This document shows positions 1-64,000 of a stretch of 64,000 nt of DNA, piece by piece. Made by a program: the position numbers and the translations under genes. Below the pieces are notes generated by a model. It was not told where the DNA came from. It ran no database searches and saw nothing but the letters and a program-made list of their open reading frames with translations. The first letter of the stretch is position 1. The number at the start of each line of letters is the position of its first letter. Origin of the DNA: an uncultured bacterium (GTDB taxonomy: Bacteria > Babelota > Babeliae > Babelales > Babelaceae); the NCBI GenBank assembly GCA_963699715.1, contig CAVOUX010000004.1, positions 174,346 to 238,345 of the forward strand, read 5' to 3'.

Positions 1-291
1 TCAGAATCATTTGAACATCTCTACAAAAACCCTCAAAATGCGCCCATTTTTAAACATTTTAAACCGGAAAATATCTATATCTCGGGAACGGGAGACTACA
101 TAAAACCGCAACTCGGTATTTATAAGGCTATGATAGAAAAATATAACTTAGATCCAAAAGAATGTATCCTGATCGATGATCAATCAGATAACGTAAGAGC
201 CGCCCGCGCATGCGGATTCATTGGAGTGCAGCTAAAAAATTCCAATTTTAGAGAATTACGAAAAAAGCTTAAAAAATTAGCTGTTCTTTGA
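1..291 (+). CDS. HAD-superfamily hydrolase, C-terminal fragment (5' end lies outside the window)
   Basis: Frame 1 is open from the window edge to TGA at 289-291. The translation ...DPKECILIDDQSDNVRAARACGFIGVQL... matches the HAD motif III/IV region (hhhDD..N..aA..aG). No start codon lies in the window. Confidence 0.5.
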   Translation, partial: SESFEHLYKNPQNAPIFKHFKPENIYISGTGDYIKPQLGIYKAMIEKYNLDPKECILIDDQSDNVRAARACGFIGVQLKNSNFRELRKKLKKLAVL

Positions 292-349
292 TTCAAGCCC
301 CTTGAATTATTTTCTATTTGTGATATTATAATTCTATCACATAAGAGGA

Positions 350-1051
350 ATGCGAGCACTTTCAATGAACAGAACAATTCTTTTCTTATCACTTATCTCT
401 GCATCTTTTACGTTTACAAATCCTACTATAACCCGTTTTTTTCTTATTCGACACGGAAGAACCGATTGGAATGAGCAGGGAAGAATCCAAGGGCATTCAG
501 ATATTCCTCTTAATCAAAAAGGAATACACCAAGCTCTTCATGTTGCAGAACTTCTTTCAAACGAACATGCTATTGATGCCGTTTACTCTTCTGATCTTCA
601 ACGTGCTTTCTCGACTGCACAAGCTATTTCGACGACATGTGGCACACATACACCGATAACTGATCCCCAATTGCGCGAAGCATTCATGGGAGATGCTGAA
701 GGTATGTATGCCGATGAGTATCAACAAAAATATTCAGACTTAGAATTACAATTAAATTCTCAATACCCCGATTTGCATGAACGATGGAAATATCATGTGG
801 TCAGCAACGCTGAAACAAAAGCCGCTATTTTGCAAAGGATCGAAACTTCTTTGAAAAATATGGCATTGAATCATAGCGGACAAAAAGTTGTTGTTGTCAC
901 GCATGGTGGTGTTATTAAAACACTTATCCAGCACTACACGAATCAACTCGTGAGTACTTCAAATTGCTGCATTGCAGAATTTGTGTATGATCATACCAAC
1001 AATTCCTTATCATTTGTTACATTGCAACATACTAATCAGTACTCTGAATAA
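350..1051 (+). CDS. Histidine phosphatase superfamily protein (phosphoglycerate-mutase-like), with N-terminal signal peptide
   Basis: 233-aa ORF. It has the RHGxTxWN catalytic motif (FLIRHGRTDWNEQGRIQGHSD) near the N-terminus after a hydrophobic leader. It ends at TAA. Confidence 0.7.
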   Translation: MRALSMNRTILFLSLISASFTFTNPTITRFFLIRHGRTDWNEQGRIQGHSDIPLNQKGIHQALHVAELLSNEHAIDAVYSSDLQRAFSTAQAISTTCGTHTPITDPQLREAFMGDAEGMYADEYQQKYSDLELQLNSQYPDLHERWKYHVVSNAETKAAILQRIETSLKNMALNHSGQKVVVVTHGGVIKTLIQHYTNQLVSTSNCCIAEFVYDHTNNSLSFVTLQHTNQYSE

Positions 1052-1107
1052 ACTGTGAAATTACTCAATAAAAAATAAGATGAAAACGTTTTTTTTATAA
1101 CATTAAA

Positions 1108-1660
1108 ATTCTAGGCCTTCGCGGCCAGCGCCCGGGGACGGTTCATGCCACCATCCCCAAGACCTCCGCCGTCGTTAAAACTATGGCGGACTTCGCCCGG
1201 CACTGTTCCTCGCCTACCCTCCGAAGTTTTAACGTAGGAGAGGCCCCTATCTACCGCGCATATTCACGGATGTCGAAGCCCTGGGCTTCTCCACCTGCTC
1301 AAATGCGCTCAAGGGACTTTCTATTCAATAAAAAAAATAATAAATAATTCGAGGTAACTGATAAATCAAAGGAATCTGATGCGGCTCTTTTGTGTGAGGC
1401 AGGTCCCGAACATTCGTAAGAATGTGAAGACGCCGAGTCAGAGCCGAGGGTTCCAAGGGCTTGCCCTGGCATGTGGGGTTGCAAGGGGTGGGTCATGATA
1501 CCCGCCCGCTTGCCGCTGGCCGCGCAGGCCATTCGAAAAACACTGATTTATGGCAATTGCAGATAATTAGCCGAATTACAGGCAATGGGGTGGCCCGCTC
1601 TTGTCCGGCGAAACTGCCTTGTGAAAGCGGATGCCGCAGGCCGCGTAGGCCGAATAAGCA
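1108..1660. repeat. GC-rich (about 60% GC) non-coding element, copy A. It has imperfect terminal inverted repeats (aggccttcgcggccagcg ... cgcaggccgcgtaggccg). An inverted, diverged (about 85% in the core) copy sits at about 14450-14890.
   Basis: Direct comparison: 1270-1530 aligns to the reverse complement of 14540-14800 (e.g. gggtcatgatacccgcccgcttgccgctgg vs gggtcatgatacccgcccgctggtcgctgg). Base composition is sharply different from the surrounding AT-rich DNA. There is no credible ORF. Confidence 0.6.
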
Positions 1661-1790
1661 ACAACTGATCGCACAAGCCATTAAAACATCTTTTTATAAA
1701 CATTATTTTCATCAAAAGTTAAGCTGAAAGTCCTCGACTTTCATCACAAACCTTATATTCTAATGAGTCAGAAATAAAAAAGTGATGTAG

Positions 1791-3116
1791 ATGAAAGCGC
1801 GAATGATTTTTTGTATCATACTGTTTCTTTTGTTCTCTTTAGCAGCGTCCGCCCAAGAAAAAGATCAAGGCTTGCGCGGCAGAATTCCTGGTCTTGCTTT
1901 AAAAATAACACCCCAGGAAATTAAAGAATATGATCTGCTTCCGTATGGCTACGCACAGCTCAGTAATTCATATGACACGCGGCAGCTCTTTGGTGACAAT
2001 GAAGTCCTGGGAACCTTCTTCCCCAAACCGATCGTCCTCGATCCACGGGGACATGATATCAATGATCATCCTGAATTTCGAATGGTCGTAACGCAATCAA
2101 CCATAGGTCTGCTCGCACGCGGACCTAACTGGGATTCGGTAAAAACGTTTGCCACCCTCGAAACAGATTTTCTTGGTGAATCAATATCATCTATCGGCTG
2201 CATGCATGTGCGTCATCTTTTTTCATTTCTTGATTGGCAAAAAGGCTCCTTGTTGATGGGACAATACTGGCACCCCCTTGCACTCCCTCAGTGCTGGCCG
2301 GGAGTGGTTAACTTTAACGGTGGTGCACCTTTTGAAATATTTTCTCGCGATCCGCAAATACGTCTTACTCAGCGCTTCGATGGCATTGAGATAATGGCAT
2401 CCGTCGCAAGTCAATTTGATTTTACCAGTAACGGTCCATTTGGACCAACGCGGCTCTATATTGAAAGAGCCGTCATTCCAAATATAGACGCGCAGATACA
2501 TCTTATCGGTGACAGCTATTTTGGCGGCGTTGCATTTGATTATAAGCGATTAAAACCGCGTCTGGTAAGCAACAAACATTACAATGTGCATGAACACATT
2601 GACAGCTTTCTGGCCCAAGCATTTTTAAAACTTAACGTCACGGAATCATTGAGCTTACGAATGAAAGGTATTTGGGGACAAAATGCTAATGATCTTGGAC
2701 TTATTAGCGGATTTGGGGTAAAAACGGTCAATCCCATCACTGATGCAAGAACCTATGCAAACACCGCTGCTGCGTCTGGATGGTTTGACGTCACCTACTT
2801 TTTTGATAAAGAACAAAAGTATCAACTTGGCCTGTTTGTGGCATATGCAAAAAATCTTGGTTCTCAGCAAAAATTGTTTATCGATCCCAAGACAAAGCTT
2901 CCCATTATTTATGCATTAAGTGGCGTATCTCAAAATATTGATGATCTTTTTCGAATTTCTCCCCGGTATATTATCCAGCATAATCCGTTTTTAATTAGTT
3001 TTGAGCTTGAGTTTACACAAACGGCATGGGGGCATCCCAATGAGAGGGGAAAAGTTATCCATGCAAAAAATGCCAATAACGTGCGGCTCCTTGCTCAGAT
3101 AAACTATGTGTTTTGA
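1791..3116 (+). CDS. Outer-membrane beta-barrel protein (porin/major OMP-like), paralog 1
   Basis: 441 aa with signal peptide MKARMIFCIILFLLFSLAASA. The extreme C-terminus NYVF has a terminal Phe typical of OM beta-barrels. It is about 45% identical along its full length to the next gene. Confidence 0.65.
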   Translation: MKARMIFCIILFLLFSLAASAQEKDQGLRGRIPGLALKITPQEIKEYDLLPYGYAQLSNSYDTRQLFGDNEVLGTFFPKPIVLDPRGHDINDHPEFRMVVTQSTIGLLARGPNWDSVKTFATLETDFLGESISSIGCMHVRHLFSFLDWQKGSLLMGQYWHPLALPQCWPGVVNFNGGAPFEIFSRDPQIRLTQRFDGIEIMASVASQFDFTSNGPFGPTRLYIERAVIPNIDAQIHLIGDSYFGGVAFDYKRLKPRLVSNKHYNVHEHIDSFLAQAFLKLNVTESLSLRMKGIWGQNANDLGLISGFGVKTVNPITDARTYANTAAASGWFDVTYFFDKEQKYQLGLFVAYAKNLGSQQKLFIDPKTKLPIIYALSGVSQNIDDLFRISPRYIIQHNPFLISFELEFTQTAWGHPNERGKVIHAKNANNVRLLAQINYVF

Positions 3117-3126
3117 AAGTCAAAAA

Positions 3127-4440
3127 ATGAAAAGATACGCTATTTTATTTTGCTTGATACCAACGCTCATGCATGCGAGCATGGAGCACATGGTAACCGA
3201 TGGGTTGCGAGGACGTATCCCAGGCCTTTCATTAAAAGTAGAACCTCATGAATTAGATGAATACACCATTCGTCCTTATGGTGACGTCCAAATGGGCACC
3301 ATCTGGGACTCACGAGTCGTCTACGGCCAATCTGAGGAACTCGGCTCACTTTTTCCCGCCCCCATCATTATTGGGAAAAATGGAGAAGACATTAATACCC
3401 ATCCACACTTTCACATGTCAATTACCCCAACCACTTTTGGTCTTTTGATTCGCGGCCCGGACATAACCTCAGGATCAACATTTGGAGCAATCGAAACTGA
3501 TTTTAGAGGATCAGATCCTTCAGTAATAGGATGCCTTCACGTGAGGCATGCTTTTGGGATGGCAAGTTGGAAGGATGGCTATGTATTATTCGGTCAGTTT
3601 TGGCATCCTCTGGTTGTCCCACAATGTTGGCCCCATGTTATCAGTTTTAATGGCGGTGCACCTTTTGAAACTATTGCACGCGATCCTCAATTTCGCATGG
3701 TCAAACGGTTTGATAACCTAACTTGCATTCTGGCTATGGCAGGTCAGAGAGATTATGCGAGCAATGGACCATTGGGAAAATCACCGGAATACATCAGAGA
3801 TGCTGTTATACCTAATCTTCATGGGCAACTACGCTATTATGGAGAATCATATCTTTGTGGAGCAGCATTCGACTACAAAAGACTCAAACCACGGCTCGTG
3901 AGCGCCAAAAATTTTGATGTACATGAACATATTGATAGCTTCATTGCAGAAGCATATATGCGCGTCGATTTTGATCATTCAAATATTAGACTCAAAGGAA
4001 TATGGGCCCAAAATGCAAATGATCAAGGTCTTATAAGTGGCTTTGGCATAAAAACCATTAACCCCGTAACTCAGCAAGAAACCTATGCTAACACAGCAGC
4101 CGCTTCATTCTGGATTGATAGTTCATACTTTTTTACAGAGCATTTTAGGATTGGTCTTTTTGGAGCTTATGCAAAAAACCTGGGCTCATTCAAAAAGCTT
4201 TATATCGATCCAACAACAAAAGAACCGATCATTTACGCACTGCTTGGCGTGTCTCAAAACATTGATCAACTTTTTCGCATTTCTCCACGCGTGGTTTTTG
4301 AAAAACAACCATTTCTTATTGCTTTTGAACTTGAATATATCAATGCTTCATGGGGAAAGCCAAATGAATTTGGCAAGGTTGAGCGTGCTCGACCTGTAGG
4401 TAATGTTCGATTCGTAGCACAGATTAACTATGTGTTTTAA
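3127..4440 (+). CDS. Outer-membrane beta-barrel protein (porin/major OMP-like), paralog 2 (tandem duplicate)
   Basis: Start chosen at MKRYAILFCLIPTLMHAS (signal peptide), not at the overlapping ATG at 3106. The shared motifs are LRGRIPGL, GGAPFE, FDYKRLKPRLVS, LKGIWGQNANDQGLISGFG and a C-terminal NYVF. Confidence 0.65.
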   Translation: MKRYAILFCLIPTLMHASMEHMVTDGLRGRIPGLSLKVEPHELDEYTIRPYGDVQMGTIWDSRVVYGQSEELGSLFPAPIIIGKNGEDINTHPHFHMSITPTTFGLLIRGPDITSGSTFGAIETDFRGSDPSVIGCLHVRHAFGMASWKDGYVLFGQFWHPLVVPQCWPHVISFNGGAPFETIARDPQFRMVKRFDNLTCILAMAGQRDYASNGPLGKSPEYIRDAVIPNLHGQLRYYGESYLCGAAFDYKRLKPRLVSAKNFDVHEHIDSFIAEAYMRVDFDHSNIRLKGIWAQNANDQGLISGFGIKTINPVTQQETYANTAAASFWIDSSYFFTEHFRIGLFGAYAKNLGSFKKLYIDPTTKEPIIYALLGVSQNIDQLFRISPRVVFEKQPFLIAFELEYINASWGKPNEFGKVERARPVGNVRFVAQINYVF

Positions 4441-4708
4441 AGATTTACCAGCGTATAGGGATAATCTTACCTTGGAAAAATGTCAAAAACTCGAGATGAA
4501 GAGTTATTTTGCTCACACCACTGTTGCAAAACTTTTGTCCGGCAATTTTGAATTTATTTTTAATTTGTGTTATTTTAAGAAGAATTAAAACAAATTAATC
4601 TCAACTTTAGTCAGGGGCAGGGAAGTCAAGTCCCAATTTTTGTGTACTTTCAACTTCGTGATTTAAGACATGGAATGATTTCAATTTAGTTGAGTTGTTG
4701 CGCAGCTT

Positions 4709-5973
4709 TTTAAGCAAGCACCAACAGCACACCCGAAGGGTGTCATATCCTGTTTCATTTATGTGTCGGCATCGTCACCTCATACATGCATATCAATATA
4801 CTTTCTATTGCCCCAACTCTCTGATATTTCCTGACATATCGCGCTCGAGAGCCTCAGGCAACTATCCGCATTGGGGAAGATGCGCACCACCCGAGACCTT
4901 CTTTTCAATTCTTGATTAAGCCGCTCCAGCATATTGGTCGACTTCATTTTTTTGCGATGTTCAGGTGGCAATTCAACCACGGTCAATGTTTCCTCAACAT
5001 TCTCTTCAAGCCATTGCACTACCGATTCTTTTCTCTTGCTGAGTAAGAACGCATAGACTTTTTGTAGCCGAGCCATTGCATCCTCTTTCGTTTCAGCAGC
5101 AAACACGTCTTGCATAAGTCTTATGGTAAGTGGCTGATCAACCTTGGCAAGCTTGTCTATAAGGTTGCGCATGAAGTGTACCTGACACCGTTGTTGTTTC
5201 ACTTCCTGGAAGTACTTTCCCAGCGCCTTGCGGAGCCCCTTGTTATCATCAGTCACGACATACTCAACCCCAGTCAGACCTCTTTCTTTCAGTCCTTTAA
5301 AGCAATCATCCCAAGCCTCGTATGATTCACTGTTGACCACCCAACAACCTATCACTTCTCGTATCCCTTCATGCGTGATGCCAATCACCACCACAACTGC
5401 CTTACTGATAACAGAGCCATTCTCGCGTACTTTTTCATATCGCGCATCAATAACCAAGTATCGATATGATATGTTGAGTGGCCGCTCTCGCCATTCCTGC
5501 AGATCATGATCAAGCTGACATACCAGCCTACTGACCTGGCTTTTGGATATGGATGTCCCACTCAGCTCTTGCATGATATGATTCACTTTGCGGGTACTCA
5601 CACCCCTGAAGTACATCTCTGCTATCACAAGCATCAATGCTTTTTCGCTTCTTTGGTATCTGTCAAAGAGCTCAGGCTGGAACTCCCCTTCACGATCGCG
5701 GCACACTGCCAGTGTCAAGGCGCCCACCCGTGTGCTCAGCTGCCTTGTGTAGTGGCCGTTTCGGTATCCTTTTCTGGAATCTGTCCGCTCATATGCTTGA
5801 GCTCCTATAAACTTGTCAAAGTCGGCTTCAAGTACTTCCTGGCAGATCTTATTGATCATCTCGCGCATAAAATCATCCTGATTGATCAATGCTTCTTGCC
5901 ATCTCTTCGTTCTCTTGGTACCATCCATATTGGGCTTTCTTCCTTGGTGTTTGTGTTGTTGTTATTATCTTAA
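4709..5973 (-). mobile_element. IS256-family insertion sequence (about 1.26 kb) with imperfect ~30-bp terminal inverted repeats
   Basis: Left end ttaagcaagcaccaacagcacacccgaagg (4709-4739). Its reverse complement resembles the right end ccttggtgtttgtgttgttgttattatcttaa (5942-5973). It encloses a single transposase ORF. Confidence 0.7.
4780..5928 (-). CDS. IS256-family (Mutator-like) transposase
   Basis: 382 aa. Carries the IS256 signature region ...MYFRGVSTRKVNHIMQEL... and a DDE core. Single uninterrupted ORF. Confidence 0.9.
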   Translation of the reverse strand: MDGTKRTKRWQEALINQDDFMREMINKICQEVLEADFDKFIGAQAYERTDSRKGYRNGHYTRQLSTRVGALTLAVCRDREGEFQPELFDRYQRSEKALMLVIAEMYFRGVSTRKVNHIMQELSGTSISKSQVSRLVCQLDHDLQEWRERPLNISYRYLVIDARYEKVRENGSVISKAVVVVIGITHEGIREVIGCWVVNSESYEAWDDCFKGLKERGLTGVEYVVTDDNKGLRKALGKYFQEVKQQRCQVHFMRNLIDKLAKVDQPLTIRLMQDVFAAETKEDAMARLQKVYAFLLSKRKESVVQWLEENVEETLTVVELPPEHRKKMKSTNMLERLNQELKRRSRVVRIFPNADSCLRLSSAICQEISESWGNRKYIDMHV

Positions 5974-6055
5974 CACGAAGGTTGATGGCCCTCTTCTGCT
6001 TTTATGCTCGGGCCAATTTACACAATTTTATGGGCTTTATCGGGCAGGGACTTTT

Positions 6056-6298
6056 ATGACAGATTTTCTATCATCTCCATTTACAAAATTATTTCTTCTA
6101 ATTCTTATGAGCGCACTGAATTCGACTTTTTCTATAGTTAAAATTCCCAAAACGTTTATATCGCGCCAGACACCATTTTGTGTAATTGCAGCTACTACTC
6201 CCATTATGGCCATGACAGGTTTTCTAGTCATTCAGCTCTTTAACGAATATAAAAGACAAGAAAAAGCTATGGCAAAAAAGAGCGAAAGCATCCGGTGA
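6056..6298 (+). CDS. Small hydrophobic ORF (about 80 aa). Possible membrane protein, or a gene remnant caught between two IS elements.
   Basis: ATG at 6056. Two hydrophobic segments. Its stop TGA lies inside the 10-bp target duplication of the IS4-like element. Weak support. Confidence 0.25.
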   Translation: MTDFLSSPFTKLFLLILMSALNSTFSIVKIPKTFISRQTPFCVIAATTPIMAMTGFLVIQLFNEYKRQEKAMAKKSESIR

Positions 6299-6303
6299 AA
6301 TAT

Positions 6304-7456
6304 CTTAACACCTGACATTTTTTAAGAATATCCATAAAGCAGTAATAGAAGCGAATAACAAAACAGCATGAATCAATTTTCTGATTCCTGATTTAAAGAG
6401 AGAAGTTAGACTTCTAAGTTCTTTTTTTTTGAAGGCTGTATTTTATATTCGCGTGGTTGCATACCTGTTGAGACAGCCCAGAAACAAGCGATAGTCAATA
6501 CAAGTATCAAGCGCTCAATGCGATCAGCATGACGCAACTGTGTTTTGGTTATGCCAAAGCCTCGAGTTTTAAGATCTGAGAAGAGAGCTTCGATTCCCCA
6601 TCGAAGACTATAGTCCAACGCTTTTGCTGCAGATGGTACTGCATCCATAGCGATGATCCATGGTTCAGGATGACCATCTTCCTGAATAACACCAATATTA
6701 GTAACAACGTTTCCTGAATTAAGTTTAGCTTGAGTAAGGGAAGGAAGACCAAGCTTAAGAAGTTCTCCGGTAACAAGCTCACCACCCTTGTGATGAAGAA
6801 TAAGATTATTTTTTAATCGGATACGATATCCCCATTTTAAAGATTGGCAAAGAGCTATTAATGAAGCTGTTCCATAGAATCGATCAGCCATCAATATAAC
6901 ATTTAGTTTTAAAGGCAGCATTTTTGCAACTTCTTCAAGAAGTTGCTTTTGGATAGTGAATCCAATCTCTCCTTCAGTTTCAATAACACGCCATGCTACT
7001 GGCATTGCTCTTCCATTCATATGTAAGGAAACCATCAAGCATTCAAACCCATCGCTTATTTTACTTTGGTCAAGCATAAGCACAACTTTCTGACCCTGCG
7101 CACTCACCAACTCCATGATCTCTGGTATAAAACCATGCATGACTCTGATTGGATTGATATGCTTGTTGCTCAGCCATCTATTGATAAATCGATAACGCTC
7201 TTCATCGCTTTTTACTTCACGCGGCAATATATTTGCAAGTTCACTTGTGTTAATAGAACGTGTTACTATTACAGCAGCTGCTATATCTGCGAGTCCTGCC
7301 GCTTGTGGTTTGCTCAATCCTGTATCACGACCTTCTAAATCATCATTAATTATTTCCGATAGGTGTCTCACACCGCCATCTTTTCTTCTCACAACTCTCT
7401 CCTAAAAAGATTCTATCTCCTTTTAGAAGATCTCATATTTTTTGTCAGGTGTTAAG
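6304..7456 (-). mobile_element. IS4/IS5-like insertion sequence (1153 bp) with 14-bp perfect terminal IRs and a 10-bp target-site duplication
   Basis: Left IR cttaacacctgaca (6304-6317). Right IR tgtcaggtgttaag (7443-7456). The direct repeat ggtgaaatat immediately flanks both ends (6294-6303 and 7457-7466). Confidence 0.8.
6406..7392 (-). CDS. DDE transposase (IS4/IS5 superfamily)
   Basis: 328-aa single ORF inside the IR-bounded element. Its DDE_Tnp_1-like blocks are LMLDQSKISDGF, ILMADRFYG and WGIEALFSDLKTRGFGI. Confidence 0.75.
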   Translation of the reverse strand: MRRKDGGVRHLSEIINDDLEGRDTGLSKPQAAGLADIAAAVIVTRSINTSELANILPREVKSDEERYRFINRWLSNKHINPIRVMHGFIPEIMELVSAQGQKVVLMLDQSKISDGFECLMVSLHMNGRAMPVAWRVIETEGEIGFTIQKQLLEEVAKMLPLKLNVILMADRFYGTASLIALCQSLKWGYRIRLKNNLILHHKGGELVTGELLKLGLPSLTQAKLNSGNVVTNIGVIQEDGHPEPWIIAMDAVPSAAKALDYSLRWGIEALFSDLKTRGFGITKTQLRHADRIERLILVLTIACFWAVSTGMQPREYKIQPSKKKNLEV

Positions 7457-7532
7457 GGTGAAATATTGATTTTCTGGTAATTTTGGCTTTTTGGCGATAT
7501 ACTATATCGTAAAATTTTAACCAGCACAAATC

Positions 7533-8866
7533 ATGAAAAAAATTGGGATATGGGGCTTAGGGGTCGGTGGAACTTCGGTTATTCGATACTTTTTAGCTCA
7601 GGGATACAAGAATCTTGGTGTCTATGACAAACGTCCCCTGAACGAAAGCGAGCGCGCTTTTCTCGCTGCAAACGAGATCGCTCTTTTTGATATCAAAGAG
7701 CTTGATGAGTTCCTCTCTTCATATGACTTCATTATTCCGAGTGCCGGAATTGATTTGCGCCCTTATACTCATTATGAACATAAATGGATAAGTGAGGTTG
7801 ATCTCTTTGCGCAAGCACATAAAAATCCTCTTATTGCCATAACTGGTACTCTTGGAAAAACAACCGTCACCCATCTTTTATCACATCTGTTAAATTCTGC
7901 AGGGTTGTCTGTGGCATCAGGAGGTAATATCGGTATTGGTATGCTCGACTTAGCAGAAATGAAAACCGACTACACAGTCCTTGAGTTATCAAGCTTTCAA
8001 CTGGATATAACTAAAAAACTTGCCCCCGACCTTGCTGTTATTACCAATGTGTATCCAAATCATCTTGATAGACATGGAACCATGCAAGCGTACATTGATG
8101 CAAAATATGCGCTTATAAAGAATCAAAGTAAAAATCAAAAAGCCCTTATTCACGCGGATCTTTACCCGCTCATAAAAGCACGCAACCCTCGTGCGGAACT
8201 TCGTATCTTTTCTGAATCCAAGCCACATTTTGACAGTGAGCATTCTTACTACTTTGAGAATGATCACACCATCATCTTTGAACAGAGGGGCAACAAAAAA
8301 GAATACCCATCAACCTGCCAACAAATTCCTATCCACTTAATTGGCTCACCGTTATTGCTGCTCTTGATATACTTGAGCTCAACATTCCTGACCTGAAAAA
8401 CCTGCCGATTGAACTTCCCGCACATCGATTACACCATGTTGCATGCATCGAAGGGATTGATTTTTATGATGATTCAAAATCAACGGTACCTCAGGCCACC
8501 ATGGCTGCTGTAAGCAAACTGAGCACTCGTCCTGTCATAATTCTCATGGGCGGGATGGGCAAAGGCGTTAATCGAGAACCGTTGATTGAATCCCTTGCGA
8601 GCACCATAAAAAAAGCTCACTTTTTCGGTGCCGAAGCTGCTCAACTTCATGATTATGCCCATCGTTATAAACTTTCATCACAAATGCATCAAACACTTGA
8701 TGATGCATTCGCTGCTGCCATGAAGGACGCACAAACCAACGACCAAATACTTCTTTCGCCGGCTGGCGCAAGTTATGATCTTTATAAAAATTATCAAGAT
8801 CGCGGAAATGCCTTCATGCAACTTATTTTTGATTATCAAAAAAGAAAGTTGTCGACAAAATCTTGA
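7533..8866 (+). CDS. murD: UDP-N-acetylmuramoyl-L-alanine--D-glutamate ligase (MurD). The reading frame is broken by a 1-nt indel near 8325-8335.
   Basis: N-terminal part (7533-8396) has GIWGLGVGGTSVIRYF and IAITGTLGKTTVTHLL (Mur ligase P-loop). The continuation in another frame runs NWLTVIAALDIL...HRLHHVACIEGIDFYDDSKST...LLSPAGASYDLYKNYQDRGNAF. The shift maps to cacttaa(a)ttgg, an A-run. Confidence 0.85.
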
Positions 8867-8908
8867 CCTCGAGACGACAGCACGTTAAAGTTACGAGCAG
8901 CAAGTTTA

Positions 8909-10020
8909 ATGAGAGCAGTAATGAATCAAGCACCATCAAAAACACTTTTTGTTTTTTTAACTGTTATAGCCCTCCTTATAGTTATTGGGTTTGTTTTTAT
9001 CTATTCATCAAGTTCAATATTTGCCCTTGAACGGACGGGAATTCCTCACTATTTTGTTATTAAACAGTTCTTTGGCTTTATGGTAGGAATCATAGGATTA
9101 ATTCTTGGCAGAATGATCCCTTTGCAATGGATAAAAAAAGGTTCACCCTATTTCTTTATTGGAGCACTTTTATTGACGGCATTGACCTTTGTGCCACATA
9201 TTGGCGTTACCATTCATGGCTCGCGACGATGGATATCATTATTTGGATTTGCTTTTCAGCCCAGCGAACTTTTAAAAATCACGCTTATCTTGTATCTTGC
9301 CTATATCCTTGATAAAAAACAATATTCATTAAAATCATTTATATATGGCTATCTTCCCTTTTTGTGCATCCTTGGTGTATCCGCCCTTATATTTTTAAAA
9401 CAACCTGATTTTGGACAAACAGTCACTATTTGCATCATGGCATTACTACTCTTTTTTATCGCTCAAGTGAATCAAAAGCATCTTTTGGCAACGATTATAC
9501 CATTAATTCCGCTTACTGCATTACTTGTGTATCTTAAACCCTACCGATTTCGCAGAATTTTAATTTTTTTAAATCCATGGCGAGATCCACAAGGAGCAGG
9601 ATTTCAAATCATTCAATCATTAATTGCCATTGGCTCGGGAGGATTTTGGGGGTCGGCATTGGGAATTCTAAGCAAAAATTTTTTTATCTCCCTATGCAGC
9701 ACACAGACTTCATTTTTTCTATTATTGCTGAAGAAACGGGCTTTCTTGGTGTATTAGTACTCATCATGTTGTATTTGCTTTTTCTTTATAGCGGCCTCAA
9801 ATTGGCGGGAATTTTAAAAAATCCATTTTCCTCATATGTCATCTTAGGATTTGTGTTATTGACAAGTATCCAAGCATTAATAAATATGTGCGTTGCTACC
9901 AGTTTGCTTCCAACCAAAGGAATTGGATTGCCTTTTGTTAGTTACGGCAATTCAGCGCTCACTTGTGGGATGGCCATGATTGGCGTCATTATCAACTGTG
10001 TTACCTCTGAAAAAAATTAA
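8909..10020 (+). CDS. ftsW: Peptidoglycan glycosyltransferase FtsW (SEDS family). The frame is broken by a 1-nt deletion in a G5 run at about 9645.
   Basis: Ten predicted TM segments. The conserved motifs ...AIGSGGFWG and, in the +1 frame, VGIGNSKQKFFYLPMQHTDFIFSIIAEETGFLG are present. Inserting one G in ttttggggg restores a single about 370-aa ORF. Confidence 0.85.
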
Positions 10021-10125
10021 TCGACTTTTCATATGCATTTATTCTTGCGGAGAGACTGGTAATTTTGATTAAATTATTTTATGGTTGATAGCAGTTTGCA
10101 ACCCATACCTGAGAGGACGAAAAAC

Positions 10126-10704
10126 ATGAAAAGAATCTTAACCATTGGACTGAGCATAGCGTTACTCAGCCTAAAACTTACTGCTATGGAACTTGAAACG
10201 AGCCCTGAAGTGCAGAAGTTAACCCCCTTTGAAAAAGCTATAGTCGAAAACAGAGTGAATGCCGTAAAAGAGATGCTGGCAGAAGAATGGAATAACCCAG
10301 AATTGGTAACAATCCAAGCACGCACGTTTGCGATGGAAAGACCAGAAATTGAAAAACTCATTGCTGACTATGACGCTCTTAAGAAACCAACGAATACGGA
10401 GTTCGAATTCCAAGATGCCTTGACAACCCCAAGCGGAGGCTCACCTACACCAATTCCAAACCCGCAAGCGGACGATCGCTTAAAAGAAGAAGCAGAGGCA
10501 AAATTACCACTGACACCACAAAGCGGCAAAAAAGCCCCTCAACCACAGCAAAGAAGGAGTTTGGGAAAATGGATTGCCATCGGTGGTACCGGGATTGGAC
10601 TTGGTTATGTTGTTAAATATATTATTGATCGGTTTAAAACAAAAAAGACAATTCAGGCTAAACCGGCTAAAACGGGAAAACCTATTCGCAGTCCCTTAAC
10701 ATAG
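10126..10704 (+). CDS. Hypothetical secreted / tail-anchored membrane protein
   Basis: Signal peptide MKRILTIGLSIALLSLKLTA. Pro/Gln-rich low-complexity middle region. C-terminal TM helix WIAIGGTGIGLGYVVKYII. A rho-independent terminator follows at about 10716-10748. Confidence 0.5.
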   Translation: MKRILTIGLSIALLSLKLTAMELETSPEVQKLTPFEKAIVENRVNAVKEMLAEEWNNPELVTIQARTFAMERPEIEKLIADYDALKKPTNTEFEFQDALTTPSGGSPTPIPNPQADDRLKEEAEAKLPLTPQSGKKAPQPQQRRSLGKWIAIGGTGIGLGYVVKYIIDRFKTKKTIQAKPAKTGKPIRSPLT

Positions 10705-10715
10705 AACATGAGGCA

Positions 10716-10748
10716 AGAGTCAGCGTTTTAGCACTGACTCTTTTTTTA
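10716..10748 (+). terminator. Rho-independent terminator
   Basis: Stem agagtcagcg/cactgactct around a tttta loop, followed by T7. Confidence 0.6.
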
Positions 10749-10766
10749 TAAAAAGGAGAGAAAGCT

Positions 10767-11021
10767 ATGAAAAAACCAGTAAAAAAAGCCATAATTTTTT
10801 TAGGCATTTTCTTGAGCACACAGATTCCAGCTATGCAATTCCCCCCCAGACAACCAATAGCTTTGACCGAAGCTGATAAAAAATTACTATTAAGCTTGGG
10901 CTATAAAAATCAGACCTTCATTTCGATAGCTCAAAATGGTCTGACTGCACAAGATATACTTTTCTTGGAATCCCTCAGGCAAACGGCTAAACAACAGATT
11001 ATTGTTTCCAATTCACAATAA
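10767..11021 (+). CDS. Small secreted hypothetical protein (84 aa)
   Basis: RBS aaggagag lies 8 nt upstream. Signal peptide MKKPVKKAIIFLGIFLSTQIPA. Confidence 0.45.
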   Translation: MKKPVKKAIIFLGIFLSTQIPAMQFPPRQPIALTEADKKLLLSLGYKNQTFISIAQNGLTAQDILFLESLRQTAKQQIIVSNSQ

Positions 11022-12519
11022 GATCGGCAAACAATCTGACTCCAAAGCCACTTGAACCGGGTCTGTAATAACTAATATCAGGAACATTGAATGCTGTTCC
11101 TGCAATATCGAGATGGGCCCAAGGCACATCGCCAACAAAGCTTTTTAGGAAAAACGCGGCGGTAATGGTCCCCCCTTTATACCGTATTGTACCTATATTA
11201 GAAAGATCCGCGACGTCACTTCGAATAGCAGGCTTGTAGTCGTCATGAAGTGGTAATCGCCACGTTCTATCGCCAGATCTCTGGCCAGACTTAATAATAT
11301 GCTTACTCAAGTCATCGTGCTTGCTTAAAAGTCCACAAAAAAAGTGGCCCAGGGCTGCTGCACAAGCGCCAGTTAATGTTGCGATATCGATAATAGCATC
11401 AAGTTTATAATGCTTTACTGCATAAGAAAGAGCATCCGCAAGCACAAGCCGTCCTTCAGCATCAGTATCTTTTACTTCAGCAGTTACCCCATTATAAAAT
11501 TGAATAATGTCACCAGGACGAGTCGCCGTGCCACTGGGCATATTTTCTGCCAACGGTGCAAGTCCAACAACGTTAATTTTAGGTTTTAAATGAGCAAGCA
11601 ATTCGATCGTTGAGATTACCACCGCCGCGCCAGCCATATCATCTTTCATGGTCTCCATAGAGGCAGCTGGCTTAATGCAAAGGCCACCCGTATCAAAGGT
11701 AATACCTTTGCCCACAAGAGCAATCGTCGGTGCATTTGGATGATCTGTTTTATATTCCATAACAACAAGACGCGGTTCCTCGGCCGACCCTTTGCCCACA
11801 GCATAAATTCCACCCATACCCATATCCAAAATTTCTTTCTTGCCAAAGACTTTACAAGAAAGATCATGCGTTTTAGCAATTTTTTCTGCCCTTTCGGCCA
11901 TTACCTTGGGAGAAATCATATTACCAGGAAGGTCAGTCCAATGCCGAGCCTGGTTGACAGCGTAGCCAATATGAGTGCCCTGTTCTATCCCAACTTTATA
12001 TTCTTGAGCAACATCATCAGAAATACAAAGTGTTATGGTATAATTTTGGGGGTATTTGCGGGACTCATCGGTAATGTATTTATCAAAATGATACGTTGCT
12101 ATCTCAGCAATGGAAGCTATCTCTGATCCAAGAGTAAAAGCTGAGACATCAAACTTTTCATGGTGGGGAAATGTTAATGCCACCTCCGCTATTCCTAATG
12201 ATTCAGCTGAACGCATCAGAGACCCGACTGCCCGCCGAAACCGCTCAATTTTTTCTTCTAGGGGCAAACCAGCTAGTTTCCCGAGTCCATAAAACATTAG
12301 GTAGACATTCTTTCCTTTGTTGTCACCAGACACGACAAGTTGTGCTCCTGAAGCTCCTTTAAATTTTCTTTCTTCTATACTACTTTTTAACGGCTTGTAG
12401 AAGGTTTCAAGCGCCATCGCAACGGGATTAGAAAGCACGGCATCCTGTTCGCATAAAACACCATAGCCTTGTGCTTTATTTTCATGGAGTTGCTTATTAC
12501 TTAATGTTATGGTGATCAT
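10999..12519 (-). CDS. pepA: Leucyl aminopeptidase (M17 family)
   Basis: 506 aa. Carries the M17 signature NTDAEGRL (VKDTDAEGRLVLADAL) and the metal-ligand blocks VGKGITFDTGG and DMAGAA. Confidence 0.9.
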   Translation of the reverse strand: MITITLSNKQLHENKAQGYGVLCEQDAVLSNPVAMALETFYKPLKSSIEERKFKGASGAQLVVSGDNKGKNVYLMFYGLGKLAGLPLEEKIERFRRAVGSLMRSAESLGIAEVALTFPHHEKFDVSAFTLGSEIASIAEIATYHFDKYITDESRKYPQNYTITLCISDDVAQEYKVGIEQGTHIGYAVNQARHWTDLPGNMISPKVMAERAEKIAKTHDLSCKVFGKKEILDMGMGGIYAVGKGSAEEPRLVVMEYKTDHPNAPTIALVGKGITFDTGGLCIKPAASMETMKDDMAGAAVVISTIELLAHLKPKINVVGLAPLAENMPSGTATRPGDIIQFYNGVTAEVKDTDAEGRLVLADALSYAVKHYKLDAIIDIATLTGACAAALGHFFCGLLSKHDDLSKHIIKSGQRSGDRTWRLPLHDDYKPAIRSDVADLSNIGTIRYKGGTITAAFFLKSFVGDVPWAHLDIAGTAFNVPDISYYRPGSSGFGVRLFADLIVNWKQ

Positions 12520-12786
12520 AATGCCTCTTAATATGTTCTTTTTCTGATAGCAATAGGATACACCATTTTTTTACAATCAGCGACGCCCAGACTCATGGAC
12601 CATAACCCCCCTCTGCCCCCCCATTTTATCATCCGACCATAATGCCAAAAAAATTAAAAAGTGCTTTAATCAAGCCCTTTTTTCAAATCCATGAAATTAA
12701 TTATAAAAATTATTTTAAAAAGTATTGCAATCAGAAAATTTATTTTACTATACTGAGGTTAGATAGAAAAAGATTGGAGAAAGCGA

Positions 12787-12951
12787 ATGAGGCAAAAAAA
12801 AGATAAATCTTCAGAAACTACATCAAAGAAGGCTAAGTTGTGCCACTTTTGCCAAGGTCGCGAAGGCAAGGGAGTTCGGAGTCTAAAGAAAAAAGCCGAC
12901 AAAGTCCATCACGGTCATTATTGTGGCCGTAAATGGTTCCCCTGCCACTAA
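12787..12951 (+). CDS. Small basic Cys/His-rich protein (54 aa), putative zinc-ribbon
   Basis: RBS ggag 7 nt upstream of ATG. CHFCQG ... HHGHYCGRKWFPCH. Followed by a perfect 14-bp stem hairpin. Confidence 0.4.
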   Translation: MRQKKDKSSETTSKKAKLCHFCQGREGKGVRSLKKKADKVHHGHYCGRKWFPCH

Positions 12952-12957
12952 CAAACT

Positions 12958-13005
12958 TGACTGCTTCTACGTATCCCCCCTGCTCATTCCTTCAACGTAG
13001 AAGCA
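12958..13005 (+). terminator. Hairpin (14-bp perfect stem gactgcttctacgt / acgtagaagcagtc, 24-nt loop) downstream of the small Cys/His-rich ORF
   Basis: Inverted repeat read directly from the sequence. The U-tract is weak (cattctt). Confidence 0.4.
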
Positions 13006-13126
13006 GTCATTCTTATACTACCCCCCCCATCATATATAAAGACTCTTATTTGAAATTCCCAAACTCTCTGCACATCCCCCTTTTTTACCCTTTTTATCTC
13101 ATGGGTTGATTAAACGTATACGTGGT

Positions 13127-13186
13127 TATTAAAGAATTCTTTAACAAGCCTTCAAATTATGCTATCTTATTAAAGAATACTTTAAT
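13127..13186 (+). promoter_or_regulatory. Two 16-bp palindromic operator-like sites upstream of fic, 41 bp apart centre to centre
   Basis: TTAAAGAATTCTTTAA at 13130-13145 is a perfect palindrome. TTAAAGAATACTTTAA at 13171-13186 has one mismatch. Confidence 0.5.
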
Positions 13187-13238
13187 AGCAATGATAATAG
13201 GGTCATTTAATTCAAGAAACCTTTAATAGGACACTTTT

Positions 13239-14390
13239 ATGAGCAGAAGCGGCACGTACATAAAGCAATTAGCGGGTTATAAAGCTTTTATACCAACAGA
13301 TTTGCCTTCTTATGCCAATCTTCAAATAGATTTGGTATTGACTCAAAAACTTGCCAAAGCCTCACTTTTAATAGCCCGCCTTGATGGTCTTGCCTATACC
13401 CTACCCAATACCGACTTATTTATTAGTATGTACGTAAAAAAAGAAGCACTCTTAAGCTCACAAATTGAGGGAACTCAGGCATCCCTCGAGGACATTTTTG
13501 AATTTGAAAGCGGTATTTCTGTTAACAACATTGGTGATGTTGAAGAAGTTGTTAACTATGTCAAAGCATTAAACTTTGGAATTCAAAGATTGAAGCAAAT
13601 TCCCATGAGCGTACGTTTGATTCGTGAACTTCATGCGATTCTTTTGCGTGATACACGAGGGCAGGAAAAAACTCCCGGCGAATTCAAACGATCCCAAAAT
13701 TGGATTGGTGCTTCCAATTCAACCATTGCAAGCGCGTTGTTTGTACCACCACCTGCCGATATTTCACTTGATGCAATGACTTCATTAGAAAAATATATGC
13801 ATGATGACCAGGAAACTCCCGATCTCATTAAATGCGCCCTTATACATTACCAATTTGAAACGATACATCCATTTCTCGATGGCAATGGAAGAGTTGGCCG
13901 ATTGTTAATAACACTTTATCTTTATTGGAAAGGAATTGTTGAAAAACCGTTGCTTTACTTGAGTTACTTCTTTAAAAAAAACCGCCAAGAATATTACGAC
14001 CGTCTTATGATGGTCAGAAACTCTGGCAATTATGAGCAATGGATATCCTTTTTTCTCGATGGCGTTATTCAAACTTCTGAATCCGCTATTGATAACACAA
14101 AGAAAATTCTCGAATTACATAACGAACACCAAGAATTATTGTGGCAGCAAAAAATCTCATCTCCTTTTGCGGTTATGTTACTTAATAGACTTTATTACAC
14201 ACCAATTCTTACCATATCTGATATACAAACCATGTTTGACGTCAGTTACCCAACAGCATCGCATTTGGTTAAGGACTTTGTAAGGGTCGGTATTCTTAAA
14301 GAGGTAACGGGGAAAAAGAGGGCAAAGCGATATAATTATGTTGATTATCTTTCTATTCTTTCTGAGGGCACTTCACCGTTCTTGGAGTAA
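13239..14390 (+). CDS. Fic-family AMPylase, class II architecture: N-terminal inhibitory (S/T)xxxE(G/N) helix plus C-terminal winged-helix-like domain
   Basis: Fic motif HPFLDGNGRVGRLL. The N-terminal SSQIEGTQASL contains the inhibitory SxxxEG motif. About 380 aa, as in SoFic-like proteins. Confidence 0.9.
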   Translation: MSRSGTYIKQLAGYKAFIPTDLPSYANLQIDLVLTQKLAKASLLIARLDGLAYTLPNTDLFISMYVKKEALLSSQIEGTQASLEDIFEFESGISVNNIGDVEEVVNYVKALNFGIQRLKQIPMSVRLIRELHAILLRDTRGQEKTPGEFKRSQNWIGASNSTIASALFVPPPADISLDAMTSLEKYMHDDQETPDLIKCALIHYQFETIHPFLDGNGRVGRLLITLYLYWKGIVEKPLLYLSYFFKKNRQEYYDRLMMVRNSGNYEQWISFFLDGVIQTSESAIDNTKKILELHNEHQELLWQQKISSPFAVMLLNRLYYTPILTISDIQTMFDVSYPTASHLVKDFVRVGILKEVTGKKRAKRYNYVDYLSILSEGTSPFLE

Positions 14391-14449
14391 AAACATTATA
14401 ATTTAATTGCGTTTTCAAGCCCCAAGTGAGGTTTTCTAAAATAATGCTT

Positions 14450-14890
14450 AATGGCCTATGCGGCCGGCGTCCAATACTTCCAAGTCAGTCACTCTTTCAG
14501 AAAAAATGAATTGCAGTTTTTTTTTATGGACAACGCGTCCAGCGACCAGCGGGCGGGTATCATGACCCCCCCTGGCAACCCCGCATGCCAGGGCAAGCCC
14601 TTGGAACCCTACGGATCAAACTCGGCATCTTCGCATTCTTCGAATGCTCGGGATTGCCTCACACAGGCGATCCTCAACAGACTCGTTTGATTTATCAGTA
14701 ACCTCAAACGATTTCATTATCTTTTTTATAAATAGAAAATCCCTTGAGCGTCATTGAGCAGGTGGAGAAGCCCAGAGCTTCGACATCCGTGAATTGACGC
14801 GGCAATTGGGGGCCGAGGAACCGCGGTGCCGGTGGTCCAGGGGGTGACGGCACGAGTCGCCGCCTGGCGCTGGACGCGCAGTCCGTAATG
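14450..14890. repeat. GC-rich non-coding element, copy B (inverted, diverged copy of 1108-1660)
   Basis: See copy A. It has internal inverted segments gcgtccagcgaccagcg ... cgcctggcgctggacgcgcag. The ORF 14451-14690 is considered spurious. Confidence 0.6.
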
Positions 14891-14953
14891 AAAAACTACA
14901 AAAAATTATTCCATTTCAAAAACCCATTTATACAAATCATCGCTTTTTATAAA

Positions 14954-16174
14954 TCACGCCATTTGTTTTAAAACGGCAGCAGCATCCAACGTATACACCC
15001 TTCGTGCAGGAATATATGATGCAATAAAACTAATAATAAGCACCAAAGCAAGCACTGCCAAAACAATGGACACATCCATATGAGCCGGCAGGTGAGAAAC
15101 ATAATATACTTCCGGCAATGCAATGAAAGGATAGCGTTCAAGCACATAACTGGCAACCATCGCTCCCACCAGTCCAATACATGCAGCTAGCATCGATATA
15201 CCAACACCAATCATGACAAACACGAAAACCAATTCTCGAGAAGAAAAGCCCATCGTTTTAAGTACCGCAATTTCTGTTTTCTTTGTTGTTATATACATAA
15301 AAAGCAGCGCCACAATATTCATGCTTGCAACTAACGTAATAAGAGCGAGGATAAAGAACATGGCATACTTTTCTAAAATGAGCGCTGAAAGGATTGCAGG
15401 ATAAAGTTCCTTCCACGAAAAAACATTCAAGGTTGGAAATCGTTCTTTAAGAGTAGCAACAGATGAATCAAGCAGCCTCTGATCACGCAATTTCATTCCG
15501 ATTTGGGTGATCCCCTGGTCAGGAAAAAGAGTTTTAAAGAGAGGAAAATTAACAAATACCACATGCGCATCAATGTCATCAATCCCCGTCTTAAAAACTC
15601 CTCCGACAGCCATTTTATGTTGCTCAAGCATAATATTGTCAGTTGAATGAGTATCATTCGTGAAAAGAAACGTGGTGAAATCACCCTCTTTGACTGCCAA
15701 TGATTGCGCTAATGATTGCCCCATTAAAATACGATCATCTTTCAAAAGATCAACAAGCGATACAGGTTTATCAGATTTTATCATTGATTCAAGCTTACTC
15801 ACGGAAACTTCTTTTTCTGGATCAATGGCCATGACCACCACAAGCGAAGAAACTTCATCGCTTTCTGGTGACTTGATCAGCGCATGACCTTGAGCGCTTG
15901 GACTCACTCCTTTAACAAAAGGATAGGCGTTCAGTATCGAATTCAATTTCTCAAAACTTAACGCACGTCCACCAGCATTCATAATAATATCCGGTTGAAT
16001 TCCTTGAATCGCTTTTTGCGTTTGCGTATCAAATCCATTCATAATTGCTGCAACAAGCGCTAAGGCAAATGATCCTAACATAATGCTCAGGAACGCTATG
16101 ATCATCATCGTTCTCATGGTTTTTTCTGAGGTGTGCATAATAAAGCGTCGAGCAAGAAACAGCGATATTTTCAT
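14954..16174 (-). CDS. Lipoprotein-release ABC transporter permease (LolC/LolE-like, FtsX family)
   Basis: Start chosen at MKISLFLARRF (LolC-like N-terminus). Has the MacB-type periplasmic domain and a C-terminal FtsX 3-TM bundle. Confidence 0.75.
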   Translation of the reverse strand: MKISLFLARRFIMHTSEKTMRTMMIIAFLSIMLGSFALALVAAIMNGFDTQTQKAIQGIQPDIIMNAGGRALSFEKLNSILNAYPFVKGVSPSAQGHALIKSPESDEVSSLVVVMAIDPEKEVSVSKLESMIKSDKPVSLVDLLKDDRILMGQSLAQSLAVKEGDFTTFLFTNDTHSTDNIMLEQHKMAVGGVFKTGIDDIDAHVVFVNFPLFKTLFPDQGITQIGMKLRDQRLLDSSVATLKERFPTLNVFSWKELYPAILSALILEKYAMFFILALITLVASMNIVALLFMYITTKKTEIAVLKTMGFSSRELVFVFVMIGVGISMLAACIGLVGAMVASYVLERYPFIALPEVYYVSHLPAHMDVSIVLAVLALVLIISFIASYIPARRVYTLDAAAVLKQMA

Positions 16175-16175
16175 G

Positions 16176-17186
16176 TTACTCTGATTTAGGGTGAACAGCT
16201 TCACGTGGATCTTTTCTGAATTGCTGCACAGCAATTACGTGGGCTCGTGCACTGTAGTAAGCCCAAACACTCTTGTCACCAATCTTATAAGCAAGCTCAA
16301 ACAATTTATCATATTTTTCATCATACAAATTGAACATCTCAAGAAAACTTTTCATATAAGATCGAATGCGTGGATTAGCAACCTGCGTAATCCATGTACA
16401 CATCGTCGCCTCAAGAAAATTCATATAAGGATCAATTTTAAAAACAGAAATAGCGCGCGTCTCAGCACCAGGCTTGCTGACTTCGCTCATCTCAGAGGTT
16501 GAAGGCATTCCAGGCTTTGGTAAGGTATAGGGCGTCGTCCAATGAATTTTTCTGGCCAGCATGTCGGTTGTTGCAGTAGCAAAATGCATAGCAAGCCAAT
16601 GAGTCAATCGATTGGAAACAACAAAATATAATGCTGCAATAGAAAGTATTCGTGCATCTTCGAAAGTAAATACGGGAGCCCCATCAACAGCCACCTCAGC
16701 TCCATCCTGGTTTTTTGCTTGCTCTTTCTGCAATGCAGCTTGGTGCGCCTCCTCACGAATTGCTCTCCAAAGATACCAGGCCTCTACAAGCTGTGCGCCA
16801 CATTCATAGGACGTATAAAAATTTCGACCCGCATCCCATGCTCTCGATCTCATGGTTCCTTGATTGCCAGGCAATGTTTTGAGTGCACCAGGAATGTCAT
16901 TAAGCGGCGCCTCGGGAAGCCATTTAAGGTAATTACCAAAAAATTCTCGGGCTACAGCGTTAATAAGATATTTAATATTGAGCCTAATCGGTACCAAGAC
17001 ATCACCATACTGGTGAAGATAATCAGCTCCTGTGTATTTTCCGGCATGATGGCCCCAGTAATTAAAGACGTTTCCGACGCCCCAATAGAGCGCGGCATCT
17101 GCATAGGGATTACCTGTATGCAGAGATTGAGGCTTACTCGAGCTCACAAAACATAATGCTATCATAAGCAACTTTATTAATTTCAT
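16176..17186 (-). CDS. Hypothetical secreted protein
   Basis: Signal peptide MKLIKLLMIALCFVSS. No recognisable catalytic motif. Abuts the lolC/E-like gene on the same strand. Confidence 0.5.
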   Translation of the reverse strand: MKLIKLLMIALCFVSSSKPQSLHTGNPYADAALYWGVGNVFNYWGHHAGKYTGADYLHQYGDVLVPIRLNIKYLINAVAREFFGNYLKWLPEAPLNDIPGALKTLPGNQGTMRSRAWDAGRNFYTSYECGAQLVEAWYLWRAIREEAHQAALQKEQAKNQDGAEVAVDGAPVFTFEDARILSIAALYFVVSNRLTHWLAMHFATATTDMLARKIHWTTPYTLPKPGMPSTSEMSEVSKPGAETRAISVFKIDPYMNFLEATMCTWITQVANPRIRSYMKSFLEMFNLYDEKYDKLFELAYKIGDKSVWAYYSARAHVIAVQQFRKDPREAVHPKSE

Positions 17187-17319
17187 ATCATTCATTCCTT
17201 CAAAAAACAATAAGTAAAGCACTCTTAGGTTATCACGACTTTAACGGGTCACAAAATCTTCTTTTAATCTTTTTAGGCAACATGCTACATTGCAAGAAAA
17301 TCATCATGACGGAGAAATT

Positions 17320-17757
17320 ATGAATATCGCACTGGGAGCTGATCACCGCGGATACGTCTTAAAAGAATTCTTTAAAACATTAACTACCCTCAACAACATC
17401 CCACTCCAATGGGTGGATTACGGCACCTACTCTCCTGAACGAACAGATTATCCGATATTTGCAAAAAAGGTTGCAAAGGCGATGCAAGCTCACGAAGTTG
17501 ATGCAGGAATTCTTATCTGCGGTACCGGTTCTGGTATGGCAATTACTGCAAATCGCTTTAAAGGTGTCCACGCTGCTGTTGTTTGGAACCCTCAGGTTGC
17601 TTGCGCTTCTAAGGAGGATGACAACGTCAACATTGCGGTGTTACCTGCCGATTATCTCACGCAAGATCAAGCACTGCACATCATCACCTGCTGGCTGGGA
17701 TGCTCTTTTAAAAAAGATCATTATGCTGAACGTCTTGCAATGATTGATAATTCTTAA
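17320..17757 (+). CDS. rpiB: Ribose-5-phosphate isomerase B
   Basis: MNIALGADHRGYVLKE and ICGTGSGMAITANRFKGV match the RpiB/LacAB signatures. Start taken at the internal ATG. Confidence 0.85.
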   Translation: MNIALGADHRGYVLKEFFKTLTTLNNIPLQWVDYGTYSPERTDYPIFAKKVAKAMQAHEVDAGILICGTGSGMAITANRFKGVHAAVVWNPQVACASKEDDNVNIAVLPADYLTQDQALHIITCWLGCSFKKDHYAERLAMIDNS

Positions 17758-17781
17758 ATTCGCAAGAAATCTTTCAAAAAA

Positions 17782-17822
17782 CAAGTGCGGCCTCTATTTC
17801 ACTGAAGGCCGCACTTGTTTTT
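17782..17822. terminator. Bidirectional rho-independent terminator between convergent genes
   Basis: Stem caagtgcggcc / ggccgcacttg with a 14-nt loop and a flanking T5/A-tract. Confidence 0.7.
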
Positions 17823-17824
17823 AA

Positions 17825-18820
17825 CTAATCTAAATGTAGTCGTGGCTCACGGTTAACATTTCTCCAAAAGGTCATGGCCGCAGCAGTCACCAATCTTGAA
17901 CCATGCGCACATGTTTTAGGGGAAAATGTGCAGATGCCATGTCCAATCGCCACAAATGAATCAATGGCAAATGGTCCTTTGCTACCAGCTTTGTAGGCCT
18001 GAGTTGCAACATTTTTCATTTCTGTATTATTAGTACCAAAATATTCACATGTTTTATCTAATGTGGGAACAACGAGATAATCCTGAAAAAAACTTGATAA
18101 CAGCATCCCAACGGTTGTTGGTATTATTTTGTCGAGTGGATCTTTTGCAACAACTGGCATGAAACCCGAAACATGTTCATTAAACGCCTTTCCAAGTTGT
18201 CTGGTTATCACACAGGTCATAAATGAGGCCATCAAATAACTTGCTGCTATTGCAGCTGCATGGGGATCCTTCGTAAACCGTAATGCAAAATTATAAAAAT
18301 AGGCATCCACCTCAGAAGCTTTTTGTGGAAGCTTCTCTATTTCTGCAAGAGTTTTTTGCGCATATTCCCAAAATTCGTAAAGAGAAACTGCTTTATTACC
18401 TGAGTCAAAAATCTTTCCATTAAAGGCATCTTTATTATTCGCATCAGAAAATTGAAGAGTCATATACTTTTGTAGAGCCGTAGGCAAGGCTGGTGGTTGT
18501 GCCGCAAGCCATGGTAGAGCAACAATACCTTTTGCCAATGCTTGTTTAATAGCAGTATTTGCTACAAACTTAATATCCTGTGCAACAATGGCATGTGCCG
18601 TTGTTGCTTGTGGTAATTTAAGCACGTCATTTGTAATTCTCTTTCCTGCCTCTTTGCTCAAAGACATAACTTTGTAGCCCAACCAACCATAGGCTAGTGT
18701 TAATGCATTTTGCCGAATAGAATCAGGAACGAATGTTATACCTTGTGTCTGAAATGTGGTATTCAAAAGTAACGATCCGAGCAAAGAAAAAGCAAAAAGA
18801 GATTTACTATGGATCTTCAT
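17825..18820 (-). CDS. Hypothetical secreted protein
   Basis: 331 aa. Signal peptide MKIHSKSLFAFSLLGSLLL. No known domain recognised. Confidence 0.5.
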   Translation of the reverse strand: MKIHSKSLFAFSLLGSLLLNTTFQTQGITFVPDSIRQNALTLAYGWLGYKVMSLSKEAGKRITNDVLKLPQATTAHAIVAQDIKFVANTAIKQALAKGIVALPWLAAQPPALPTALQKYMTLQFSDANNKDAFNGKIFDSGNKAVSLYEFWEYAQKTLAEIEKLPQKASEVDAYFYNFALRFTKDPHAAAIAASYLMASFMTCVITRQLGKAFNEHVSGFMPVVAKDPLDKIIPTTVGMLLSSFFQDYLVVPTLDKTCEYFGTNNTEMKNVATQAYKAGSKGPFAIDSFVAIGHGICTFSPKTCAHGSRLVTAAAMTFWRNVNREPRLHLD

Positions 18821-19027
18821 AGACGAGCCTTTCAGATATTTGATTAATTCCTTCTATTAGTATTATAGCATTTAAATTACACTCCGTCTCTCTTATTTTA
18901 CGTTAAAAAAGGAAGTTTTGAGGTTTATAGGTAAATCATGGGGCAAATGCGCATCCTGGACATTTTTTTACAATCTGAGTTATACTGTAATCATATAATT
19001 CCTGGTCTCATTCACAAAGGAATAGTA

Positions 19028-20533
19028 ATGCTTAAACGCCATGTCATTGTTCTTTTACTCCTTATTCCACTCAGTATACTTGGCTTCTTTTGGCTCTTCA
19101 AACGGTATTTACCACATCAAATTATCGACATTAAAAATATATCCGCATCAAAAAATTTAGTTCCTGTAGCAATTATAGGTTCAGGTCCAGCTGGTTTAAG
19201 TGCAGCATTATATGCGGCGCGTATGAATTATTATACGGTAGTGTTCAAAGGAAGCATGCCTGGTGGCCAGCTAACGCAAACGACCTATGTTGAAAATTGG
19301 CCTGGTGTGGGCACTATGCTCGGTCCTGATATTATGAAAAAATTAGAAAGACAAGCACTCAACTTTGGCGTACAGTTTGTTCCTGAAGGTATTGAAAAAG
19401 CAGATCTAACGACTTGGCCTTACCGGTTATGGACCGAGGATGGCAACGAAGTAAAAGCGCTTTCGATTATTATCTCAACCGGATCGAAACCAAAGCGTTT
19501 GAACATTGAAGGCGAGACAAAATTTTGGGGCAAAGGCGTCACCACATGCGCTGTGTGCGATGCACCGTTTTATAAAGATAAGAATGTTGTTGTAGTAGGG
19601 GGTGGGGATTCTGCCGCGGAAGAAGCTATGGAACTTGCAGCAGTGGCAAAGTCGGTCGTCATGCTCGTTCGAGGTAAAGCATTGCGTGCATCGGCTATTA
19701 TGCAAGACCGAATTAAAGGATATCCTAATATAGCTGTTCGCTATGATACGCAAGTCAAAGAGATTCTTGGCGATGAACATGTTACAGGAGTTCTTTTATC
19801 CGATGGTGCTCGCCTGGCCATTGATGGCGTATTTTTAGCCATTGGCCATATACCTAACACTGAGATCTTTAAACCATTTATCACCTGCGATGAGCAAGGG
19901 TATATTCAACTTAAACACCCCTTGCAACATACATCTAAAGAGGGAATCTTTGCAGCGGGAGATGTGGCAGACTATCGTTATCGTCAAGCAGGAATCGCAT
20001 CGGGAGATGGCATTAAAGCTGCCCTTGATGCTGCAGGGTTTTTACGTGATCTTGGGTTTAATGAAGTGGTTGCTAAGCAATGGGAGCATGAGTACTTTGA
20101 TACAGAGAAAGACCTCGCCCGAGCACACCTTCAATCATTAGAGACCGCAGAACAATTTGAAAAACTCGCCAAAACAGAAAAATTGCCTTTGGTTCTTGAT
20201 TTTTATGCGCCCTATTGTCCTTCTTGCATGCAAATGATTCCAGTTGTCGAGTCTGTTGCTTCAAAACTGGCAGACAAATTTGTATTCGTAAAAGTTGATA
20301 CCAGCAAATCTGATGCGTTAGCAAAACGATTTCATGTTACCATGATACCGATGATCATCGTAATTAAAGATGGCAAGCTCATTAGTCGAACAAGTGAAGT
20401 TATGAATAAAAGACAGTTAACACAATTCTTGCAAAAAAGTGATTCTCTTCCAACACAGAAAATTGCAAAAAACCTTGTGAAAAAAATGGTGGCACCTCTT
20501 GAAGTATTAGTACCAAAAAAGAAAGCTGTCTAA
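19028..20533 (+). CDS. trxB: Thioredoxin reductase fused to a C-terminal thioredoxin-like domain, with an N-terminal membrane anchor
   Basis: FAD site GSGPAGLSAALYAAR. Redox-active CAVCD. NADPH site VVVGGGDSAAEEA. C-terminal thioredoxin fold with CPSC (FYAPYCPSCMQM). N-terminal TM MLKRHVIVLLLLIPLSILGFFWLF. Confidence 0.85.
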   Translation: MLKRHVIVLLLLIPLSILGFFWLFKRYLPHQIIDIKNISASKNLVPVAIIGSGPAGLSAALYAARMNYYTVVFKGSMPGGQLTQTTYVENWPGVGTMLGPDIMKKLERQALNFGVQFVPEGIEKADLTTWPYRLWTEDGNEVKALSIIISTGSKPKRLNIEGETKFWGKGVTTCAVCDAPFYKDKNVVVVGGGDSAAEEAMELAAVAKSVVMLVRGKALRASAIMQDRIKGYPNIAVRYDTQVKEILGDEHVTGVLLSDGARLAIDGVFLAIGHIPNTEIFKPFITCDEQGYIQLKHPLQHTSKEGIFAAGDVADYRYRQAGIASGDGIKAALDAAGFLRDLGFNEVVAKQWEHEYFDTEKDLARAHLQSLETAEQFEKLAKTEKLPLVLDFYAPYCPSCMQMIPVVESVASKLADKFVFVKVDTSKSDALAKRFHVTMIPMIIVIKDGKLISRTSEVMNKRQLTQFLQKSDSLPTQKIAKNLVKKMVAPLEVLVPKKKAV

Positions 20534-20538
20534 AACAA

Positions 20539-21852
20539 TTATTGATTTTTCGTGTCAAAATAATTTTGAATCAGATTTTTGGTAGCCCCTTTGGCAACCG
20601 CAAGCGCATCATTTCCCGCATTATTCTTTATGGTTGGGTCAATGCTATCAATCTCAGCAAATTGCTCGGCACTGTAGGTATAACAAATCGATCCTTTTAG
20701 TTGTGCAGGATCAAAAAGCCTTGGTGCTTGCTGCACATGATATTGACCTTGCACCTCCAAGAGATAGCTAACAACCTCATCATTACCAGCTTGGGCTGCA
20801 AGGATAAGAGGAGTGTTTCCTTCGCTATCTTTGGTATTCACTGAAACTCCCTGATTTACAAGCTGTTCAACAGCCTTTTTTCCGTTCTTAAAAGTTGCCG
20901 CTTGCAAAATCTCACTCGACAAATCGGGTACTTTTGCCCCAGCACTCAAGAGAAGTTGAACCATCACATTTGAGCATGCATGATTTTTTCCCGATAATTC
21001 AGCGTTTTGGGCGAGAGCTAAAGCCGTTTTTCCTGTTTTCTCAGGAATATCAAGATTAATACTTTGTTCTTTAACAAGGCTTGGAATAACACCTATATTG
21101 TTCGTTTTTATTGCTTTTATGAGAGGAGTATCACCATCACGATCTTGAGTATTAACATTTGGGTGTTTTGCCATTATTTTTTCACCAAGACCATTCCATT
21201 CCCATGATTGTCCCGAAACAGCAAGATGCAATGGTGTCTCAGCATTATTATTGGGTATGTCAATTGATGAATTATCATGGTCAAGAAGCAACGATGCTGC
21301 ATTCGCCCACTTGACCAGATCGGTCACTTTATCCCCATCATTAATTTTTTTTAACAATATCATCAGTGCGGTATTGCCATTAGCATCCAGAGCTGTCGTG
21401 TTGACATTATATTTAGTTGCAAGCATCATTCTAAAAATTTTAAAGGGCTCACTACTCTGGGCAGCTTTAACGAGCGGAGGATTTCCATCCTTGTCAACGG
21501 CATTACTATCTGCGCCAGCCTCTAAAAGAACGGGGATGATAGCTAATGACGGATTACCACCAATACCATTCAAAGCGACATTGAGTGTTGTATTTCCCTC
21601 CGCATCTTTACTCATGACATCAGCACCAGCTTTCAACGCCGCGATCAGTTGAGCTTTATCATTGCTTTTAATTGCAGCAAAAAGGACATCATTGGCAGCA
21701 GCAGGAGACGGCAATGCCGCCCCTTTTACCGGCGATTGTTGTGATTGCACTGGCTTTGACATTATCGTAGGCACATTAGTCAGGTTAGTGATAACTTGCG
21801 AATGCAACGAGCTTATGGAAAGACAGAGCACAGAAAATCTTGATAGTCTCAT
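20539..21852 (-). CDS. Ankyrin-repeat protein with signal peptide
   Basis: At least 8 ANK-like repeats (e.g. DKDGNPPLVKAAQ, DRDGDTPLIKAIK, DSEGNTPLILAAQAGN). N-terminal hydrophobic leader. Confidence 0.8.
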   Translation of the reverse strand: MRLSRFSVLCLSISSLHSQVITNLTNVPTIMSKPVQSQQSPVKGAALPSPAAANDVLFAAIKSNDKAQLIAALKAGADVMSKDAEGNTTLNVALNGIGGNPSLAIIPVLLEAGADSNAVDKDGNPPLVKAAQSSEPFKIFRMMLATKYNVNTTALDANGNTALMILLKKINDGDKVTDLVKWANAASLLLDHDNSSIDIPNNNAETPLHLAVSGQSWEWNGLGEKIMAKHPNVNTQDRDGDTPLIKAIKTNNIGVIPSLVKEQSINLDIPEKTGKTALALAQNAELSGKNHACSNVMVQLLLSAGAKVPDLSSEILQAATFKNGKKAVEQLVNQGVSVNTKDSEGNTPLILAAQAGNDEVVSYLLEVQGQYHVQQAPRLFDPAQLKGSICYTYSAEQFAEIDSIDPTIKNNAGNDALAVAKGATKNLIQNYFDTKNQ

Positions 21853-21957
21853 GGCGTATATTCCTATTTCTGCTTATACAGCTAGAATACCAGATCTTTA
21901 ATCCAATTTGCAATGCAAACAAAGCTCATCTTCCGAATAAAGATAAATAAAGCATAT

Positions 21958-23080
21958 AGACATCACATCTAATTTTGAGACTTAAAACCTAACAAAGAAT
22001 ACTCAAAAAAAGTGTTATTTAAAAATTCGGCAAACTCATTGGAGACCTGCTTGATATTATCGATAAAACGATTATGTGAAACATGTTTGCGAGCGGCTTT
22101 CCAAACTTTTTCTTGGGGATTTTCATCAGGGGCGTAGGGTGGAAAGTGGACCACATTGATGTTTTTATCTTGATCTAAAAATTCTTGAACGGCTGAGCCT
22201 CGATGCCACCCCGCATTATCCCAAAGCAAAAGCAGTTTGCGTTTCGGATATCGGCTTCTAAGCTGTGTTAACACCTCAACCGAGATGTACATGTTCTGTT
22301 TTTCTGCGATGAAAGCATGTTCGCGACCAGTTTTTATATTTAAAAATCCATAAAATGATCGATTTTCTCGTTTGCTTGTAACCTCTATTTTGGGATATTC
22401 ATTAGCAGGTAGCCAAATCTTTTGAAATGTTGTGACTGAGGAAAGAATCATCTCGTCAGCAGCGAAAATCTCGACTTTATCGTCTTTCCAAGCATTTTCA
22501 ATTATAGGCATAACATCCGCTTTCCATTTTTGAACTTGTTGCTCATCGCGTTTTCGATAAACCTTTCCAGGTTTGTGAAATGTAAAACGTGCTTCTTTAA
22601 AAATAAGATATATTGAGGTTTTTGACTTGTATTTTACGCCATATTGCTCACGGATAAAGTGTCCCAGCGACCACGTTGTCCAATAATCTTCTTCAAAACC
22701 AAAATCTCGAGGCCTATTATTTTTGAGTGCTTCGAGAACCTGCGCTCTCTCGCCTTTAGTCAATAACGCCCGTGGTTTCTTCTTGTTCTTGTCTCTGATG
22801 CCTTCTATTCCTTTTTTCAAGAATTTATTACGCAATCCAAATACTGTGCTTCTCTTGAATTCGGTGAGGTCTTCTATAAGTTCTAAATCGAGTTTCTTAT
22901 TAAGCATTAAAATCGCCTGAGTACGCAACGATTCCTTCGAATTAGTCTCTTTGTTTTTTGAAAATTCTTTGAGTTCTTCGATTTGCTTTTGTGTTAAAGA
23001 TATCTGTTTTGGCATTTTACTCTCTCACTTTTTGCCAAACAGTTTACCGTTTTTAATCTATTTTTAAAGTGTGATGTCTA
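21958..23080 (-). mobile_element. IS630-family element, copy 1. TIR tagacatcac... with flanking TA.
   Basis: Ends tagacatcacatc (21958-) and gtgatgtcta (-23080), each flanked by TA. 99-100% identical to the copy at 60081-61207 in inverted orientation. Confidence 0.85.
21969..23015 (-). CDS. IS630-family transposase (DDE)
   Basis: 348 aa. N-terminal HTH, then a DDE domain (WDNAGWH...PPYAPDENPQEKVW). Differs from copy 2 by one residue (A vs T in NEFAEFL). Confidence 0.9.
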   Translation of the reverse strand: MPKQISLTQKQIEELKEFSKNKETNSKESLRTQAILMLNKKLDLELIEDLTEFKRSTVFGLRNKFLKKGIEGIRDKNKKKPRALLTKGERAQVLEALKNNRPRDFGFEEDYWTTWSLGHFIREQYGVKYKSKTSIYLIFKEARFTFHKPGKVYRKRDEQQVQKWKADVMPIIENAWKDDKVEIFAADEMILSSVTTFQKIWLPANEYPKIEVTSKRENRSFYGFLNIKTGREHAFIAEKQNMYISVEVLTQLRSRYPKRKLLLLWDNAGWHRGSAVQEFLDQDKNINVVHFPPYAPDENPQEKVWKAARKHVSHNRFIDNIKQVSNEFAEFLNNTFFEYSLLGFKSQN

Positions 23081-23212
23081 TAGTTGTATCGATAAACGCT
23101 CTGCTCAGCACCTTGGATCATTTCTTTTATTAAATTATTCAGTTCTGCAATAATTTAATGTATAATATAACCATGAATAATAATTTGTATTTGGGTGCTG
23201 GGGGTAAAGGAC

Positions 23213-23785
23213 ATGAAATTTCACTGCATTATCATCTGCATACTGTTCATGGGCTGCTTAATAAGTAGTCAGCATACTGTTGCACGTGATCAGCTTCTGG
23301 TGCACTTGAGGCATCCCTCAGTCCGAGCCTTTCTTGACACAATTGCCTATGCGGAGGGCACACTCCACGAGAATGGTTATCGAACCATATTTGGTCATAT
23401 TCTTTTTAAAAAATATACGTGGCATCCTCGATTAATTGTCTGTGCCAATTATAACAACAAGCAATTGTGCTCTAGCGCAGCGGGCAAATATCAATTTTCT
23501 CAAAAGATCTGGACAAAAGTTGCCGGCATTATTAAGGCAAAGGATTTTTCTCCTCTTAACCAGGAACGCGCAGCCGTTTATCTTTTAATTGATGCAGGCG
23601 CACTTTGTCACGTAAAAAGTGGAGATATCGATTTAGCGTTTGAAAAAGTTAACACGATATGGGCAAGCTTGCCTGGTTCGCCACACAAGCAACCGACAAA
23701 ACATAAACGGGTGTTGCATCAGGTATTTAAACAACAACTGCATTTTCATTGGAAGAAGGGATTTAGGGGAGGGATTGCGGTATGA
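23213..23785 (+). CDS. Phage-lambda-R-type lytic transglycosylase (GH104 'lysozyme'), with N-terminal signal/anchor
   Basis: AFLDTIAYAEGT (lambda R AFLDMLAWSEGT), AGKYQF and GDIDLAFEKVNTIWASLPGS align with lambda R. The hydrophobic N-terminus is MKFHCIIICILFMGCLISS. Confidence 0.8.
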   Translation: MKFHCIIICILFMGCLISSQHTVARDQLLVHLRHPSVRAFLDTIAYAEGTLHENGYRTIFGHILFKKYTWHPRLIVCANYNNKQLCSSAAGKYQFSQKIWTKVAGIIKAKDFSPLNQERAAVYLLIDAGALCHVKSGDIDLAFEKVNTIWASLPGSPHKQPTKHKRVLHQVFKQQLHFHWKKGFRGGIAV

Positions 23786-24861
23786 AGTTAAGTACAATGT
23801 TGATAGTAATCACGGCTCTCATCATAATGGGATTTTGGTTTGTTTTTAAAGTTTCTATGCAACTTTCTGATGTACCACCCGTCTACTCAGGCCCCATTGA
23901 ACGGTATGCCCCCAAGATTAATCGCAAAAAACGGTACCTCCAGGGCAAGGATGAGGTTATCACTTTTTTTGCAAAAGAAAACGAACATTCAGACAAAATG
24001 ATCGCTCGACGAGCATTTCTTACTCGAAGACCAGGAGCTAAAACAACGGTGTTAGTCTTTCACGGATTTATGTGCAACAAAAATGATATTCGCTTTTTAA
24101 GCAATACGCTTTTTGGAGGCACCTTCGACAACGTACCTTGCAATACGCTCACCATAGATTTTAGAGCACACGGTGATATTGCAGAAGGCCAATGTTGCTC
24201 CTTCGGTCACAATGAAAAATTTGATGTCAAAGGTGCCGTTGAATTTGTAAAATCTGACCCAGAACTTAAAAAAACGAGGAGAGTTGCCTATGGTTTTTCC
24301 ATGGGAGCAGTGTCATCAATCGTGGCACAGTCAGAAGATCCAACACTCTTTGAAATGGCAATCTGGGACTGTCCCTTTGAATCAACAACTAATATTATTG
24401 GACGGGCCATTGAACGGTTAAAATTTTCATTCTTCGGGTATGATCTCGGCCTTCCAGGTCGCGCTCTTTTGCACAAATATGCCTATAACGCCTACGTCCA
24501 ATCATTCTTAAAAACCGCATTAAAAACAATAGCCAAAGTTGACGTACATCAAGTTGAAACCTGTATCATGCCGGTAGACACTATTGCTGCCATGCAAAAA
24601 ATCTCGATCCCTCTGATGCTCATTATCTGCAGAAACGACGAAAAAGTTCCCGTATCTGCAGTCAAACAACTCTACGATGCCGCTAAGGGTTACAAACGCA
24701 TGTGGATCACCAACGGCCGCGTACACTTTGATTCCTATTTTAATAACCCAGAGAAATATATCTACAAAGTGCGACGTTTTATTCAAAAGGTCATAGACGG
24801 CACAATAAAGTATCGTCCTCAAGCCCATATAAGTGAAGATGAGCCTGACGAGATAGCCTAA
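23782..24861 (+). CDS. Alpha/beta-hydrolase-fold protein (serine hydrolase) with N-terminal TM helix
   Basis: GxSxG nucleophile elbow GFSMGA. N-terminal TM MLIVITALIIMGFWFVF. ATGA start/stop overlap with the upstream lysozyme gene. Confidence 0.65.
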   Translation: MKLSTMLIVITALIIMGFWFVFKVSMQLSDVPPVYSGPIERYAPKINRKKRYLQGKDEVITFFAKENEHSDKMIARRAFLTRRPGAKTTVLVFHGFMCNKNDIRFLSNTLFGGTFDNVPCNTLTIDFRAHGDIAEGQCCSFGHNEKFDVKGAVEFVKSDPELKKTRRVAYGFSMGAVSSIVAQSEDPTLFEMAIWDCPFESTTNIIGRAIERLKFSFFGYDLGLPGRALLHKYAYNAYVQSFLKTALKTIAKVDVHQVETCIMPVDTIAAMQKISIPLMLIICRNDEKVPVSAVKQLYDAAKGYKRMWITNGRVHFDSYFNNPEKYIYKVRRFIQKVIDGTIKYRPQAHISEDEPDEIA

Positions 24862-24944
24862 TCATTGATTTTTCAAACTGAAATATAGTATTGTAAAAGT
24901 AACTGTATCAGTGCTTTTGCAAAAAAAATCAAAAGGAGACTGGA

Positions 24945-27900
24945 ATGAAGCTCAGTCACTCAAAAATCGTCCTCATCGGTATACTATTATTTTTCGGTCA
25001 ATCTTGTTTAGGGATGGAAGCTTTAGAAACCGGTCTTGCTGATGGTATTTCAAAAGGACTTGGCGAAGGCGCTAGCTCAGCTATCGGAGAAATTACAAGC
25101 AATATAACAGGTGACATAACCAAAAGTCTACCCGATGCATTAGGAGAAAATGCAAGCTTACTTGCTGAACTTCCCGGCTCCGCGCTCGATGATATTACTG
25201 AGCTTGGAGGAGAATTTGGAAGCAAGATTGCTGATACCTTTGAAGCTTTGCGTGATGAAACCATAACCACCGATGCTGCAAAAACAACCATAAATGAAGC
25301 CGCAGAGACCATGGCAGCAGATCTTTCTAAAACTCTTTCTGACGCAGCAGGAAAAGATATCCCCGTTGATGCAACAAAATTACAAGCCGGGTTGGAAAAT
25401 GAAGTCGACCAATTGGAATCGAGTGCAACCCAACTTAATGAACTAGCTGAATCAAATGCATTGAGCGAAGTTGCTGACACTGGTCGTGATGTTGAGATGT
25501 CCGCTGCAGCAGAAAATCCATCTCCTGAAGTAAAAAATGCAAGCGACGCAACTGATATAGCCACAACTAAAGAAATGAATGCTGATGCTTTAGAAAAGAA
25601 GGGTGAGAGCGTAACGACAGAAACCCCCCAAAGTTTTTGGGAAGGCGGCTGGGGAAAATTTATTAAAGAATCATTAGGAATGGGCCTTGTTTCCGGCTTT
25701 GTATTTTTATTCCCTAACTGGATCATGTCTGCAATTCAAGGAGCTTTAACAAAGAAGGCTCAGCTCATGTCAGTCAAAGCACCGCAGTATTTTGGTGGTA
25801 TGTGGCTTCAAATTCCCGACGAATTAATCAACGTCGACAATCCTCTTAACACCATACCCGTTTATAGTTTGGTTACTAACCCCGATATTAAGAGTTTCTA
25901 CGGAGATGTCACTTCGGCGTTTGGACAACCTGGAGGGCTTGGCCTCCACTACGGAACGGTCGATAATAATAACTACTTTGTTTCAAGTGGTAACTATGAC
26001 GATTGTCCTAATCCGAGTAGTTTAAATATATCATGGGGAGCATCAACAATTAATGGTTCAGGATTTGCCAGCCAAATGGTACATTTGAATTCAGGTTTGG
26101 AATTTTTAGCTGACGGCTCCCCACTAAATCCCCAATTGCCTTATCGTTTCCTTGCTGGTACTCCTTCATCACAAACCAGCACCTGTCCAGCGACAATCTA
26201 CAATTATTTATATTTTATCGGGCCTAAAATAGCTAATGGAACTCCATTTAACGAAATATCGGATATGTTTAACGGCACTGGCATGATGAACACCAGTGGC
26301 ACATTGGCGCGAGCACAAGGAGGAAATGCACCACCCGCCGGACAACAAAGTGGTAGTCAAGCACAATCAACAGTGCAAAAACTGCAAGCGCTTGGCAAAA
26401 AACTTTCTGATTCTAGCAAAAAAACAACACTTCTTGACTATAAATATGCTGATATAAACGAGCCCAAGGGTTCACAGATCTCAACATGGGATCGTATGTC
26501 AGCACCATTCAATGTTGGCTCCGCTAACGATCTTATTTTATCAACCGTTAAACAACCGACAACAAATTTGATAAACGCATTTGGTAATCTGTCCACTCCA
26601 TCGCCTGAGGATCTCCAGTATCCTCTCGCTGCACAGGGACTATATGTGTATCAAACGGCAAATACTCCTTTAGCAAAAACAGTGCGGGCAGTCCTCGCGT
26701 CACAAACAGGCAATTATGCCGCGGCAGCAAATGACTTTTACGATTATGTAGTAACGCTTAATACAAGTTCTAGCCCCGTACCTGGCCTTATCCCTCAGGT
26801 GAACGTCGCATCCAATGGCGCAAATGATTCAAAACCTGGATACGTTAGTTGGGTTGTAAACCCTGAAGTAAAATATCTTTATAGCCTTGTTGACCAAGCA
26901 GCCTATGATGTCACGACAGGATTAACAGCACAAATTACCTTCGATCCAAGCACTTTATCATCGAAAAATTCGGTGCTTAGTTTTGCGACATCACTTGGTG
27001 AGAGCGTTAAAGATCTTATAGCTAAAGGACCTTTCACCTATGGTAGCTATATCGTGACAATACCACCAGAACTACAAAATGCAGATAGATTGGCCTCGCC
27101 CGTGTATCTTATCGATCCCGCTAAAAATAATAATAAAACAACACTTGAAGGCGGTTACGCAGATTACGTCGTGCCTCTGAACGCAAGCCAATTGCCAGTC
27201 AAAATTCCAGATCCGGCTCACAAATATTGGGCAAGCTTAGTCTCATCCCGGATGTATAACAGTGATTTAACATTCGCTAATGGTACGGTAGGATTCAATA
27301 TTCTCTCCATACGAGGTGGCGTTTATATTGCTTTAGAAAGCGAACTGAGTAAATATAACGACCAATATCCAGGTGAAGTCAAAACTTGTCCCGGCGGAAG
27401 CCATGTTAATGGACCACTGAGTACTCTCTATATGGAATATGACCTCAATCCATTTAACAAAGACCTTGTTAAAACTATGGCAACGTTAACCCAAGCGATT
27501 GCCCAAAGCATTACTAATTCAAATGATCCGATTTATGGCGAACTGCCAAGCACGCAAAAATCGGCTATCGCCATTACCGCTGCATCAAGCTTTGTCACTT
27601 CATTACAAGCGGCAGGATTGCTTCAATGGTTGCCTAAATTAAGCAGTCTCACCACTGATCAAATGAACCAGATTGCCGCAGCATGTGCACCTGCAATCAC
27701 CAAAGCTCTTGCAAGTTCAAAAGTTACTTTAAGCAGCGCAAAGCCAAGTGATATTACCACTGCATTAAGCATAAGCAAGCCAGCAGTTGCAGGCACTACA
27801 ACAACGCAATCAGTATTTGCAGGGCTTGGCGCAACGGTGAAGAATTTCGTTCCATCAGATGCTGCTGCAGGAATTGAACAAGTATTTGATGCATTCCCAA

Positions 27901-30782
27901 AATATGCAGGGCTCAGTGTATCTTCTTTTCAAAGTCAATTATGTTCAGCCGGACTAATGCCACTAGGACCCTATTACTTCTATTACAATAAAAACTTTTC
28001 AGTTACCGATGAGGGAGGAGGCAAAAGCAGTGCTCAACCATTATCAAAAAATCCGTTAACAGCCCCACAAAAAAATCTGCAAACCCCTACTATCTTTATC
28101 TTTAATGACATGACAAACTCCCATGATCGTTGGAAGCGGTGGCTGATGGGTCAGTCGCAGTCAGCGTGGCTTGCGTTTGAAGCGATGGGTCCTTTTAGCT
28201 TTACGCTTAACGGCATTCCTAACGTCTTGATTGAACCAACGAGTCTTACCGATATTCAAAATGGAGATTACGTGTATCAAGTCGTTGGCAAGGTACCAAA
28301 TCTTCCAAAAGGCGATTACTATGCGGTTGCTTCAGCAATTTCTGAAAGCAATGCATACACCGGCAATGCATTGGAAGCATTCAATCCTGCTAATCCCCAA
28401 CCGTATCTTATAAGCTTAACAACAGGCACGGTTTATACTCGAGATTCAGGAAATGCAAATGTTATTAAATCGGGAACATTATCGAATTTGGCGGCAGTGC
28501 GTGGCATGATCAAAAGCACAACATTGAAAAATACCTTAAATATTGCTGCACAGCAACAGGCTAAAAGTCCCGATTGGCAAACGTATACGCGTGGTAGTCG
28601 TACCTTAACAATCGATCCCCAAGATGTCCAAAATAATACCTATGTCTATCAACAAATCGTAGCGGGTACTCCACTGCCTCAAGCATTAAGTACCATAACC
28701 GATTTCTTTATAGGTGCGAACGACAGCCAAACTTCAAAAAGTATAGATTTAGGAATTCCTCTTGATAACAACCCAACCTATATTGTGTCATTAGTAACTG
28801 GGCAGGGTTATATAAGAAATGGAGGCAAAGCCTCTTTCAATCCCCTCCCGAATCCAGGCTCATTACTGAACAATCTTCCCGGTAGTGCCACCGTACGTGA
28901 TGCTCTCAAACAAGCTATTGCCGCTCTCATTACGTTACAAACTGCTCCTGCTAATAAGAAAAAGCCGGTCACGCCGCCAGCTCAATATAAGCTTGATGAA
29001 GACACCATTAAAAACTTGAGCGACAATAGCGCTCATACTAAAACTCCTTATCTTTATGGAGCTTACAGCAACCTTAAATTTTATAATAATAAATATTATG
29101 CAGTTACTGATGCAAACAACCCGCATGAAAACGTTACTACTTTCTTTGATTACTCAGCACAACCATTCATAAAAAATGGAAAAAGTACTCAGGTCGGAGT
29201 TCTCTATGATGCATCTGGCAATCCATCACTGTTTTATGATGAAACACTTCTTGATATAGCTCGAAAAAAAGCAGGCGTCATTGTCGGAACCACACAATCA
29301 TTGGGGGTTCCGAATCCTAACCAGCCAATCATCATTAAAGACTGCACCGGAAACAAAAACCCCGATGCGTCATGCACGCTCTTTGGGTTTGACACACCAC
29401 TTACGGCCTCAATGCCCGAAGGAACTTACACGCTCTATCAATACGGGTCGAGTGACTTGAAAGGTTTAAGACTTCTCGCTCGGTTTGAACCATCAAGTGG
29501 CACTGGCTACTATATCGATATGTTCTCAGGTACTCAATACAACATGGATGGTAGCACGCGAATTGCCCAATATCCAACACTCCTCAATAGCACCACCAAA
29601 AAAATCGCTGCTCCTCTTGGCTTTGATGAGGAAGGATTCCCCTTAGCTTTCGCGCCAGACAATGATGGCAATTATCAAGTATGGAATTATTATGCGCAAA
29701 TACAGAAGGACAAAACCTCAACAAAATACGAGGGCTTTACAGCGGCAGCTTACAAAAATCTTAATTTTGCGGTAACTCCCTATACTCTTGACCCACAAAC
29801 CCAATGGACGGCGTATAATGGATTTGGTATTGATCAAAATAGTATGCAAAAATTTAATTCTGCCTCACCACAAACATTTACACCACAAACAAGCGCGGCC
29901 GCAGAGCAATTGCGCCTCTATACCTACATTGGGTCTGGAGCGGTTGATTCAGGCATCGTGGTGAGCAAAACAAAAATAGGAAATAATTCTAACTATAATG
30001 ATGACTTAGTAATAGCAGGCACAGGCCAAGGGCCAGCATGGAAAGTGACTCGACTCTTTATGACTCCTGTTATTGAAGACGCACCTGAATATCTTGAACT
30101 CAAATCTTCAGAAGCAACTGGCTCTGGAGTTCCTTTTGCAACCGACCCGGCGGCGTCGACACAGTATAGCGCCACACTCTTTGACGGATTAGTTGATACC
30201 GACACTAAAGCACCATATATCGCTGTGAAAGATACCAATGGCGTCCACTTTTATGTCCCCACCTCTCCGACAACACCAGGTGCAACACTGAGCGCGGTGC
30301 AAAATCAGCTTAAAAAATATGTCAGTTTGACAACGTATGGTGACGTGGGGATCTTTCTGCCAATTACTAACCTGACAGGACTGTCGGTGATTCCAACGAT
30401 ACTTAACGTCCCTAACGATCAAACCTCAATCTCGAGTGCAAACCAGGTCTTAGGCACTGGACAGTTTGTGTATGAATCAGCTGAACCACGCAGATATTTT
30501 TATCAATATCAGGATACTGATAAGACACAAGCTTACTATCGAGGGTCACCAGCAGCATATGTTGACCTCCGGTACGGTGTGCTCTATGATGCAAATGGCA
30601 TTCCAACCGGAACGGCGATCTCATATGCGGAATTGGCAGCGCTCTTGACTATCAAAAATGTTGCAGTACCTCAAGCAAGCGATAACCCTACAAAATTTAC
30701 TGAGCCTTCAGATAAAACATTCGTAGGACAAAAACCCAGCTCTTCAACCGATGGTTTCTTATGGTATGGGACTACCACGTAG
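24945..30782 (+). CDS. Giant secreted/surface protein (1945 aa) of unknown function
   Basis: Signal peptide. About 200-aa acidic Ala/Glu/Thr/Asp-rich low-complexity region. A hydrophobic segment GMGLVSGFVFLFPNWIMSAIQGAL. Then about 1700 aa rich in Thr/Ser/Asn/Gly/Tyr with internal repeats (GDYVYQVVG / NNTYVYQQIV; PYLISLTTGTVYTRDSGN / PTYIVSLVTGQGYIRNGG). Confidence 0.75.
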   Translation: MKLSHSKIVLIGILLFFGQSCLGMEALETGLADGISKGLGEGASSAIGEITSNITGDITKSLPDALGENASLLAELPGSALDDITELGGEFGSKIADTFEALRDETITTDAAKTTINEAAETMAADLSKTLSDAAGKDIPVDATKLQAGLENEVDQLESSATQLNELAESNALSEVADTGRDVEMSAAAENPSPEVKNASDATDIATTKEMNADALEKKGESVTTETPQSFWEGGWGKFIKESLGMGLVSGFVFLFPNWIMSAIQGALTKKAQLMSVKAPQYFGGMWLQIPDELINVDNPLNTIPVYSLVTNPDIKSFYGDVTSAFGQPGGLGLHYGTVDNNNYFVSSGNYDDCPNPSSLNISWGASTINGSGFASQMVHLNSGLEFLADGSPLNPQLPYRFLAGTPSSQTSTCPATIYNYLYFIGPKIANGTPFNEISDMFNGTGMMNTSGTLARAQGGNAPPAGQQSGSQAQSTVQKLQALGKKLSDSSKKTTLLDYKYADINEPKGSQISTWDRMSAPFNVGSANDLILSTVKQPTTNLINAFGNLSTPSPEDLQYPLAAQGLYVYQTANTPLAKTVRAVLASQTGNYAAAANDFYDYVVTLNTSSSPVPGLIPQVNVASNGANDSKPGYVSWVVNPEVKYLYSLVDQAAYDVTTGLTAQITFDPSTLSSKNSVLSFATSLGESVKDLIAKGPFTYGSYIVTIPPELQNADRLASPVYLIDPAKNNNKTTLEGGYADYVVPLNASQLPVKIPDPAHKYWASLVSSRMYNSDLTFANGTVGFNILSIRGGVYIALESELSKYNDQYPGEVKTCPGGSHVNGPLSTLYMEYDLNPFNKDLVKTMATLTQAIAQSITNSNDPIYGELPSTQKSAIAITAASSFVTSLQAAGLLQWLPKLSSLTTDQMNQIAAACAPAITKALASSKVTLSSAKPSDITTALSISKPAVAGTTTTQSVFAGLGATVKNFVPSDAAAGIEQVFDAFPKYAGLSVSSFQSQLCSAGLMPLGPYYFYYNKNFSVTDEGGGKSSAQPLSKNPLTAPQKNLQTPTIFIFNDMTNSHDRWKRWLMGQSQSAWLAFEAMGPFSFTLNGIPNVLIEPTSLTDIQNGDYVYQVVGKVPNLPKGDYYAVASAISESNAYTGNALEAFNPANPQPYLISLTTGTVYTRDSGNANVIKSGTLSNLAAVRGMIKSTTLKNTLNIAAQQQAKSPDWQTYTRGSRTLTIDPQDVQNNTYVYQQIVAGTPLPQALSTITDFFIGANDSQTSKSIDLGIPLDNNPTYIVSLVTGQGYIRNGGKASFNPLPNPGSLLNNLPGSATVRDALKQAIAALITLQTAPANKKKPVTPPAQYKLDEDTIKNLSDNSAHTKTPYLYGAYSNLKFYNNKYYAVTDANNPHENVTTFFDYSAQPFIKNGKSTQVGVLYDASGNPSLFYDETLLDIARKKAGVIVGTTQSLGVPNPNQPIIIKDCTGNKNPDASCTLFGFDTPLTASMPEGTYTLYQYGSSDLKGLRLLARFEPSSGTGYYIDMFSGTQYNMDGSTRIAQYPTLLNSTTKKIAAPLGFDEEGFPLAFAPDNDGNYQVWNYYAQIQKDKTSTKYEGFTAAAYKNLNFAVTPYTLDPQTQWTAYNGFGIDQNSMQKFNSASPQTFTPQTSAAAEQLRLYTYIGSGAVDSGIVVSKTKIGNNSNYNDDLVIAGTGQGPAWKVTRLFMTPVIEDAPEYLELKSSEATGSGVPFATDPAASTQYSATLFDGLVDTDTKAPYIAVKDTNGVHFYVPTSPTTPGATLSAVQNQLKKYVSLTTYGDVGIFLPITNLTGLSVIPTILNVPNDQTSISSANQVLGTGQFVYESAEPRRYFYQYQDTDKTQAYYRGSPAAYVDLRYGVLYDANGIPTGTAISYAELAALLTIKNVAVPQASDNPTKFTEPSDKTFVGQKPSSSTDGFLWYGTTT

Positions 30783-30906
30783 TATATTGGGGACGGTTTT
30801 GTTGATAAATTGCCCTGCAGGACCACTATTTTTGTGATTTTTTTAAAAATAGTTTCTCTTTAAAAGAAATTTGTGTATCCTGTTACTAATTCAACCTAGG
30901 AACAGA

Positions 30907-31191
30907 ATGGCCCATAATTATTTGCTCTTAGCGCTCATGACCTGTTGTCTCACTATCGATGCAACAAGCTATCGCACATCAAATTCAATCGATGAACAGG
31001 TAGTGGCAACAACCAAATTTGTCGACAGAAACATTGTTCGTTTGTTTTTAGCACGCAAAGATCTTGATTTAATGATAAAAAATAATGAGGGCCAAACAGT
31101 ACTGGACCTGGCAGCAGACATGCCAGCAGTTCGTGAAATGTTCGATGAGTATCAGGATCGCTCACCAAAACCAAAAAGCCCCGAGCGTTAA
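30907..31191 (+). CDS. Small ankyrin-repeat-like secreted protein
   Basis: Hydrophobic leader MAHNYLLLALMTCCLTIDA. One to two ANK-like units (NNEGQTVLDLAADMP). Confidence 0.35.
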   Translation: MAHNYLLLALMTCCLTIDATSYRTSNSIDEQVVATTKFVDRNIVRLFLARKDLDLMIKNNEGQTVLDLAADMPAVREMFDEYQDRSPKPKSPER

Positions 31192-31624
31192 ATCAGTTCG
31201 ATTATATCTACCGCGCTCTCAAGCCGCATCATTTCTTTATAATAAGTTCTCTTGCAAACAATGGTAACCCAAACAAAAAAAGCAGTCGCCGCATTTCTGC
31301 CGGAAGGACATGCAAGTACGATGATGGAATTGTCATCGATAGGTTGAGATTCCGCAACAGATGTATGAAAATGAACATTTTCAACCTGTCTCAGAAGGTG
31401 GTTGTTGACTCAGCATGCGTAATCTTGGAGTTATGCCTTCTATGGATTTAGAAGTATCTTCATCCAAACCTTTCTGGTCCATAGCAGTAGCCGATAAGGA
31501 AATCCTTGGATAGAATCCTGGGACCAGGACCGCACATGATTCTTCCCTTGCTGATAGGCCAAGGAAAGTCGTCTGGAGTCATATTAGAGGTCTTGATGAA
31601 GACTATCACCGTTTTACCCGAACC

Positions 31625-32377
31625 ATGACGAGAATTGATCTTCGTGAAGCAGTGTATGATTTTCCAAAACAAAATGTTATCACGAGAGCTAATGTTATGA
31701 CCGAGATTAATGCATTCGTGTATTATCACATCATTGATCCAAAAAAAGCAGTTTATGAAGTCTTTGATCTCCCTGAAGCCATCGAAAAACTGGCGCAAAC
31801 TACCTTGCGCAATGTTATTGGGTCAATGGACCTCGATGAAACCCTTGTTTCGCGCGACCAGATCAATACAAAATTGCGTGTGACACTTGATGAGGCTGCC
31901 CACAAATGGGGAGTGAATGTCACTCGTCTTGAACTGCAAGAAGTCAATCCACCTATCGATATTCGCCATGCCATGGAAAAGCAAATGCGTGCCGAGCGTG
32001 ACCGTCGTGCTATTATTTTAGAAGCAGAAGGTGCAAAGCAGTCAGCTATTTTGCGCGCTGAGGGTGAACAAGAAGCTCGTGTTAGAGAAGCACGTGGTAA
32101 TGCTGAAGCAAAATTAATCATGGTTGAAGCTGAAGCCACTGCACGCCTTCGCGCCGCGCAAGCTGAGTCTCAGGCACTGGGCTTTATTGCAGGCGCTTTG
32201 CCAGAAGGAAGAGACCCTGTCGCTTATACCATTGCTCGTGAATATCTTAAAACTCTGCCAACATTAACCGAAGGAAAGTCGACTAAATTGGTCATTGTTC
32301 CTTATGAAGCGACAGCTCTCGTTGGCTCACTTGCTACGATCAAGCAGATTTTTGAAGATAACAAAGGTTCGGTTTAA
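31625..32377 (+). CDS. SPFH/band-7 (stomatin/HflC-like) protein. The N-terminal region upstream (about 31445-31625) is disrupted by at least two frameshifts.
   Basis: In-frame part has RANVMTEINAFVYYHIIDPKKAVYEV...TLRNVIGSMDLDETLVSRDQIN...AMEKQMRAERDRRAIILEAEG. Upstream in other frames: EILG then RILGPGPHMILPLLIGQ, which matches the conserved GPGLHFIIPFI strand. Confidence 0.7.
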   Translation: MTRIDLREAVYDFPKQNVITRANVMTEINAFVYYHIIDPKKAVYEVFDLPEAIEKLAQTTLRNVIGSMDLDETLVSRDQINTKLRVTLDEAAHKWGVNVTRLELQEVNPPIDIRHAMEKQMRAERDRRAIILEAEGAKQSAILRAEGEQEARVREARGNAEAKLIMVEAEATARLRAAQAESQALGFIAGALPEGRDPVAYTIAREYLKTLPTLTEGKSTKLVIVPYEATALVGSLATIKQIFEDNKGSV

Positions 32378-32519
32378 AAATCTTACTGTAATCTCTGGGC
32401 AAAAATATCATCAGTTTTAAATGATAGCATTTTTTCTTCAAGAAAGACTTTTTGGATCAAAAGTCAGTTGCTAACGTCAATTCGGTTTAAGACATTGACA
32501 AGAACTGTAACATTGCATT

Positions 32520-32852
32520 TTAACGGCCCCGAGCCACAGCTGCAGCATAGCCAAATCCATAAAAATAAGTTTGCCAAAAAGTATCATCAGTCGCATATTC
32601 ATTATGGTACATAAAATAATCTATCAGAGCTTCACGAACGCGAGTTAATTCTTTGAGTTTGCTTCCCCTGTTTTTAGGATCAGCAATAGTGAGGTCAAGA
32701 AGCTCTAAAGCACGCCAAAGTGCATTTTGGCTATATTCTTGGTTTTTGGTTCTCCATTGAATTATGCGTTCCACATCTGAGCCAACATTCGCCAATTGTT
32801 CAAAAAGTGTTAGTTTAAACCAACGCTCTGCAGTTAAATCTTTATGAATCAT
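32520..32852 (-). CDS. Hypothetical protein (110 aa), downstream member of a two-gene module
   Basis: ORF with ATGA overlap to the upstream ORF. No confidently recognised motif. Confidence 0.4.
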   Translation of the reverse strand: MIHKDLTAERWFKLTLFEQLANVGSDVERIIQWRTKNQEYSQNALWRALELLDLTIADPKNRGSKLKELTRVREALIDYFMYHNEYATDDTFWQTYFYGFGYAAAVARGR

Positions 32853-33190
32853 CGGATAACCAATTTATGTACAATTTGTTTTATTTTATCTTGAATTTGT
32901 TTATTTTCAACACTTCGGCTGCGGTTACCACTATGAGGACGGATATTGATCATAGAATCAAAAACTATAAATCGATCATTGCCAAATTCATGCGGATACA
33001 TATTTATTCCCCACAGATTTTCTTGTAAGGATTCATTTTCTAACAAAATGGCTTCTTCGTCAGCAGTAATGGTGCGTCAACCACCATTATTTCTCGTTCA
33101 ATATCAACAACAGCTTTAACTAAATTATCAAACATCGTTTCAGACATCTTTTTAAGCTGAGAGAGAGTAATGGTGTTATCGATAATTTTC
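32849..33190 (-). CDS. Hypothetical protein, upstream member of the two-gene module. Apparently frameshifted (two ORF pieces).
   Basis: MKIIDNTITLSQLKKMSETMFDNLVKAVVDIEREIMVVDA... (33190-33040) continues in another frame as ...LENESLQENLWGINMYPHEFGNDRFIVFDSMINIRP (33046-32849). Confidence 0.3.
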
Positions 33191-33398
33191 ATAGAGGTCC
33201 AATCTTGCTACAACTATTACTTATTCTATCATTTTTTTGGATGAAGTTATATTGTAATGCGATCTTGAGTAAATTCAAAATTCAATGGCTTTATCAATAA
33301 TTCGATTGCCAATCAACATTTTCAGTATTATGGTAATGATTCTTGAACATGAGTAAGAAAACTCATACCCATAATCATTTACCTCACAAAGGTTTTTC

Positions 33399-34553
33399 AT
33401 GATCAGATTTCCCGAATGGAAACTTTCAAGCAAACGAGTGTTTTTGCGAGCAGATCTTAATGTTCCTTTGCAGGGAAGCATCATCGTCGATGATTTTCGC
33501 CTTCTTGCAATAAAACCAACGCTTGATTATCTCCTTTCAAAAGGATCGAGTGTCATTCTTGCAACGCATATCGATAGACCCCAGGGCTACGAAGAAGACC
33601 TTTCCACTAAACCACTTGTCGACTGGTTTTCATCCCGTGGCTATAAAACGGCGTTCTTACCCTATCAATCAAACGGTTTTGCAAAGGAAGATCACTGTGC
33701 CCCGGGACATCTTTATATTTTAGACAACTTACGTTTCCATTCTGGCGAACAAAACGGTGATGAATCGTTTGCAAAGATGTTGCGCGGAATGGCTGATTAT
33801 TATGTTAATGACGCCTTTGGTGTAGCGCATGAAACGTCTTCATCAACAATCATATTACCTGCATTGTTTGCCGCTTCACATCGCTCATCAGGATTTCTCA
33901 TTCAAACAGAATGTGTGCATCTTTCGTTTTTAAAGCAGAAAGAAAAAAACTTAACCATTATCATCGGTGGTGGCAAAGGGAACGACAAAATTCCCTATCT
34001 CGAAAATGCACTCAAACAACCCCATACTACGATTCTCGTCGGACCAGCAATCGCCTTTACCTTCTTAAAAGCAATCGGGTACGACGTTGGTAATTCTTTG
34101 GTAAATGATTCAATGATCGATACAGCGCGCCATCTCCTCAAAGAAACAACCATGGGGAATAGGCAACTCATCATACCCCTAGACATAGTAAGCCAAGTAA
34201 GCAATAAACAGCTTATGAGCCATGCAGTCAACAACTTTCCTCAGAATGCCGTCGGCGTAACGATAGGACCCAGAACACTCGAGCTGTATAAAAAGTATAT
34301 CGATAAAAGCGATCTTATCTTTTTTAACTGTGCAATGGGGTTTGCAAATCAACCAGAAACACTTGTGCCAACAAAAGAGTTGATGAACTATGTAAGTGAA
34401 TCAAAAACTTATCGCGTTGCAGGAGGTGGCGATACAGTTTCTCTCTTGAGATCGTTTTCTCTGCAACCAAAATTTGACTTTTGCTCAAGTGGAGGTGGTT
34501 CGGCATTGGCATTCATTACCAACTCTCCGATGCCGGGACTTGAAGCTTTATAA
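33399..34553 (+). CDS. pgk: Phosphoglycerate kinase
   Basis: 384 aa. N-terminal RVFLRADLNVPL. Hinge and C-domain GGGKGNDKIPYLENAL and YRVAGGGDTVS match PGK. Confidence 0.9.
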   Translation: MIRFPEWKLSSKRVFLRADLNVPLQGSIIVDDFRLLAIKPTLDYLLSKGSSVILATHIDRPQGYEEDLSTKPLVDWFSSRGYKTAFLPYQSNGFAKEDHCAPGHLYILDNLRFHSGEQNGDESFAKMLRGMADYYVNDAFGVAHETSSSTIILPALFAASHRSSGFLIQTECVHLSFLKQKEKNLTIIIGGGKGNDKIPYLENALKQPHTTILVGPAIAFTFLKAIGYDVGNSLVNDSMIDTARHLLKETTMGNRQLIIPLDIVSQVSNKQLMSHAVNNFPQNAVGVTIGPRTLELYKKYIDKSDLIFFNCAMGFANQPETLVPTKELMNYVSESKTYRVAGGGDTVSLLRSFSLQPKFDFCSSGGGSALAFITNSPMPGLEAL

Positions 34554-34567
34554 ACGCTACAACATCC

Positions 34568-35116
34568 TCAATTGAGCGCACAAAATCCTAAGAGATGCAG
34601 TCCGTTGTGAATGCAATCACTCAGATCATCATTCTCAGGCAAAACAATCTCATAAATGAGAATACCAACATTATCATGCTTGAGTGGCCAACTATAGCAA
34701 CGTGGATTTTTCATATGCAATTCTGGGGCAATTTCTTTTAAAAGATCGCCGTCATGCCTCTGCCTTTTTTTGTAACTGTCATGGACCATTGATTGGACTT
34801 TTTTATTAAAATGACAGGTGCTTAAATGATCTGGAAACTCTTGTCTACCATGAGCATCATGCTCTTCTTGACTGTATCCAGCAACACCTCTCAAGCAATC
34901 GAAATCAGGATTATCAACAAAATATGCTGCCTTCGACATGTTGAAACACTGCTTGTTGCAAAGTTCATGCAATACAAATTCATTCGTGTGCTCTTTGCCA
35001 CAAAGCGCAAGAATCTTTCTTGGCATATGACTAAGATGCGACAGGACCTGATGGTGTCGAGATGACACTCCGAGTGGCTTCATCACAGAATCCCCTTCAT
35101 TAACAAAAACTATCAA
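34568..35116 (-). CDS. Cys/His-rich hypothetical protein (182 aa)
   Basis: Multiple C/H clusters (CGKEH...HELCNKQC...DCLRG...HDAHG...CHF...RCYSW...CIHNGLH). No family assigned. Confidence 0.4.
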   Translation of the reverse strand: MIVFVNEGDSVMKPLGVSSRHHQVLSHLSHMPRKILALCGKEHTNEFVLHELCNKQCFNMSKAAYFVDNPDFDCLRGVAGYSQEEHDAHGRQEFPDHLSTCHFNKKVQSMVHDSYKKRQRHDGDLLKEIAPELHMKNPRCYSWPLKHDNVGILIYEIVLPENDDLSDCIHNGLHLLGFCALN

Positions 35117-35254
35117 ACTACTCTGACCGGTTTATCACGGCCCTTAGATTAACAGACCTTTTTAATAAAAATCAACCCCAATTTTAAAACTCTTGAAGAA
35201 AAACATTTCATACTGATATTCTTAAAAAGCTTTTATGGGATTCCAGGGGAAGAT

Positions 35255-36349
35255 ATGAAGAAACAGCTTTGCACAATCTTAATTATTTCTTTTTTTTCCT
35301 CGCTCCCGACAATCCATGCTCGCAGCATACATAGAAAACATGACAAAGGTTTATCAGAAATCAGGACACGCTGGCTTGATGAAGATACTGAATATTCCTT
35401 AAAAAGTTATGAATTTGATGGTCACACGTTATTTAAACTCTTTGATTATGACCATATTCAGCAAAATCTTTTTCCGGAAGGCCCGATTAAATACCGCGGT
35501 GAAGATACCACGGTGCTTGGAAATGAGCTCTATGAAGAAATCAATGATCTTTTTGAAGAATTAAAAAAAACTAAACACACCAAAAAAGAATATAAAAATT
35601 TCAAGGTTCTTAAACGGAATAATTTCAATGCCAAAAAATCAATCGGTGCACTAATTCTTAAATTTAAGAAATATCCTTTCGTCGTTAAGCTCTTTATGGA
35701 ATCGCCGCATTCCTTTGTAAGACCCTATTTTCGAGACCTCGAGCAAAATTGTCTCTTTGTCATGGGTGGCGGAATAAGTAGATATCTTGTCGGTTTTACG
35801 CGCGTAAAAAACTTGCATTATATCGAACGTAAAGTAAAAGGAAGTCCTTATTGGTCATCAAAAGTAGATATTATACGCAAGTGGTTTGTGTTGCCGAAAA
35901 AGAATCGATGGTTTGAATTACGAGGCTATAATATTGGAGGCATCGCCGAACGACGAATCACGCTACCCTCTATTTATGCAACTATCGCAGATGAAGTTGA
36001 TGCTGAACGAGTATTTTCAGCTGACAATGAAGACGATCGTAGAACAGTTTTGAACTTAACCACCTGGCTTGAAGAAAGGCTTGATCCCAATATTCCAAAT
36101 TACATGATTGAAAAAAGAACGGGAAAAATGGTATTTGTCGACTCTGAGCATTTCCCCACTAATCTGGGTATGAGAAAAAAGATTGGATATAATAGTTATT
36201 TTACGTGGTACTCAAATCTTGTGCGCAAATATATTACCGAAAATTATTTTCGAACAAAACGGTGCAGAATAGCAATTCGAGATGCAAAAATACCACCCAT
36301 TATGACCGTACCTGAAATCAATAATGAATCAGTCGACCGTGAAAAATAG
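35255..36349 (+). CDS. Hypothetical secreted protein (364 aa)
   Basis: Signal peptide MKKQLCTILIISFFSSLPTIHA. Lys-rich. No recognised motif. Confidence 0.5.
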   Translation: MKKQLCTILIISFFSSLPTIHARSIHRKHDKGLSEIRTRWLDEDTEYSLKSYEFDGHTLFKLFDYDHIQQNLFPEGPIKYRGEDTTVLGNELYEEINDLFEELKKTKHTKKEYKNFKVLKRNNFNAKKSIGALILKFKKYPFVVKLFMESPHSFVRPYFRDLEQNCLFVMGGGISRYLVGFTRVKNLHYIERKVKGSPYWSSKVDIIRKWFVLPKKNRWFELRGYNIGGIAERRITLPSIYATIADEVDAERVFSADNEDDRRTVLNLTTWLEERLDPNIPNYMIEKRTGKMVFVDSEHFPTNLGMRKKIGYNSYFTWYSNLVRKYITENYFRTKRCRIAIRDAKIPPIMTVPEINNESVDREK

Positions 36350-37250
36350 ATTCATTTTTGTACTTTTAGCATATTCTTCTTACGGTAAAGGCGTCATTAT
36401 TCAAGAAAGTTTTCTCAGGCAAGCTAGTTTTAAGACGATTACACTTTTTCATGATCTTCACATCAATTCTAGCGCAAGCACAAAGATTCAGTCCCAACGG
36501 ATGATTGAATTATATAATACCATACCCAGCGGGAAGTGGCTCATAGAATTCCCTTCTTGCTCTGATTTTGAGCAGATTACCGTAATTCTTAAAAGTCTTA
36601 AAGAATATAGCCAATTCAATCTGGTTAATCATTATATCGATACCTACAATGAAACTCAACTCCTTACAAAAGTGGCAACAACCCTACCCCACAATGAGAC
36701 TGTTGCGTGCATTGATCACAGAGCACTCTTTTTGGCTTATTTTGATTTTACACTCATTATAACCAATCATCCAATCGATAAAAAAATTTTTAAGAATGTT
36801 CTCAGCACGCAGGATTTTTTTGAAAAATTCATTGACTCACTCATTACTATTCTTTGCACAGTACACAACCTTTTAGAGCTTGTTAAGCATAGTGAAAATA
36901 AGCAGTGGCTCATAAAACTTCATCAAAAAACTCAAAAAGCAATCACCCTCGCGCATAAATGCCAACGAGACTATAAAGAATATGCTCAAAACAGCTTTTT
37001 TGAAGCCATTTGGCCAAGAAAACAAAAGAATGACAAGAAATTTTTGAGTACAGCGCTCCAAGAATTAATTAAACAGTATGCAAGTTATGATATGCTCCTC
37101 CTATCTCTTGATGCTGAATTCTTACATGAGATTCTGACTACGTCTGCAGAAAAACATATCTTTGTAATCATTGGCAGTAAACATGCCGAACATCTTATAA
37201 AAACTCTACAGCGAGAACATTTCTTCCTGCAAAATAAAAAGGGAGCTTAG
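36324..37250 (+). CDS. Hypothetical protein (308 aa), probably co-transcribed with 35255-36349
   Basis: Overlaps the upstream stop. Mostly alpha-helical composition. No motif recognised. Confidence 0.45.
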   Translation: MNQSTVKNRFIFVLLAYSSYGKGVIIQESFLRQASFKTITLFHDLHINSSASTKIQSQRMIELYNTIPSGKWLIEFPSCSDFEQITVILKSLKEYSQFNLVNHYIDTYNETQLLTKVATTLPHNETVACIDHRALFLAYFDFTLIITNHPIDKKIFKNVLSTQDFFEKFIDSLITILCTVHNLLELVKHSENKQWLIKLHQKTQKAITLAHKCQRDYKEYAQNSFFEAIWPRKQKNDKKFLSTALQELIKQYASYDMLLLSLDAEFLHEILTTSAEKHIFVIIGSKHAEHLIKTLQREHFFLQNKKGA

Positions 37251-37359
37251 ACTAGAACTAGGCTCCCTGGCAGTCCACCCCCGACCCCATTTGTTTTAAT
37301 TATTGAGATCTAAGAGAATTATAGAGAATAGATTGTCTTAAAAGCAATAATTTGTTGCT

Positions 37360-38745
37360 TTAATGATTGAGTTCACGTTCGATTCTATCCAAAAGAGAAG
37401 CAAACTCAAAATCTTTTTGATAAGCATCGTGTATTTTCGTTATCGCATGCAAAATAGTGGAATGGTCTTTGCGCTCCAAACACAATGCAATCTCACGTAA
37501 GGATCGGTCGCTGTATTTTTTCATGAGGTAAATTGCCACATGACGAGCCAGGGCCAAGTTCTTACTCCGTTTGGGAGACTTAATTTCACTAACACTATAA
37601 TCAAAAAATCGAGCGACATGACGCACAATATAGTTGAGATCCAAGACCGGTTTTTTTGACTCGCGAGGATAAGCAAGTACTTTATGTGCCAGATCAAGAG
37701 TAAGCGGTTGACGAGTCAATGATGAAAAAGCAAGAACACGTATCAGACCGCCTTCCAAATCACGAATATTATCCATAGTACGTGCTGCAATGAAATAAGC
37801 AATATCATCTTGGAGCGGTACATTCTGTGCCCGTGCCTTCCTTTGCAAAATTTGAATTCGCGTATCAAGAGACGCTGGCTGCAAATCAGCCACCATTCCA
37901 CCCTCAATGCGCGATCTCATCCTATCTGAAAAACCTACAATATCACGGGGTAACACGTTGCTCGTGCAAACCACTTGTTTGCGGGCTGCATGCAACGTAT
38001 TAAAAATCTGAAAAAATATTTCTTGCGTTTGTTCTTTATGGGACATGCACTGAATGTCATCCATCAACAAAACATCAATTGTTTTGTAACGCGATTCAAA
38101 ATGATGAACTCTATCGGTGCGCACAGCGGCAATAAACTCATTAACAAATCGATCAGCAGATTGGTAGAGAATCTGAGCACGCTTATGAGTCTGCTTAATT
38201 TGATTACCAATAGCCTGCAAAAGATGCGTTTTGCCAAGCCCAGAGTTGCCCCAAATCAACAACGGATTATAAAGGCTCCCAGGATTTTCAGTTACGGCAG
38301 TGGCAGCAGCATAAGCCAAGGAATTATTGGGACCCACCACAAACGTTTCAAACTGGTGCTGCCAAGCGAGGGAACCTCGCGTTGGATTTTTTGTAGGAAG
38401 AGTTCGATCTTGCAGCGTATCATAGACATCGGATTCTGGTTTTGCAATCTCATGGACCATTCGGCCGTTTTTTGGCGGAACTTCGGGCAACGTCTCTTGA
38501 TCAACAAAAACTACCTTAAGAGTAGTCTCATTAAGCAATCGACCCAAATGTTGCTTAAACAATGATTGGTAGTGACCGTCGATCCAGTCTCTCACAAAAA
38601 CATTGGGCGCACGAAGATAAATAATTTTTGTGTTGGAATCCCATCGGACAAGGCTAACCGCTTTAAACCATGTCTCGACAACACGACTTCCAACCTCAGC
38701 ACAGAGAATTTTTAAAAATTCTTGCCAGAGACTATCAAGCACCAT
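37360..38745 (-). CDS. dnaA: Chromosomal replication initiator protein DnaA
   Basis: AAA+ Walker A GNSGLGKTHLLQAIGN. Box VII/sensor region. C-terminal DnaA-box-binding domain (…LREIALCLERKDHSTILHAITKI…). Confidence 0.95.
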   Translation of the reverse strand: MVLDSLWQEFLKILCAEVGSRVVETWFKAVSLVRWDSNTKIIYLRAPNVFVRDWIDGHYQSLFKQHLGRLLNETTLKVVFVDQETLPEVPPKNGRMVHEIAKPESDVYDTLQDRTLPTKNPTRGSLAWQHQFETFVVGPNNSLAYAAATAVTENPGSLYNPLLIWGNSGLGKTHLLQAIGNQIKQTHKRAQILYQSADRFVNEFIAAVRTDRVHHFESRYKTIDVLLMDDIQCMSHKEQTQEIFFQIFNTLHAARKQVVCTSNVLPRDIVGFSDRMRSRIEGGMVADLQPASLDTRIQILQRKARAQNVPLQDDIAYFIAARTMDNIRDLEGGLIRVLAFSSLTRQPLTLDLAHKVLAYPRESKKPVLDLNYIVRHVARFFDYSVSEIKSPKRSKNLALARHVAIYLMKKYSDRSLREIALCLERKDHSTILHAITKIHDAYQKDFEFASLLDRIERELNH

Positions 38746-38859
38746 TTTTTTCGCTTTTATAAATCTTTACCGTAGAAAACTCTTAAGAGAATACCTTTAC
38801 TTTACCGGACACACAAGCTTTTAAAAAATAAAATTCAAAATTGGTTTGCCAAGCTATTT

Positions 38860-40752
38860 TTACTTACTTGTAAACTTGAGCGCAGCGTTTTGTAAAGCGT
38901 ATGCAAAACTTTCAAACAAAACCGCAGCACCCATCGTAAGTACTGGAGCAGGCAATAAAAGATTTTGGTACTTAACATTGATAACTGATCCAAGTTTGTC
39001 AAGCATTCCTATCGATAAACTCATGACCCAGGTAATCGATCCGCTCATTGTAGCAAGCAAAGTACCGATGAATGAAAAAGCATAAAGACTTTTAGCACCG
39101 AGCGTAGCCTGTTTTAGGATATCGGAATCAATAATTTTAAGCAAAGCAGCAGCATCTGATGCTTGTCCATCAAGTCTTTTGATGAGCTGTTGTCCGTCAC
39201 CCAGTGACCCACTTACATTTTGGGCTATGGTCAGATCATCTTTCGTGATACTTTCCCCGGTGGAACGATACCATGAGGATACAAACGTTAACAAATGAGA
39301 ACCAAGTTCGGTTGGATTATCAATCCTTACGCCCATCATTTTTGCGGTTACACTTAACGTTGAAAGATATCCCTCAAGCGCGCTGCGCAGCGCAAGAAGC
39401 ACACGTTTTTGATCAAGCGTTAATGGTTGTTGCCGCAATTCAGTCACGATCGCAGAAGTACTGTCGATAAAATTCTCTAACTCATCCAATCGAATTGCAA
39501 ATTGATCGTAAGCTTCTTTGAGTTGTGCTTGAGTTGATGTTGAGGAAAGGGATTCCGCCAGTGCATTCCATGCATCTGCTTCAAGCCTTTTGCCTTCACT
39601 AATGTCTTTGACTGTTCCGGCAATGGTTGTCACTTTTAATGAGATAAACTCCAAAAATTTTTTAATGCGTTCAAAAAGATCGTTTACTTTGGTGGTAAAC
39701 GTTTTGGATTGAGATAAATTCCATTGAGTCGTGACTTTCCGAAGCAAAATATTTGTTTTGTCTATCAATTCATCAAGCGCAGTAATAGCATCATTAAGCT
39801 TCCTTGAATCGCCCGTATATTTTTGAGACACAACTTCCGATCGCATCCTGACAAGTGAATCCAAAAAGAAACGAATCGCCTGGCGTTCGGGCAATACTCG
39901 TTGTAACGTTGTCGTTTGAAAGAGACTTCGAGCGTCAAACGCAAGAATTTTATCTCTTAGTTCTTGTAGGTTTTGCTTTGTCTCTTCAAGCTGAGACTCA
40001 TGAGCAAAGCTTTGGGTCGTAACCGAAAAATTTTCAACAAGTGGAGTGAAATTATTTACTCTAAGTTTGTCACTCATCTTAAGGTAATCAAAGATTTTTC
40101 GTTGCTCTTGCGCAATTTCTCGACGAAGAGAGGCAAGTGCCGCAAGAGTCATTGATGTGGTTAATATCTCTTCAGACTTTGCCGTTAACGTCATACTTTC
40201 TGCATACCGCAAGGCATCATCGGAAATACGTTTTAAGACAGCATCAATTTTTTTGAGACCATCATATTTTTCCTTCAAGCTACTTCGCACGTCGGGATTT
40301 GCCAATGCATCTTCTTTTAGTGAGCCCGCTTTAAGATTTTCAACGGTTGCCAACAGATCAACACGTTGAGCTGCTTGAGCAAATCGCACTGCGGGCAGTG
40401 CTGATGTGACATTTTTGTTATTCCATGCCTGCAGAAGCGTATCAGAGACCAATTTTTTTTCGGTGACCACTATTGCAGAAGAACGCTCTTCTGGAACTTC
40501 TGCCACCGTAATCGCTGGTTGCTCAACTTTTTGTGCTGTCTCTTTATCCACACTACGTGATTGGGGTGATTGATTTTTGTCTCTTATCAATGAGGGAACT
40601 TCTTGCCCATGTTCTTTGAGACCTGGTTCAATTTTCCCCTCTTCTCTTTTTATCTCGGTAGGTGCTTCAATAGAAACTTCACTAACAGGCGCGCAAACAA
40701 CGCCCGTTCCACTCAAGAGACTTGCTATCAGTACACGTAAGCATTTTTTCAT
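38860..40752 (-). CDS. Large coiled-coil-rich secreted/membrane protein of unknown function
   Basis: Signal peptide MKKCLRVLIASLLSGTGVVCA. Long helical/coiled-coil regions. C-terminal hydrophobic segments (FSFIGTLLATMSGSITWVMSLSIGML ... LTMGAAVLF). Confidence 0.5.
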   Translation of the reverse strand: MKKCLRVLIASLLSGTGVVCAPVSEVSIEAPTEIKREEGKIEPGLKEHGQEVPSLIRDKNQSPQSRSVDKETAQKVEQPAITVAEVPEERSSAIVVTEKKLVSDTLLQAWNNKNVTSALPAVRFAQAAQRVDLLATVENLKAGSLKEDALANPDVRSSLKEKYDGLKKIDAVLKRISDDALRYAESMTLTAKSEEILTTSMTLAALASLRREIAQEQRKIFDYLKMSDKLRVNNFTPLVENFSVTTQSFAHESQLEETKQNLQELRDKILAFDARSLFQTTTLQRVLPERQAIRFFLDSLVRMRSEVVSQKYTGDSRKLNDAITALDELIDKTNILLRKVTTQWNLSQSKTFTTKVNDLFERIKKFLEFISLKVTTIAGTVKDISEGKRLEADAWNALAESLSSTSTQAQLKEAYDQFAIRLDELENFIDSTSAIVTELRQQPLTLDQKRVLLALRSALEGYLSTLSVTAKMMGVRIDNPTELGSHLLTFVSSWYRSTGESITKDDLTIAQNVSGSLGDGQQLIKRLDGQASDAAALLKIIDSDILKQATLGAKSLYAFSFIGTLLATMSGSITWVMSLSIGMLDKLGSVINVKYQNLLLPAPVLTMGAAVLFESFAYALQNAALKFTSK

Positions 40753-40840
40753 GTATCCACCCTTTTGCAATGGAGGAGATTGGTTTGCACTAGTTTAACA
40801 GAAATCTCATGTGGAGAGTAAGTTTTTAAAAGAAAAAAAT

Positions 40841-40917
40841 TGGTGCGCCCGACAGGAATTGAACCTGTGACCTACAGATTAGGAATCTGTCGCTCTATCC
40901 GACTGAGCTACGGGCGC
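40841..40917 (-). tRNA. tRNA-Arg (anticodon CCT), with encoded CCA
   Basis: Reverse complement is gcgcccgtagctcagtcggatagagcgacagattCCTaatctgtaggtcacaggttcaattcctgtcgggcgcacca. Has a 7-bp acceptor stem, the D-loop AGTCGGATAG, the anticodon stem acaga/tctgt with loop ttCCTaa, and the T-arm GGTTCAATTCC. Confidence 0.9.
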
Positions 40918-40925
40918 TTTCCGTA

Positions 40926-42854
40926 TTAGTATAACTTAGCTTTTATTGTTTGCGAAACACGCTTTTGCAGGGCTAACCAAAAGTCTTTAATTGTTTGACT
41001 AAAACTAGTGCTTAGAATAGGCAGTGATCGAGAAGAAAATTCATAAACCCTTCCATCAGTTACCGGCAAAACACCTTGCGCTTGTCGCAATCCCAAAATA
41101 ACATCTGCGGCAGCTTTTTGTGAAAATTCATGTGCTTCATAAGCCACAAGCACCGTGTCCACTTTACCACAAAGTTTTAATGCATAAGGGGTCCCAAATA
41201 AAACGATCGTTAAGAATTTACCTTCGTTTCGTAAAGACTGAATAAGTTTGAGTAAAGCTGAAATATCCAAATAATTCGCATCATACCGATGCAAACCATA
41301 GACGGTAATTAAAATATGGTTATGCTGTTTGAGGAAAGTAATCATTCCCTCAATTTCATTTTCACTGAGCGAACTGGATAAACAAACTCGTTTGGCATAG
41401 GGAAGTTGCTCGTTAAGTATGGTTTCAAAGAATTCCTGAGAGGGACGTCCTATTTGAATCCTTGCAGTATACTTATCTTTATCTGCAACAAAATCAGTAG
41501 CTCGCTTACATGAATGACAAACGCTCATCGCTTCAGAAAATAATTTTTCTTGCAAAGCAAGTGCCTGCCGGGACGTAAGATCACCAAGATTTTTTTCATC
41601 AACATCCCTTGCGCAACCACCATTCTTCAAGAGCCATTCCTTTGCCAGCAATATGCGTAATACATGCTCATCAAGAGATTCTTGAGTTAAAATTCCGTCG
41701 ACCAAAGCTTTTTTTATATACTCTATTGCCAAAGGTACATTGGTAGGACAAAGCAATATATCATTTCCCGCAAGCAATGCTTTCAATTCAATCTCTCCAG
41801 GCTTATGGTGCTTGGTAACACCCTTCATTATTAATGCATCAGTAATAATAAGTCCGTCAAAACCAAGTTGTTTTCTGAGCAGATCAGTCACAACGGCTGG
41901 CGATAGACTCGTTGGCACTTGTTCTTGAGGCTCCAAGGCCGGTACTTCAAGATGTGCCGTCATGATTGACAAAACACCGGCATCAATTATTTTTTTAAAA
42001 GGATAAAGTTCTCGGTCATGTAGTTCTTGCACCGTTTTTAGAATTTTCGGCAAGTCGCGATGGGAATCTAAGATCGTGTCGCCATGACCCGGAAAATGTT
42101 TGGCATTAGCGATAATGCCGCCCTCTTGAAGACCCTGCATATAGGGGACTGACTTGGCCACCACATTTTCTTTAAACTCACCAAAGGAACGAAGATTAAT
42201 GACAGGGTTTTTATAATTTGTGTTGACATCAACAACAGGAGCAAAATCTACGTCAACGCCAATACGCTTACTTTGTCGAGCAACCTCACGCCCCATCTCA
42301 TAAAGTAAGGTCGTATTAGTTAAGGACCCTAAGGTCATTGCATAAGGAAAGTCAATGGCATCATCTAACCGATCGTTCAAGCATGTTTCAAAATCCTGCG
42401 CAATGATAAGAGGATATTTACTGAGGTCTCTAAAATAATTGGTGAGTTTAATTTGTGATTCGACTCGTCCTCGACCTAAAAAGATTATTCCTCCAATGTG
42501 ATAACGCTTAATAAGATCGGCAACCTGTTCAGGGTTCCCATACTCTTTCCATGAACAGGTGAGATTTGCATAATCAACAGCTTCTTTATAAAAGTGCTCC
42601 CACTGTGGGTGTAACATTTCAGGATTGCTTACCGCCGTTACAACAAAAAGTTGCCCAATCTTTTCATCCAAAGACATGACTGAAAAAGTACGCTGGGCCC
42701 AGCCGTCATACTCAGATGCTTTGTTGCTTGCAGATATTTCGAAAATATTTTTAAAAACCTGCTGAGCACAGGTATTGTCTTCACATACATTTGCTTTGCT
42801 CGACTGTAGCGAAGTTAATAAAAAGAATGTTATTGCTAAGAACGGCTTTTTCAT
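40926..42854 (-). CDS. Glycoside hydrolase family 3 beta-N-acetylhexosaminidase (NagZ-like) with signal peptide and an extended C-terminal domain
   Basis: NagZ signature AKHFPGHGDTILDSHRDLP. A catalytic Asp region. N-terminal signal MKKPFLAITFFLLTSLQSSKA. Total about 640 aa. Confidence 0.8.
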   Translation of the reverse strand: MKKPFLAITFFLLTSLQSSKANVCEDNTCAQQVFKNIFEISASNKASEYDGWAQRTFSVMSLDEKIGQLFVVTAVSNPEMLHPQWEHFYKEAVDYANLTCSWKEYGNPEQVADLIKRYHIGGIIFLGRGRVESQIKLTNYFRDLSKYPLIIAQDFETCLNDRLDDAIDFPYAMTLGSLTNTTLLYEMGREVARQSKRIGVDVDFAPVVDVNTNYKNPVINLRSFGEFKENVVAKSVPYMQGLQEGGIIANAKHFPGHGDTILDSHRDLPKILKTVQELHDRELYPFKKIIDAGVLSIMTAHLEVPALEPQEQVPTSLSPAVVTDLLRKQLGFDGLIITDALIMKGVTKHHKPGEIELKALLAGNDILLCPTNVPLAIEYIKKALVDGILTQESLDEHVLRILLAKEWLLKNGGCARDVDEKNLGDLTSRQALALQEKLFSEAMSVCHSCKRATDFVADKDKYTARIQIGRPSQEFFETILNEQLPYAKRVCLSSSLSENEIEGMITFLKQHNHILITVYGLHRYDANYLDISALLKLIQSLRNEGKFLTIVLFGTPYALKLCGKVDTVLVAYEAHEFSQKAAADVILGLRQAQGVLPVTDGRVYEFSSRSLPILSTSFSQTIKDFWLALQKRVSQTIKAKLY

Positions 42855-42933
42855 GACTATCCCCCCCGTTTGTGTATTCACCTAATTTTAGTAAATTTTT
42901 AATGGGGAGACAATGGATTGAGAAAGAGAAAGT

Positions 42934-43206
42934 TTATCTTTTCAAATCACGATAAAAATTCTCGTGGGTTCCTAATTCAATCAAAATTAATTGCAATTGT
43001 TCTTCGTCGAATTCGTAGGCTAAAAGAATTTGTTGATTCATCATTATAAATTTATAAACCCTGATTCCAGATAAATCAACTTTCTTTAAATCACCAATAA
43101 GTGGATTTTCAACTATCAACTTGATCGTCTGATCAAGTTCAGCTTTCTGATTCTTATGTAATTTTTTTACATGTCTTGTAAAGGTAGGAGTTTGAAAAAC
43201 ATCCAT
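42934..43206 (-). CDS. RelE/ParE-family type II toxin
   Basis: 90 aa. ...IVENPLIGDLKKVDLSGIRVYKF...LLAYEFDEEQLQLILIELGTHENFY matches the RelE/ParE fold pattern. Lies 3 nt downstream of the antitoxin. Confidence 0.75.
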   Translation of the reverse strand: MDVFQTPTFTRHVKKLHKNQKAELDQTIKLIVENPLIGDLKKVDLSGIRVYKFIMMNQQILLAYEFDEEQLQLILIELGTHENFYRDLKR

Positions 43207-43209
43207 TAA

Positions 43210-43431
43210 TCAATCCTTATTAAACACATATCGCTCCAATTTGCCAGCACGCGCTTCTTGTTGGGAGATTAGAATGTTTTTAATAAATTCATAGGTTAAA
43301 TCTGGATTCTCTTCAGCAATTTTTCCGATTCTGGCCCAATGTTCAATTTGTCCAGCTACTGAACGGTTTAATGCTTTTGAAATGATCTTTGCATCAGAAA
43401 CAATATTTTCAGATAATTTTACGGTTGACAT
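43210..43431 (-). CDS. ParD-like (PF11903-type) antitoxin
   Basis: 73 aa. VKLSENIVSDAKIISKALNRSVAGQIEHWARIGKIAEENPDL matches the ParD-like antitoxin consensus (RSVNGQIEYWAKLGR...NPDL). Confidence 0.7.
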   Translation of the reverse strand: MSTVKLSENIVSDAKIISKALNRSVAGQIEHWARIGKIAEENPDLTYEFIKNILISQQEARAGKLERYVFNKD

Positions 43432-43560
43432 GATTAAGTCCTAAAATAAGTTCATGGTTTTATTGTACTACTTTTAGTTTCATTTTGCAACCATCGGGAC
43501 TGAAGATGCTCATTAATCTATAAAAACCATATATGCTCAAAAGAAAGTAAGCACTTCAAT

Positions 43561-43956
43561 TCATTTAAAATAGCTAAATGCGAAAATCAATATGAGCGCA
43601 TTCACGATATACAGTGATGTGCACACAAGACAAAATGACTTGATCTTAAAATAAAGAATGTAACCCAGAAATAACGATAATACGCATGCTGCAATGCCGG
43701 CAATCAAAATAAATGTGGTTGCATCAAGCAAAGCCAAAACTCCTACAAATGCATAAAAGAGCATGCCTGCAAGAGTATTTGAAACCCAAAAAAGATTTGC
43801 ATATTCACTTTTTAAAGGCTTTGAGCAAGATATTCTCTCAGATAAATCACATGCCGGTTTGTAATCTGCATCTTTTTTAATCTTACCCTCAACAAAATAA
43901 GCATAGAGAGAGATCCCAAACCCGATGAGTGCAAGTACAAAAATTGATAAAATCAT
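43561..43956 (-). CDS. Vitamin K epoxide reductase (VKOR)-family membrane protein
   Basis: 131 aa with 4 TM segments. Loop Cys pair (ACDLSERISCSK) and active-site CxxC in a TM helix (CLVCTSLYIVN). Confidence 0.6.
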   Translation of the reverse strand: MILSIFVLALIGFGISLYAYFVEGKIKKDADYKPACDLSERISCSKPLKSEYANLFWVSNTLAGMLFYAFVGVLALLDATTFILIAGIAACVLSLFLGYILYFKIKSFCLVCTSLYIVNALILIFAFSYFK

Positions 43957-44150
43957 ACATTTACCCTTTTCTTATTACGTATTTTGAAAATACAAAATTT
44001 ATGTAATAAATCGCAAGAAACATAAAAAAGATTACTTTCATATGCTCAACCAGAGTCTACATAGAAATAAAATGCAGCATCTGAAATGTACATTTTCGAC
44101 AAAACTCTTTGAGCTCGACATTAACACCACCGAGCTCATTACCATCTTAT

Positions 44151-46316
44151 TTATAAAGGCCTGAAGTTAGGCAAGTTTCTTACCGGTATCCCTAAATTAT
44201 TGGGAATTTCAATAATGACAGCACTACTCAGTATCACAATAATTTTGTCATACCGCGCCTGATAATCCTGATTGAGGCAACGCTCACGCACCATTCTTGC
44301 TAATGCCATAAATTCATCAGTAATAAAAATAGTTTCTTTATTTTTACAGGCAGATACAAGAAGATCAACAACACCAACATGCCCCTGTGCAATGGCAAAC
44401 CGCAATGCAGTTTTTAATACTTGAATATCAGCCTTATCCAAAAGCGGTCTCAATGCATCTAATTGACCAAATAATGCAAACAATAAAAGAGGTTGCGCAA
44501 TCAGTGCCTTTTTAATTGAGTTTGCCAAAAGCCCATTGTGAGGATCAACAATTGCCCCCGCTTGAATTAGGTTAAGCATTACCTCATAATGCCCTTTTTC
44601 AGCTGCCAGAAGCAAACATTCGGCTAATTTTCTTATTGGGTTAATACTCATATATTTTAAAAACTTATTAACACATTCTGGTCGATCTTGACCAACAGCA
44701 GCCTCAAACGGCGTTATTCCTGCTAATTCTTGATTGCCATCAGCACCCGCTAGCAACAGGGTTTCTACCACTTCCAAATTTCCCTGTGCCACAGCAGCAT
44801 GCAGACGTGAATCAAGCGCTACATCGTCAATTGCATCGGGAAATGTTCGATCATGAGGACATCCTTTTCCTTGCCGCACCCATGGCATGACACAAGCAGA
44901 ATGGAATTTATGTGTACAGGGTAAAATTTTAGCCATCATATCCGGTGTTTCCTGATATGAAAGCATGCAAATTGAACATTCATCTTTACTTTTAGGTGCC
45001 TGTTTTAACAAGCTTAGGATACGCAAATAAAAAGTTCTTTCTTGTTGCGTTAACGTTTGTTTAAGCAATAAATCAAGATGGGAGAAGAAATCTTTTAATT
45101 GTGACTCATCAAGAAATGAAATAAGTAACTCAGCAATTTCAACATGACCTTGACCGATTGCATAATAAAGGGCCTGTTTAATTGCTCCTTTTTCGGTCTC
45201 ACTATTTATTAATTGTTTCAATCTCTCCTCGTTCTTAGTAATCGCATGCACGACAAGCTCATTGTGGGCATACATGTGCGCTAAGCGCTGCATAAACTGT
45301 GGACGATTAAACCTAGCCCCATGTAATAAAAGCGATGTAATAATTGATGCCTTCGTACCATTGTTTTGTAATGCAATATCTAATGGTGTGGCACCTTCAG
45401 CAGTAACCACATTGACATTAATACCAGGAACTTTTAATAATGCTTTTACTATACCCTCATGATTACCATAAACGCCACAATGCAATGGCGTTAATTTACA
45501 CATTTGATTGTCCTTCAATTGCTCCATGATGGCATTCACATCAAGATCCGCTCTGGGAAGCAAACTCGTGACTACTGGACCGTGGCCATTGTATATCGCA
45601 AGATGCAAGGGGGTCGCACCATTATGATCATGAACATTGATCATGATTCCTAGTGTATCTAGAAACAGAGCAACAATGAATTGATGTCCTTTTTCTGCCG
45701 CAGCGTGTAATGGGGTTGCTCCATCAATGGCAGGTGCATTAACAGCTGCATCTTCACCTTTCAAAAGCTGATTTACTATTTCTACAGAGCCCTTTTCAGC
45801 AGCATAGCGTAAAGGCGTTTTGCCTAAGTGATCGGAATTATTTTTTAATCCATGCTTTAATAACATCTCGACAATAACAGCATGACCTCTAGCGGCAGCG
45901 AGATGAAGCGCCGTTATCCCTTCATTATCTAAAAATTTATCGATGCTTTTCAAACCCAACAATTTTCTGACAATCTTGACATTTCCATTGTACGCCGCTG
46001 CATGCAGGGGTGTCCTGCCTTTATTATCGGATGTATTCACATTACACCCGGGAATTTCTAAAAACATTTCTACAGTCTCTGAATGATTATTCAATAATGC
46101 AAGATATAACGGTGAGCGATTATTTTCATCGCGAGCATTGATATCAGAGCCAAACAACAGGCAAAGTCTTGCAAACGTGGTCGATCCACTGGCAGCCGCT
46201 TTATGAAGGCGTGTTGTCTGACGAGAAGGTTGTTGCTCGAGTGTTCGCTCCATACTTATTAAATCATGGACCATCGTCATAAGAAAAAGAGAGCAAACAA
46301 CATAGTTACATTTCAT
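44151..46316 (-). CDS. Ankyrin-repeat protein with an embedded RING-like zinc finger (eukaryotic-like E3-ligase-type effector candidate)
   Basis: More than 12 ANK repeats. CSICMLSYQETPDMMAKILPCTHKFHSACVMPWVRQGKGCPH fits the RING-H2 spacing C-x2-C-x16-C-x-H-x2-H-x2-C-x10-C-x-H. Confidence 0.8.
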   Translation of the reverse strand: MKCNYVVCSLFLMTMVHDLISMERTLEQQPSRQTTRLHKAAASGSTTFARLCLLFGSDINARDENNRSPLYLALLNNHSETVEMFLEIPGCNVNTSDNKGRTPLHAAAYNGNVKIVRKLLGLKSIDKFLDNEGITALHLAAARGHAVIVEMLLKHGLKNNSDHLGKTPLRYAAEKGSVEIVNQLLKGEDAAVNAPAIDGATPLHAAAEKGHQFIVALFLDTLGIMINVHDHNGATPLHLAIYNGHGPVVTSLLPRADLDVNAIMEQLKDNQMCKLTPLHCGVYGNHEGIVKALLKVPGINVNVVTAEGATPLDIALQNNGTKASIITSLLLHGARFNRPQFMQRLAHMYAHNELVVHAITKNEERLKQLINSETEKGAIKQALYYAIGQGHVEIAELLISFLDESQLKDFFSHLDLLLKQTLTQQERTFYLRILSLLKQAPKSKDECSICMLSYQETPDMMAKILPCTHKFHSACVMPWVRQGKGCPHDRTFPDAIDDVALDSRLHAAVAQGNLEVVETLLLAGADGNQELAGITPFEAAVGQDRPECVNKFLKYMSINPIRKLAECLLLAAEKGHYEVMLNLIQAGAIVDPHNGLLANSIKKALIAQPLLLFALFGQLDALRPLLDKADIQVLKTALRFAIAQGHVGVVDLLVSACKNKETIFITDEFMALARMVRERCLNQDYQARYDKIIVILSSAVIIEIPNNLGIPVRNLPNFRPL

Positions 46317-46419
46317 AAAAAAATCCTTTTGTTTTAAAAAACAAGATCAACTCTACCAAATGTGGGTTAAAATGCAAGCACAATTTTGCAAATAGAATCT
46401 TTAATTCTTCTGAATTTTT

Positions 46420-47933
46420 CTATGCTTTGGCATGGTGTATACTTATCAAAAAAAGAATAAAAATCTCAGCAAGTTCAGGAAAAAATAGCTTCCATGTAGA
46501 AGTACCGACTTGATCACATTGCTTGACATCTGCGTTATGCATCCCCCGGAGCACAAAAAGCACTAAAAGATCTCTTAGCTCAGGCATCAACAAACTCATA
46601 AAAGATGTCTTATCTTGCCTTTGTTGTTCAAGGATTTTGTGCATATGATCTTTAAAAAGAGAATACATTTTATCAGAGCCATCATCATAAACTCTCTTGA
46701 TAATGGTGTTACCATGAGAATCAGGTAAGAGCGTATTTGCTCCAGCGTTCAAGAGCTCATTAGTTACCTCTAAGTGACCCATCTTTGCTGCTTGATATAA
46801 CGGTGTTTCATCATTTTTGTCTTGCATATCAATGTGAGAAACAGCAAGCAATATTTTGACAATAGTGGCATGCCCCTTCTGAGAAGCACAATGTAAAGGG
46901 GTTAATTTTTCATGAGTTTGAACATTGAAACATACTCCTGGAAGCTCGAGTAAAGTTTTCACTACTGCTTCGTGACCGTTATAAGCGGCCCAATGCAATG
47001 GCGTTGCTCCCTGTTCATCTTGAATATTAACATTCATGTTTGGAGCCTCCAGGAATTCCTTAACCACGGCGTGGTAACCCTTGGAAGCCGCAACGTGCAA
47101 AGATGTCCAGCCATTATCACCTCGAGAATGAAGATCAATATTCGGTGAGCTTAACAGAACTTTTATGACTTCAACTCGACCATTTGCAGCTGCACTATAT
47201 AAAGGTGTCCTTCCTTCTTTTGTCACAGCATTTATTTGACCAGGGCATGTATTAATCAATATTTTTAAAACATCAACATTTCCCTTGACTACCGCAACAT
47301 GCAATGGTGTCCCATCTTCATTATCTTCCGCATTAATTCTCGAGGCCAAAACTTTTGCCACGTTATGATGCCCCTTTTGTGCAGCAGCATAGAGAGGCGT
47401 AACGCTATTCATATTGCGAGCGTTGCAATTGATTCTCGGATCACTGAGCAAAATTTGCACAACCATGAGATGCCCATTTTCAGCAGCGTTGAGCAAAGGA
47501 GTTGAACCCACCTTATCTCGAACATTAACATCGATATTTGGGGCGCTCAGCAAAGCAATAACTGTCTCTTTATGTCCTTTTACGCAAGCCCAATGAAGAG
47601 CTGTTAAAAGCCAAGCCTATCTTGAGCATTAATTTCTATTTTTTGAACACAGATTAACACTCTTACGACCGATTCATGGCCATTAATTGCAGCTCGATGT
47701 AATGGCACCCACATATATTCGTTTTTGGCATTGATATTAGCTCCAGAATTTAAGAGTTCACTTACCTTGGCAACTTCCCCCTTTGCAGCAGCTTCATGTA
47801 ATGACATCCCTTGAGATGATCCAATAAGCTGTCGTTCCATTCCTACGAGAGATATTGTCCCTAATGTCAAAATAAAAGAATAAATTTTAAGATAAAAATG
47901 CATGCCTGTTTCCTCAACGTTTCTCATTGCCAA
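46420..47933 (-). CDS. Ankyrin-repeat protein (about 504 aa), split by a 1-nt deletion in a T-run at about 47588
   Basis: Upstream piece ends ...IEINAQDRLGF*. The +1 frame continues LTALHWACVKGHKETVIALLSAPNIDVNVRD into the 46420-47553 ORF. Restoring ttttt gives one continuous ORF. Confidence 0.75.
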
Positions 47934-48205
47934 ATAAATACTTTATTTGAAATTCAAAAAAATGCAATTTCAACCTTGTACTTAAAGTTATTGTCACAAA
48001 ATTTCTTTATGGGCTCGTAATTCAAAATATGGAAATTAATTTAGGATTTGTCGAACTCTCTCTATTGTTTTTTTGGCGCGGGCTTTGGAAGACATCATTC
48101 GACCCATTTTTTTGCCACCTCTCAACATCAATACTAAAGCAAGAGTCTGAAAGAATCGGTGTAGGAAGTCATTTTTTCCTACACCGATGAGAATAAAAAG
48201 ATCAA

Positions 48206-49423
48206 CTATTTCTTTTTGACACACTTGTTATTTTTGCAACACAGCTTTTTGTTCGAGTTGCCACACTTTGAATCATTTGGAAGCTGTCCAGGGCAAATTT
48301 CTTGAAAAATTATTTCCCTTAGCTCATCAGCTGCTTCAAAATCTGCATTAAAACCTGGCGCCAATATGTTATTGATTTCATCGGCAGGAAGCGAATTGAA
48401 ATCGATGATTACATCAGTTACCGATACTGGTGTTCCCGCAACTTCAATAGTAGCATTTGGATTGACTACCAGATAGCGCGTGCTTGGTTGTTGTGAGAGA
48501 GCAATTGAGAGTATAGCATCGGCAACTTGGGTCGGCGTGGTGACCTCACTCAGACCAAGAATCTGAAATTCTTGGAAATATTTGCTGGCACGTACGAACT
48601 TATTATGGCTCGTTGTATCATGTGGAATATTGTATTCATAAGAACCAATCTTAGTCGTTACAAAATACGGTTCCACTAGTGAGAAGAAGGGACCTCCCTT
48701 AACAACACCTCGTGCTTTGAGGATTGCTTCCTCAACGTTCAGAGTTTGAGTAAGAACTTGCAAGGCTCTCTTTGACATTGCGTAGCCAACGTTGCCAGCT
48801 ACCACGGGAAATTCACCCGAAGCTGAACCAAGTACCACTACCCGTGTACTATTAGAATGACGCATATAGGGCAATGCATTCTGAATGACCCTTTGTTGGC
48901 CCGATACAGTGAGGTTGAATTGTTTAGTTAGATCTTCACCCGTTGCATCTTTTGCGAGTCCCCACCATTCAAAATTACCAGTCGTAACCAACACATCAAT
49001 TTTCCCAATCGGCTTAATCACTTTGTTGAAGAAATGGCGAACCGATTCTTCACTAGTCATATCGAGCGACACTGACGAAAGCATATATCCCTTGGGCTTT
49101 GGATGACGTTTGGGAAATCGCGATGTCACAATAACTTTCATGCCTGACGCAGCTAATGCTTTAGCGGCCCATTTACCAAGACCTGTCGATCCAGCAGCAA
49201 TGAGGGCGACTTGACCTTTTCTATTTATGGGATTGGTAACGTCTTTTGATGGTACCGGAATGACGAATACTTGACCTTCTTGAAATGTTAAGGTTGGATT
49301 GAGCGTATAGGTTAATTTTCCTGGTTGGGTTGTTGGCGGCAAATCAACGGGTTCAGTGAGCTCTTTGCAGTAGCATTTTTCACTTAGACAAACATGATTT
49401 CCATATGATGGTTTTTTGTCCAC
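48206..49423 (-). CDS. Short-chain dehydrogenase/reductase (SDR) with Cys-rich N- and C-terminal extensions
   Basis: Rossmann motif VALIAAGSTGLGKWAAKAL. Catalytic YAMSKRAL (YxxxK). Cys clusters at both termini (VCLSEKCYCK ... CPGQLPNDSKCGNSNKKLCCKNNKCVKKK). Confidence 0.75.
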   Translation of the reverse strand: MDKKPSYGNHVCLSEKCYCKELTEPVDLPPTTQPGKLTYTLNPTLTFQEGQVFVIPVPSKDVTNPINRKGQVALIAAGSTGLGKWAAKALAASGMKVIVTSRFPKRHPKPKGYMLSSVSLDMTSEESVRHFFNKVIKPIGKIDVLVTTGNFEWWGLAKDATGEDLTKQFNLTVSGQQRVIQNALPYMRHSNSTRVVVLGSASGEFPVVAGNVGYAMSKRALQVLTQTLNVEEAILKARGVVKGGPFFSLVEPYFVTTKIGSYEYNIPHDTTSHNKFVRASKYFQEFQILGLSEVTTPTQVADAILSIALSQQPSTRYLVVNPNATIEVAGTPVSVTDVIIDFNSLPADEINNILAPGFNADFEAADELREIIFQEICPGQLPNDSKCGNSNKKLCCKNNKCVKKK

Positions 49424-49880
49424 CGTGCCACAACAATCGGGTGGATTGTCTGGAAAGAAAAACGTATTAAGCAGTTTATTATTACTTTGACCCGGGCGAA
49501 TTTTCTTGGGGCTATGAAAATAGAAAATAAGTGCATTGGCAACGCGATAAGCACCAGAACTAACAGTTGTTTTTTCATCGATCTCTTCCTTATCAAAGTG
49601 GTGATTTTGTATTCATTTTCTTAATTGTTTTAGATGGATCTCCTTTCCGAAACGATAATTTTCATCCAACTATAATAAAGCAAAAGTTTGATTGTCAATA
49701 CGAGGATAGAGTTTTCCAAACCAATTCTTTTAGTGATAATCCACGAGCTCGCAAATTAATCATAATTAAATCGATTGCGCTTTATTATCGATAACTTTTC
49801 TTTTATACTGTATAAAATAAAGATAATTCATTATTACAACCGCATACTACCTCCTTATATAAATTTCCCAACAGGCAATA

Positions 49881-50753
49881 GTGAAAATGATTATAATTCT
49901 CGCCCTCCTTTTATTATCCTCTTCGTGGACACTGCCCATGGAAAAACCAACAAAACGACTTTTAGATGCAGATCTACAATCTGAAAACAAAAAGCGCTCT
50001 CGCACTGCAGCTCCTCATCGCTTGCCGTCAGGAGATAGCGGCAATGAACTCCATTATGCTATTTGTTATCAATCACGTGAGGAAGTTAGTCTGCTATGCA
50101 ATCAATATGACGCTAATAGCCGGACGGCTCATGGATTTCCTGCCATGCATCTAGCCTTTCTATGCAACCGCATAAATTACGTTCGCATTCTTCTCGCCCA
50201 TGGTGCTGATCCAGATGCAAAAAATCATGCTGATCGTACTTTATTAGAAGTTTCTATTGATACCTTCAATAAAGATATGGTTGTGCTGTTGTTGACGTAT
50301 GGCGCATGCTACAATAATTTGAACAATGATCGGTTGATCATGATGGAACAAATTCTTGGTCAATTTTTGCGAAAGATAGTGTGCGAAAAAAATTACAAGA
50401 TAAAAACGAGAAACTGTTCCTTAGTCCCTCACAAAGCTACTGTACATGAACTTTATGAGGCACTGCTCATTGCGGCAGGCGCGGGTAATTTATCAATGGT
50501 TAATGCATTAATTAATGAATATCAGTTTCCCACTTATCGTGCCCTGCAGATCGTGCAAACAATTCTGCAGCGATTGCTCGCCAGTCAAAACCATGATCGT
50601 TTGAGCGATTATCGAGAGATTCATTCTTTATTAACTAATGGCTATTCAGATTCATTAAAAGAGCCTAAGACTTACACATCGTGGCTGCCAAATTCTTTAT
50701 TTAATCTTGTTTTGTCTTTTAGATTGGGAATGAAAGTAATGACATTGAGTTAA
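49881..50753 (+). CDS. Ankyrin-repeat protein with signal peptide
   Basis: MKMIIILALLLLSSSWTLP leader. ANK units (NSRTAHGFPAMHLAFLCNRINYVRILLAHGADPDAKN). Confidence 0.7.
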   Translation: MKMIIILALLLLSSSWTLPMEKPTKRLLDADLQSENKKRSRTAAPHRLPSGDSGNELHYAICYQSREEVSLLCNQYDANSRTAHGFPAMHLAFLCNRINYVRILLAHGADPDAKNHADRTLLEVSIDTFNKDMVVLLLTYGACYNNLNNDRLIMMEQILGQFLRKIVCEKNYKIKTRNCSLVPHKATVHELYEALLIAAGAGNLSMVNALINEYQFPTYRALQIVQTILQRLLASQNHDRLSDYREIHSLLTNGYSDSLKEPKTYTSWLPNSLFNLVLSFRLGMKVMTLS

Positions 50754-50790
50754 GAAGGACCATTTAGGTTTTAAAGAAAGCACATAAACT

Positions 50791-51276
50791 ATGAAATATA
50801 TATTCTTTATGATAACGATTCTTTGCATGGCTCATTCCTCCGCACGAAGACATAAATACCAAAAAATAACGTCCCCTCAAAATTTATTTGAAGCAATTGC
50901 CGAAAATAATTACCGCATTATAAGAAAAGAAATTAGAAATGGATTCAATCTTAATGAACAAGATAAAGATGGTAATACCCCTCTTATGGTAGCCATTCTC
51001 TATGACAACGAGACCGTGGTAGATATGCTTTTGCATATGAACGTAGATTTGACTCTTGCGAATAAGAAGAAAGAGACCGCATTAGATCTTGCCACTAAAT
51101 CGGGAAATAATAACATTATCGCAATGATTCAAGCAAAGACCACGCCAGAGAAACACCGCTTCTCGTTTCTTGCCAAATCTGCAGCTTTGGTGCCGGTAGC
51201 ATTAATTGCAGGAAGCGTTTATGTGTTCATCAAATATTGTAGAAGAAGTCCAAGTGAACACGATCATATCGTCTAA
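50791..51276 (+). CDS. Ankyrin-repeat protein with signal peptide and C-terminal TM anchor
   Basis: Two to three ANK units (DKDGNTPLMVAILYDNETVVDMLLHMNVDL). C-terminal hydrophobic AALVPVALIAGSVYVFI. Confidence 0.7.
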   Translation: MKYIFFMITILCMAHSSARRHKYQKITSPQNLFEAIAENNYRIIRKEIRNGFNLNEQDKDGNTPLMVAILYDNETVVDMLLHMNVDLTLANKKKETALDLATKSGNNNIIAMIQAKTTPEKHRFSFLAKSAALVPVALIAGSVYVFIKYCRRSPSEHDHIV

Positions 51277-51304
51277 ATACCTTTTTATTCGTCCCTTCAT
51301 GACT

Positions 51305-52279
51305 TTAGAATCGCCTTTGCACATAATCACTGATGCTTTTCTGAACTGAGCTATAGATGATGCGATAACTAATTGATGAACGTGCGCTAAGCCGTTTCAG
51401 ATATGTTATTAAATCTTCAAGATCATTTTTTTTCCAAGAAACTTCCCTGTTTAAGAGAAGCTTGACCAATCCATGACGTCGGTGAAGACAGGCATGCCGC
51501 AAAGCTAATAGATATACATCATAGGAACATACTGGCAAAATATGCCCTAGCGTATTAGGTTGATACTGTAAAACTGCCGCCGCCACTACATACCGTTTAT
51601 CTTCAATATTCAAAAGATTGAAAAGTGTTATCTTAAGATTGGGATCTTTATGATGCAGAATCGTAGCAATTACTGGATCATTATGAGCATTCCTCACCTC
51701 TTGATCAATCGGAGCATTGAAATGAATACCGTGGCTATCTAATAATTTGATTAATTGATTAAAATTTTTTTTAAACAGTTCACTTTCATCTCCCAGCACT
51801 GGCGGCAAAAAAGCAATTTGGGCGGCAGCTTTTTTATCTTTCGGATCATGGTATGCTGGAAAAGTTATTCCCTCATCCAGTAAAGAGGCAATAATAGTTA
51901 TTTCATCAGCAGTGCCCATAAACCATGCCACTGACTTTTGCAACATATTTGCATCAGGCCTTGCCCCTGCTTTGAGCAATAAAGTAACTATGTCTTTTGA
52001 CCGCATCATGCATGCCTGGGCAAGAAATGAAGAATCCTTATGATATCCATTAGGATTGGCACCAAGGCTGAATAATCGACTGGCCTCAGGAATATTTTTC
52101 ATCACAATGGCTTGCTCGAGATGAAAATCAATCTCTCTCGGTTGATAGGGATGAGGTAAAGTAAACCTTTGTGGTAATACAGAAATCACCATCGGCCGAA
52201 ATGCGCTCAATTCCAAATCCATACCCCTCGCAAAGAGATGAAATAACGACATTGCGGCAAACAATAATGCAAACAACAT
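51305..52279 (-). CDS. Ankyrin-repeat-like secreted protein
   Basis: Leader MLFALLFAAMSLFHLFA. ANK-like units (SSFLAQACMMRSKDIVTLLLKAGARPDAN). Confidence 0.55.
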   Translation of the reverse strand: MLFALLFAAMSLFHLFARGMDLELSAFRPMVISVLPQRFTLPHPYQPREIDFHLEQAIVMKNIPEASRLFSLGANPNGYHKDSSFLAQACMMRSKDIVTLLLKAGARPDANMLQKSVAWFMGTADEITIIASLLDEGITFPAYHDPKDKKAAAQIAFLPPVLGDESELFKKNFNQLIKLLDSHGIHFNAPIDQEVRNAHNDPVIATILHHKDPNLKITLFNLLNIEDKRYVVAAAVLQYQPNTLGHILPVCSYDVYLLALRHACLHRRHGLVKLLLNREVSWKKNDLEDLITYLKRLSARSSISYRIIYSSVQKSISDYVQRRF

Positions 52280-52546
52280 TCCATTCCTTCAAAAATGATT
52301 ATATCACTCTAGTGTATGAGCCCAGCAACAAATGCATACCTGTGTCCCTTTATCAATCGAAAAGCTACCCTCTTTTTTCCCAAAGGATTTTTCAAGCATT
52401 TAACATTTTACTCTTTTTATTGTAAAGGAAAATATTCTAAGTTCCAACTTTCAATAAACGTGATTAAGAGAGATGAAACACAGGCACTGCCAGTTATTTA
52501 ATTAAAATTGAAACAACAAAATTTTAAACATAATCACAAACTCATT

Positions 52547-52575
52547 TTACAATTTGTTTAGTAAGCGAGTATAAT
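52547..52575 (+). promoter_or_regulatory. Sigma70-like promoter (TTACAA-17-TATAAT) for the Ham1-like gene
   Basis: -35 ttacaa (52547-52552). 17-nt spacer. Perfect -10 tataat (52570-52575). RBS aaggag at 52602-52607. TTG start at 52615. Confidence 0.5.
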
Positions 52576-52614
52576 TGTGCTGGGACAAAAAGATGGCTAA
52601 AAAGGAGCAATAGT

Positions 52615-53235
52615 TTGAGCGAAATATTTTACGCAACCGGCAACCAAATGAAATTTGATGAAGCAACAGAATTTTTTAAGAAGTTTATGCCCGACATAAC
52701 TCTTAAACAATGCGATAAAGAGTTTGATGAAATCCAAACACTTGACCAAAGAGCAATCGCATTAAATAAGGCACAACAGGCGTGGCATTATCTTCAAAAG
52801 CCTGTCCTTGCTGAGGATGCAGGTATCTACTTTGAAAAATATCATGAATTTCCCGGAACTCTAACCAAACACGTTTTTCAGGGCATTGGTTATCAAGGCA
52901 TTTTGCGCCTTGTTGATCACAATGACCCTGCCTCATTACAATTTGTGCTTGTCTTTGTGTATGGCCCCACACAGCACCATATTTTTGAAGCTGCATGCCA
53001 TGGAAAAATCATTCATACTAGTAAGCTTGAGCGCCTGTATGATGGAGCTCCCTTCGATCCTCTTTTTATTCCTAATGGCCAAACCAAAACATTTGATGAA
53101 TTACGTCGCGAGGGAGTTTTAGAAAATTATAACTATCGAACTCAGGGGCTCAAAAAATTTAGCGAGTGGTTCCAAACAAATTTTTGCAATGGCAAGCAAC
53201 GTGACGATCAACAGCTTAAGAATCATGTCATTTGA
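52615..53235 (+). CDS. Ham1/RdgB-family non-canonical purine NTP pyrophosphatase (TTG start)
   Basis: FYATGNQMKFDEA (ATGNxGK). EDAGIYFE (EDSGL). FVLVFVY. GAPFDPLFIPNGQTKTFDEL (GYDPIF.P.G.T.AEL). Confidence 0.75.
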   Translation: MSEIFYATGNQMKFDEATEFFKKFMPDITLKQCDKEFDEIQTLDQRAIALNKAQQAWHYLQKPVLAEDAGIYFEKYHEFPGTLTKHVFQGIGYQGILRLVDHNDPASLQFVLVFVYGPTQHHIFEAACHGKIIHTSKLERLYDGAPFDPLFIPNGQTKTFDELRREGVLENYNYRTQGLKKFSEWFQTNFCNGKQRDDQQLKNHVI

Positions 53236-53380
53236 TTACTTCTCGCAAGTTATAGAGATATTGCACGCGCTAATTTCCATTTGTGCTGTCAAAAGCTTCC
53301 GTCATTTTTGACGTTATTACATTCTCTTGCTATAATTTACAAGTAGATATATATAGCGCACAACTTATGAGCAGGTTGAC

Positions 53381-55489
53381 ATGAAGTTTTCAAACAAGAT
53401 TCTTTTGCTTACCCTCCTTCTTCCCTCAGTAATTCTTGGAGGCATTTATGACAAAATTGCGCTAGAGAACCTCAAATCAATAACACCAGTTATAGAAACA
53501 CGGCCTGAAGATATACATCTCTATTCTCAACACTTGAAATGGAATTTTGGCAAGCAAGTGAATCTCAATGCGGCTGATAAACGACGTTTTGTATTCACTA
53601 TGATGCAAGAATATGAAAAAACTCATCCACTAAAGACAGCTGACGTCCTTGATTATACATCATGGCAAGATCTTAATCTCTTGTGCGGACCAAAATCAAA
53701 TAATGACATATACTTAGCTCAAAAAATTGATCGAACAAGCACAGAACTTGGAAAAATATCACTGTTTCGTATGATTATTGACCCTCTTACCACCGTAGAA
53801 ACGCTGCGTGAAAGACAAGCTATTATACGTGAGCTTTTACATAATAAAGAGCTTTTTGAAAAACTTGATCATGCCTTTCAGAACCTAAAAAAATCAGAAA
53901 ATCTTCTCTATTCCTTTTGGCAAGAAGATACCTTTCAACACGCTGTTCAGCGAAAAACCATTACGTTGCCTTGGAAGTTTGATGTCATTGATGAGCTTAA
54001 TAAAAATAGCCATGTAGTCGAAGCACGAGAAAGACTCGATCAAGCAGGACAGCTCATGCTGTTGGCAACCGAAGTTGCCGGAATAGTCGTTCTTCCTTCA
54101 GCAGCAGTATTGTTTTTAGCAAACTATATTCCACAAGCAAAGCGCCTAAGGGACTTTGCGCAAAATCGCTTATACGTTTCACCCGTCGTCGGTTTTTTTT
54201 CAATTATGGGAGTTGCAAGCTTTCTGCTAAACCAAATGGTTCCAAACAGGCTGACCAATGCGGCAAGCAATGCCGCCGTTGGCATTAATTACGGAACACA
54301 GATCTATTATTCTTTTGATTTTTTTAAATCTAACATTCTGGTGCTTACGTATCTTCAAGAAAAATTAATCGCCGTCGCACATTTTACCAATGCTCTCATG
54401 GAATTTGAAAAACTCATCAATGAAAGCGGGGTATTGAGAAACTATTTGACTGCGGCACAATCAATCAATCACGTTATTACTGATCTACCTGAGCAATCGC
54501 AGGATTTCAAAAAACTTCTCGAGCTTTTATCGTCTGATACCTTCAAAGGAGAAGCTTCATTTTTTTCACGCGCTGGAAGAATTCTTGCAACCTATAAACT
54601 GATGAGTGAGCAAAAACATCACTTAATTGAAGCATTGATTGCACTCGGCGAAATTGACGCTTACATGTCAATCGCACGTTTATATAAAGAAGGCCAGGAC
54701 AGAGCAAACACCTGGTCATTTGCAACATACACAGATAGCAAACTTGGAGAGTGCGCAAACTCAGAATGCGCTGTAAAACAAACACACGAACCTTCAGTTT
54801 TGATTGAAAACTTTTGGAATCCTTTTATTGACTCGGTCAATGCAGTAGCCAACTCTGCTGCGTGAGGTTCACATAAAAACCCTCGAACACTTATCATTAC
54901 CGGTCCTAATGCCGGCGGCAAATCAACCACAATGAAGGGCATTGTAGTCAGTTTAATTCTTGCACAAAGTTTTGGAATTGCTCCCGCAACCAAACTTGAA
55001 TTTACACCTTTTAATAAAATCATGACCTACCTCAACATCACGGATGATATCGCTGCAGGCAATTCGCATTTTGAAGCGGGCGTGTTACGTGCACAAGAAC
55101 TTGTCGAAATGGCTAAAAATCTTAAAGCTCATGAGTTCGGTTTTGTCGCTGTTGATGAGCTTTTTAATGGCACCACCTATCGAGAAGGCCAAGCAGCGGC
55201 TTACAGCCTTATTGAATTTTTAGGCACGCAGCCGAATATTTTATGTACAACAGCAACCCATTTCCCCCTCGTCGCTGAGTTAGAAGAGAAGACAAAAGGG
55301 ACACTCTTTAAAAATTATAAAGTATCAGTAGATTATGATGACAAGGGGCATATCAAATACCGTTTCAAGCTTGAACCTGGCGTCTCACATCAAAGTGTGG
55401 CACTTGATATTCTGCGCGAAAAAGGCTTCGAAAATGATTTTCTAGCACGCGCTCATGAAGTGTTAAAAGAGATTCCAGTAGCAGCTTAA
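53381..55489 (+). CDS. MutS-family protein (core + ABC ATPase domains, no obvious N-terminal mismatch domain), interrupted by an in-frame TGA at 54863-54865
   Basis: Downstream of the stop, in the same frame: GSHKNPRTLIITGPNAGGKSTTMKG (Walker A) ... VAVDELFNGTTYREGQAAA (Walker B / MutS DE..GT) ... TTATHFPL. The N-terminal 494 aa is helical. Hydrophobic leader MKFSNKILLLTLLLPSVILG. Confidence 0.7.
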
Positions 55490-55607
55490 AAATAGGGGGC
55501 CTACCATTCCATTTCCGCGCTCGTTAAAATTTCATGCTGAGAATAATCGTTATCTTTTTTAACAATCATGCTATAATCGACTTCAGAAAAAAAATCGAGG
55601 AACCAAC

Positions 55608-56552
55608 ATGCTTTCCCTTCAGGTCAAAGATTTAACTAAAATTTTCAGATCACGCTGGAGTCCCTTGCGTCGCCGTCAAGAATTTGTTGCCGTTAACAAG
55701 CTTTCTTTTGACGTCGCTCCGGCCGAGATTCTTGGTTTCCTTGGGCCCAATGGTGCTGGCAAAACTACTACCATTCACATGTTACTGGGTGTCTTAACGC
55801 CCACCTCTGGCTCTATTTTTTATTGGGGAAAAGATTTTCTTAAGCATCGCATCAAGCTTTTGGAACGTATTTCATGTGCCAGTGGATTTGATAAACTCCC
55901 TGCCCGATTAACAATTATTGAAAACTTAGACATTATTGGTCGAATGTATAATTTGAGCTATCCGGAACGAAGAGAACGCATCAAATCACTCATGAAATCA
56001 TTTGATATCTGGGACATGCGTGACAAAGAAACGGGGCTTCTTTCCGCCGGGCAATCCACACGTGTCATGCTGACTAAAGCATTTTTATCCAATCCCGATA
56101 TCGTTCTTCTTGACGAACCAACAGCAGCACTTGACCCAGATGTTGCCGACTTTGTGAGAAAGTTTGTACTTGAGCAAAGAAAGGAGCGCGGCATTTCTTT
56201 TTTGTTTACTTCGCACAATATGGATGAAGTTACCCAAGTATGCGATCGAGTACTGGTAGTCAAAAAAGGAATCGTTATTGCAAATGACAAACCAGAGGCA
56301 CTTGCACGTTCAATTGCTCATGCAAAAATCCATATTATTATAGAAGATAACCAAGAGCAATTGGTGCATTATCTGCGCTCACAAAATATTCACTATGAAA
56401 TCGAAGCCCATGAGGTGAAAATTGAAATTGAGGAGCATAAGATTGCTCCTTTCTTGATGGGACTGGCCGATCAAAAAATACATTATAGCCATATATCTAT
56501 CGATAAACCAAGTTTGGAAGATTATTTCTTAACCATAGCAAAACAAAAATAG
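55608..56552 (+). CDS. ABC transporter ATP-binding protein
   Basis: Walker A GPNGAGKTTTIHML. Signature LSAGQSTRV. Walker B ILLDEPTAALD. H-loop TSHNMDE. Confidence 0.9.
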   Translation: MLSLQVKDLTKIFRSRWSPLRRRQEFVAVNKLSFDVAPAEILGFLGPNGAGKTTTIHMLLGVLTPTSGSIFYWGKDFLKHRIKLLERISCASGFDKLPARLTIIENLDIIGRMYNLSYPERRERIKSLMKSFDIWDMRDKETGLLSAGQSTRVMLTKAFLSNPDIVLLDEPTAALDPDVADFVRKFVLEQRKERGISFLFTSHNMDEVTQVCDRVLVVKKGIVIANDKPEALARSIAHAKIHIIIEDNQEQLVHYLRSQNIHYEIEAHEVKIEIEEHKIAPFLMGLADQKIHYSHISIDKPSLEDYFLTIAKQK

Positions 56553-56561
56553 GAGATTTGC

Positions 56562-57302
56562 ATGGAAGCTGCCCATATTGGCGCCATTATTATGCGACAT
56601 GCACGCTTATGGTTGCGTGATAAAAATTTATTCATGATATCCCTTTATTGGCCCGTGTTTGAAATTGTAACATGGGGCTTTTTAGGACTTTGGATGCAAA
56701 ACACAATGGGTGCGTTTGGTAATGTGCTCATACTGAATATCATCCTATGGCAGCTCTTTTGCCGCAGCTCATTAGGCACGTTTGTAGCATTTATTGAAGA
56801 AATCATGTCTAACAATTTAAGCACTCTTTTTTCAATGCCATTACGGCTTAGCGAGTGGATTTGCGGTGTTATACTATTTGTTATTGTACAAATGATTTTT
56901 ATAATTTCTATTGCTTCAGGACTCGCCATGTTTCTTTATGGCCTTTCAGGAGTAACATTACTAAAATTACTTTTTGTTTTTGGGCCACCCTTATTTATCG
57001 CTGGGCTGGCTAGCGGCTTCTTTATTATTCCAATCATTTGCATGACAGGAAAACGAGGCCAAGAAATTTCTTTCATAATCAACTGGCTTTTTACCCCATT
57101 CAGTGGCGTTTTTTATCCTGTTGACATATTGCCTCCCTTTGCACAAAAGATCAGTGCCTACTTTCCTATGACCTACATCTTTAAGGGCGTGCGGCTCTGG
57201 GCTTTGGGTGAAGCTTCCTACATTCCGCTTGTTGCCCATGGATATTTGCTCTCCTTTATTTACCTTTTCTTTTCAATAACGTTCTTTTTTATAATTTTTT
57301 AA
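56562..57302 (+). CDS. ABC-2-type transporter permease
   Basis: 246 aa with 6 predicted TM helices. Immediately downstream of the ATPase. Confidence 0.8.
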   Translation: MEAAHIGAIIMRHARLWLRDKNLFMISLYWPVFEIVTWGFLGLWMQNTMGAFGNVLILNIILWQLFCRSSLGTFVAFIEEIMSNNLSTLFSMPLRLSEWICGVILFVIVQMIFIISIASGLAMFLYGLSGVTLLKLLFVFGPPLFIAGLASGFFIIPIICMTGKRGQEISFIINWLFTPFSGVFYPVDILPPFAQKISAYFPMTYIFKGVRLWALGEASYIPLVAHGYLLSFIYLFFSITFFFIIF

Positions 57303-57608
57303 AGGACAAAGAAAACAGGGTTTGCCCGTCTTTCTGATTAATACTTCACTGCTTTATTCAGCAGCAAAAATCGTTATAGGCTGCTTTAATGTATTTTACG
57401 AGTGAGGCCTGTGAGCTTCCTCATCACCAGCAATGATCGCCGCATGCAAAGATGCAACTCATGATTCACCCGCCCCAGCATGCCATTGCCCGTTTTAAGA
57501 ATACTCGCTGGTAATATTGTCGACAACAAAGGCGTTTCAACCTCCATACCCGACAGTGTACCCATGCACAATAAGAGCAATACCTTTTTCATAATCCCCC
57601 TCAATTAT

Positions 57609-64000: not shown

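Follow-up and report, generated by a model that had tools for sequence, protein, structure and literature searches.

The window analysed here (the whole stretch of 64,000 nucleotides, measured at 39.9% GC where about 38% had been stated for the genome) harbors exactly two copies of a non-coding element of 440–550 bp. Element A occupies positions 1113–1651 on the plus strand and element B positions 14445–14886 with its sense strand on the minus strand, as delineated by alignment, inverted-repeat search, and blastn. Between them lies a 13-kb segment holding two OMP paralogs, two IS elements, murD, ftsW, pepA, and fic, a gene content that the original prediction had listed correctly, save that murD and ftsW are each split. 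A and B proved to be a genuine, diverged inverted pair of about 80% identity at the predicted positions, and the 30-mers quoted as examples of their likeness are present in the sequence. The mean column identity was 79% when 1090–1680 (plus strand) was aligned with 14430–14910 (minus strand) by MAFFT; the repeat search returned inverted arms of 160, 55, and 45 nt at 80–93% identity, and blastn 83% over 306 nt plus 68% over 78 nt. The longest exact stretch common to both copies is 27 nt. Similarity had been claimed for the whole length, which holds up to ~1535 in A and ~14515 in B; beyond, only a short distal hairpin (GGCCGCRTAGGCC) is shared. Likewise, the proposed GC content of about 60% applies to the arms (60–62%), whereas the entire element has 54% and its AT-rich center 16%. 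A low-complexity GC artefact was not borne out, as the A/B bit score is 289 compared with a maximum of 23 in shuffled sequences (n = 100). L001, a contig from an independent Logan assembly, matches the window at 100% identity across the 574 nt under comparison and breaks off at ~1272, within element A.

Each element is a foldback, that is, an imperfect palindrome whose left arm approximates the reverse complement of its right arm; in A, the left arm is followed by the AT-rich center, the right arm with a conserved module, and a 3′ extension. A self-inverted blastn match of B (−300 to 108 against 108 to −300) places the symmetry center ~96 nt upstream of the core described below, and the equivalent point of A (~1352) falls within the AT-rich center (1322–1370, no strand assigned). 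The terminal inverted repeats of the original prediction were readily recovered from the sequence. In A, the left repeat (AGGCCTTCGCGGCCAGCG; 1113–1130, plus strand) is the reverse complement of a hairpin motif termed T and pairs with 1514–1530, with a further counterpart at 1639–1651; in B, the left repeat (GGACTGCGCGTCCAGCG; 14868–14884, minus strand) corresponds to 14528–14544 and 14453–14465. The helix formed by the terminal repeats (helix 1) comprises 15 pairs, with two compensatory changes between A and B. Alignment gaps further delimit a nested palindromic insert of ~67 nt in A (CGTTAAAACT...AAGTTTTAACG; 1175–1241, plus strand), which lacks a counterpart in B and is predicted by minimum-free-energy folding to form local hairpins.

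The right arm carries a module of ~100–170 nt. In all copies, it consists of a GGRUUCC motif, a hairpin with a bulged A (H1), a 4-bp pseudoknot that joins the bases just 3′ of H1 to the loop of a second hairpin (H2), and the third hairpin, T, whose loop is GCGUA-like; upstream lies a stem-loop with a GUGAGG box. On the plus strand of A, the inner right arm (1371–1447) contains helices 10–12, with four compensatory changes relative to B, and begins with GGAAUCU (1371–1377), which is able to pair with GGGUUCC. A stem (1383–1388/1440–1445) encloses the GUGAGG box (1394–1399), and a CGAUAG/CUAUCG stem with the same box sits at the equivalent place in two related copies (L004 and L005). The core—GGGTTCC plus H1 (CCA-A-GGG CUUG CCC-UGG)—spans 1448–1469, followed by the pseudoknot and H2 (1470–1513; CAUG at 1470–1473 with the loop CAUG at 1494–1497, H2 stem 1481–1493/1500–1513) and the T hairpin (UGGCC-GCGCA-GGCCA; 1514–1530), which doubles as the right partner of the left terminal repeat. 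The 3′ extension (1531–1651) is made up of an A-run, a spacer, and a second, distal T-like hairpin (GGCCGCGTAGGCC; 1639–1651), a layout repeated in B and in the copies L006, L008, and L010. On the minus strand of B, the core (GGGTTCC plus H1) lies at 14588–14609, the pseudoknot and H2 at 14545–14587 (14584–14587 with 14561–14564; H2 14545–14576), the T hairpin (UGGAC-GCGUU-GUCCA), here too the right partner of the terminal repeat, at 14528–14544, and the distal T-like hairpin (GGCCGCATAGGCC) at 14453–14465.

To count base pairs across ten modules, we annotated the pairs by hand and tallied them by script, because MAFFT misaligned H2 in the alignment of all modules. In this partly hand-aligned sample, representing about nine distinct modules from about five lineages, 204 of 204 pairs were standard (198 Watson–Crick, six G-U, no A-C, and none of any other kind). 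The pseudoknot occurs in seven different sequences, each of which pairs in all four positions with its own partner, while none of the 42 foreign combinations pairs fully. A and B differ at 31 paired positions among 96 predicted pairs, and pairing survives at every one of them (13 double and five single changes), as counted on an RNAalifold structure derived from those same two sequences; controls with partners slid by one to three columns gave zero to one double changes. A descriptor of the module, run over 217 kb, returned 14 matches (nine distinct sequences) and missed only the L004 type, as opposed to about one match in each locally shuffled replica. The core, H1 included, is identical in every right-arm copy, an invariance that is partly an ascertainment effect because exact core matches were the means of retrieving related copies. 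Left-arm copies carry diverged cores, and the 22-nt core is kept between copies that are otherwise unalignable. Intrastrand base pairing is thus under strong purifying selection, and the suggestion of a structured RNA gained support from compensatory changes, including those in the pseudoknot, within a structure conserved across lineages. As for the strand, the 6:0 ratio of G-U to A-C favors the sense strand of the module, and the folding energies of the whole element show no strand difference.

Scans for the exact core recovered relatives solely from MAGs of TM6 (Dependentiae) and from TM6-like metagenome contigs. Further copies, for which a genome-wide count had been proposed, therefore exist in other Dependentiae genomes, and the foldback repeat is, so far as seen, specific to this phylum. 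The organism that the window comes from is itself Dependentiae-like. The exact core was present in only two of the species-representative genomes scanned, and at two loci in the TM6 MAG GW2011_GWF2_37_49. Related copies elsewhere are solitary and have long inverted arms as well as second modules in inverted orientation. They reside at unrelated loci, adjoining trpS, mutL, prfB, lepA, or MNT/HEPN genes; at six of seven loci the gene upstream reads in the direction of the module, and none of the copies is flanked by a divergent gene pair. Since the neighboring genes differ at every locus, we rejected a cis-regulatory leader or riboswitch. Three further leads were discarded: an 18-mer of the core in a viral contig (L014) is a chance match to GC-rich coding DNA, a metagenome match (L009) is likewise due to chance, and the OMP-like gene beside one related copy (L003) is not homologous to the OMPs of the window, removing any link to these genes.

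We also searched for coding potential, known RNAs, and transcription signals. That neither element holds a convincing ORF was confirmed: ORFs of 54–88 aa are possible in the GC-rich arms, and the antisense ORFs of A and B (77 and 79 aa) differ by frameshifts, for which reason a protein-coding reading was rejected. A six-frame profile across the core, compared with 5.8 billion proteins, gave 8000 word candidates and none at E ≤ 10. The proposed check against Rfam revealed no known RNA in the elements, be it a group II intron domain, tmRNA, RNase P, HEARO, or a ribozyme. At gathering thresholds, the sole match of Rfam 15 in the window was a tRNA-Arg (40844–40917), and relaxed searches of A (E ≤ 10) and of six related loci (E ≤ 1) gave only chance matches of snoRNA type; ARAGORN found no tRNA or tmRNA in A or B, and distant-mode blastn no match in plasmids or phages. 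A likeness to U6 snRNA noticed by eye comes down to short common words (AGGAUGACAC, AUUCGU..AAG, and GUUCCA), and the Rfam U6 model does not match. Promoter and terminator scans yielded no more sites than shuffled sequences did, with no terminator downstream of the module. An intrinsic terminator was dismissed because, on the module strand, the hairpins are followed by an A-run and, on the opposite strand, a T-run comes before them. Directly before A, a sequence resembling a promoter (ATGAAA-18-TAAAAT) extends to 1109.

Is the element mobile? The closest relatives available (L018, L019, and L020), though distant at ~63% amino-acid identity, share the HAD...OMP1-OMP2 and OMP-murD-ftsW synteny and have neither the element nor a GC-rich island, so that orthologous sites are polymorphic for its presence. 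The idea of a non-autonomous mobile element thereby receives real support, from this patchiness together with the terminal inverted repeats and the further copies. TA occurs near both ends of A and B at offsets that disagree, and the termini are not fixed to the base; no clean target-site duplication was found at the ends of either copy. Nor did the IS256-, IS4/5-, and IS630-type elements of the window include a cognate autonomous element: a link to them was rejected because their termini, which are AT-rich, are unrelated to those of A and B. Among the ORFs of the window that we scanned, none was identified as a Y1 transposase (RAYT included), TnpB, or IscB. At ~80% identity and low copy number—two copies in 64 kb and no near-identical paralogue—A and B are old, unlike active MITEs. 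Relative to L018, element A sits at a synteny change: between HAD and OMP1, A and a His_Phos gene stand in place of three small genes.

Taken together, A and B probably represent an old, diverged, low-copy non-coding foldback repeat of MITE- or REPIN-like type, hitherto undescribed, whose structured module is selected as RNA or as single-stranded DNA. The mobile-element and structured-RNA options raised originally are each partly supported and compatible with each other. We propose that the element spread long ago, by transposition or duplication, and that its module may act as a folded single strand, most probably an RNA read through from the upstream gene; its role could be that of a stable structure or a processing element at the 3′ end or, alternatively, that of a protein-binding platform.

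Like bacterial MITEs and foldback repeats—Rickettsia palindromic elements, Neisseria Correia elements, enterobacterial ERIC/IRU, pneumococcal BOX, and Coxiella QMITEs—the elements are short (below ~600 bp, without a coding gene), intergenic, bounded by terminal inverted repeats, and foldable as a whole into a long hairpin; they are also dispersed at unrelated loci downstream of genes, patchy between relatives, and subject to nested insertion. Unlike those MITEs, however, they are few, old, and diverged rather than present as several near-identical dispersed copies, and neither a target duplication nor a parent IS was identified. Moreover, an internal 22-nt hairpin is most conserved instead of the tips, the pseudoknot covaries although DNA-level transposon ends need none, and strongly GC-rich arms stand out from an AT-rich genome. 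With the RAYT-mobilized REPINs/BIMEs, they share the inverted doublet of a structured unit, compensatory upkeep of hairpins, intergenic placement, and persistence in the host. Yet the unit is 100–170 nt with three hairpins and a pseudoknot, compared with 20–40 nt for a REP, lacks a GTAG-type head, and occurs in one to three copies rather than tens to hundreds. GC richness, multiple hairpins, a pseudoknot, and several diverged copies per genome recall the HEARO/IscB omega RNA, the TnpB omega RNA, and the IS110 bridge RNA; the differences are that our elements match nothing in Rfam, adjoin no effector or recombinase gene, and are foldbacks with terminal inverted repeats. Finally, the large GC-rich orphan ncRNAs that GC screens of intergenic DNA uncovered in AT-rich genomes (Breaker-laboratory motifs such as OLE, GOLLD, ROOL, and raiA) similarly form structured GC-rich islands in AT-rich intergenic regions with covariation-supported helices, but A and B have no sequence or structure match in Rfam 15 and are palindromic, repeated, and non-syntenic.

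Several other explanations were weighed. Chance similarity of GC-rich or low-complexity DNA, a small protein gene, or an assembly artefact can be regarded as already refuted: drawable ORFs are the one point that speaks for it, set against the bit score far above shuffles, the frameshifts, the empty protein profile, the identical sequence in the independent Logan assembly, and homologues in other genomes. That A and B are substrates of homologous or site-specific recombination, inverting the 13 kb as a switch or rearrangement hot spot, is suggested by their inverted placement around the segment and by the synteny change at A. Still, this idea found no positive support and appears very unlikely, given that at ~80% identity the longest exact match is 27 nt and that no invertase, integrase, or recombinase is encoded in or beside the segment. 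GC skew keeps its direction from one flank across the segment to the other, the related copies at other loci occur singly, and the order and orientation HAD(+)...OMP1(+)-OMP2 and OMP-murD-ftsW are those of the element-free closest relatives. From the short exact match, the missing recombinase, the steady skew, and the gene order of the relatives, the bracketing of the 13 kb looks incidental.

A further explanation is mobilization of single-stranded DNA by an HUH/Y1 enzyme (an IS200/IS605 TnpA or a RAYT), as for PATEs and REPINs, with H1 as the recognition hairpin and the covarying 4 nt as the contact between guide and cleavage site. H1, itself an imperfect hairpin, has an extrahelical base beside this 4-nt pairing, the inverted doublet is REPIN-like, and compensatory change between REPIN arms is a trait that Bertels and Rainey reportedly described in 2011. 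We nonetheless consider this route improbable: the 4 nt pair with a hairpin loop instead of a flanking cleavage site, IS200/IS605 ends are not inverted repeats, and the absence of candidate enzymes among the scanned ORFs, units of at least 100 nt, and copy numbers of one to three all fit it poorly. The right-arm module might instead be a free-standing gene for a new class of structured ncRNA (~170 nt, built around the hairpin-pseudoknot core), transcribed from a promoter of its own and active in trans; the foldback would then have arisen by inverted duplication, and the copies would be paralogous, not mobile. A DNA end recognized by a protein would need no covariation in local hairpins and a pseudoknot; the core persists between unalignable copies, the G-U bias lies on one strand, pairing is retained in few and long-diverged copies, and the promoter-like site precedes A. 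Conversely, synteny is not conserved and the closest relatives have no element at the orthologous loci, no terminator follows the module, promoters do not exceed shuffles, inverted second modules and terminal inverted repeats are present, and only two of the scanned species-representative genomes contain the exact core. On balance, such a gene seems possible but doubtful. With similar reserve, we suggest that the module might constitute a new functional class of structured RNA specific to Dependentiae—a candidate ribozyme, protein-scaffolding RNA, or guide RNA—through which the foldback element would promote or regulate its own spread.

Dependentiae, intracellular parasites of protists, form a widespread phylum with hardly any cultured members, and their non-coding repertoire is, to our knowledge, essentially unexplored. 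In the foldback repeat that we favor, hairpins and pseudoknot are preserved by compensatory change across lineages, whereas genomic position is not. If the module works as RNA, it would add to the structured RNAs a new class associated with a mobile or repeat element; if it works as DNA, the repeat would be an unusual foldback MITE, very old and low in copy number, whose ends depend on structure. Should the RNA drive its own spread, it would be an RNA-centered mobile element unlike known MITE, REPIN, or omega-RNA systems. In practice, the elements mark synteny changes in their host genomes and fragment short-read assemblies, three of which (L001, L004, and L007) end within a copy.

The two elements bracketing the 13-kb segment are real, and they are homologous. 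They had been predicted as inverted copies at 1108–1660 (+) and 14450–14890 (−), and their shared part does align: element A (about 1113–1651, + strand) and element B (about 14445–14886, − strand) matched by blastn over 306 nt at 83% and a further 78 nt at 68%, with a bit score of 289 as compared to at most 23 in 100 shuffles of B, and a repeat search returned inverted arms of 160, 55, and 45 nt with 80–93% complementarity. An independent Logan contig overlapping A (L001) was 100% identical across the 574 nt compared and terminated within A; the element is therefore no assembly artefact, and assemblers treat it as a repeat. The window contains exactly two copies. A GC content of about 60% applies to the arms of A (60–62%, with a centre of 16%), but not to the whole elements, each of which has 54% (window: 39.9%). 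The proposed terminal inverted repeats were recovered in the sequences of both A and B, as was the lack of a convincing ORF: the GC-rich DNA of the elements does accommodate ORFs, but the two longest antisense ones are frameshifted between A and B. The only other window stretches of at least 120 nt with at least 56% GC lie in coding genes (32121–32240 in a Band_7/SPFH gene; 5641–5800 in an IS256-type transposase gene).

To find relatives, we scanned each large collection once for exact matches to the stretch in which A and B are best conserved. Among genomes, the scan yielded three matches, every one in metagenome-assembled genomes of candidate division TM6 (Dependentiae), and the metagenome scan yielded nine, eight of which had the same architecture. 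The ninth (L009), within GC-rich coding DNA, was rejected as a chance match, as was a viral match (L014). De-duplication left about nine distinct modules—the module being the conserved unit of the right arm—from about five lineages.

The layout of the module was read from the sequences and then checked by script, with the sense strand being + for A and − for B. Only a stretch of about 46–86 nt is alignable between subfamilies by blastn; the layout is nonetheless common to all. It comprises a stem enclosing a GUGAGG box (GGCUCU/AGAGCC in A, GGAUCG/UGAUCC in B, CGAUAG/CUAUCG in the related contig L004), GGRUUCC on the 3′ side of this stem-loop, and a hairpin, H1, with a bulged A (CCA-A-GGG CUUG CCC-UGG; in diverged copies CCAAAG-UGCU-CUUUGG or CCAGG-CGCAG-CUUGG). 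The four bases after H1 pair with loop bases 1–4 of a second hairpin, H2, to form an H-type pseudoknot, and H2 itself has 8–13 bp and a different sequence in each lineage. A short linker (CGCUGG or an A-run) leads to hairpin T, which starts 67–70 nt downstream of the core's start (GGGTTCC plus H1; 1448–1469 in A) and has a GCGUA-like loop as well as covarying stems (GGCC/GGCC, GGAC/GUCC, GGAG/CUCC, GCCU/AGGC).

The structural signal is well supported. When A and B were compared with RNAalifold—the structure being derived from the same two sequences that were used for pair counting—96 pairs were predicted and pairing was retained at 31 of 31 differing paired positions, through 13 double-sided changes and five single-sided ones via G-U. 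With the partners slid by 1–3 columns as a control, 37–47% of cells paired and double changes fell to 0–1. Across ten modules, the 204 annotated pairs comprised 198 Watson-Crick and six G-U pairs, with no A-C and no other mismatch. Seven different pseudoknot sequences (CAUG, UGCU, CACC, UGCG, UGCA, CGCU, and UACG) were each 4/4 complementary to their own loop partner in the register set by the end of H1, and none of the 42 foreign combinations reached 4/4; an eighth type (L004) forms three Watson-Crick pairs and gains one G-U when the final base of H1 is included. A rule-based descriptor scan of 217 kb returned 14 module matches (nine distinct sequences), missing the L004 type alone, and gave about one match in each locally shuffled replica.

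Covariation in a pseudoknot and in local hairpins is unexpected for a DNA end bound by protein as a duplex, so the state under selection is a single strand folded on itself, be it RNA or single-stranded DNA. The 6:0 ratio of G-U to A-C, a small sample annotated on that strand, favours the sense strand of the module, and changes in the GGAAUYY segment, which lies opposite the invariant GGGUUCC, are Y/R-only and likewise point to it. Folding energies of the whole elements did not separate the strands.

In all-against-all blastn, each element proved to be an imperfect palindrome (self reverse-complement match of 436 nt at 59% in B and 580 nt at 60% in L002). Three related copies (L006, L008, and L010) harbor on the left a second complete module, inverted, with tails outward and with H1, pseudoknot, and H2 each intact; the left arm of A and B is a decayed inverted copy. 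At its tip, this arm carries the reverse complement of hairpin T, which accounts for the terminal inverted repeats. About 60–110 nt past the first T hairpin, both elements have another, distal T-like one (A 1639–1651, B 14453–14465; also in L004).

Small palindromic inserts are nested in A (1175–1241; absent from B), L002 (about 65 nt), and L010 (about 190 nt). The insert of A and those at about 1735–1810 in L003 and about 2290–2355 in L002 are GC-rich; the motif CGTTAAAACTAYGGCGGAC is common to the A-specific insert and the L003 copy, and the L002 insert has CCGTTCGTCCTGAGCTTGTCGAAGGA...GGTTCGACAGGCTCACCACGAGC. They resemble a distinct family of very small hairpin repeats that invade the larger element. 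In addition, L004 and L005, which represent one locus in two different samples, differ by a 20-nt indel (AGCGAGCGGTCGGAGCGAG) in the interval from the GUGAGG stem-loop to the core. The longer form also occurs in L002 and L007, which are paralogous copies, hinting at gene conversion between copies.

Comparison with known RNAs, as suggested in the original prediction, matched no family: with Rfam 15 at gathering thresholds, the sole match in the whole window was a tRNA-Arg, and loosening the cutoff to E ≤ 10 for A and to E ≤ 1 for six related loci brought in chance matches only. ARAGORN found no tmRNA, 72,556 plasmids and 50,697 phage records contained nothing similar to the element, and full-text literature searches turned up no account of elements of this type in Dependentiae. 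Within Rfam 15 and the searched literature, the element is undescribed, and it is best classed with the bacterial repeats of foldback or MITE-like type, as a new form of these.

Several features favour mobility, namely the terminal inverted repeats, the unrelated loci, and the assemblies interrupted inside copies. The distribution is also patchy: the gene order HAD(+)...OMP1(+)-OMP2 is common to the window and two relatives (L018 and L019), and OMP...murD-ftsW to the window and a third (L020), yet the element is absent from these orthologous loci, and about 100 kb of the relatives' DNA contained no GC-rich island. The HAD-OMP1 interval holds three small genes in L018, as opposed to a His_Phos gene and A in the window. 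That His_Phos gene (350–1051) has been relocated, placing A where synteny changes; in relatives (L015 10001–10717, L017 2053–2772), it overlaps a convergent glmM-like gene, close to dacA and trpS. Against recent mobility stand the low copy number and a divergence of about 20%; moreover, we found no clean target duplication, no IS with termini matching the element, and no Y1/HUH, TnpB, IscB, or RT genes among the window ORFs scanned. A cis-regulatory leader was ruled out because neighbouring genes are unlike at every locus (trpS, mutL, prfB, lepA/gyrA, or MNT-HEPN toxin-antitoxin pairs elsewhere; His_Phos/OMP and FtsX-permease/fic in the window). MNT nucleotidyltransferase and HEPN pairs adjoin both L004-type copies (L004 202–908 and L007 1255–1952, relative to the core), and fic (13239–14390) adjoins B, suggesting that the elements are located in variable, island-like regions.

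On balance, we favour, with moderate confidence, an old, low-copy MITE-/REPIN-like foldback repeat whose arms encode a structured module under selection in its folded, single-stranded form, most probably RNA from upstream-gene read-through; there is a fair, though minor, chance that the module represents a new functional RNA class. The results above establish that the copies are homologous, share one architecture, are selected for pairing, are patchily distributed, and belong to no known family; we infer that the module would be transcribed, on its sense strand, by read-through of the upstream gene, and that the element probably spread by transposition or duplication. The module's role might be that of a stable structure or a processing signal at a 3′ end, or it might provide a platform for protein binding, with the invariant GGGUUCC-H1 as the likely contact site. 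Its placement fits the favoured reading: at six of seven loci, module and upstream gene point in the same direction, a sample too small for significance, and within this same small set no copy lies between divergent genes.

The 13-kb segment contains the predicted genes, namely two OMP paralogues (DcaP-like, 56% identical), an IS256-type and an IS4/5-type transposase, murD, ftsW, pepA, and fic. Its proposed inversion gained no support. The longest exact match between A and B is 27 nt, the segment encodes no recombinase, GC skew keeps its sign across the segment and its flanks, and HAD, the OMPs, murD, and ftsW have the same order and orientation as in relatives without the elements. A far better inversion substrate, owing to its near-identity, is a pair of inverted 1136-bp IS630-family elements (DDE_3 transposase plus HTH; 21941–23076 and 60088–61223; 99% identical), which have 34-nt terminal inverted repeats and enclose 37 kb including dnaA (37360–38745, −).

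Between OMP2 and murD lie the IS256-type (Transposase_mut) gene (4780–5928, −) and the IS4/5-type DDE element (6304–7456), the latter with perfect 14-nt inverted repeats (6304–6317/7443–7456); in L020, this position is occupied by ankyrin genes and a toxin-antitoxin pair of the HigA/Gp49 type. Three window genes are each split in two ORFs: murD (7533–8396 and 8501–8866), ftsW (8909–9757 and 9577–10020), and mutS (53381–54865 and 54932–55489). Either the genome is decaying and these are pseudogenes, or the assembly contains indel errors; L020 has intact orthologues of both murD (438 aa) and ftsW (386 aa).

The window organism looks Dependentiae-like, the closest named homologue of its porin-like OMP being from "Candidatus Dependentiae bacterium", and the window encodes many ankyrin and RING proteins. 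The organism also occurs in ERR10755948. Genes for ankyrin-repeat proteins and a 1945-aa ORF are found at 20539–21852, 24945–30782, 44151–47553, 49881–52279, and 57609–59357, with one ankyrin-repeat protein (44151–46316) bearing a RING finger. Effector repertoires of this eukaryote-like kind are typical of intracellular bacteria associated with amoebae.

What the first reader, a model, noticed from the sequence alone, without database searches (positions are those of the whole stretch)
23213..30782. Secretion-associated locus: lambda-R-type lytic transglycosylase + membrane-anchored alpha/beta hydrolase + 1945-aa repeat-rich surface protein
Three co-oriented genes sit with a 4-bp overlap and a short gap, immediately inside an IS630 copy. 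The GH104 lytic transglycosylase (AFLDTIAYAEGT ... NTIWASLPGS) has a signal anchor and no other phage genes nearby. That resembles the dedicated peptidoglycan-remodelling enzymes that accompany large secretion or export machineries. The giant protein has a signal peptide, a 200-aa acidic disordered region, one hydrophobic helix and about 1700 aa of Thr/Ser/Asn/Gly/Tyr-rich repeats. It has no recognisable domain and is a candidate novel adhesin, S-layer or effector. The serine hydrolase between them could be a partner lipase or esterase.
Basis: partly seen in the sequence, partly recalled or inferred. Interest (0 to 1): 0.7.

Follow-up and report, generated by a model that had tools for sequence, protein, structure and literature searches.

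The report
Orphan giant exported protein of Dependentiae
The three genes are real, but they are not a secretion locus: a lysozyme-like cell-wall enzyme and a membrane-anchored hydrolase sit next to an uncharacterised, fast-evolving exported protein of about 2,000 amino acids that is found at this same chromosomal spot only in relatives annotated as Dependentiae (TM6), a phylum of protist parasites.

Summary
Three co-oriented ORFs lie next to an IS630 copy: a lambda-R/GH104-type lytic transglycosylase (23213-23785), an alpha/beta serine hydrolase with an N-terminal anchor (23782-24861, 4-bp overlap), and an intact 1945-aa ORF (24945-30782) with no hit in Pfam, NCBIfam or PHROGs.

The 'secretion-associated' reading does not hold. 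Named hydrolase relatives are all Babeliales/TM6, and the window shares their gene order. Ten giant-bearing loci keep the order TrxB-Trx fusion, hydrolase, giant, pepA, down to 18% giant identity. GH104 is present in 4 of those 10. It also occurs next to the hydrolase in 2 of 3 loci that lack the giant, so it is not tied to the giant. No secretion-machinery gene lies in the 64 kb.

The giant belongs to an unannotated family: 37 clusters among 1.84 billion proteins, mostly 1,700-2,200 aa. All share a signal peptide, a variable charged helical N-region, a conserved hydrophobic junction and a beta-rich body. True repeats are few: two clear and two weak copies of a ~90-aa module. A model of residues 1050-1600 (pLDDT 79.6) has no significant structural neighbour.

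Best guess: a Sec-exported surface or envelope protein used in host contact. Function is unproven.

The parts
18938..20533 (+). Thioredoxin reductase-thioredoxin fusion. It is the upstream anchor of the conserved gene order (context, not a functional part).
   Evidence: Pfam Pyr_redox_2 plus Thioredoxin. It is present upstream of the hydrolase in L003-L006, L008, L010-L013 and L015.
21941..23076 (-). IS630-family insertion sequence (transposase 21969-23015). It is inserted between the anchor genes and the GH104 gene.
   Evidence: NF033545 IS630 at E 7e-59. A 1136-nt, 99% identical inverted copy lies at 60088-61223. No IS is present at this position in the related loci.
23213..23785 (+). Exported lambda-R-type (GH104) lytic transglycosylase, 190 aa from the ATG that follows an AAAGGA ribosome-binding site.
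   Evidence: phmmer against 1AM7/3D3D gives E 2e-19, with the catalytic Glu kept in AYAEGT. PHROG 90 endolysin matches at E 4e-30. Orthologues of 42-61% identity sit directly upstream of the hydrolase in L003, L005, L008, L009 and L010.
23782..24861 (+). N-terminally anchored alpha/beta serine hydrolase (esterase-like), 359 aa.
   Evidence: Weak Pfam Hydrolase_4 and Peptidase_S9 hits. PDB esterase 5G59 matches at E 1.8e-9. HGF, GFSMG, Asp and His are invariant in 10 orthologues. There are 566 homologues; all that carry an organism name are Babeliales, Babeliaceae or TM6, apart from one labelled only 'bacterium'.
24945..30782 (+). Giant ORF, 1945 aa. It belongs to an unannotated family of about 2,000-aa exported proteins.
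   Evidence: It is intact in 10 syntenic loci. The HMMER scan found 37 clusters among 1.84 billion representative proteins.
24945..25013 (+). Signal peptide (aa 1-23), with a likely signal peptidase I (SPase I) cleavage site at CLG|MEA.
   Evidence: Kyte-Doolittle (KD) hydropathy peak at aa 3-28. The x[GSAC]-M-[EGA] pattern at the expected site is seen in about half of the full-length family members.
25014..25649 (+). Variable acidic, helix-prone N-terminal region (aa 24-235).
   Evidence: 44 D+E against 13 K+R. It is the least conserved part. Its length ranges from 120 to 516 aa across the family. The family profile hits only helical-bundle and coiled-coil chains here.
25671..25844 (+). Conserved hydrophobic segment (F.F.PNW, aa 243-268) plus the junction motif PQxFGxxWxQIPxxLIN (aa 280-296).
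   Evidence: It is one of the two best-conserved blocks of the family. The two motifs are exactly 27 residues apart in every member where both were found. Kyte-Doolittle (KD) hydropathy reaches 1.6 or more in 12 of 31 members.
26622..27266 (+). Two degenerate copies (A, aa ~560-660; B, aa 695-774) of the ~90-aa module. The module motif is GPF ... YVYQ ... DYVV ... NP.Y.SLV.G..Y.
   Evidence: hhalign of the module profile gives E 3e-4 for 695-774 and E 0.18 for 587-654. The family conservation pattern supports both.
27462..27944 (+). Clade-specific A/S/T/L-rich insertion (aa ~840-1000).
   Evidence: In the 31-sequence family alignment 59-71% of the sequences have a gap across these columns.
28182..28835 (+). 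Two clear copies (C, aa 1080-1172; D, aa 1211-1297) of the ~90-aa alpha+beta module.
   Evidence: Alignment of 8 copies from 4 genomes. hmmsearch gives E 1e-29 to 1e-40. hhalign gives E 2e-29. The AF2 model has pLDDT about 85-94 over this stretch.
30462..30659 (+). Conserved C-terminal block RY.YQ ... YY ... YVDL..G.LYD..G.P.G..L...L..LL (aa ~1840-1905).
   Evidence: It is the other best-conserved block of the family. The G..Y[DN]..G hairpin motif occurs 3-4 times against 0.2-0.3 expected from shuffles.

Best explanation
The window most likely comes from a Dependentiae (TM6, order Babeliales) genome. These bacteria are host-dependent and have genomes of about 1.5 Mb. The region is a rearranged piece of a conserved chromosomal backbone: pgk, lolC/E, rpiB, an AAA protease, the trxB-trx fusion, sometimes GH104, the hydrolase, the giant, pepA, ftsW, murD and ileS.

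Two different things sit side by side.

(1) A cell-envelope pair: an exported lambda-type lytic transglycosylase and a membrane-anchored serine esterase-like hydrolase. The pair sits at the same backbone position in related loci. It is sometimes translationally coupled (4-bp overlap in 3 of 6 loci). By inference it serves ordinary peptidoglycan and envelope turnover, not a secretion machine.

(2) A family-specific giant protein. The architecture is shown. It has a cleavable Sec signal peptide, often with a conserved ME-type mature N-terminus. Next comes a variable charged helical region of 120-516 aa. Then come a conserved, moderately hydrophobic helix with a strictly spaced junction motif, a body of about 1,650 aa built from small alpha+beta modules and long beta-hairpins, and a conserved C-terminal block.

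The mechanism is inferred. The protein is exported by Sec and folds outside the cytoplasm. Its Ser/Thr/Asn/Gly/Tyr-rich, Cys-poor body with few charged residues fits an extracytoplasmic protein. It probably reaches the cell surface or the medium. The type II secretion system reported as core to TM6 is the only obvious route. There it would act as a surface coat or host-contact protein. The conserved C-terminal half would be the structural core and the fast-changing N-terminal helical region the exposed or adaptive part. The conserved hydrophobic helix is more likely a buried or membrane-interacting element than a permanent inner-membrane anchor.
For: Taxon and backbone.
- Hydrolase homologues that carry an organism name are Candidatus Babeliaceae, Babeliales or TM6, apart from one labelled only 'bacterium'.
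- The same gene order recurs in L005-L013 and L015.
- The window is rich in ankyrin genes, carries a Fic gene and several IS, and encodes Lol and Mur/FtsW proteins, as expected for a diderm.

GH104.
- 1AM7/3D3D match at E 2e-19 with the catalytic Glu kept.
- Orthologues are found in 6 loci, two of which lack the giant.

Giant family.
- 7 full-length orthologues share 26-50% identity, while the adjacent hydrolase shares 47-74% in the same genome pairs.
- The HMMER scan of 1.84 billion representatives found 37 clusters, 32 of them at E <= 1e-10. Most are 1,700-2,200 aa and match at the same relative position.
- All members looked up are labelled 'hypothetical protein' or have no name.
- Distant members (18-25% identity) occupy the identical hydrolase-giant-pepA slot.

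Architecture.

No known sorting or translocation module was found in Pfam or NCBIfam for the window protein, or in Pfam for 21 family members. That covers autotransporter, TPS, T9SS-CTD, PEP-CTERM, RTX and LPXTG.

A Sec system and a high fraction of signal-peptide proteins are described for Dependentiae (PMC6561590). A core T2SS with two gspD genes and a degenerate outer membrane are reported for TM6 (PMC4776705).
Against: - No experiment or localisation predictor was available, so surface exposure is inferred from composition and evolutionary rate only.
- If the second hydrophobic segment (Kyte-Doolittle, KD, 1.61 in the window; 1.6 or more in 12 of 31 members) is a true stop-transfer helix, the 1,650-aa body would be cytoplasmic.
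- The giant is missing from 3 related loci (L009-L011), so it is dispensable in some lineages.
- The conserved adjacency to the hydrolase may reflect a frozen gene order rather than shared function. Opposite-strand genes lie between the two in 3 of 10 loci, and a same-strand ORF in a fourth.
- Taxonomy rests on names attached to homologues at 45-51% identity and on shared synteny, not on rRNA or marker phylogeny.
- One family member is labelled Saccharimonadales in NCBI.
Confidence: 0.5

Rival explanations
1. The three genes form a secretion-associated module. The GH104 enzyme opens the peptidoglycan for export or assembly of the giant protein, and the hydrolase is its partner.
For: The genes are co-oriented and tightly spaced in the window. 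The same three-gene order is found in L005, and with an extra gene in L003 and L008.
Against: GH104 is absent from the locus in 6 of 10 giant-bearing loci (L002, L004, L006, L012, L013, L015). It is present next to the hydrolase in 2 of 3 giant-free loci. No secretion-system gene was found in the 64-kb window or in the related loci. The giant has its own ribosome-binding site. In 3 loci it is separated from the hydrolase by opposite-strand genes.
Confidence: 0.06
2. The giant stays in the periplasm as an envelope scaffold or bridge. It could be a tether between the membranes, or a lipid-handling bridge that compensates for the degenerate outer-membrane biogenesis of Babeliales. The membrane hydrolase could be a functional partner.
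Confidence: 0.2
3. The giant is a very divergent Rhs/Tc-type (YD-repeat) beta-shell protein. It would be a secreted toxin or effector container aimed at the host.
Against: No Pfam RHS_repeat hit in any of the 21 members scanned, and no NCBIfam YD-repeat hit in the window protein. hhalign of the family profile against E. coli RhsA gives probability 0.5%. There are only a handful of YD-like motifs, where Rhs proteins have dozens. The C-terminus is one of the most conserved parts, the opposite of the variable toxin tips of Rhs and Tc proteins. There is no DPxG autoprotease motif block.
Confidence: 0.08
4. The giant is an inner-membrane protein. The signal peptide is cleaved, the N-terminal helical domain is periplasmic, the hydrophobic segment spans the membrane, and the 1,650-aa body is cytoplasmic.
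For: There are two hydrophobic segments in the window protein. The second is conserved in position across the family.
Against: Hydropathy of the second segment is below the TM range in 19 of 31 members, and the segment contains a conserved Pro-Asn. The body composition is atypical for a cytoplasmic protein of a low-GC host-dependent bacterium: E 2.2%, R 1.5%, and S+T+N+G+Y 39%.
Confidence: 0.08
5. The GH104 gene is a prophage remnant, and the locus is recently acquired mobile DNA bracketed by IS630.
For: Its best named relatives are phage endolysins. An IS630 copy lies directly upstream.
Against: No phage structural gene lies nearby. GH104 sits at the same backbone position, next to the same hydrolase, in 6 divergent loci that have no IS there. 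GC content is about 0.39-0.44 across the locus, within the window's range.
Confidence: 0.03

Closest known systems
Bacteriophage lambda lysozyme R (GH104 lytic transglycosylase; PDB 1AM7, 3D3D)
   Same: It aligns over about 130 residues at E 2e-19. The catalytic Glu in the A(W/Y)(S/A)EGT motif and the C-terminal IWASLPG motif are kept.
   Different: It is chromosomal and sits at a conserved backbone position across related loci. It carries an N-terminal signal peptide or anchor instead of depending on a holin. No phage genes accompany it.
Serine esterases of the Hydrolase_4 / S33-S9 / acetyl-esterase alpha/beta-hydrolase group (e.g. PDB 5G59)
   Same: It has the alpha/beta-hydrolase core with a GxSxG nucleophile elbow and an Asp/His pair.
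   Different: All Pfam scores are below the gathering thresholds. It has an N-terminal membrane anchor and an invariant DFRAHG...GQCC motif. The substrate and the side of the membrane it faces are unknown.
Large exported surface proteins and adhesins of host-associated bacteria (S-layer proteins, giant adhesins)
   Same: Size, signal peptide, acidic and Cys-poor Ser/Thr/Asn/Gly-rich composition, and rapid divergence relative to neighbouring genes.
   Different: There are no Ig-like, cadherin, RTX, autotransporter, TPS or S-layer-homology (SLH) modules and no long tandem-repeat array. The length is nearly fixed at about 2,000 aa and the gene occupies a fixed chromosomal slot.
Rhs / Tc-toxin BC / teneurin YD-repeat shells
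   Different: There is no sequence-profile similarity. The C-terminus is conserved rather than variable, and no autoproteolysis motif is present.

Membership tests
GH104 / lambda-R-type lytic transglycosylase | Sequence homology to lambda lysozyme over the catalytic domain | tested here: met
   phmmer against 1AM7/3D3D gives E 2e-19 over query residues 43-171. PHROG 90 endolysin matches at E 4e-30.
GH104 / lambda-R-type lytic transglycosylase | Catalytic glutamate (Glu19 of lambda R) in the xxEGT motif | tested here: met
   AYAEGT aligns with AWSEGT. The motif is invariant in 6 orthologues.
GH104 / lambda-R-type lytic transglycosylase | Transglycosylase chemistry (1,6-anhydro-MurNAc product) | not testable with these tools
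   This needs an enzyme assay.
Dedicated peptidoglycan-remodelling enzyme of a secretion system (e.g. VirB1, EtgA, T6SS- or T2SS-associated lytic transglycosylases) | Encoded within, or co-varying with, a gene cluster for a trans-envelope machine or its cargo | tested here: not met
   No secretion genes were found in the window or the related loci. GH104 presence is independent of the giant. The counts are 4 loci with both, 6 with the giant only, 2 with GH104 only and 1 with neither.
Alpha/beta-hydrolase fold serine hydrolase | Nucleophile elbow GxSxG plus Asp and His, and an oxyanion HG motif | tested here: met
   HGF, GFSMG, C.ND(E/D)K and H(F/Y) are invariant in 10 orthologues.
Rhs / YD-repeat proteins | Multiple RHS/YD repeats detectable by Pfam PF05593 or TIGR01643 | tested here: not met
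   No Pfam family matched in any of 21 family members at E <= 0.01. No NCBIfam family matched the window protein. hhalign against RhsA gives probability 0.5%.
Rhs / YD-repeat proteins | Closed beta-cocoon fold | tested here: inconclusive
Known outer-membrane-targeted or surface-sorted giant proteins (autotransporter, TPS/TpsA, intimin, RTX/T1SS, T9SS CTD, PEP-CTERM) | Presence of the corresponding translocator, TPS, RTX or C-terminal sorting domain | tested here: not met
   No Pfam or NCBIfam hits for the window protein, and no Pfam hits for 21 relatives.
AsmA/TamB/YhdP-like bridge lipid-transfer proteins | AsmA, TamB (DUF490) or YhdP domains, and an N-terminal signal anchor directly followed by a continuous beta-groove | tested here: not met
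   No such Pfam hits. A helical region of 120-516 aa follows the signal peptide. pTM is 0.38. The fold could not be examined at coordinate level.
Tandem-repeat adhesin ('repeat-rich') | Most of the length is made of recurring units | tested here: not met
   There are two clear and two weak copies of a ~90-aa module, about 360 of 1945 aa. A self-BLASTP returned only the identity match.

The most novel reading that the evidence does not exclude
The giant is the founding member of a new-fold, apparently Dependentiae-restricted protein family that acts as the parasite's host-contact or host-membrane-engaging device. The strictly conserved hydrophobic helix and junction motif would insert into or grip a membrane. 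The always-adjacent membrane esterase would be a functional partner, for example in lipid or acyl handling. If so, this would be a lineage-specific invasion or envelope machine with no counterpart in studied bacteria.
Probability: 0.15. Interest if true: 0.8.

Novelty: new variant of a known kind. Interest (0 to 1): 0.45.

Why it matters
Dependentiae are widespread, mostly uncultured parasites of protists, and how they attach to and enter hosts is unknown.

This analysis defines a previously unannotated family that could bear on that question:
- It has a nearly fixed length of about 2,000 aa.
- It occupies a fixed chromosomal position.
- It carries a Sec signal.
- It has two sharply conserved motif blocks.
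- It shows no detectable relationship to any Pfam family (21 members), to NCBIfam or PHROGs (window protein), to PDB chains, or to solved or viral predicted structures.

The family is therefore a concrete candidate for envelope or host-interaction work in the cultured strains (Babela, Vermiphilus, Chromulinavorax). It is also a target for structure determination.

There is a methodological point too. A lysozyme next to a giant ORF looked like a functional module in one genome. Comparison across 13 related loci showed that the link does not hold.

Tried and rejected
- Word-indexed homology search with the full giant found only itself and one relative. The same tool with a 4-sequence N-half alignment returned nothing, not even the query. 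That result is uninformative, and the family only appeared with the exhaustive HMMER scan.
- The first HMMER job failed because the 2-sequence profile exceeded 1,200 positions.
- AF2 on aa 1050-1945 with a 2-sequence alignment gave pLDDT 30.7 and was discarded.
- The AFDB Foldseek library was unavailable.
- Self-BLASTP for repeats gave only the identity hit. An all-against-all hhalign of segments timed out.
- Rfam found only the tRNA.
- The family profile against PDB sequences hit only the N-terminal helical region, with compositional matches to coiled-coil and apolipoprotein chains.
- The idea that the 192-aa ORF upstream of the L002 giant is the lysozyme was rejected.
- A lipoprotein status for GH104 was considered. 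L003 has LISAC and the window has LFMGC, but other orthologues have no lipobox, so it is left open.
- A peptidoglycan O-acetyl-esterase role for the hydrolase, paired with the transglycosylase, was considered because of weak AXE1 hits in orthologues. The evidence is too thin, and the hydrolase often occurs without GH104.
- Literature searches found no description of this family in the Dependentiae papers held.

Full report
**What is in the sequence**

ORF listing and translation confirm three co-oriented genes.
- The first runs from 23195 (GTG), or more likely 23213 (ATG preceded by AAAGGA), to 23785.
- The second runs from 23782 to 24861 and overlaps the first by 4 bp.
- The third runs from 24945 to 30782, encodes 1945 aa, and follows an 83-nt spacer that ends in an AAAGGAG ribosome-binding site.

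Directly upstream is an IS630-family element at 21941-23076. Its transposase matches NF033545 at E 7e-59. A 99% identical inverted twin lies at 60088-61223. Composition across the locus is ordinary for the window.

**The two small genes**

The first protein matches the lambda lysozyme structures 1AM7 and 3D3D at E 2e-19. The alignment covers the catalytic domain and keeps the catalytic glutamate (AYAEGT against AWSEGT). It also matches PHROG endolysin families at E 4e-30. It carries an N-terminal hydrophobic signal.

The second protein is an alpha/beta hydrolase. Its Pfam scores are sub-threshold (Hydrolase_4, Peptidase_S9), and the PDB esterase 5G59 matches at E 1.8e-9. HGF, GFSMG, Asp and His are invariant across ten orthologues, and it has an N-terminal hydrophobic anchor.

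**Whose genome this is**

The hydrolase has 566 homologues. Those that carry an organism name are Candidatus Babeliaceae, Babeliales or candidate division TM6, apart from one labelled only 'bacterium'.

The window has many ankyrin-repeat genes, one of them with a RING finger. It also has a Fic gene, several IS elements, dnaA, and Lol-type and Mur/FtsW genes. Two related MAG contigs are 1.27 and 1.52 Mb long.

This fits Dependentiae, which are host-dependent parasites of protists. Published work describes them as having Sec export and a very large signal-peptide proteome (PMC6561590). It also reports a core type II secretion system and a degenerate outer membrane (PMC4776705). The taxon is inferred from named homologues and shared synteny, not from marker phylogeny.

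**Synteny test of the 'module'**

I collected 13 distinct related loci. They share a backbone: pgk, lolC/E, rpiB, an AAA protease, the trxB-trx fusion, sometimes GH104, the hydrolase, sometimes the giant, pepA (M17), ftsW, murD and ileS.

| Locus content | Loci |
|---|---|
| Giant present (10) | window, L002, L003, L004, L005, L006, L008, L012, L013, L015 |
| Giant and GH104 (4) | window, L003, L005, L008 |
| Giant, no GH104 at the locus (6) | L002, L004, L006, L012, L013, L015 |
| GH104, no giant (2) | L009, L010 |
| Neither (1) | L011 |

- In all ten giant loci the giant lies downstream of the hydrolase. This holds even where it shares only 18-25% identity with the window protein (L012, L013, L015).
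- In L002, L006, L012, L013 and L015, pepA follows the giant.
- GH104 orthologues share 42-61% identity with the window protein.
- GH104 presence is therefore independent of the giant. The idea that it is a dedicated wall-opening enzyme for the giant is not supported.
- GH104 is also not a prophage remnant, because it occupies the same backbone position next to the same hydrolase in six divergent loci.
- The hydrolase-giant adjacency is universal but not necessarily functional. Opposite-strand genes have been inserted between the two in three loci and a same-strand ORF in a fourth. The whole block is a frozen gene order of unrelated housekeeping genes.
- In the window the backbone has been scrambled: pepA is at 10999-12519 and murD/ftsW are at 7533-9757, both upstream. 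IS activity is the likely cause. The three genes have nevertheless stayed together.

**The giant protein**

It has no hit in Pfam, NCBIfam or PHROGs. None of 21 family members has a Pfam hit.

The word-indexed search saw only one relative. An exhaustive HMMER scan of 1.84 billion representative proteins, using a profile of the C-terminal half, found 37 clusters. Of these, 32 score E <= 1e-10. Most are 1,700-2,200 aa and match at the same relative position. Those looked up are 'hypothetical protein' or unnamed.

Seven close orthologues are all intact (1945-2039 aa) and share 26-50% identity. The neighbouring hydrolase shares 47-74% in the same genome pairs. The giant therefore evolves roughly twice as fast as its neighbour while keeping its length.

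**Architecture**

- An N-terminal signal peptide. In about half of the members a small residue followed by Met-Glu/Gly/Ala sits at the expected cleavage site, which suggests a conserved mature N-terminus.
- A variable region of 120-516 aa. It is acidic in the window clade (44 D+E against 13 K+R). In most relatives it has balanced charge and is 42-58% A/L/E/K/Q.
- With a 27-sequence family profile, this variable region is the only part that hits PDB chains. All those hits are helical bundles, coiled coils or apolipoproteins. It is therefore more likely helical than disordered.
- A conserved hydrophobic segment (F.F.PNW), followed exactly 27 residues later by PQxFGxxWxQIPxxLIN. This is one of the two best-conserved blocks.
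- The hydropathy of that segment reaches a transmembrane-like value in only 12 of 31 members. I read it as a buried or membrane-interacting helix rather than a fixed anchor.
- A body of about 1,650 aa that is rich in T, S, A, G, P, N and Y, and poor in E, R and C.
- A conserved C-terminal block: RY.YQ ... YVDL..G.LYD..G.P.G.

**Repeats**

The 'repeat-rich' description is only partly right. A ~90-aa module (GPF.FT ... YVYQ ... DYxV ... NP.Y.ISLVTG.VY) occurs twice clearly, at aa 1080-1172 and 1211-1297 (hmmsearch E 1e-29 to 1e-40, hhalign E 2e-29). It occurs once weakly at 695-774 (E 3e-4). It occurs once more, mainly as motifs, at about 560-660. An A/S/T/L-rich stretch at about 840-1000 is an insertion specific to the window's clade.

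**Structure**

With two sequences AF2 failed (pLDDT 30.7). With the 27-sequence family alignment, residues 1050-1600 were modelled at mean pLDDT 79.6 and pTM 0.38. The two modules are small alpha+beta units and are followed by long beta-hairpins.

I tested the Rhs/YD lead.
- There are no RHS_repeat hits.
- hhalign against E. coli RhsA gives probability 0.5%.
- Only 3-4 G..Y[DN]..G motifs are present, although that exceeds the 0.2-0.3 expected from shuffles.
- The C-terminus is conserved rather than variable.

Membership in the Rhs family is therefore not met, and the resemblance is at most local. The AFDB library was not available.

**Most likely mechanism**

Shown:
- A Sec-type signal.
- A composition typical of extracytoplasmic proteins.
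- No known outer-membrane translocator or sorting tag.
- A fixed length and a fixed chromosomal slot.
- Fast divergence concentrated in the N-terminal region.
- Loss in some lineages.

Inferred: the protein is exported and folds outside the cytoplasm. It then acts at the cell surface or in the envelope, probably as a coat or host-contact protein of the infectious stage. The T2SS reported as core in TM6 is the plausible exit route.

Rivals are a periplasmic scaffold or lipid bridge, a divergent Tc/Rhs-like effector shell, and an inner-membrane protein with a cytoplasmic body. None is excluded, and all rest on weaker evidence. The GH104 enzyme and the hydrolase are best read as ordinary envelope enzymes. 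The side of the membrane that the hydrolase faces, and its substrate, are unknown.

**Novelty and verdict**

GH104 and the hydrolase are new members of known kinds. The giant defines an uncharacterised family, apparently restricted to Dependentiae, with no detectable sequence or structural relatives. The class it most resembles, large exported surface proteins of host-dependent bacteria, is known, so I rate it a new variant of a known kind.

The 'secretion-associated locus' interpretation is not supported, but 'novel surface protein or effector' remains open. Interest is moderate. The family is a good target for structural and localisation work, but nothing here shows an unexpected mechanism.

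Noticed in passing
window 21941-23076 and 60088-61223: Two 99% identical IS630 copies in inverted orientation bracket 37 kb. That stretch includes the locus, dnaA (37360-38745) and tRNA-Arg(CCT). Recombination between them could invert the origin-proximal segment.
   Followed up: partly
window 7533-8396, 8909-9757, 53381-54865 and 54932-55489, 31625-32377: Housekeeping genes look truncated or split. MurD is 287 aa and lacks its C domain. FtsW is 282 aa against about 370 in relatives. MutS is in two ORFs. The Band_7 ORF starts at profile position 36. These are either pseudogenes in a decaying genome or frameshift errors of a long-read MAG.
   Followed up: no
window 4780-5928 and 6406-7392: There are further transposases (Mutator family, DDE_Tnp_1) beside the disrupted murD/ftsW region. 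The conserved Babeliales gene order (pepA, ftsW and murD downstream of the giant) is rearranged in this genome.
   Followed up: partly
window 44151-46316: A 721-aa protein combines ankyrin repeats with a RING-type zinc finger. This is a eukaryote-like E3-ligase architecture and suggests a host-targeted effector. At least six other ankyrin genes lie in the window.
   Followed up: no
window 18938-20533: The thioredoxin reductase-thioredoxin fusion has an N-terminal extension of about 70 aa. It is conserved as the upstream neighbour of the hydrolase in nearly all related loci.
   Followed up: no
window 30871-31191; L005 17319-17720: A small ORF with a signal-like N-terminus and one ankyrin-like repeat (..DLDL.I.N.EG.TVLDL..) lies just downstream of the giant. 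It recurs at the same position in the closest relative, L005.
   Followed up: no
giant aa 21-27 (window 25005-25025) and relatives: Right after the signal-peptide core, about half of the full-length family members (16 of 31 by pattern search) show x[GSAC]-M-[EGA], as in CLG|MEA, VGMEA and YSMEF. This implies a conserved mature N-terminus that begins with Met-Glu, which is unusual for exported proteins.
   Followed up: partly
family member P0149 (L015): This relative is labelled 'Candidatus Saccharimonadales bacterium' (HSW76069.1) in NCBI. It nevertheless sits in the same trxB-hydrolase-giant-pepA-ftsW block as the Babeliales loci, so a binning or taxonomy error is likely.
   Followed up: partly
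window 13239-14390: A Fic/DOC-family protein (Fic_N plus Fic) lies between pepA and the lolC/E-like permease. It is a possible AMPylating effector or toxin.
   Followed up: no
hydrolase aa 126-141 (window 24157-24204) and orthologues: The motif DFRAHG...GQCCSFG, with two adjacent cysteines, is nearly invariant in all ten hydrolase orthologues. It is not part of the canonical catalytic triad.
   Followed up: no
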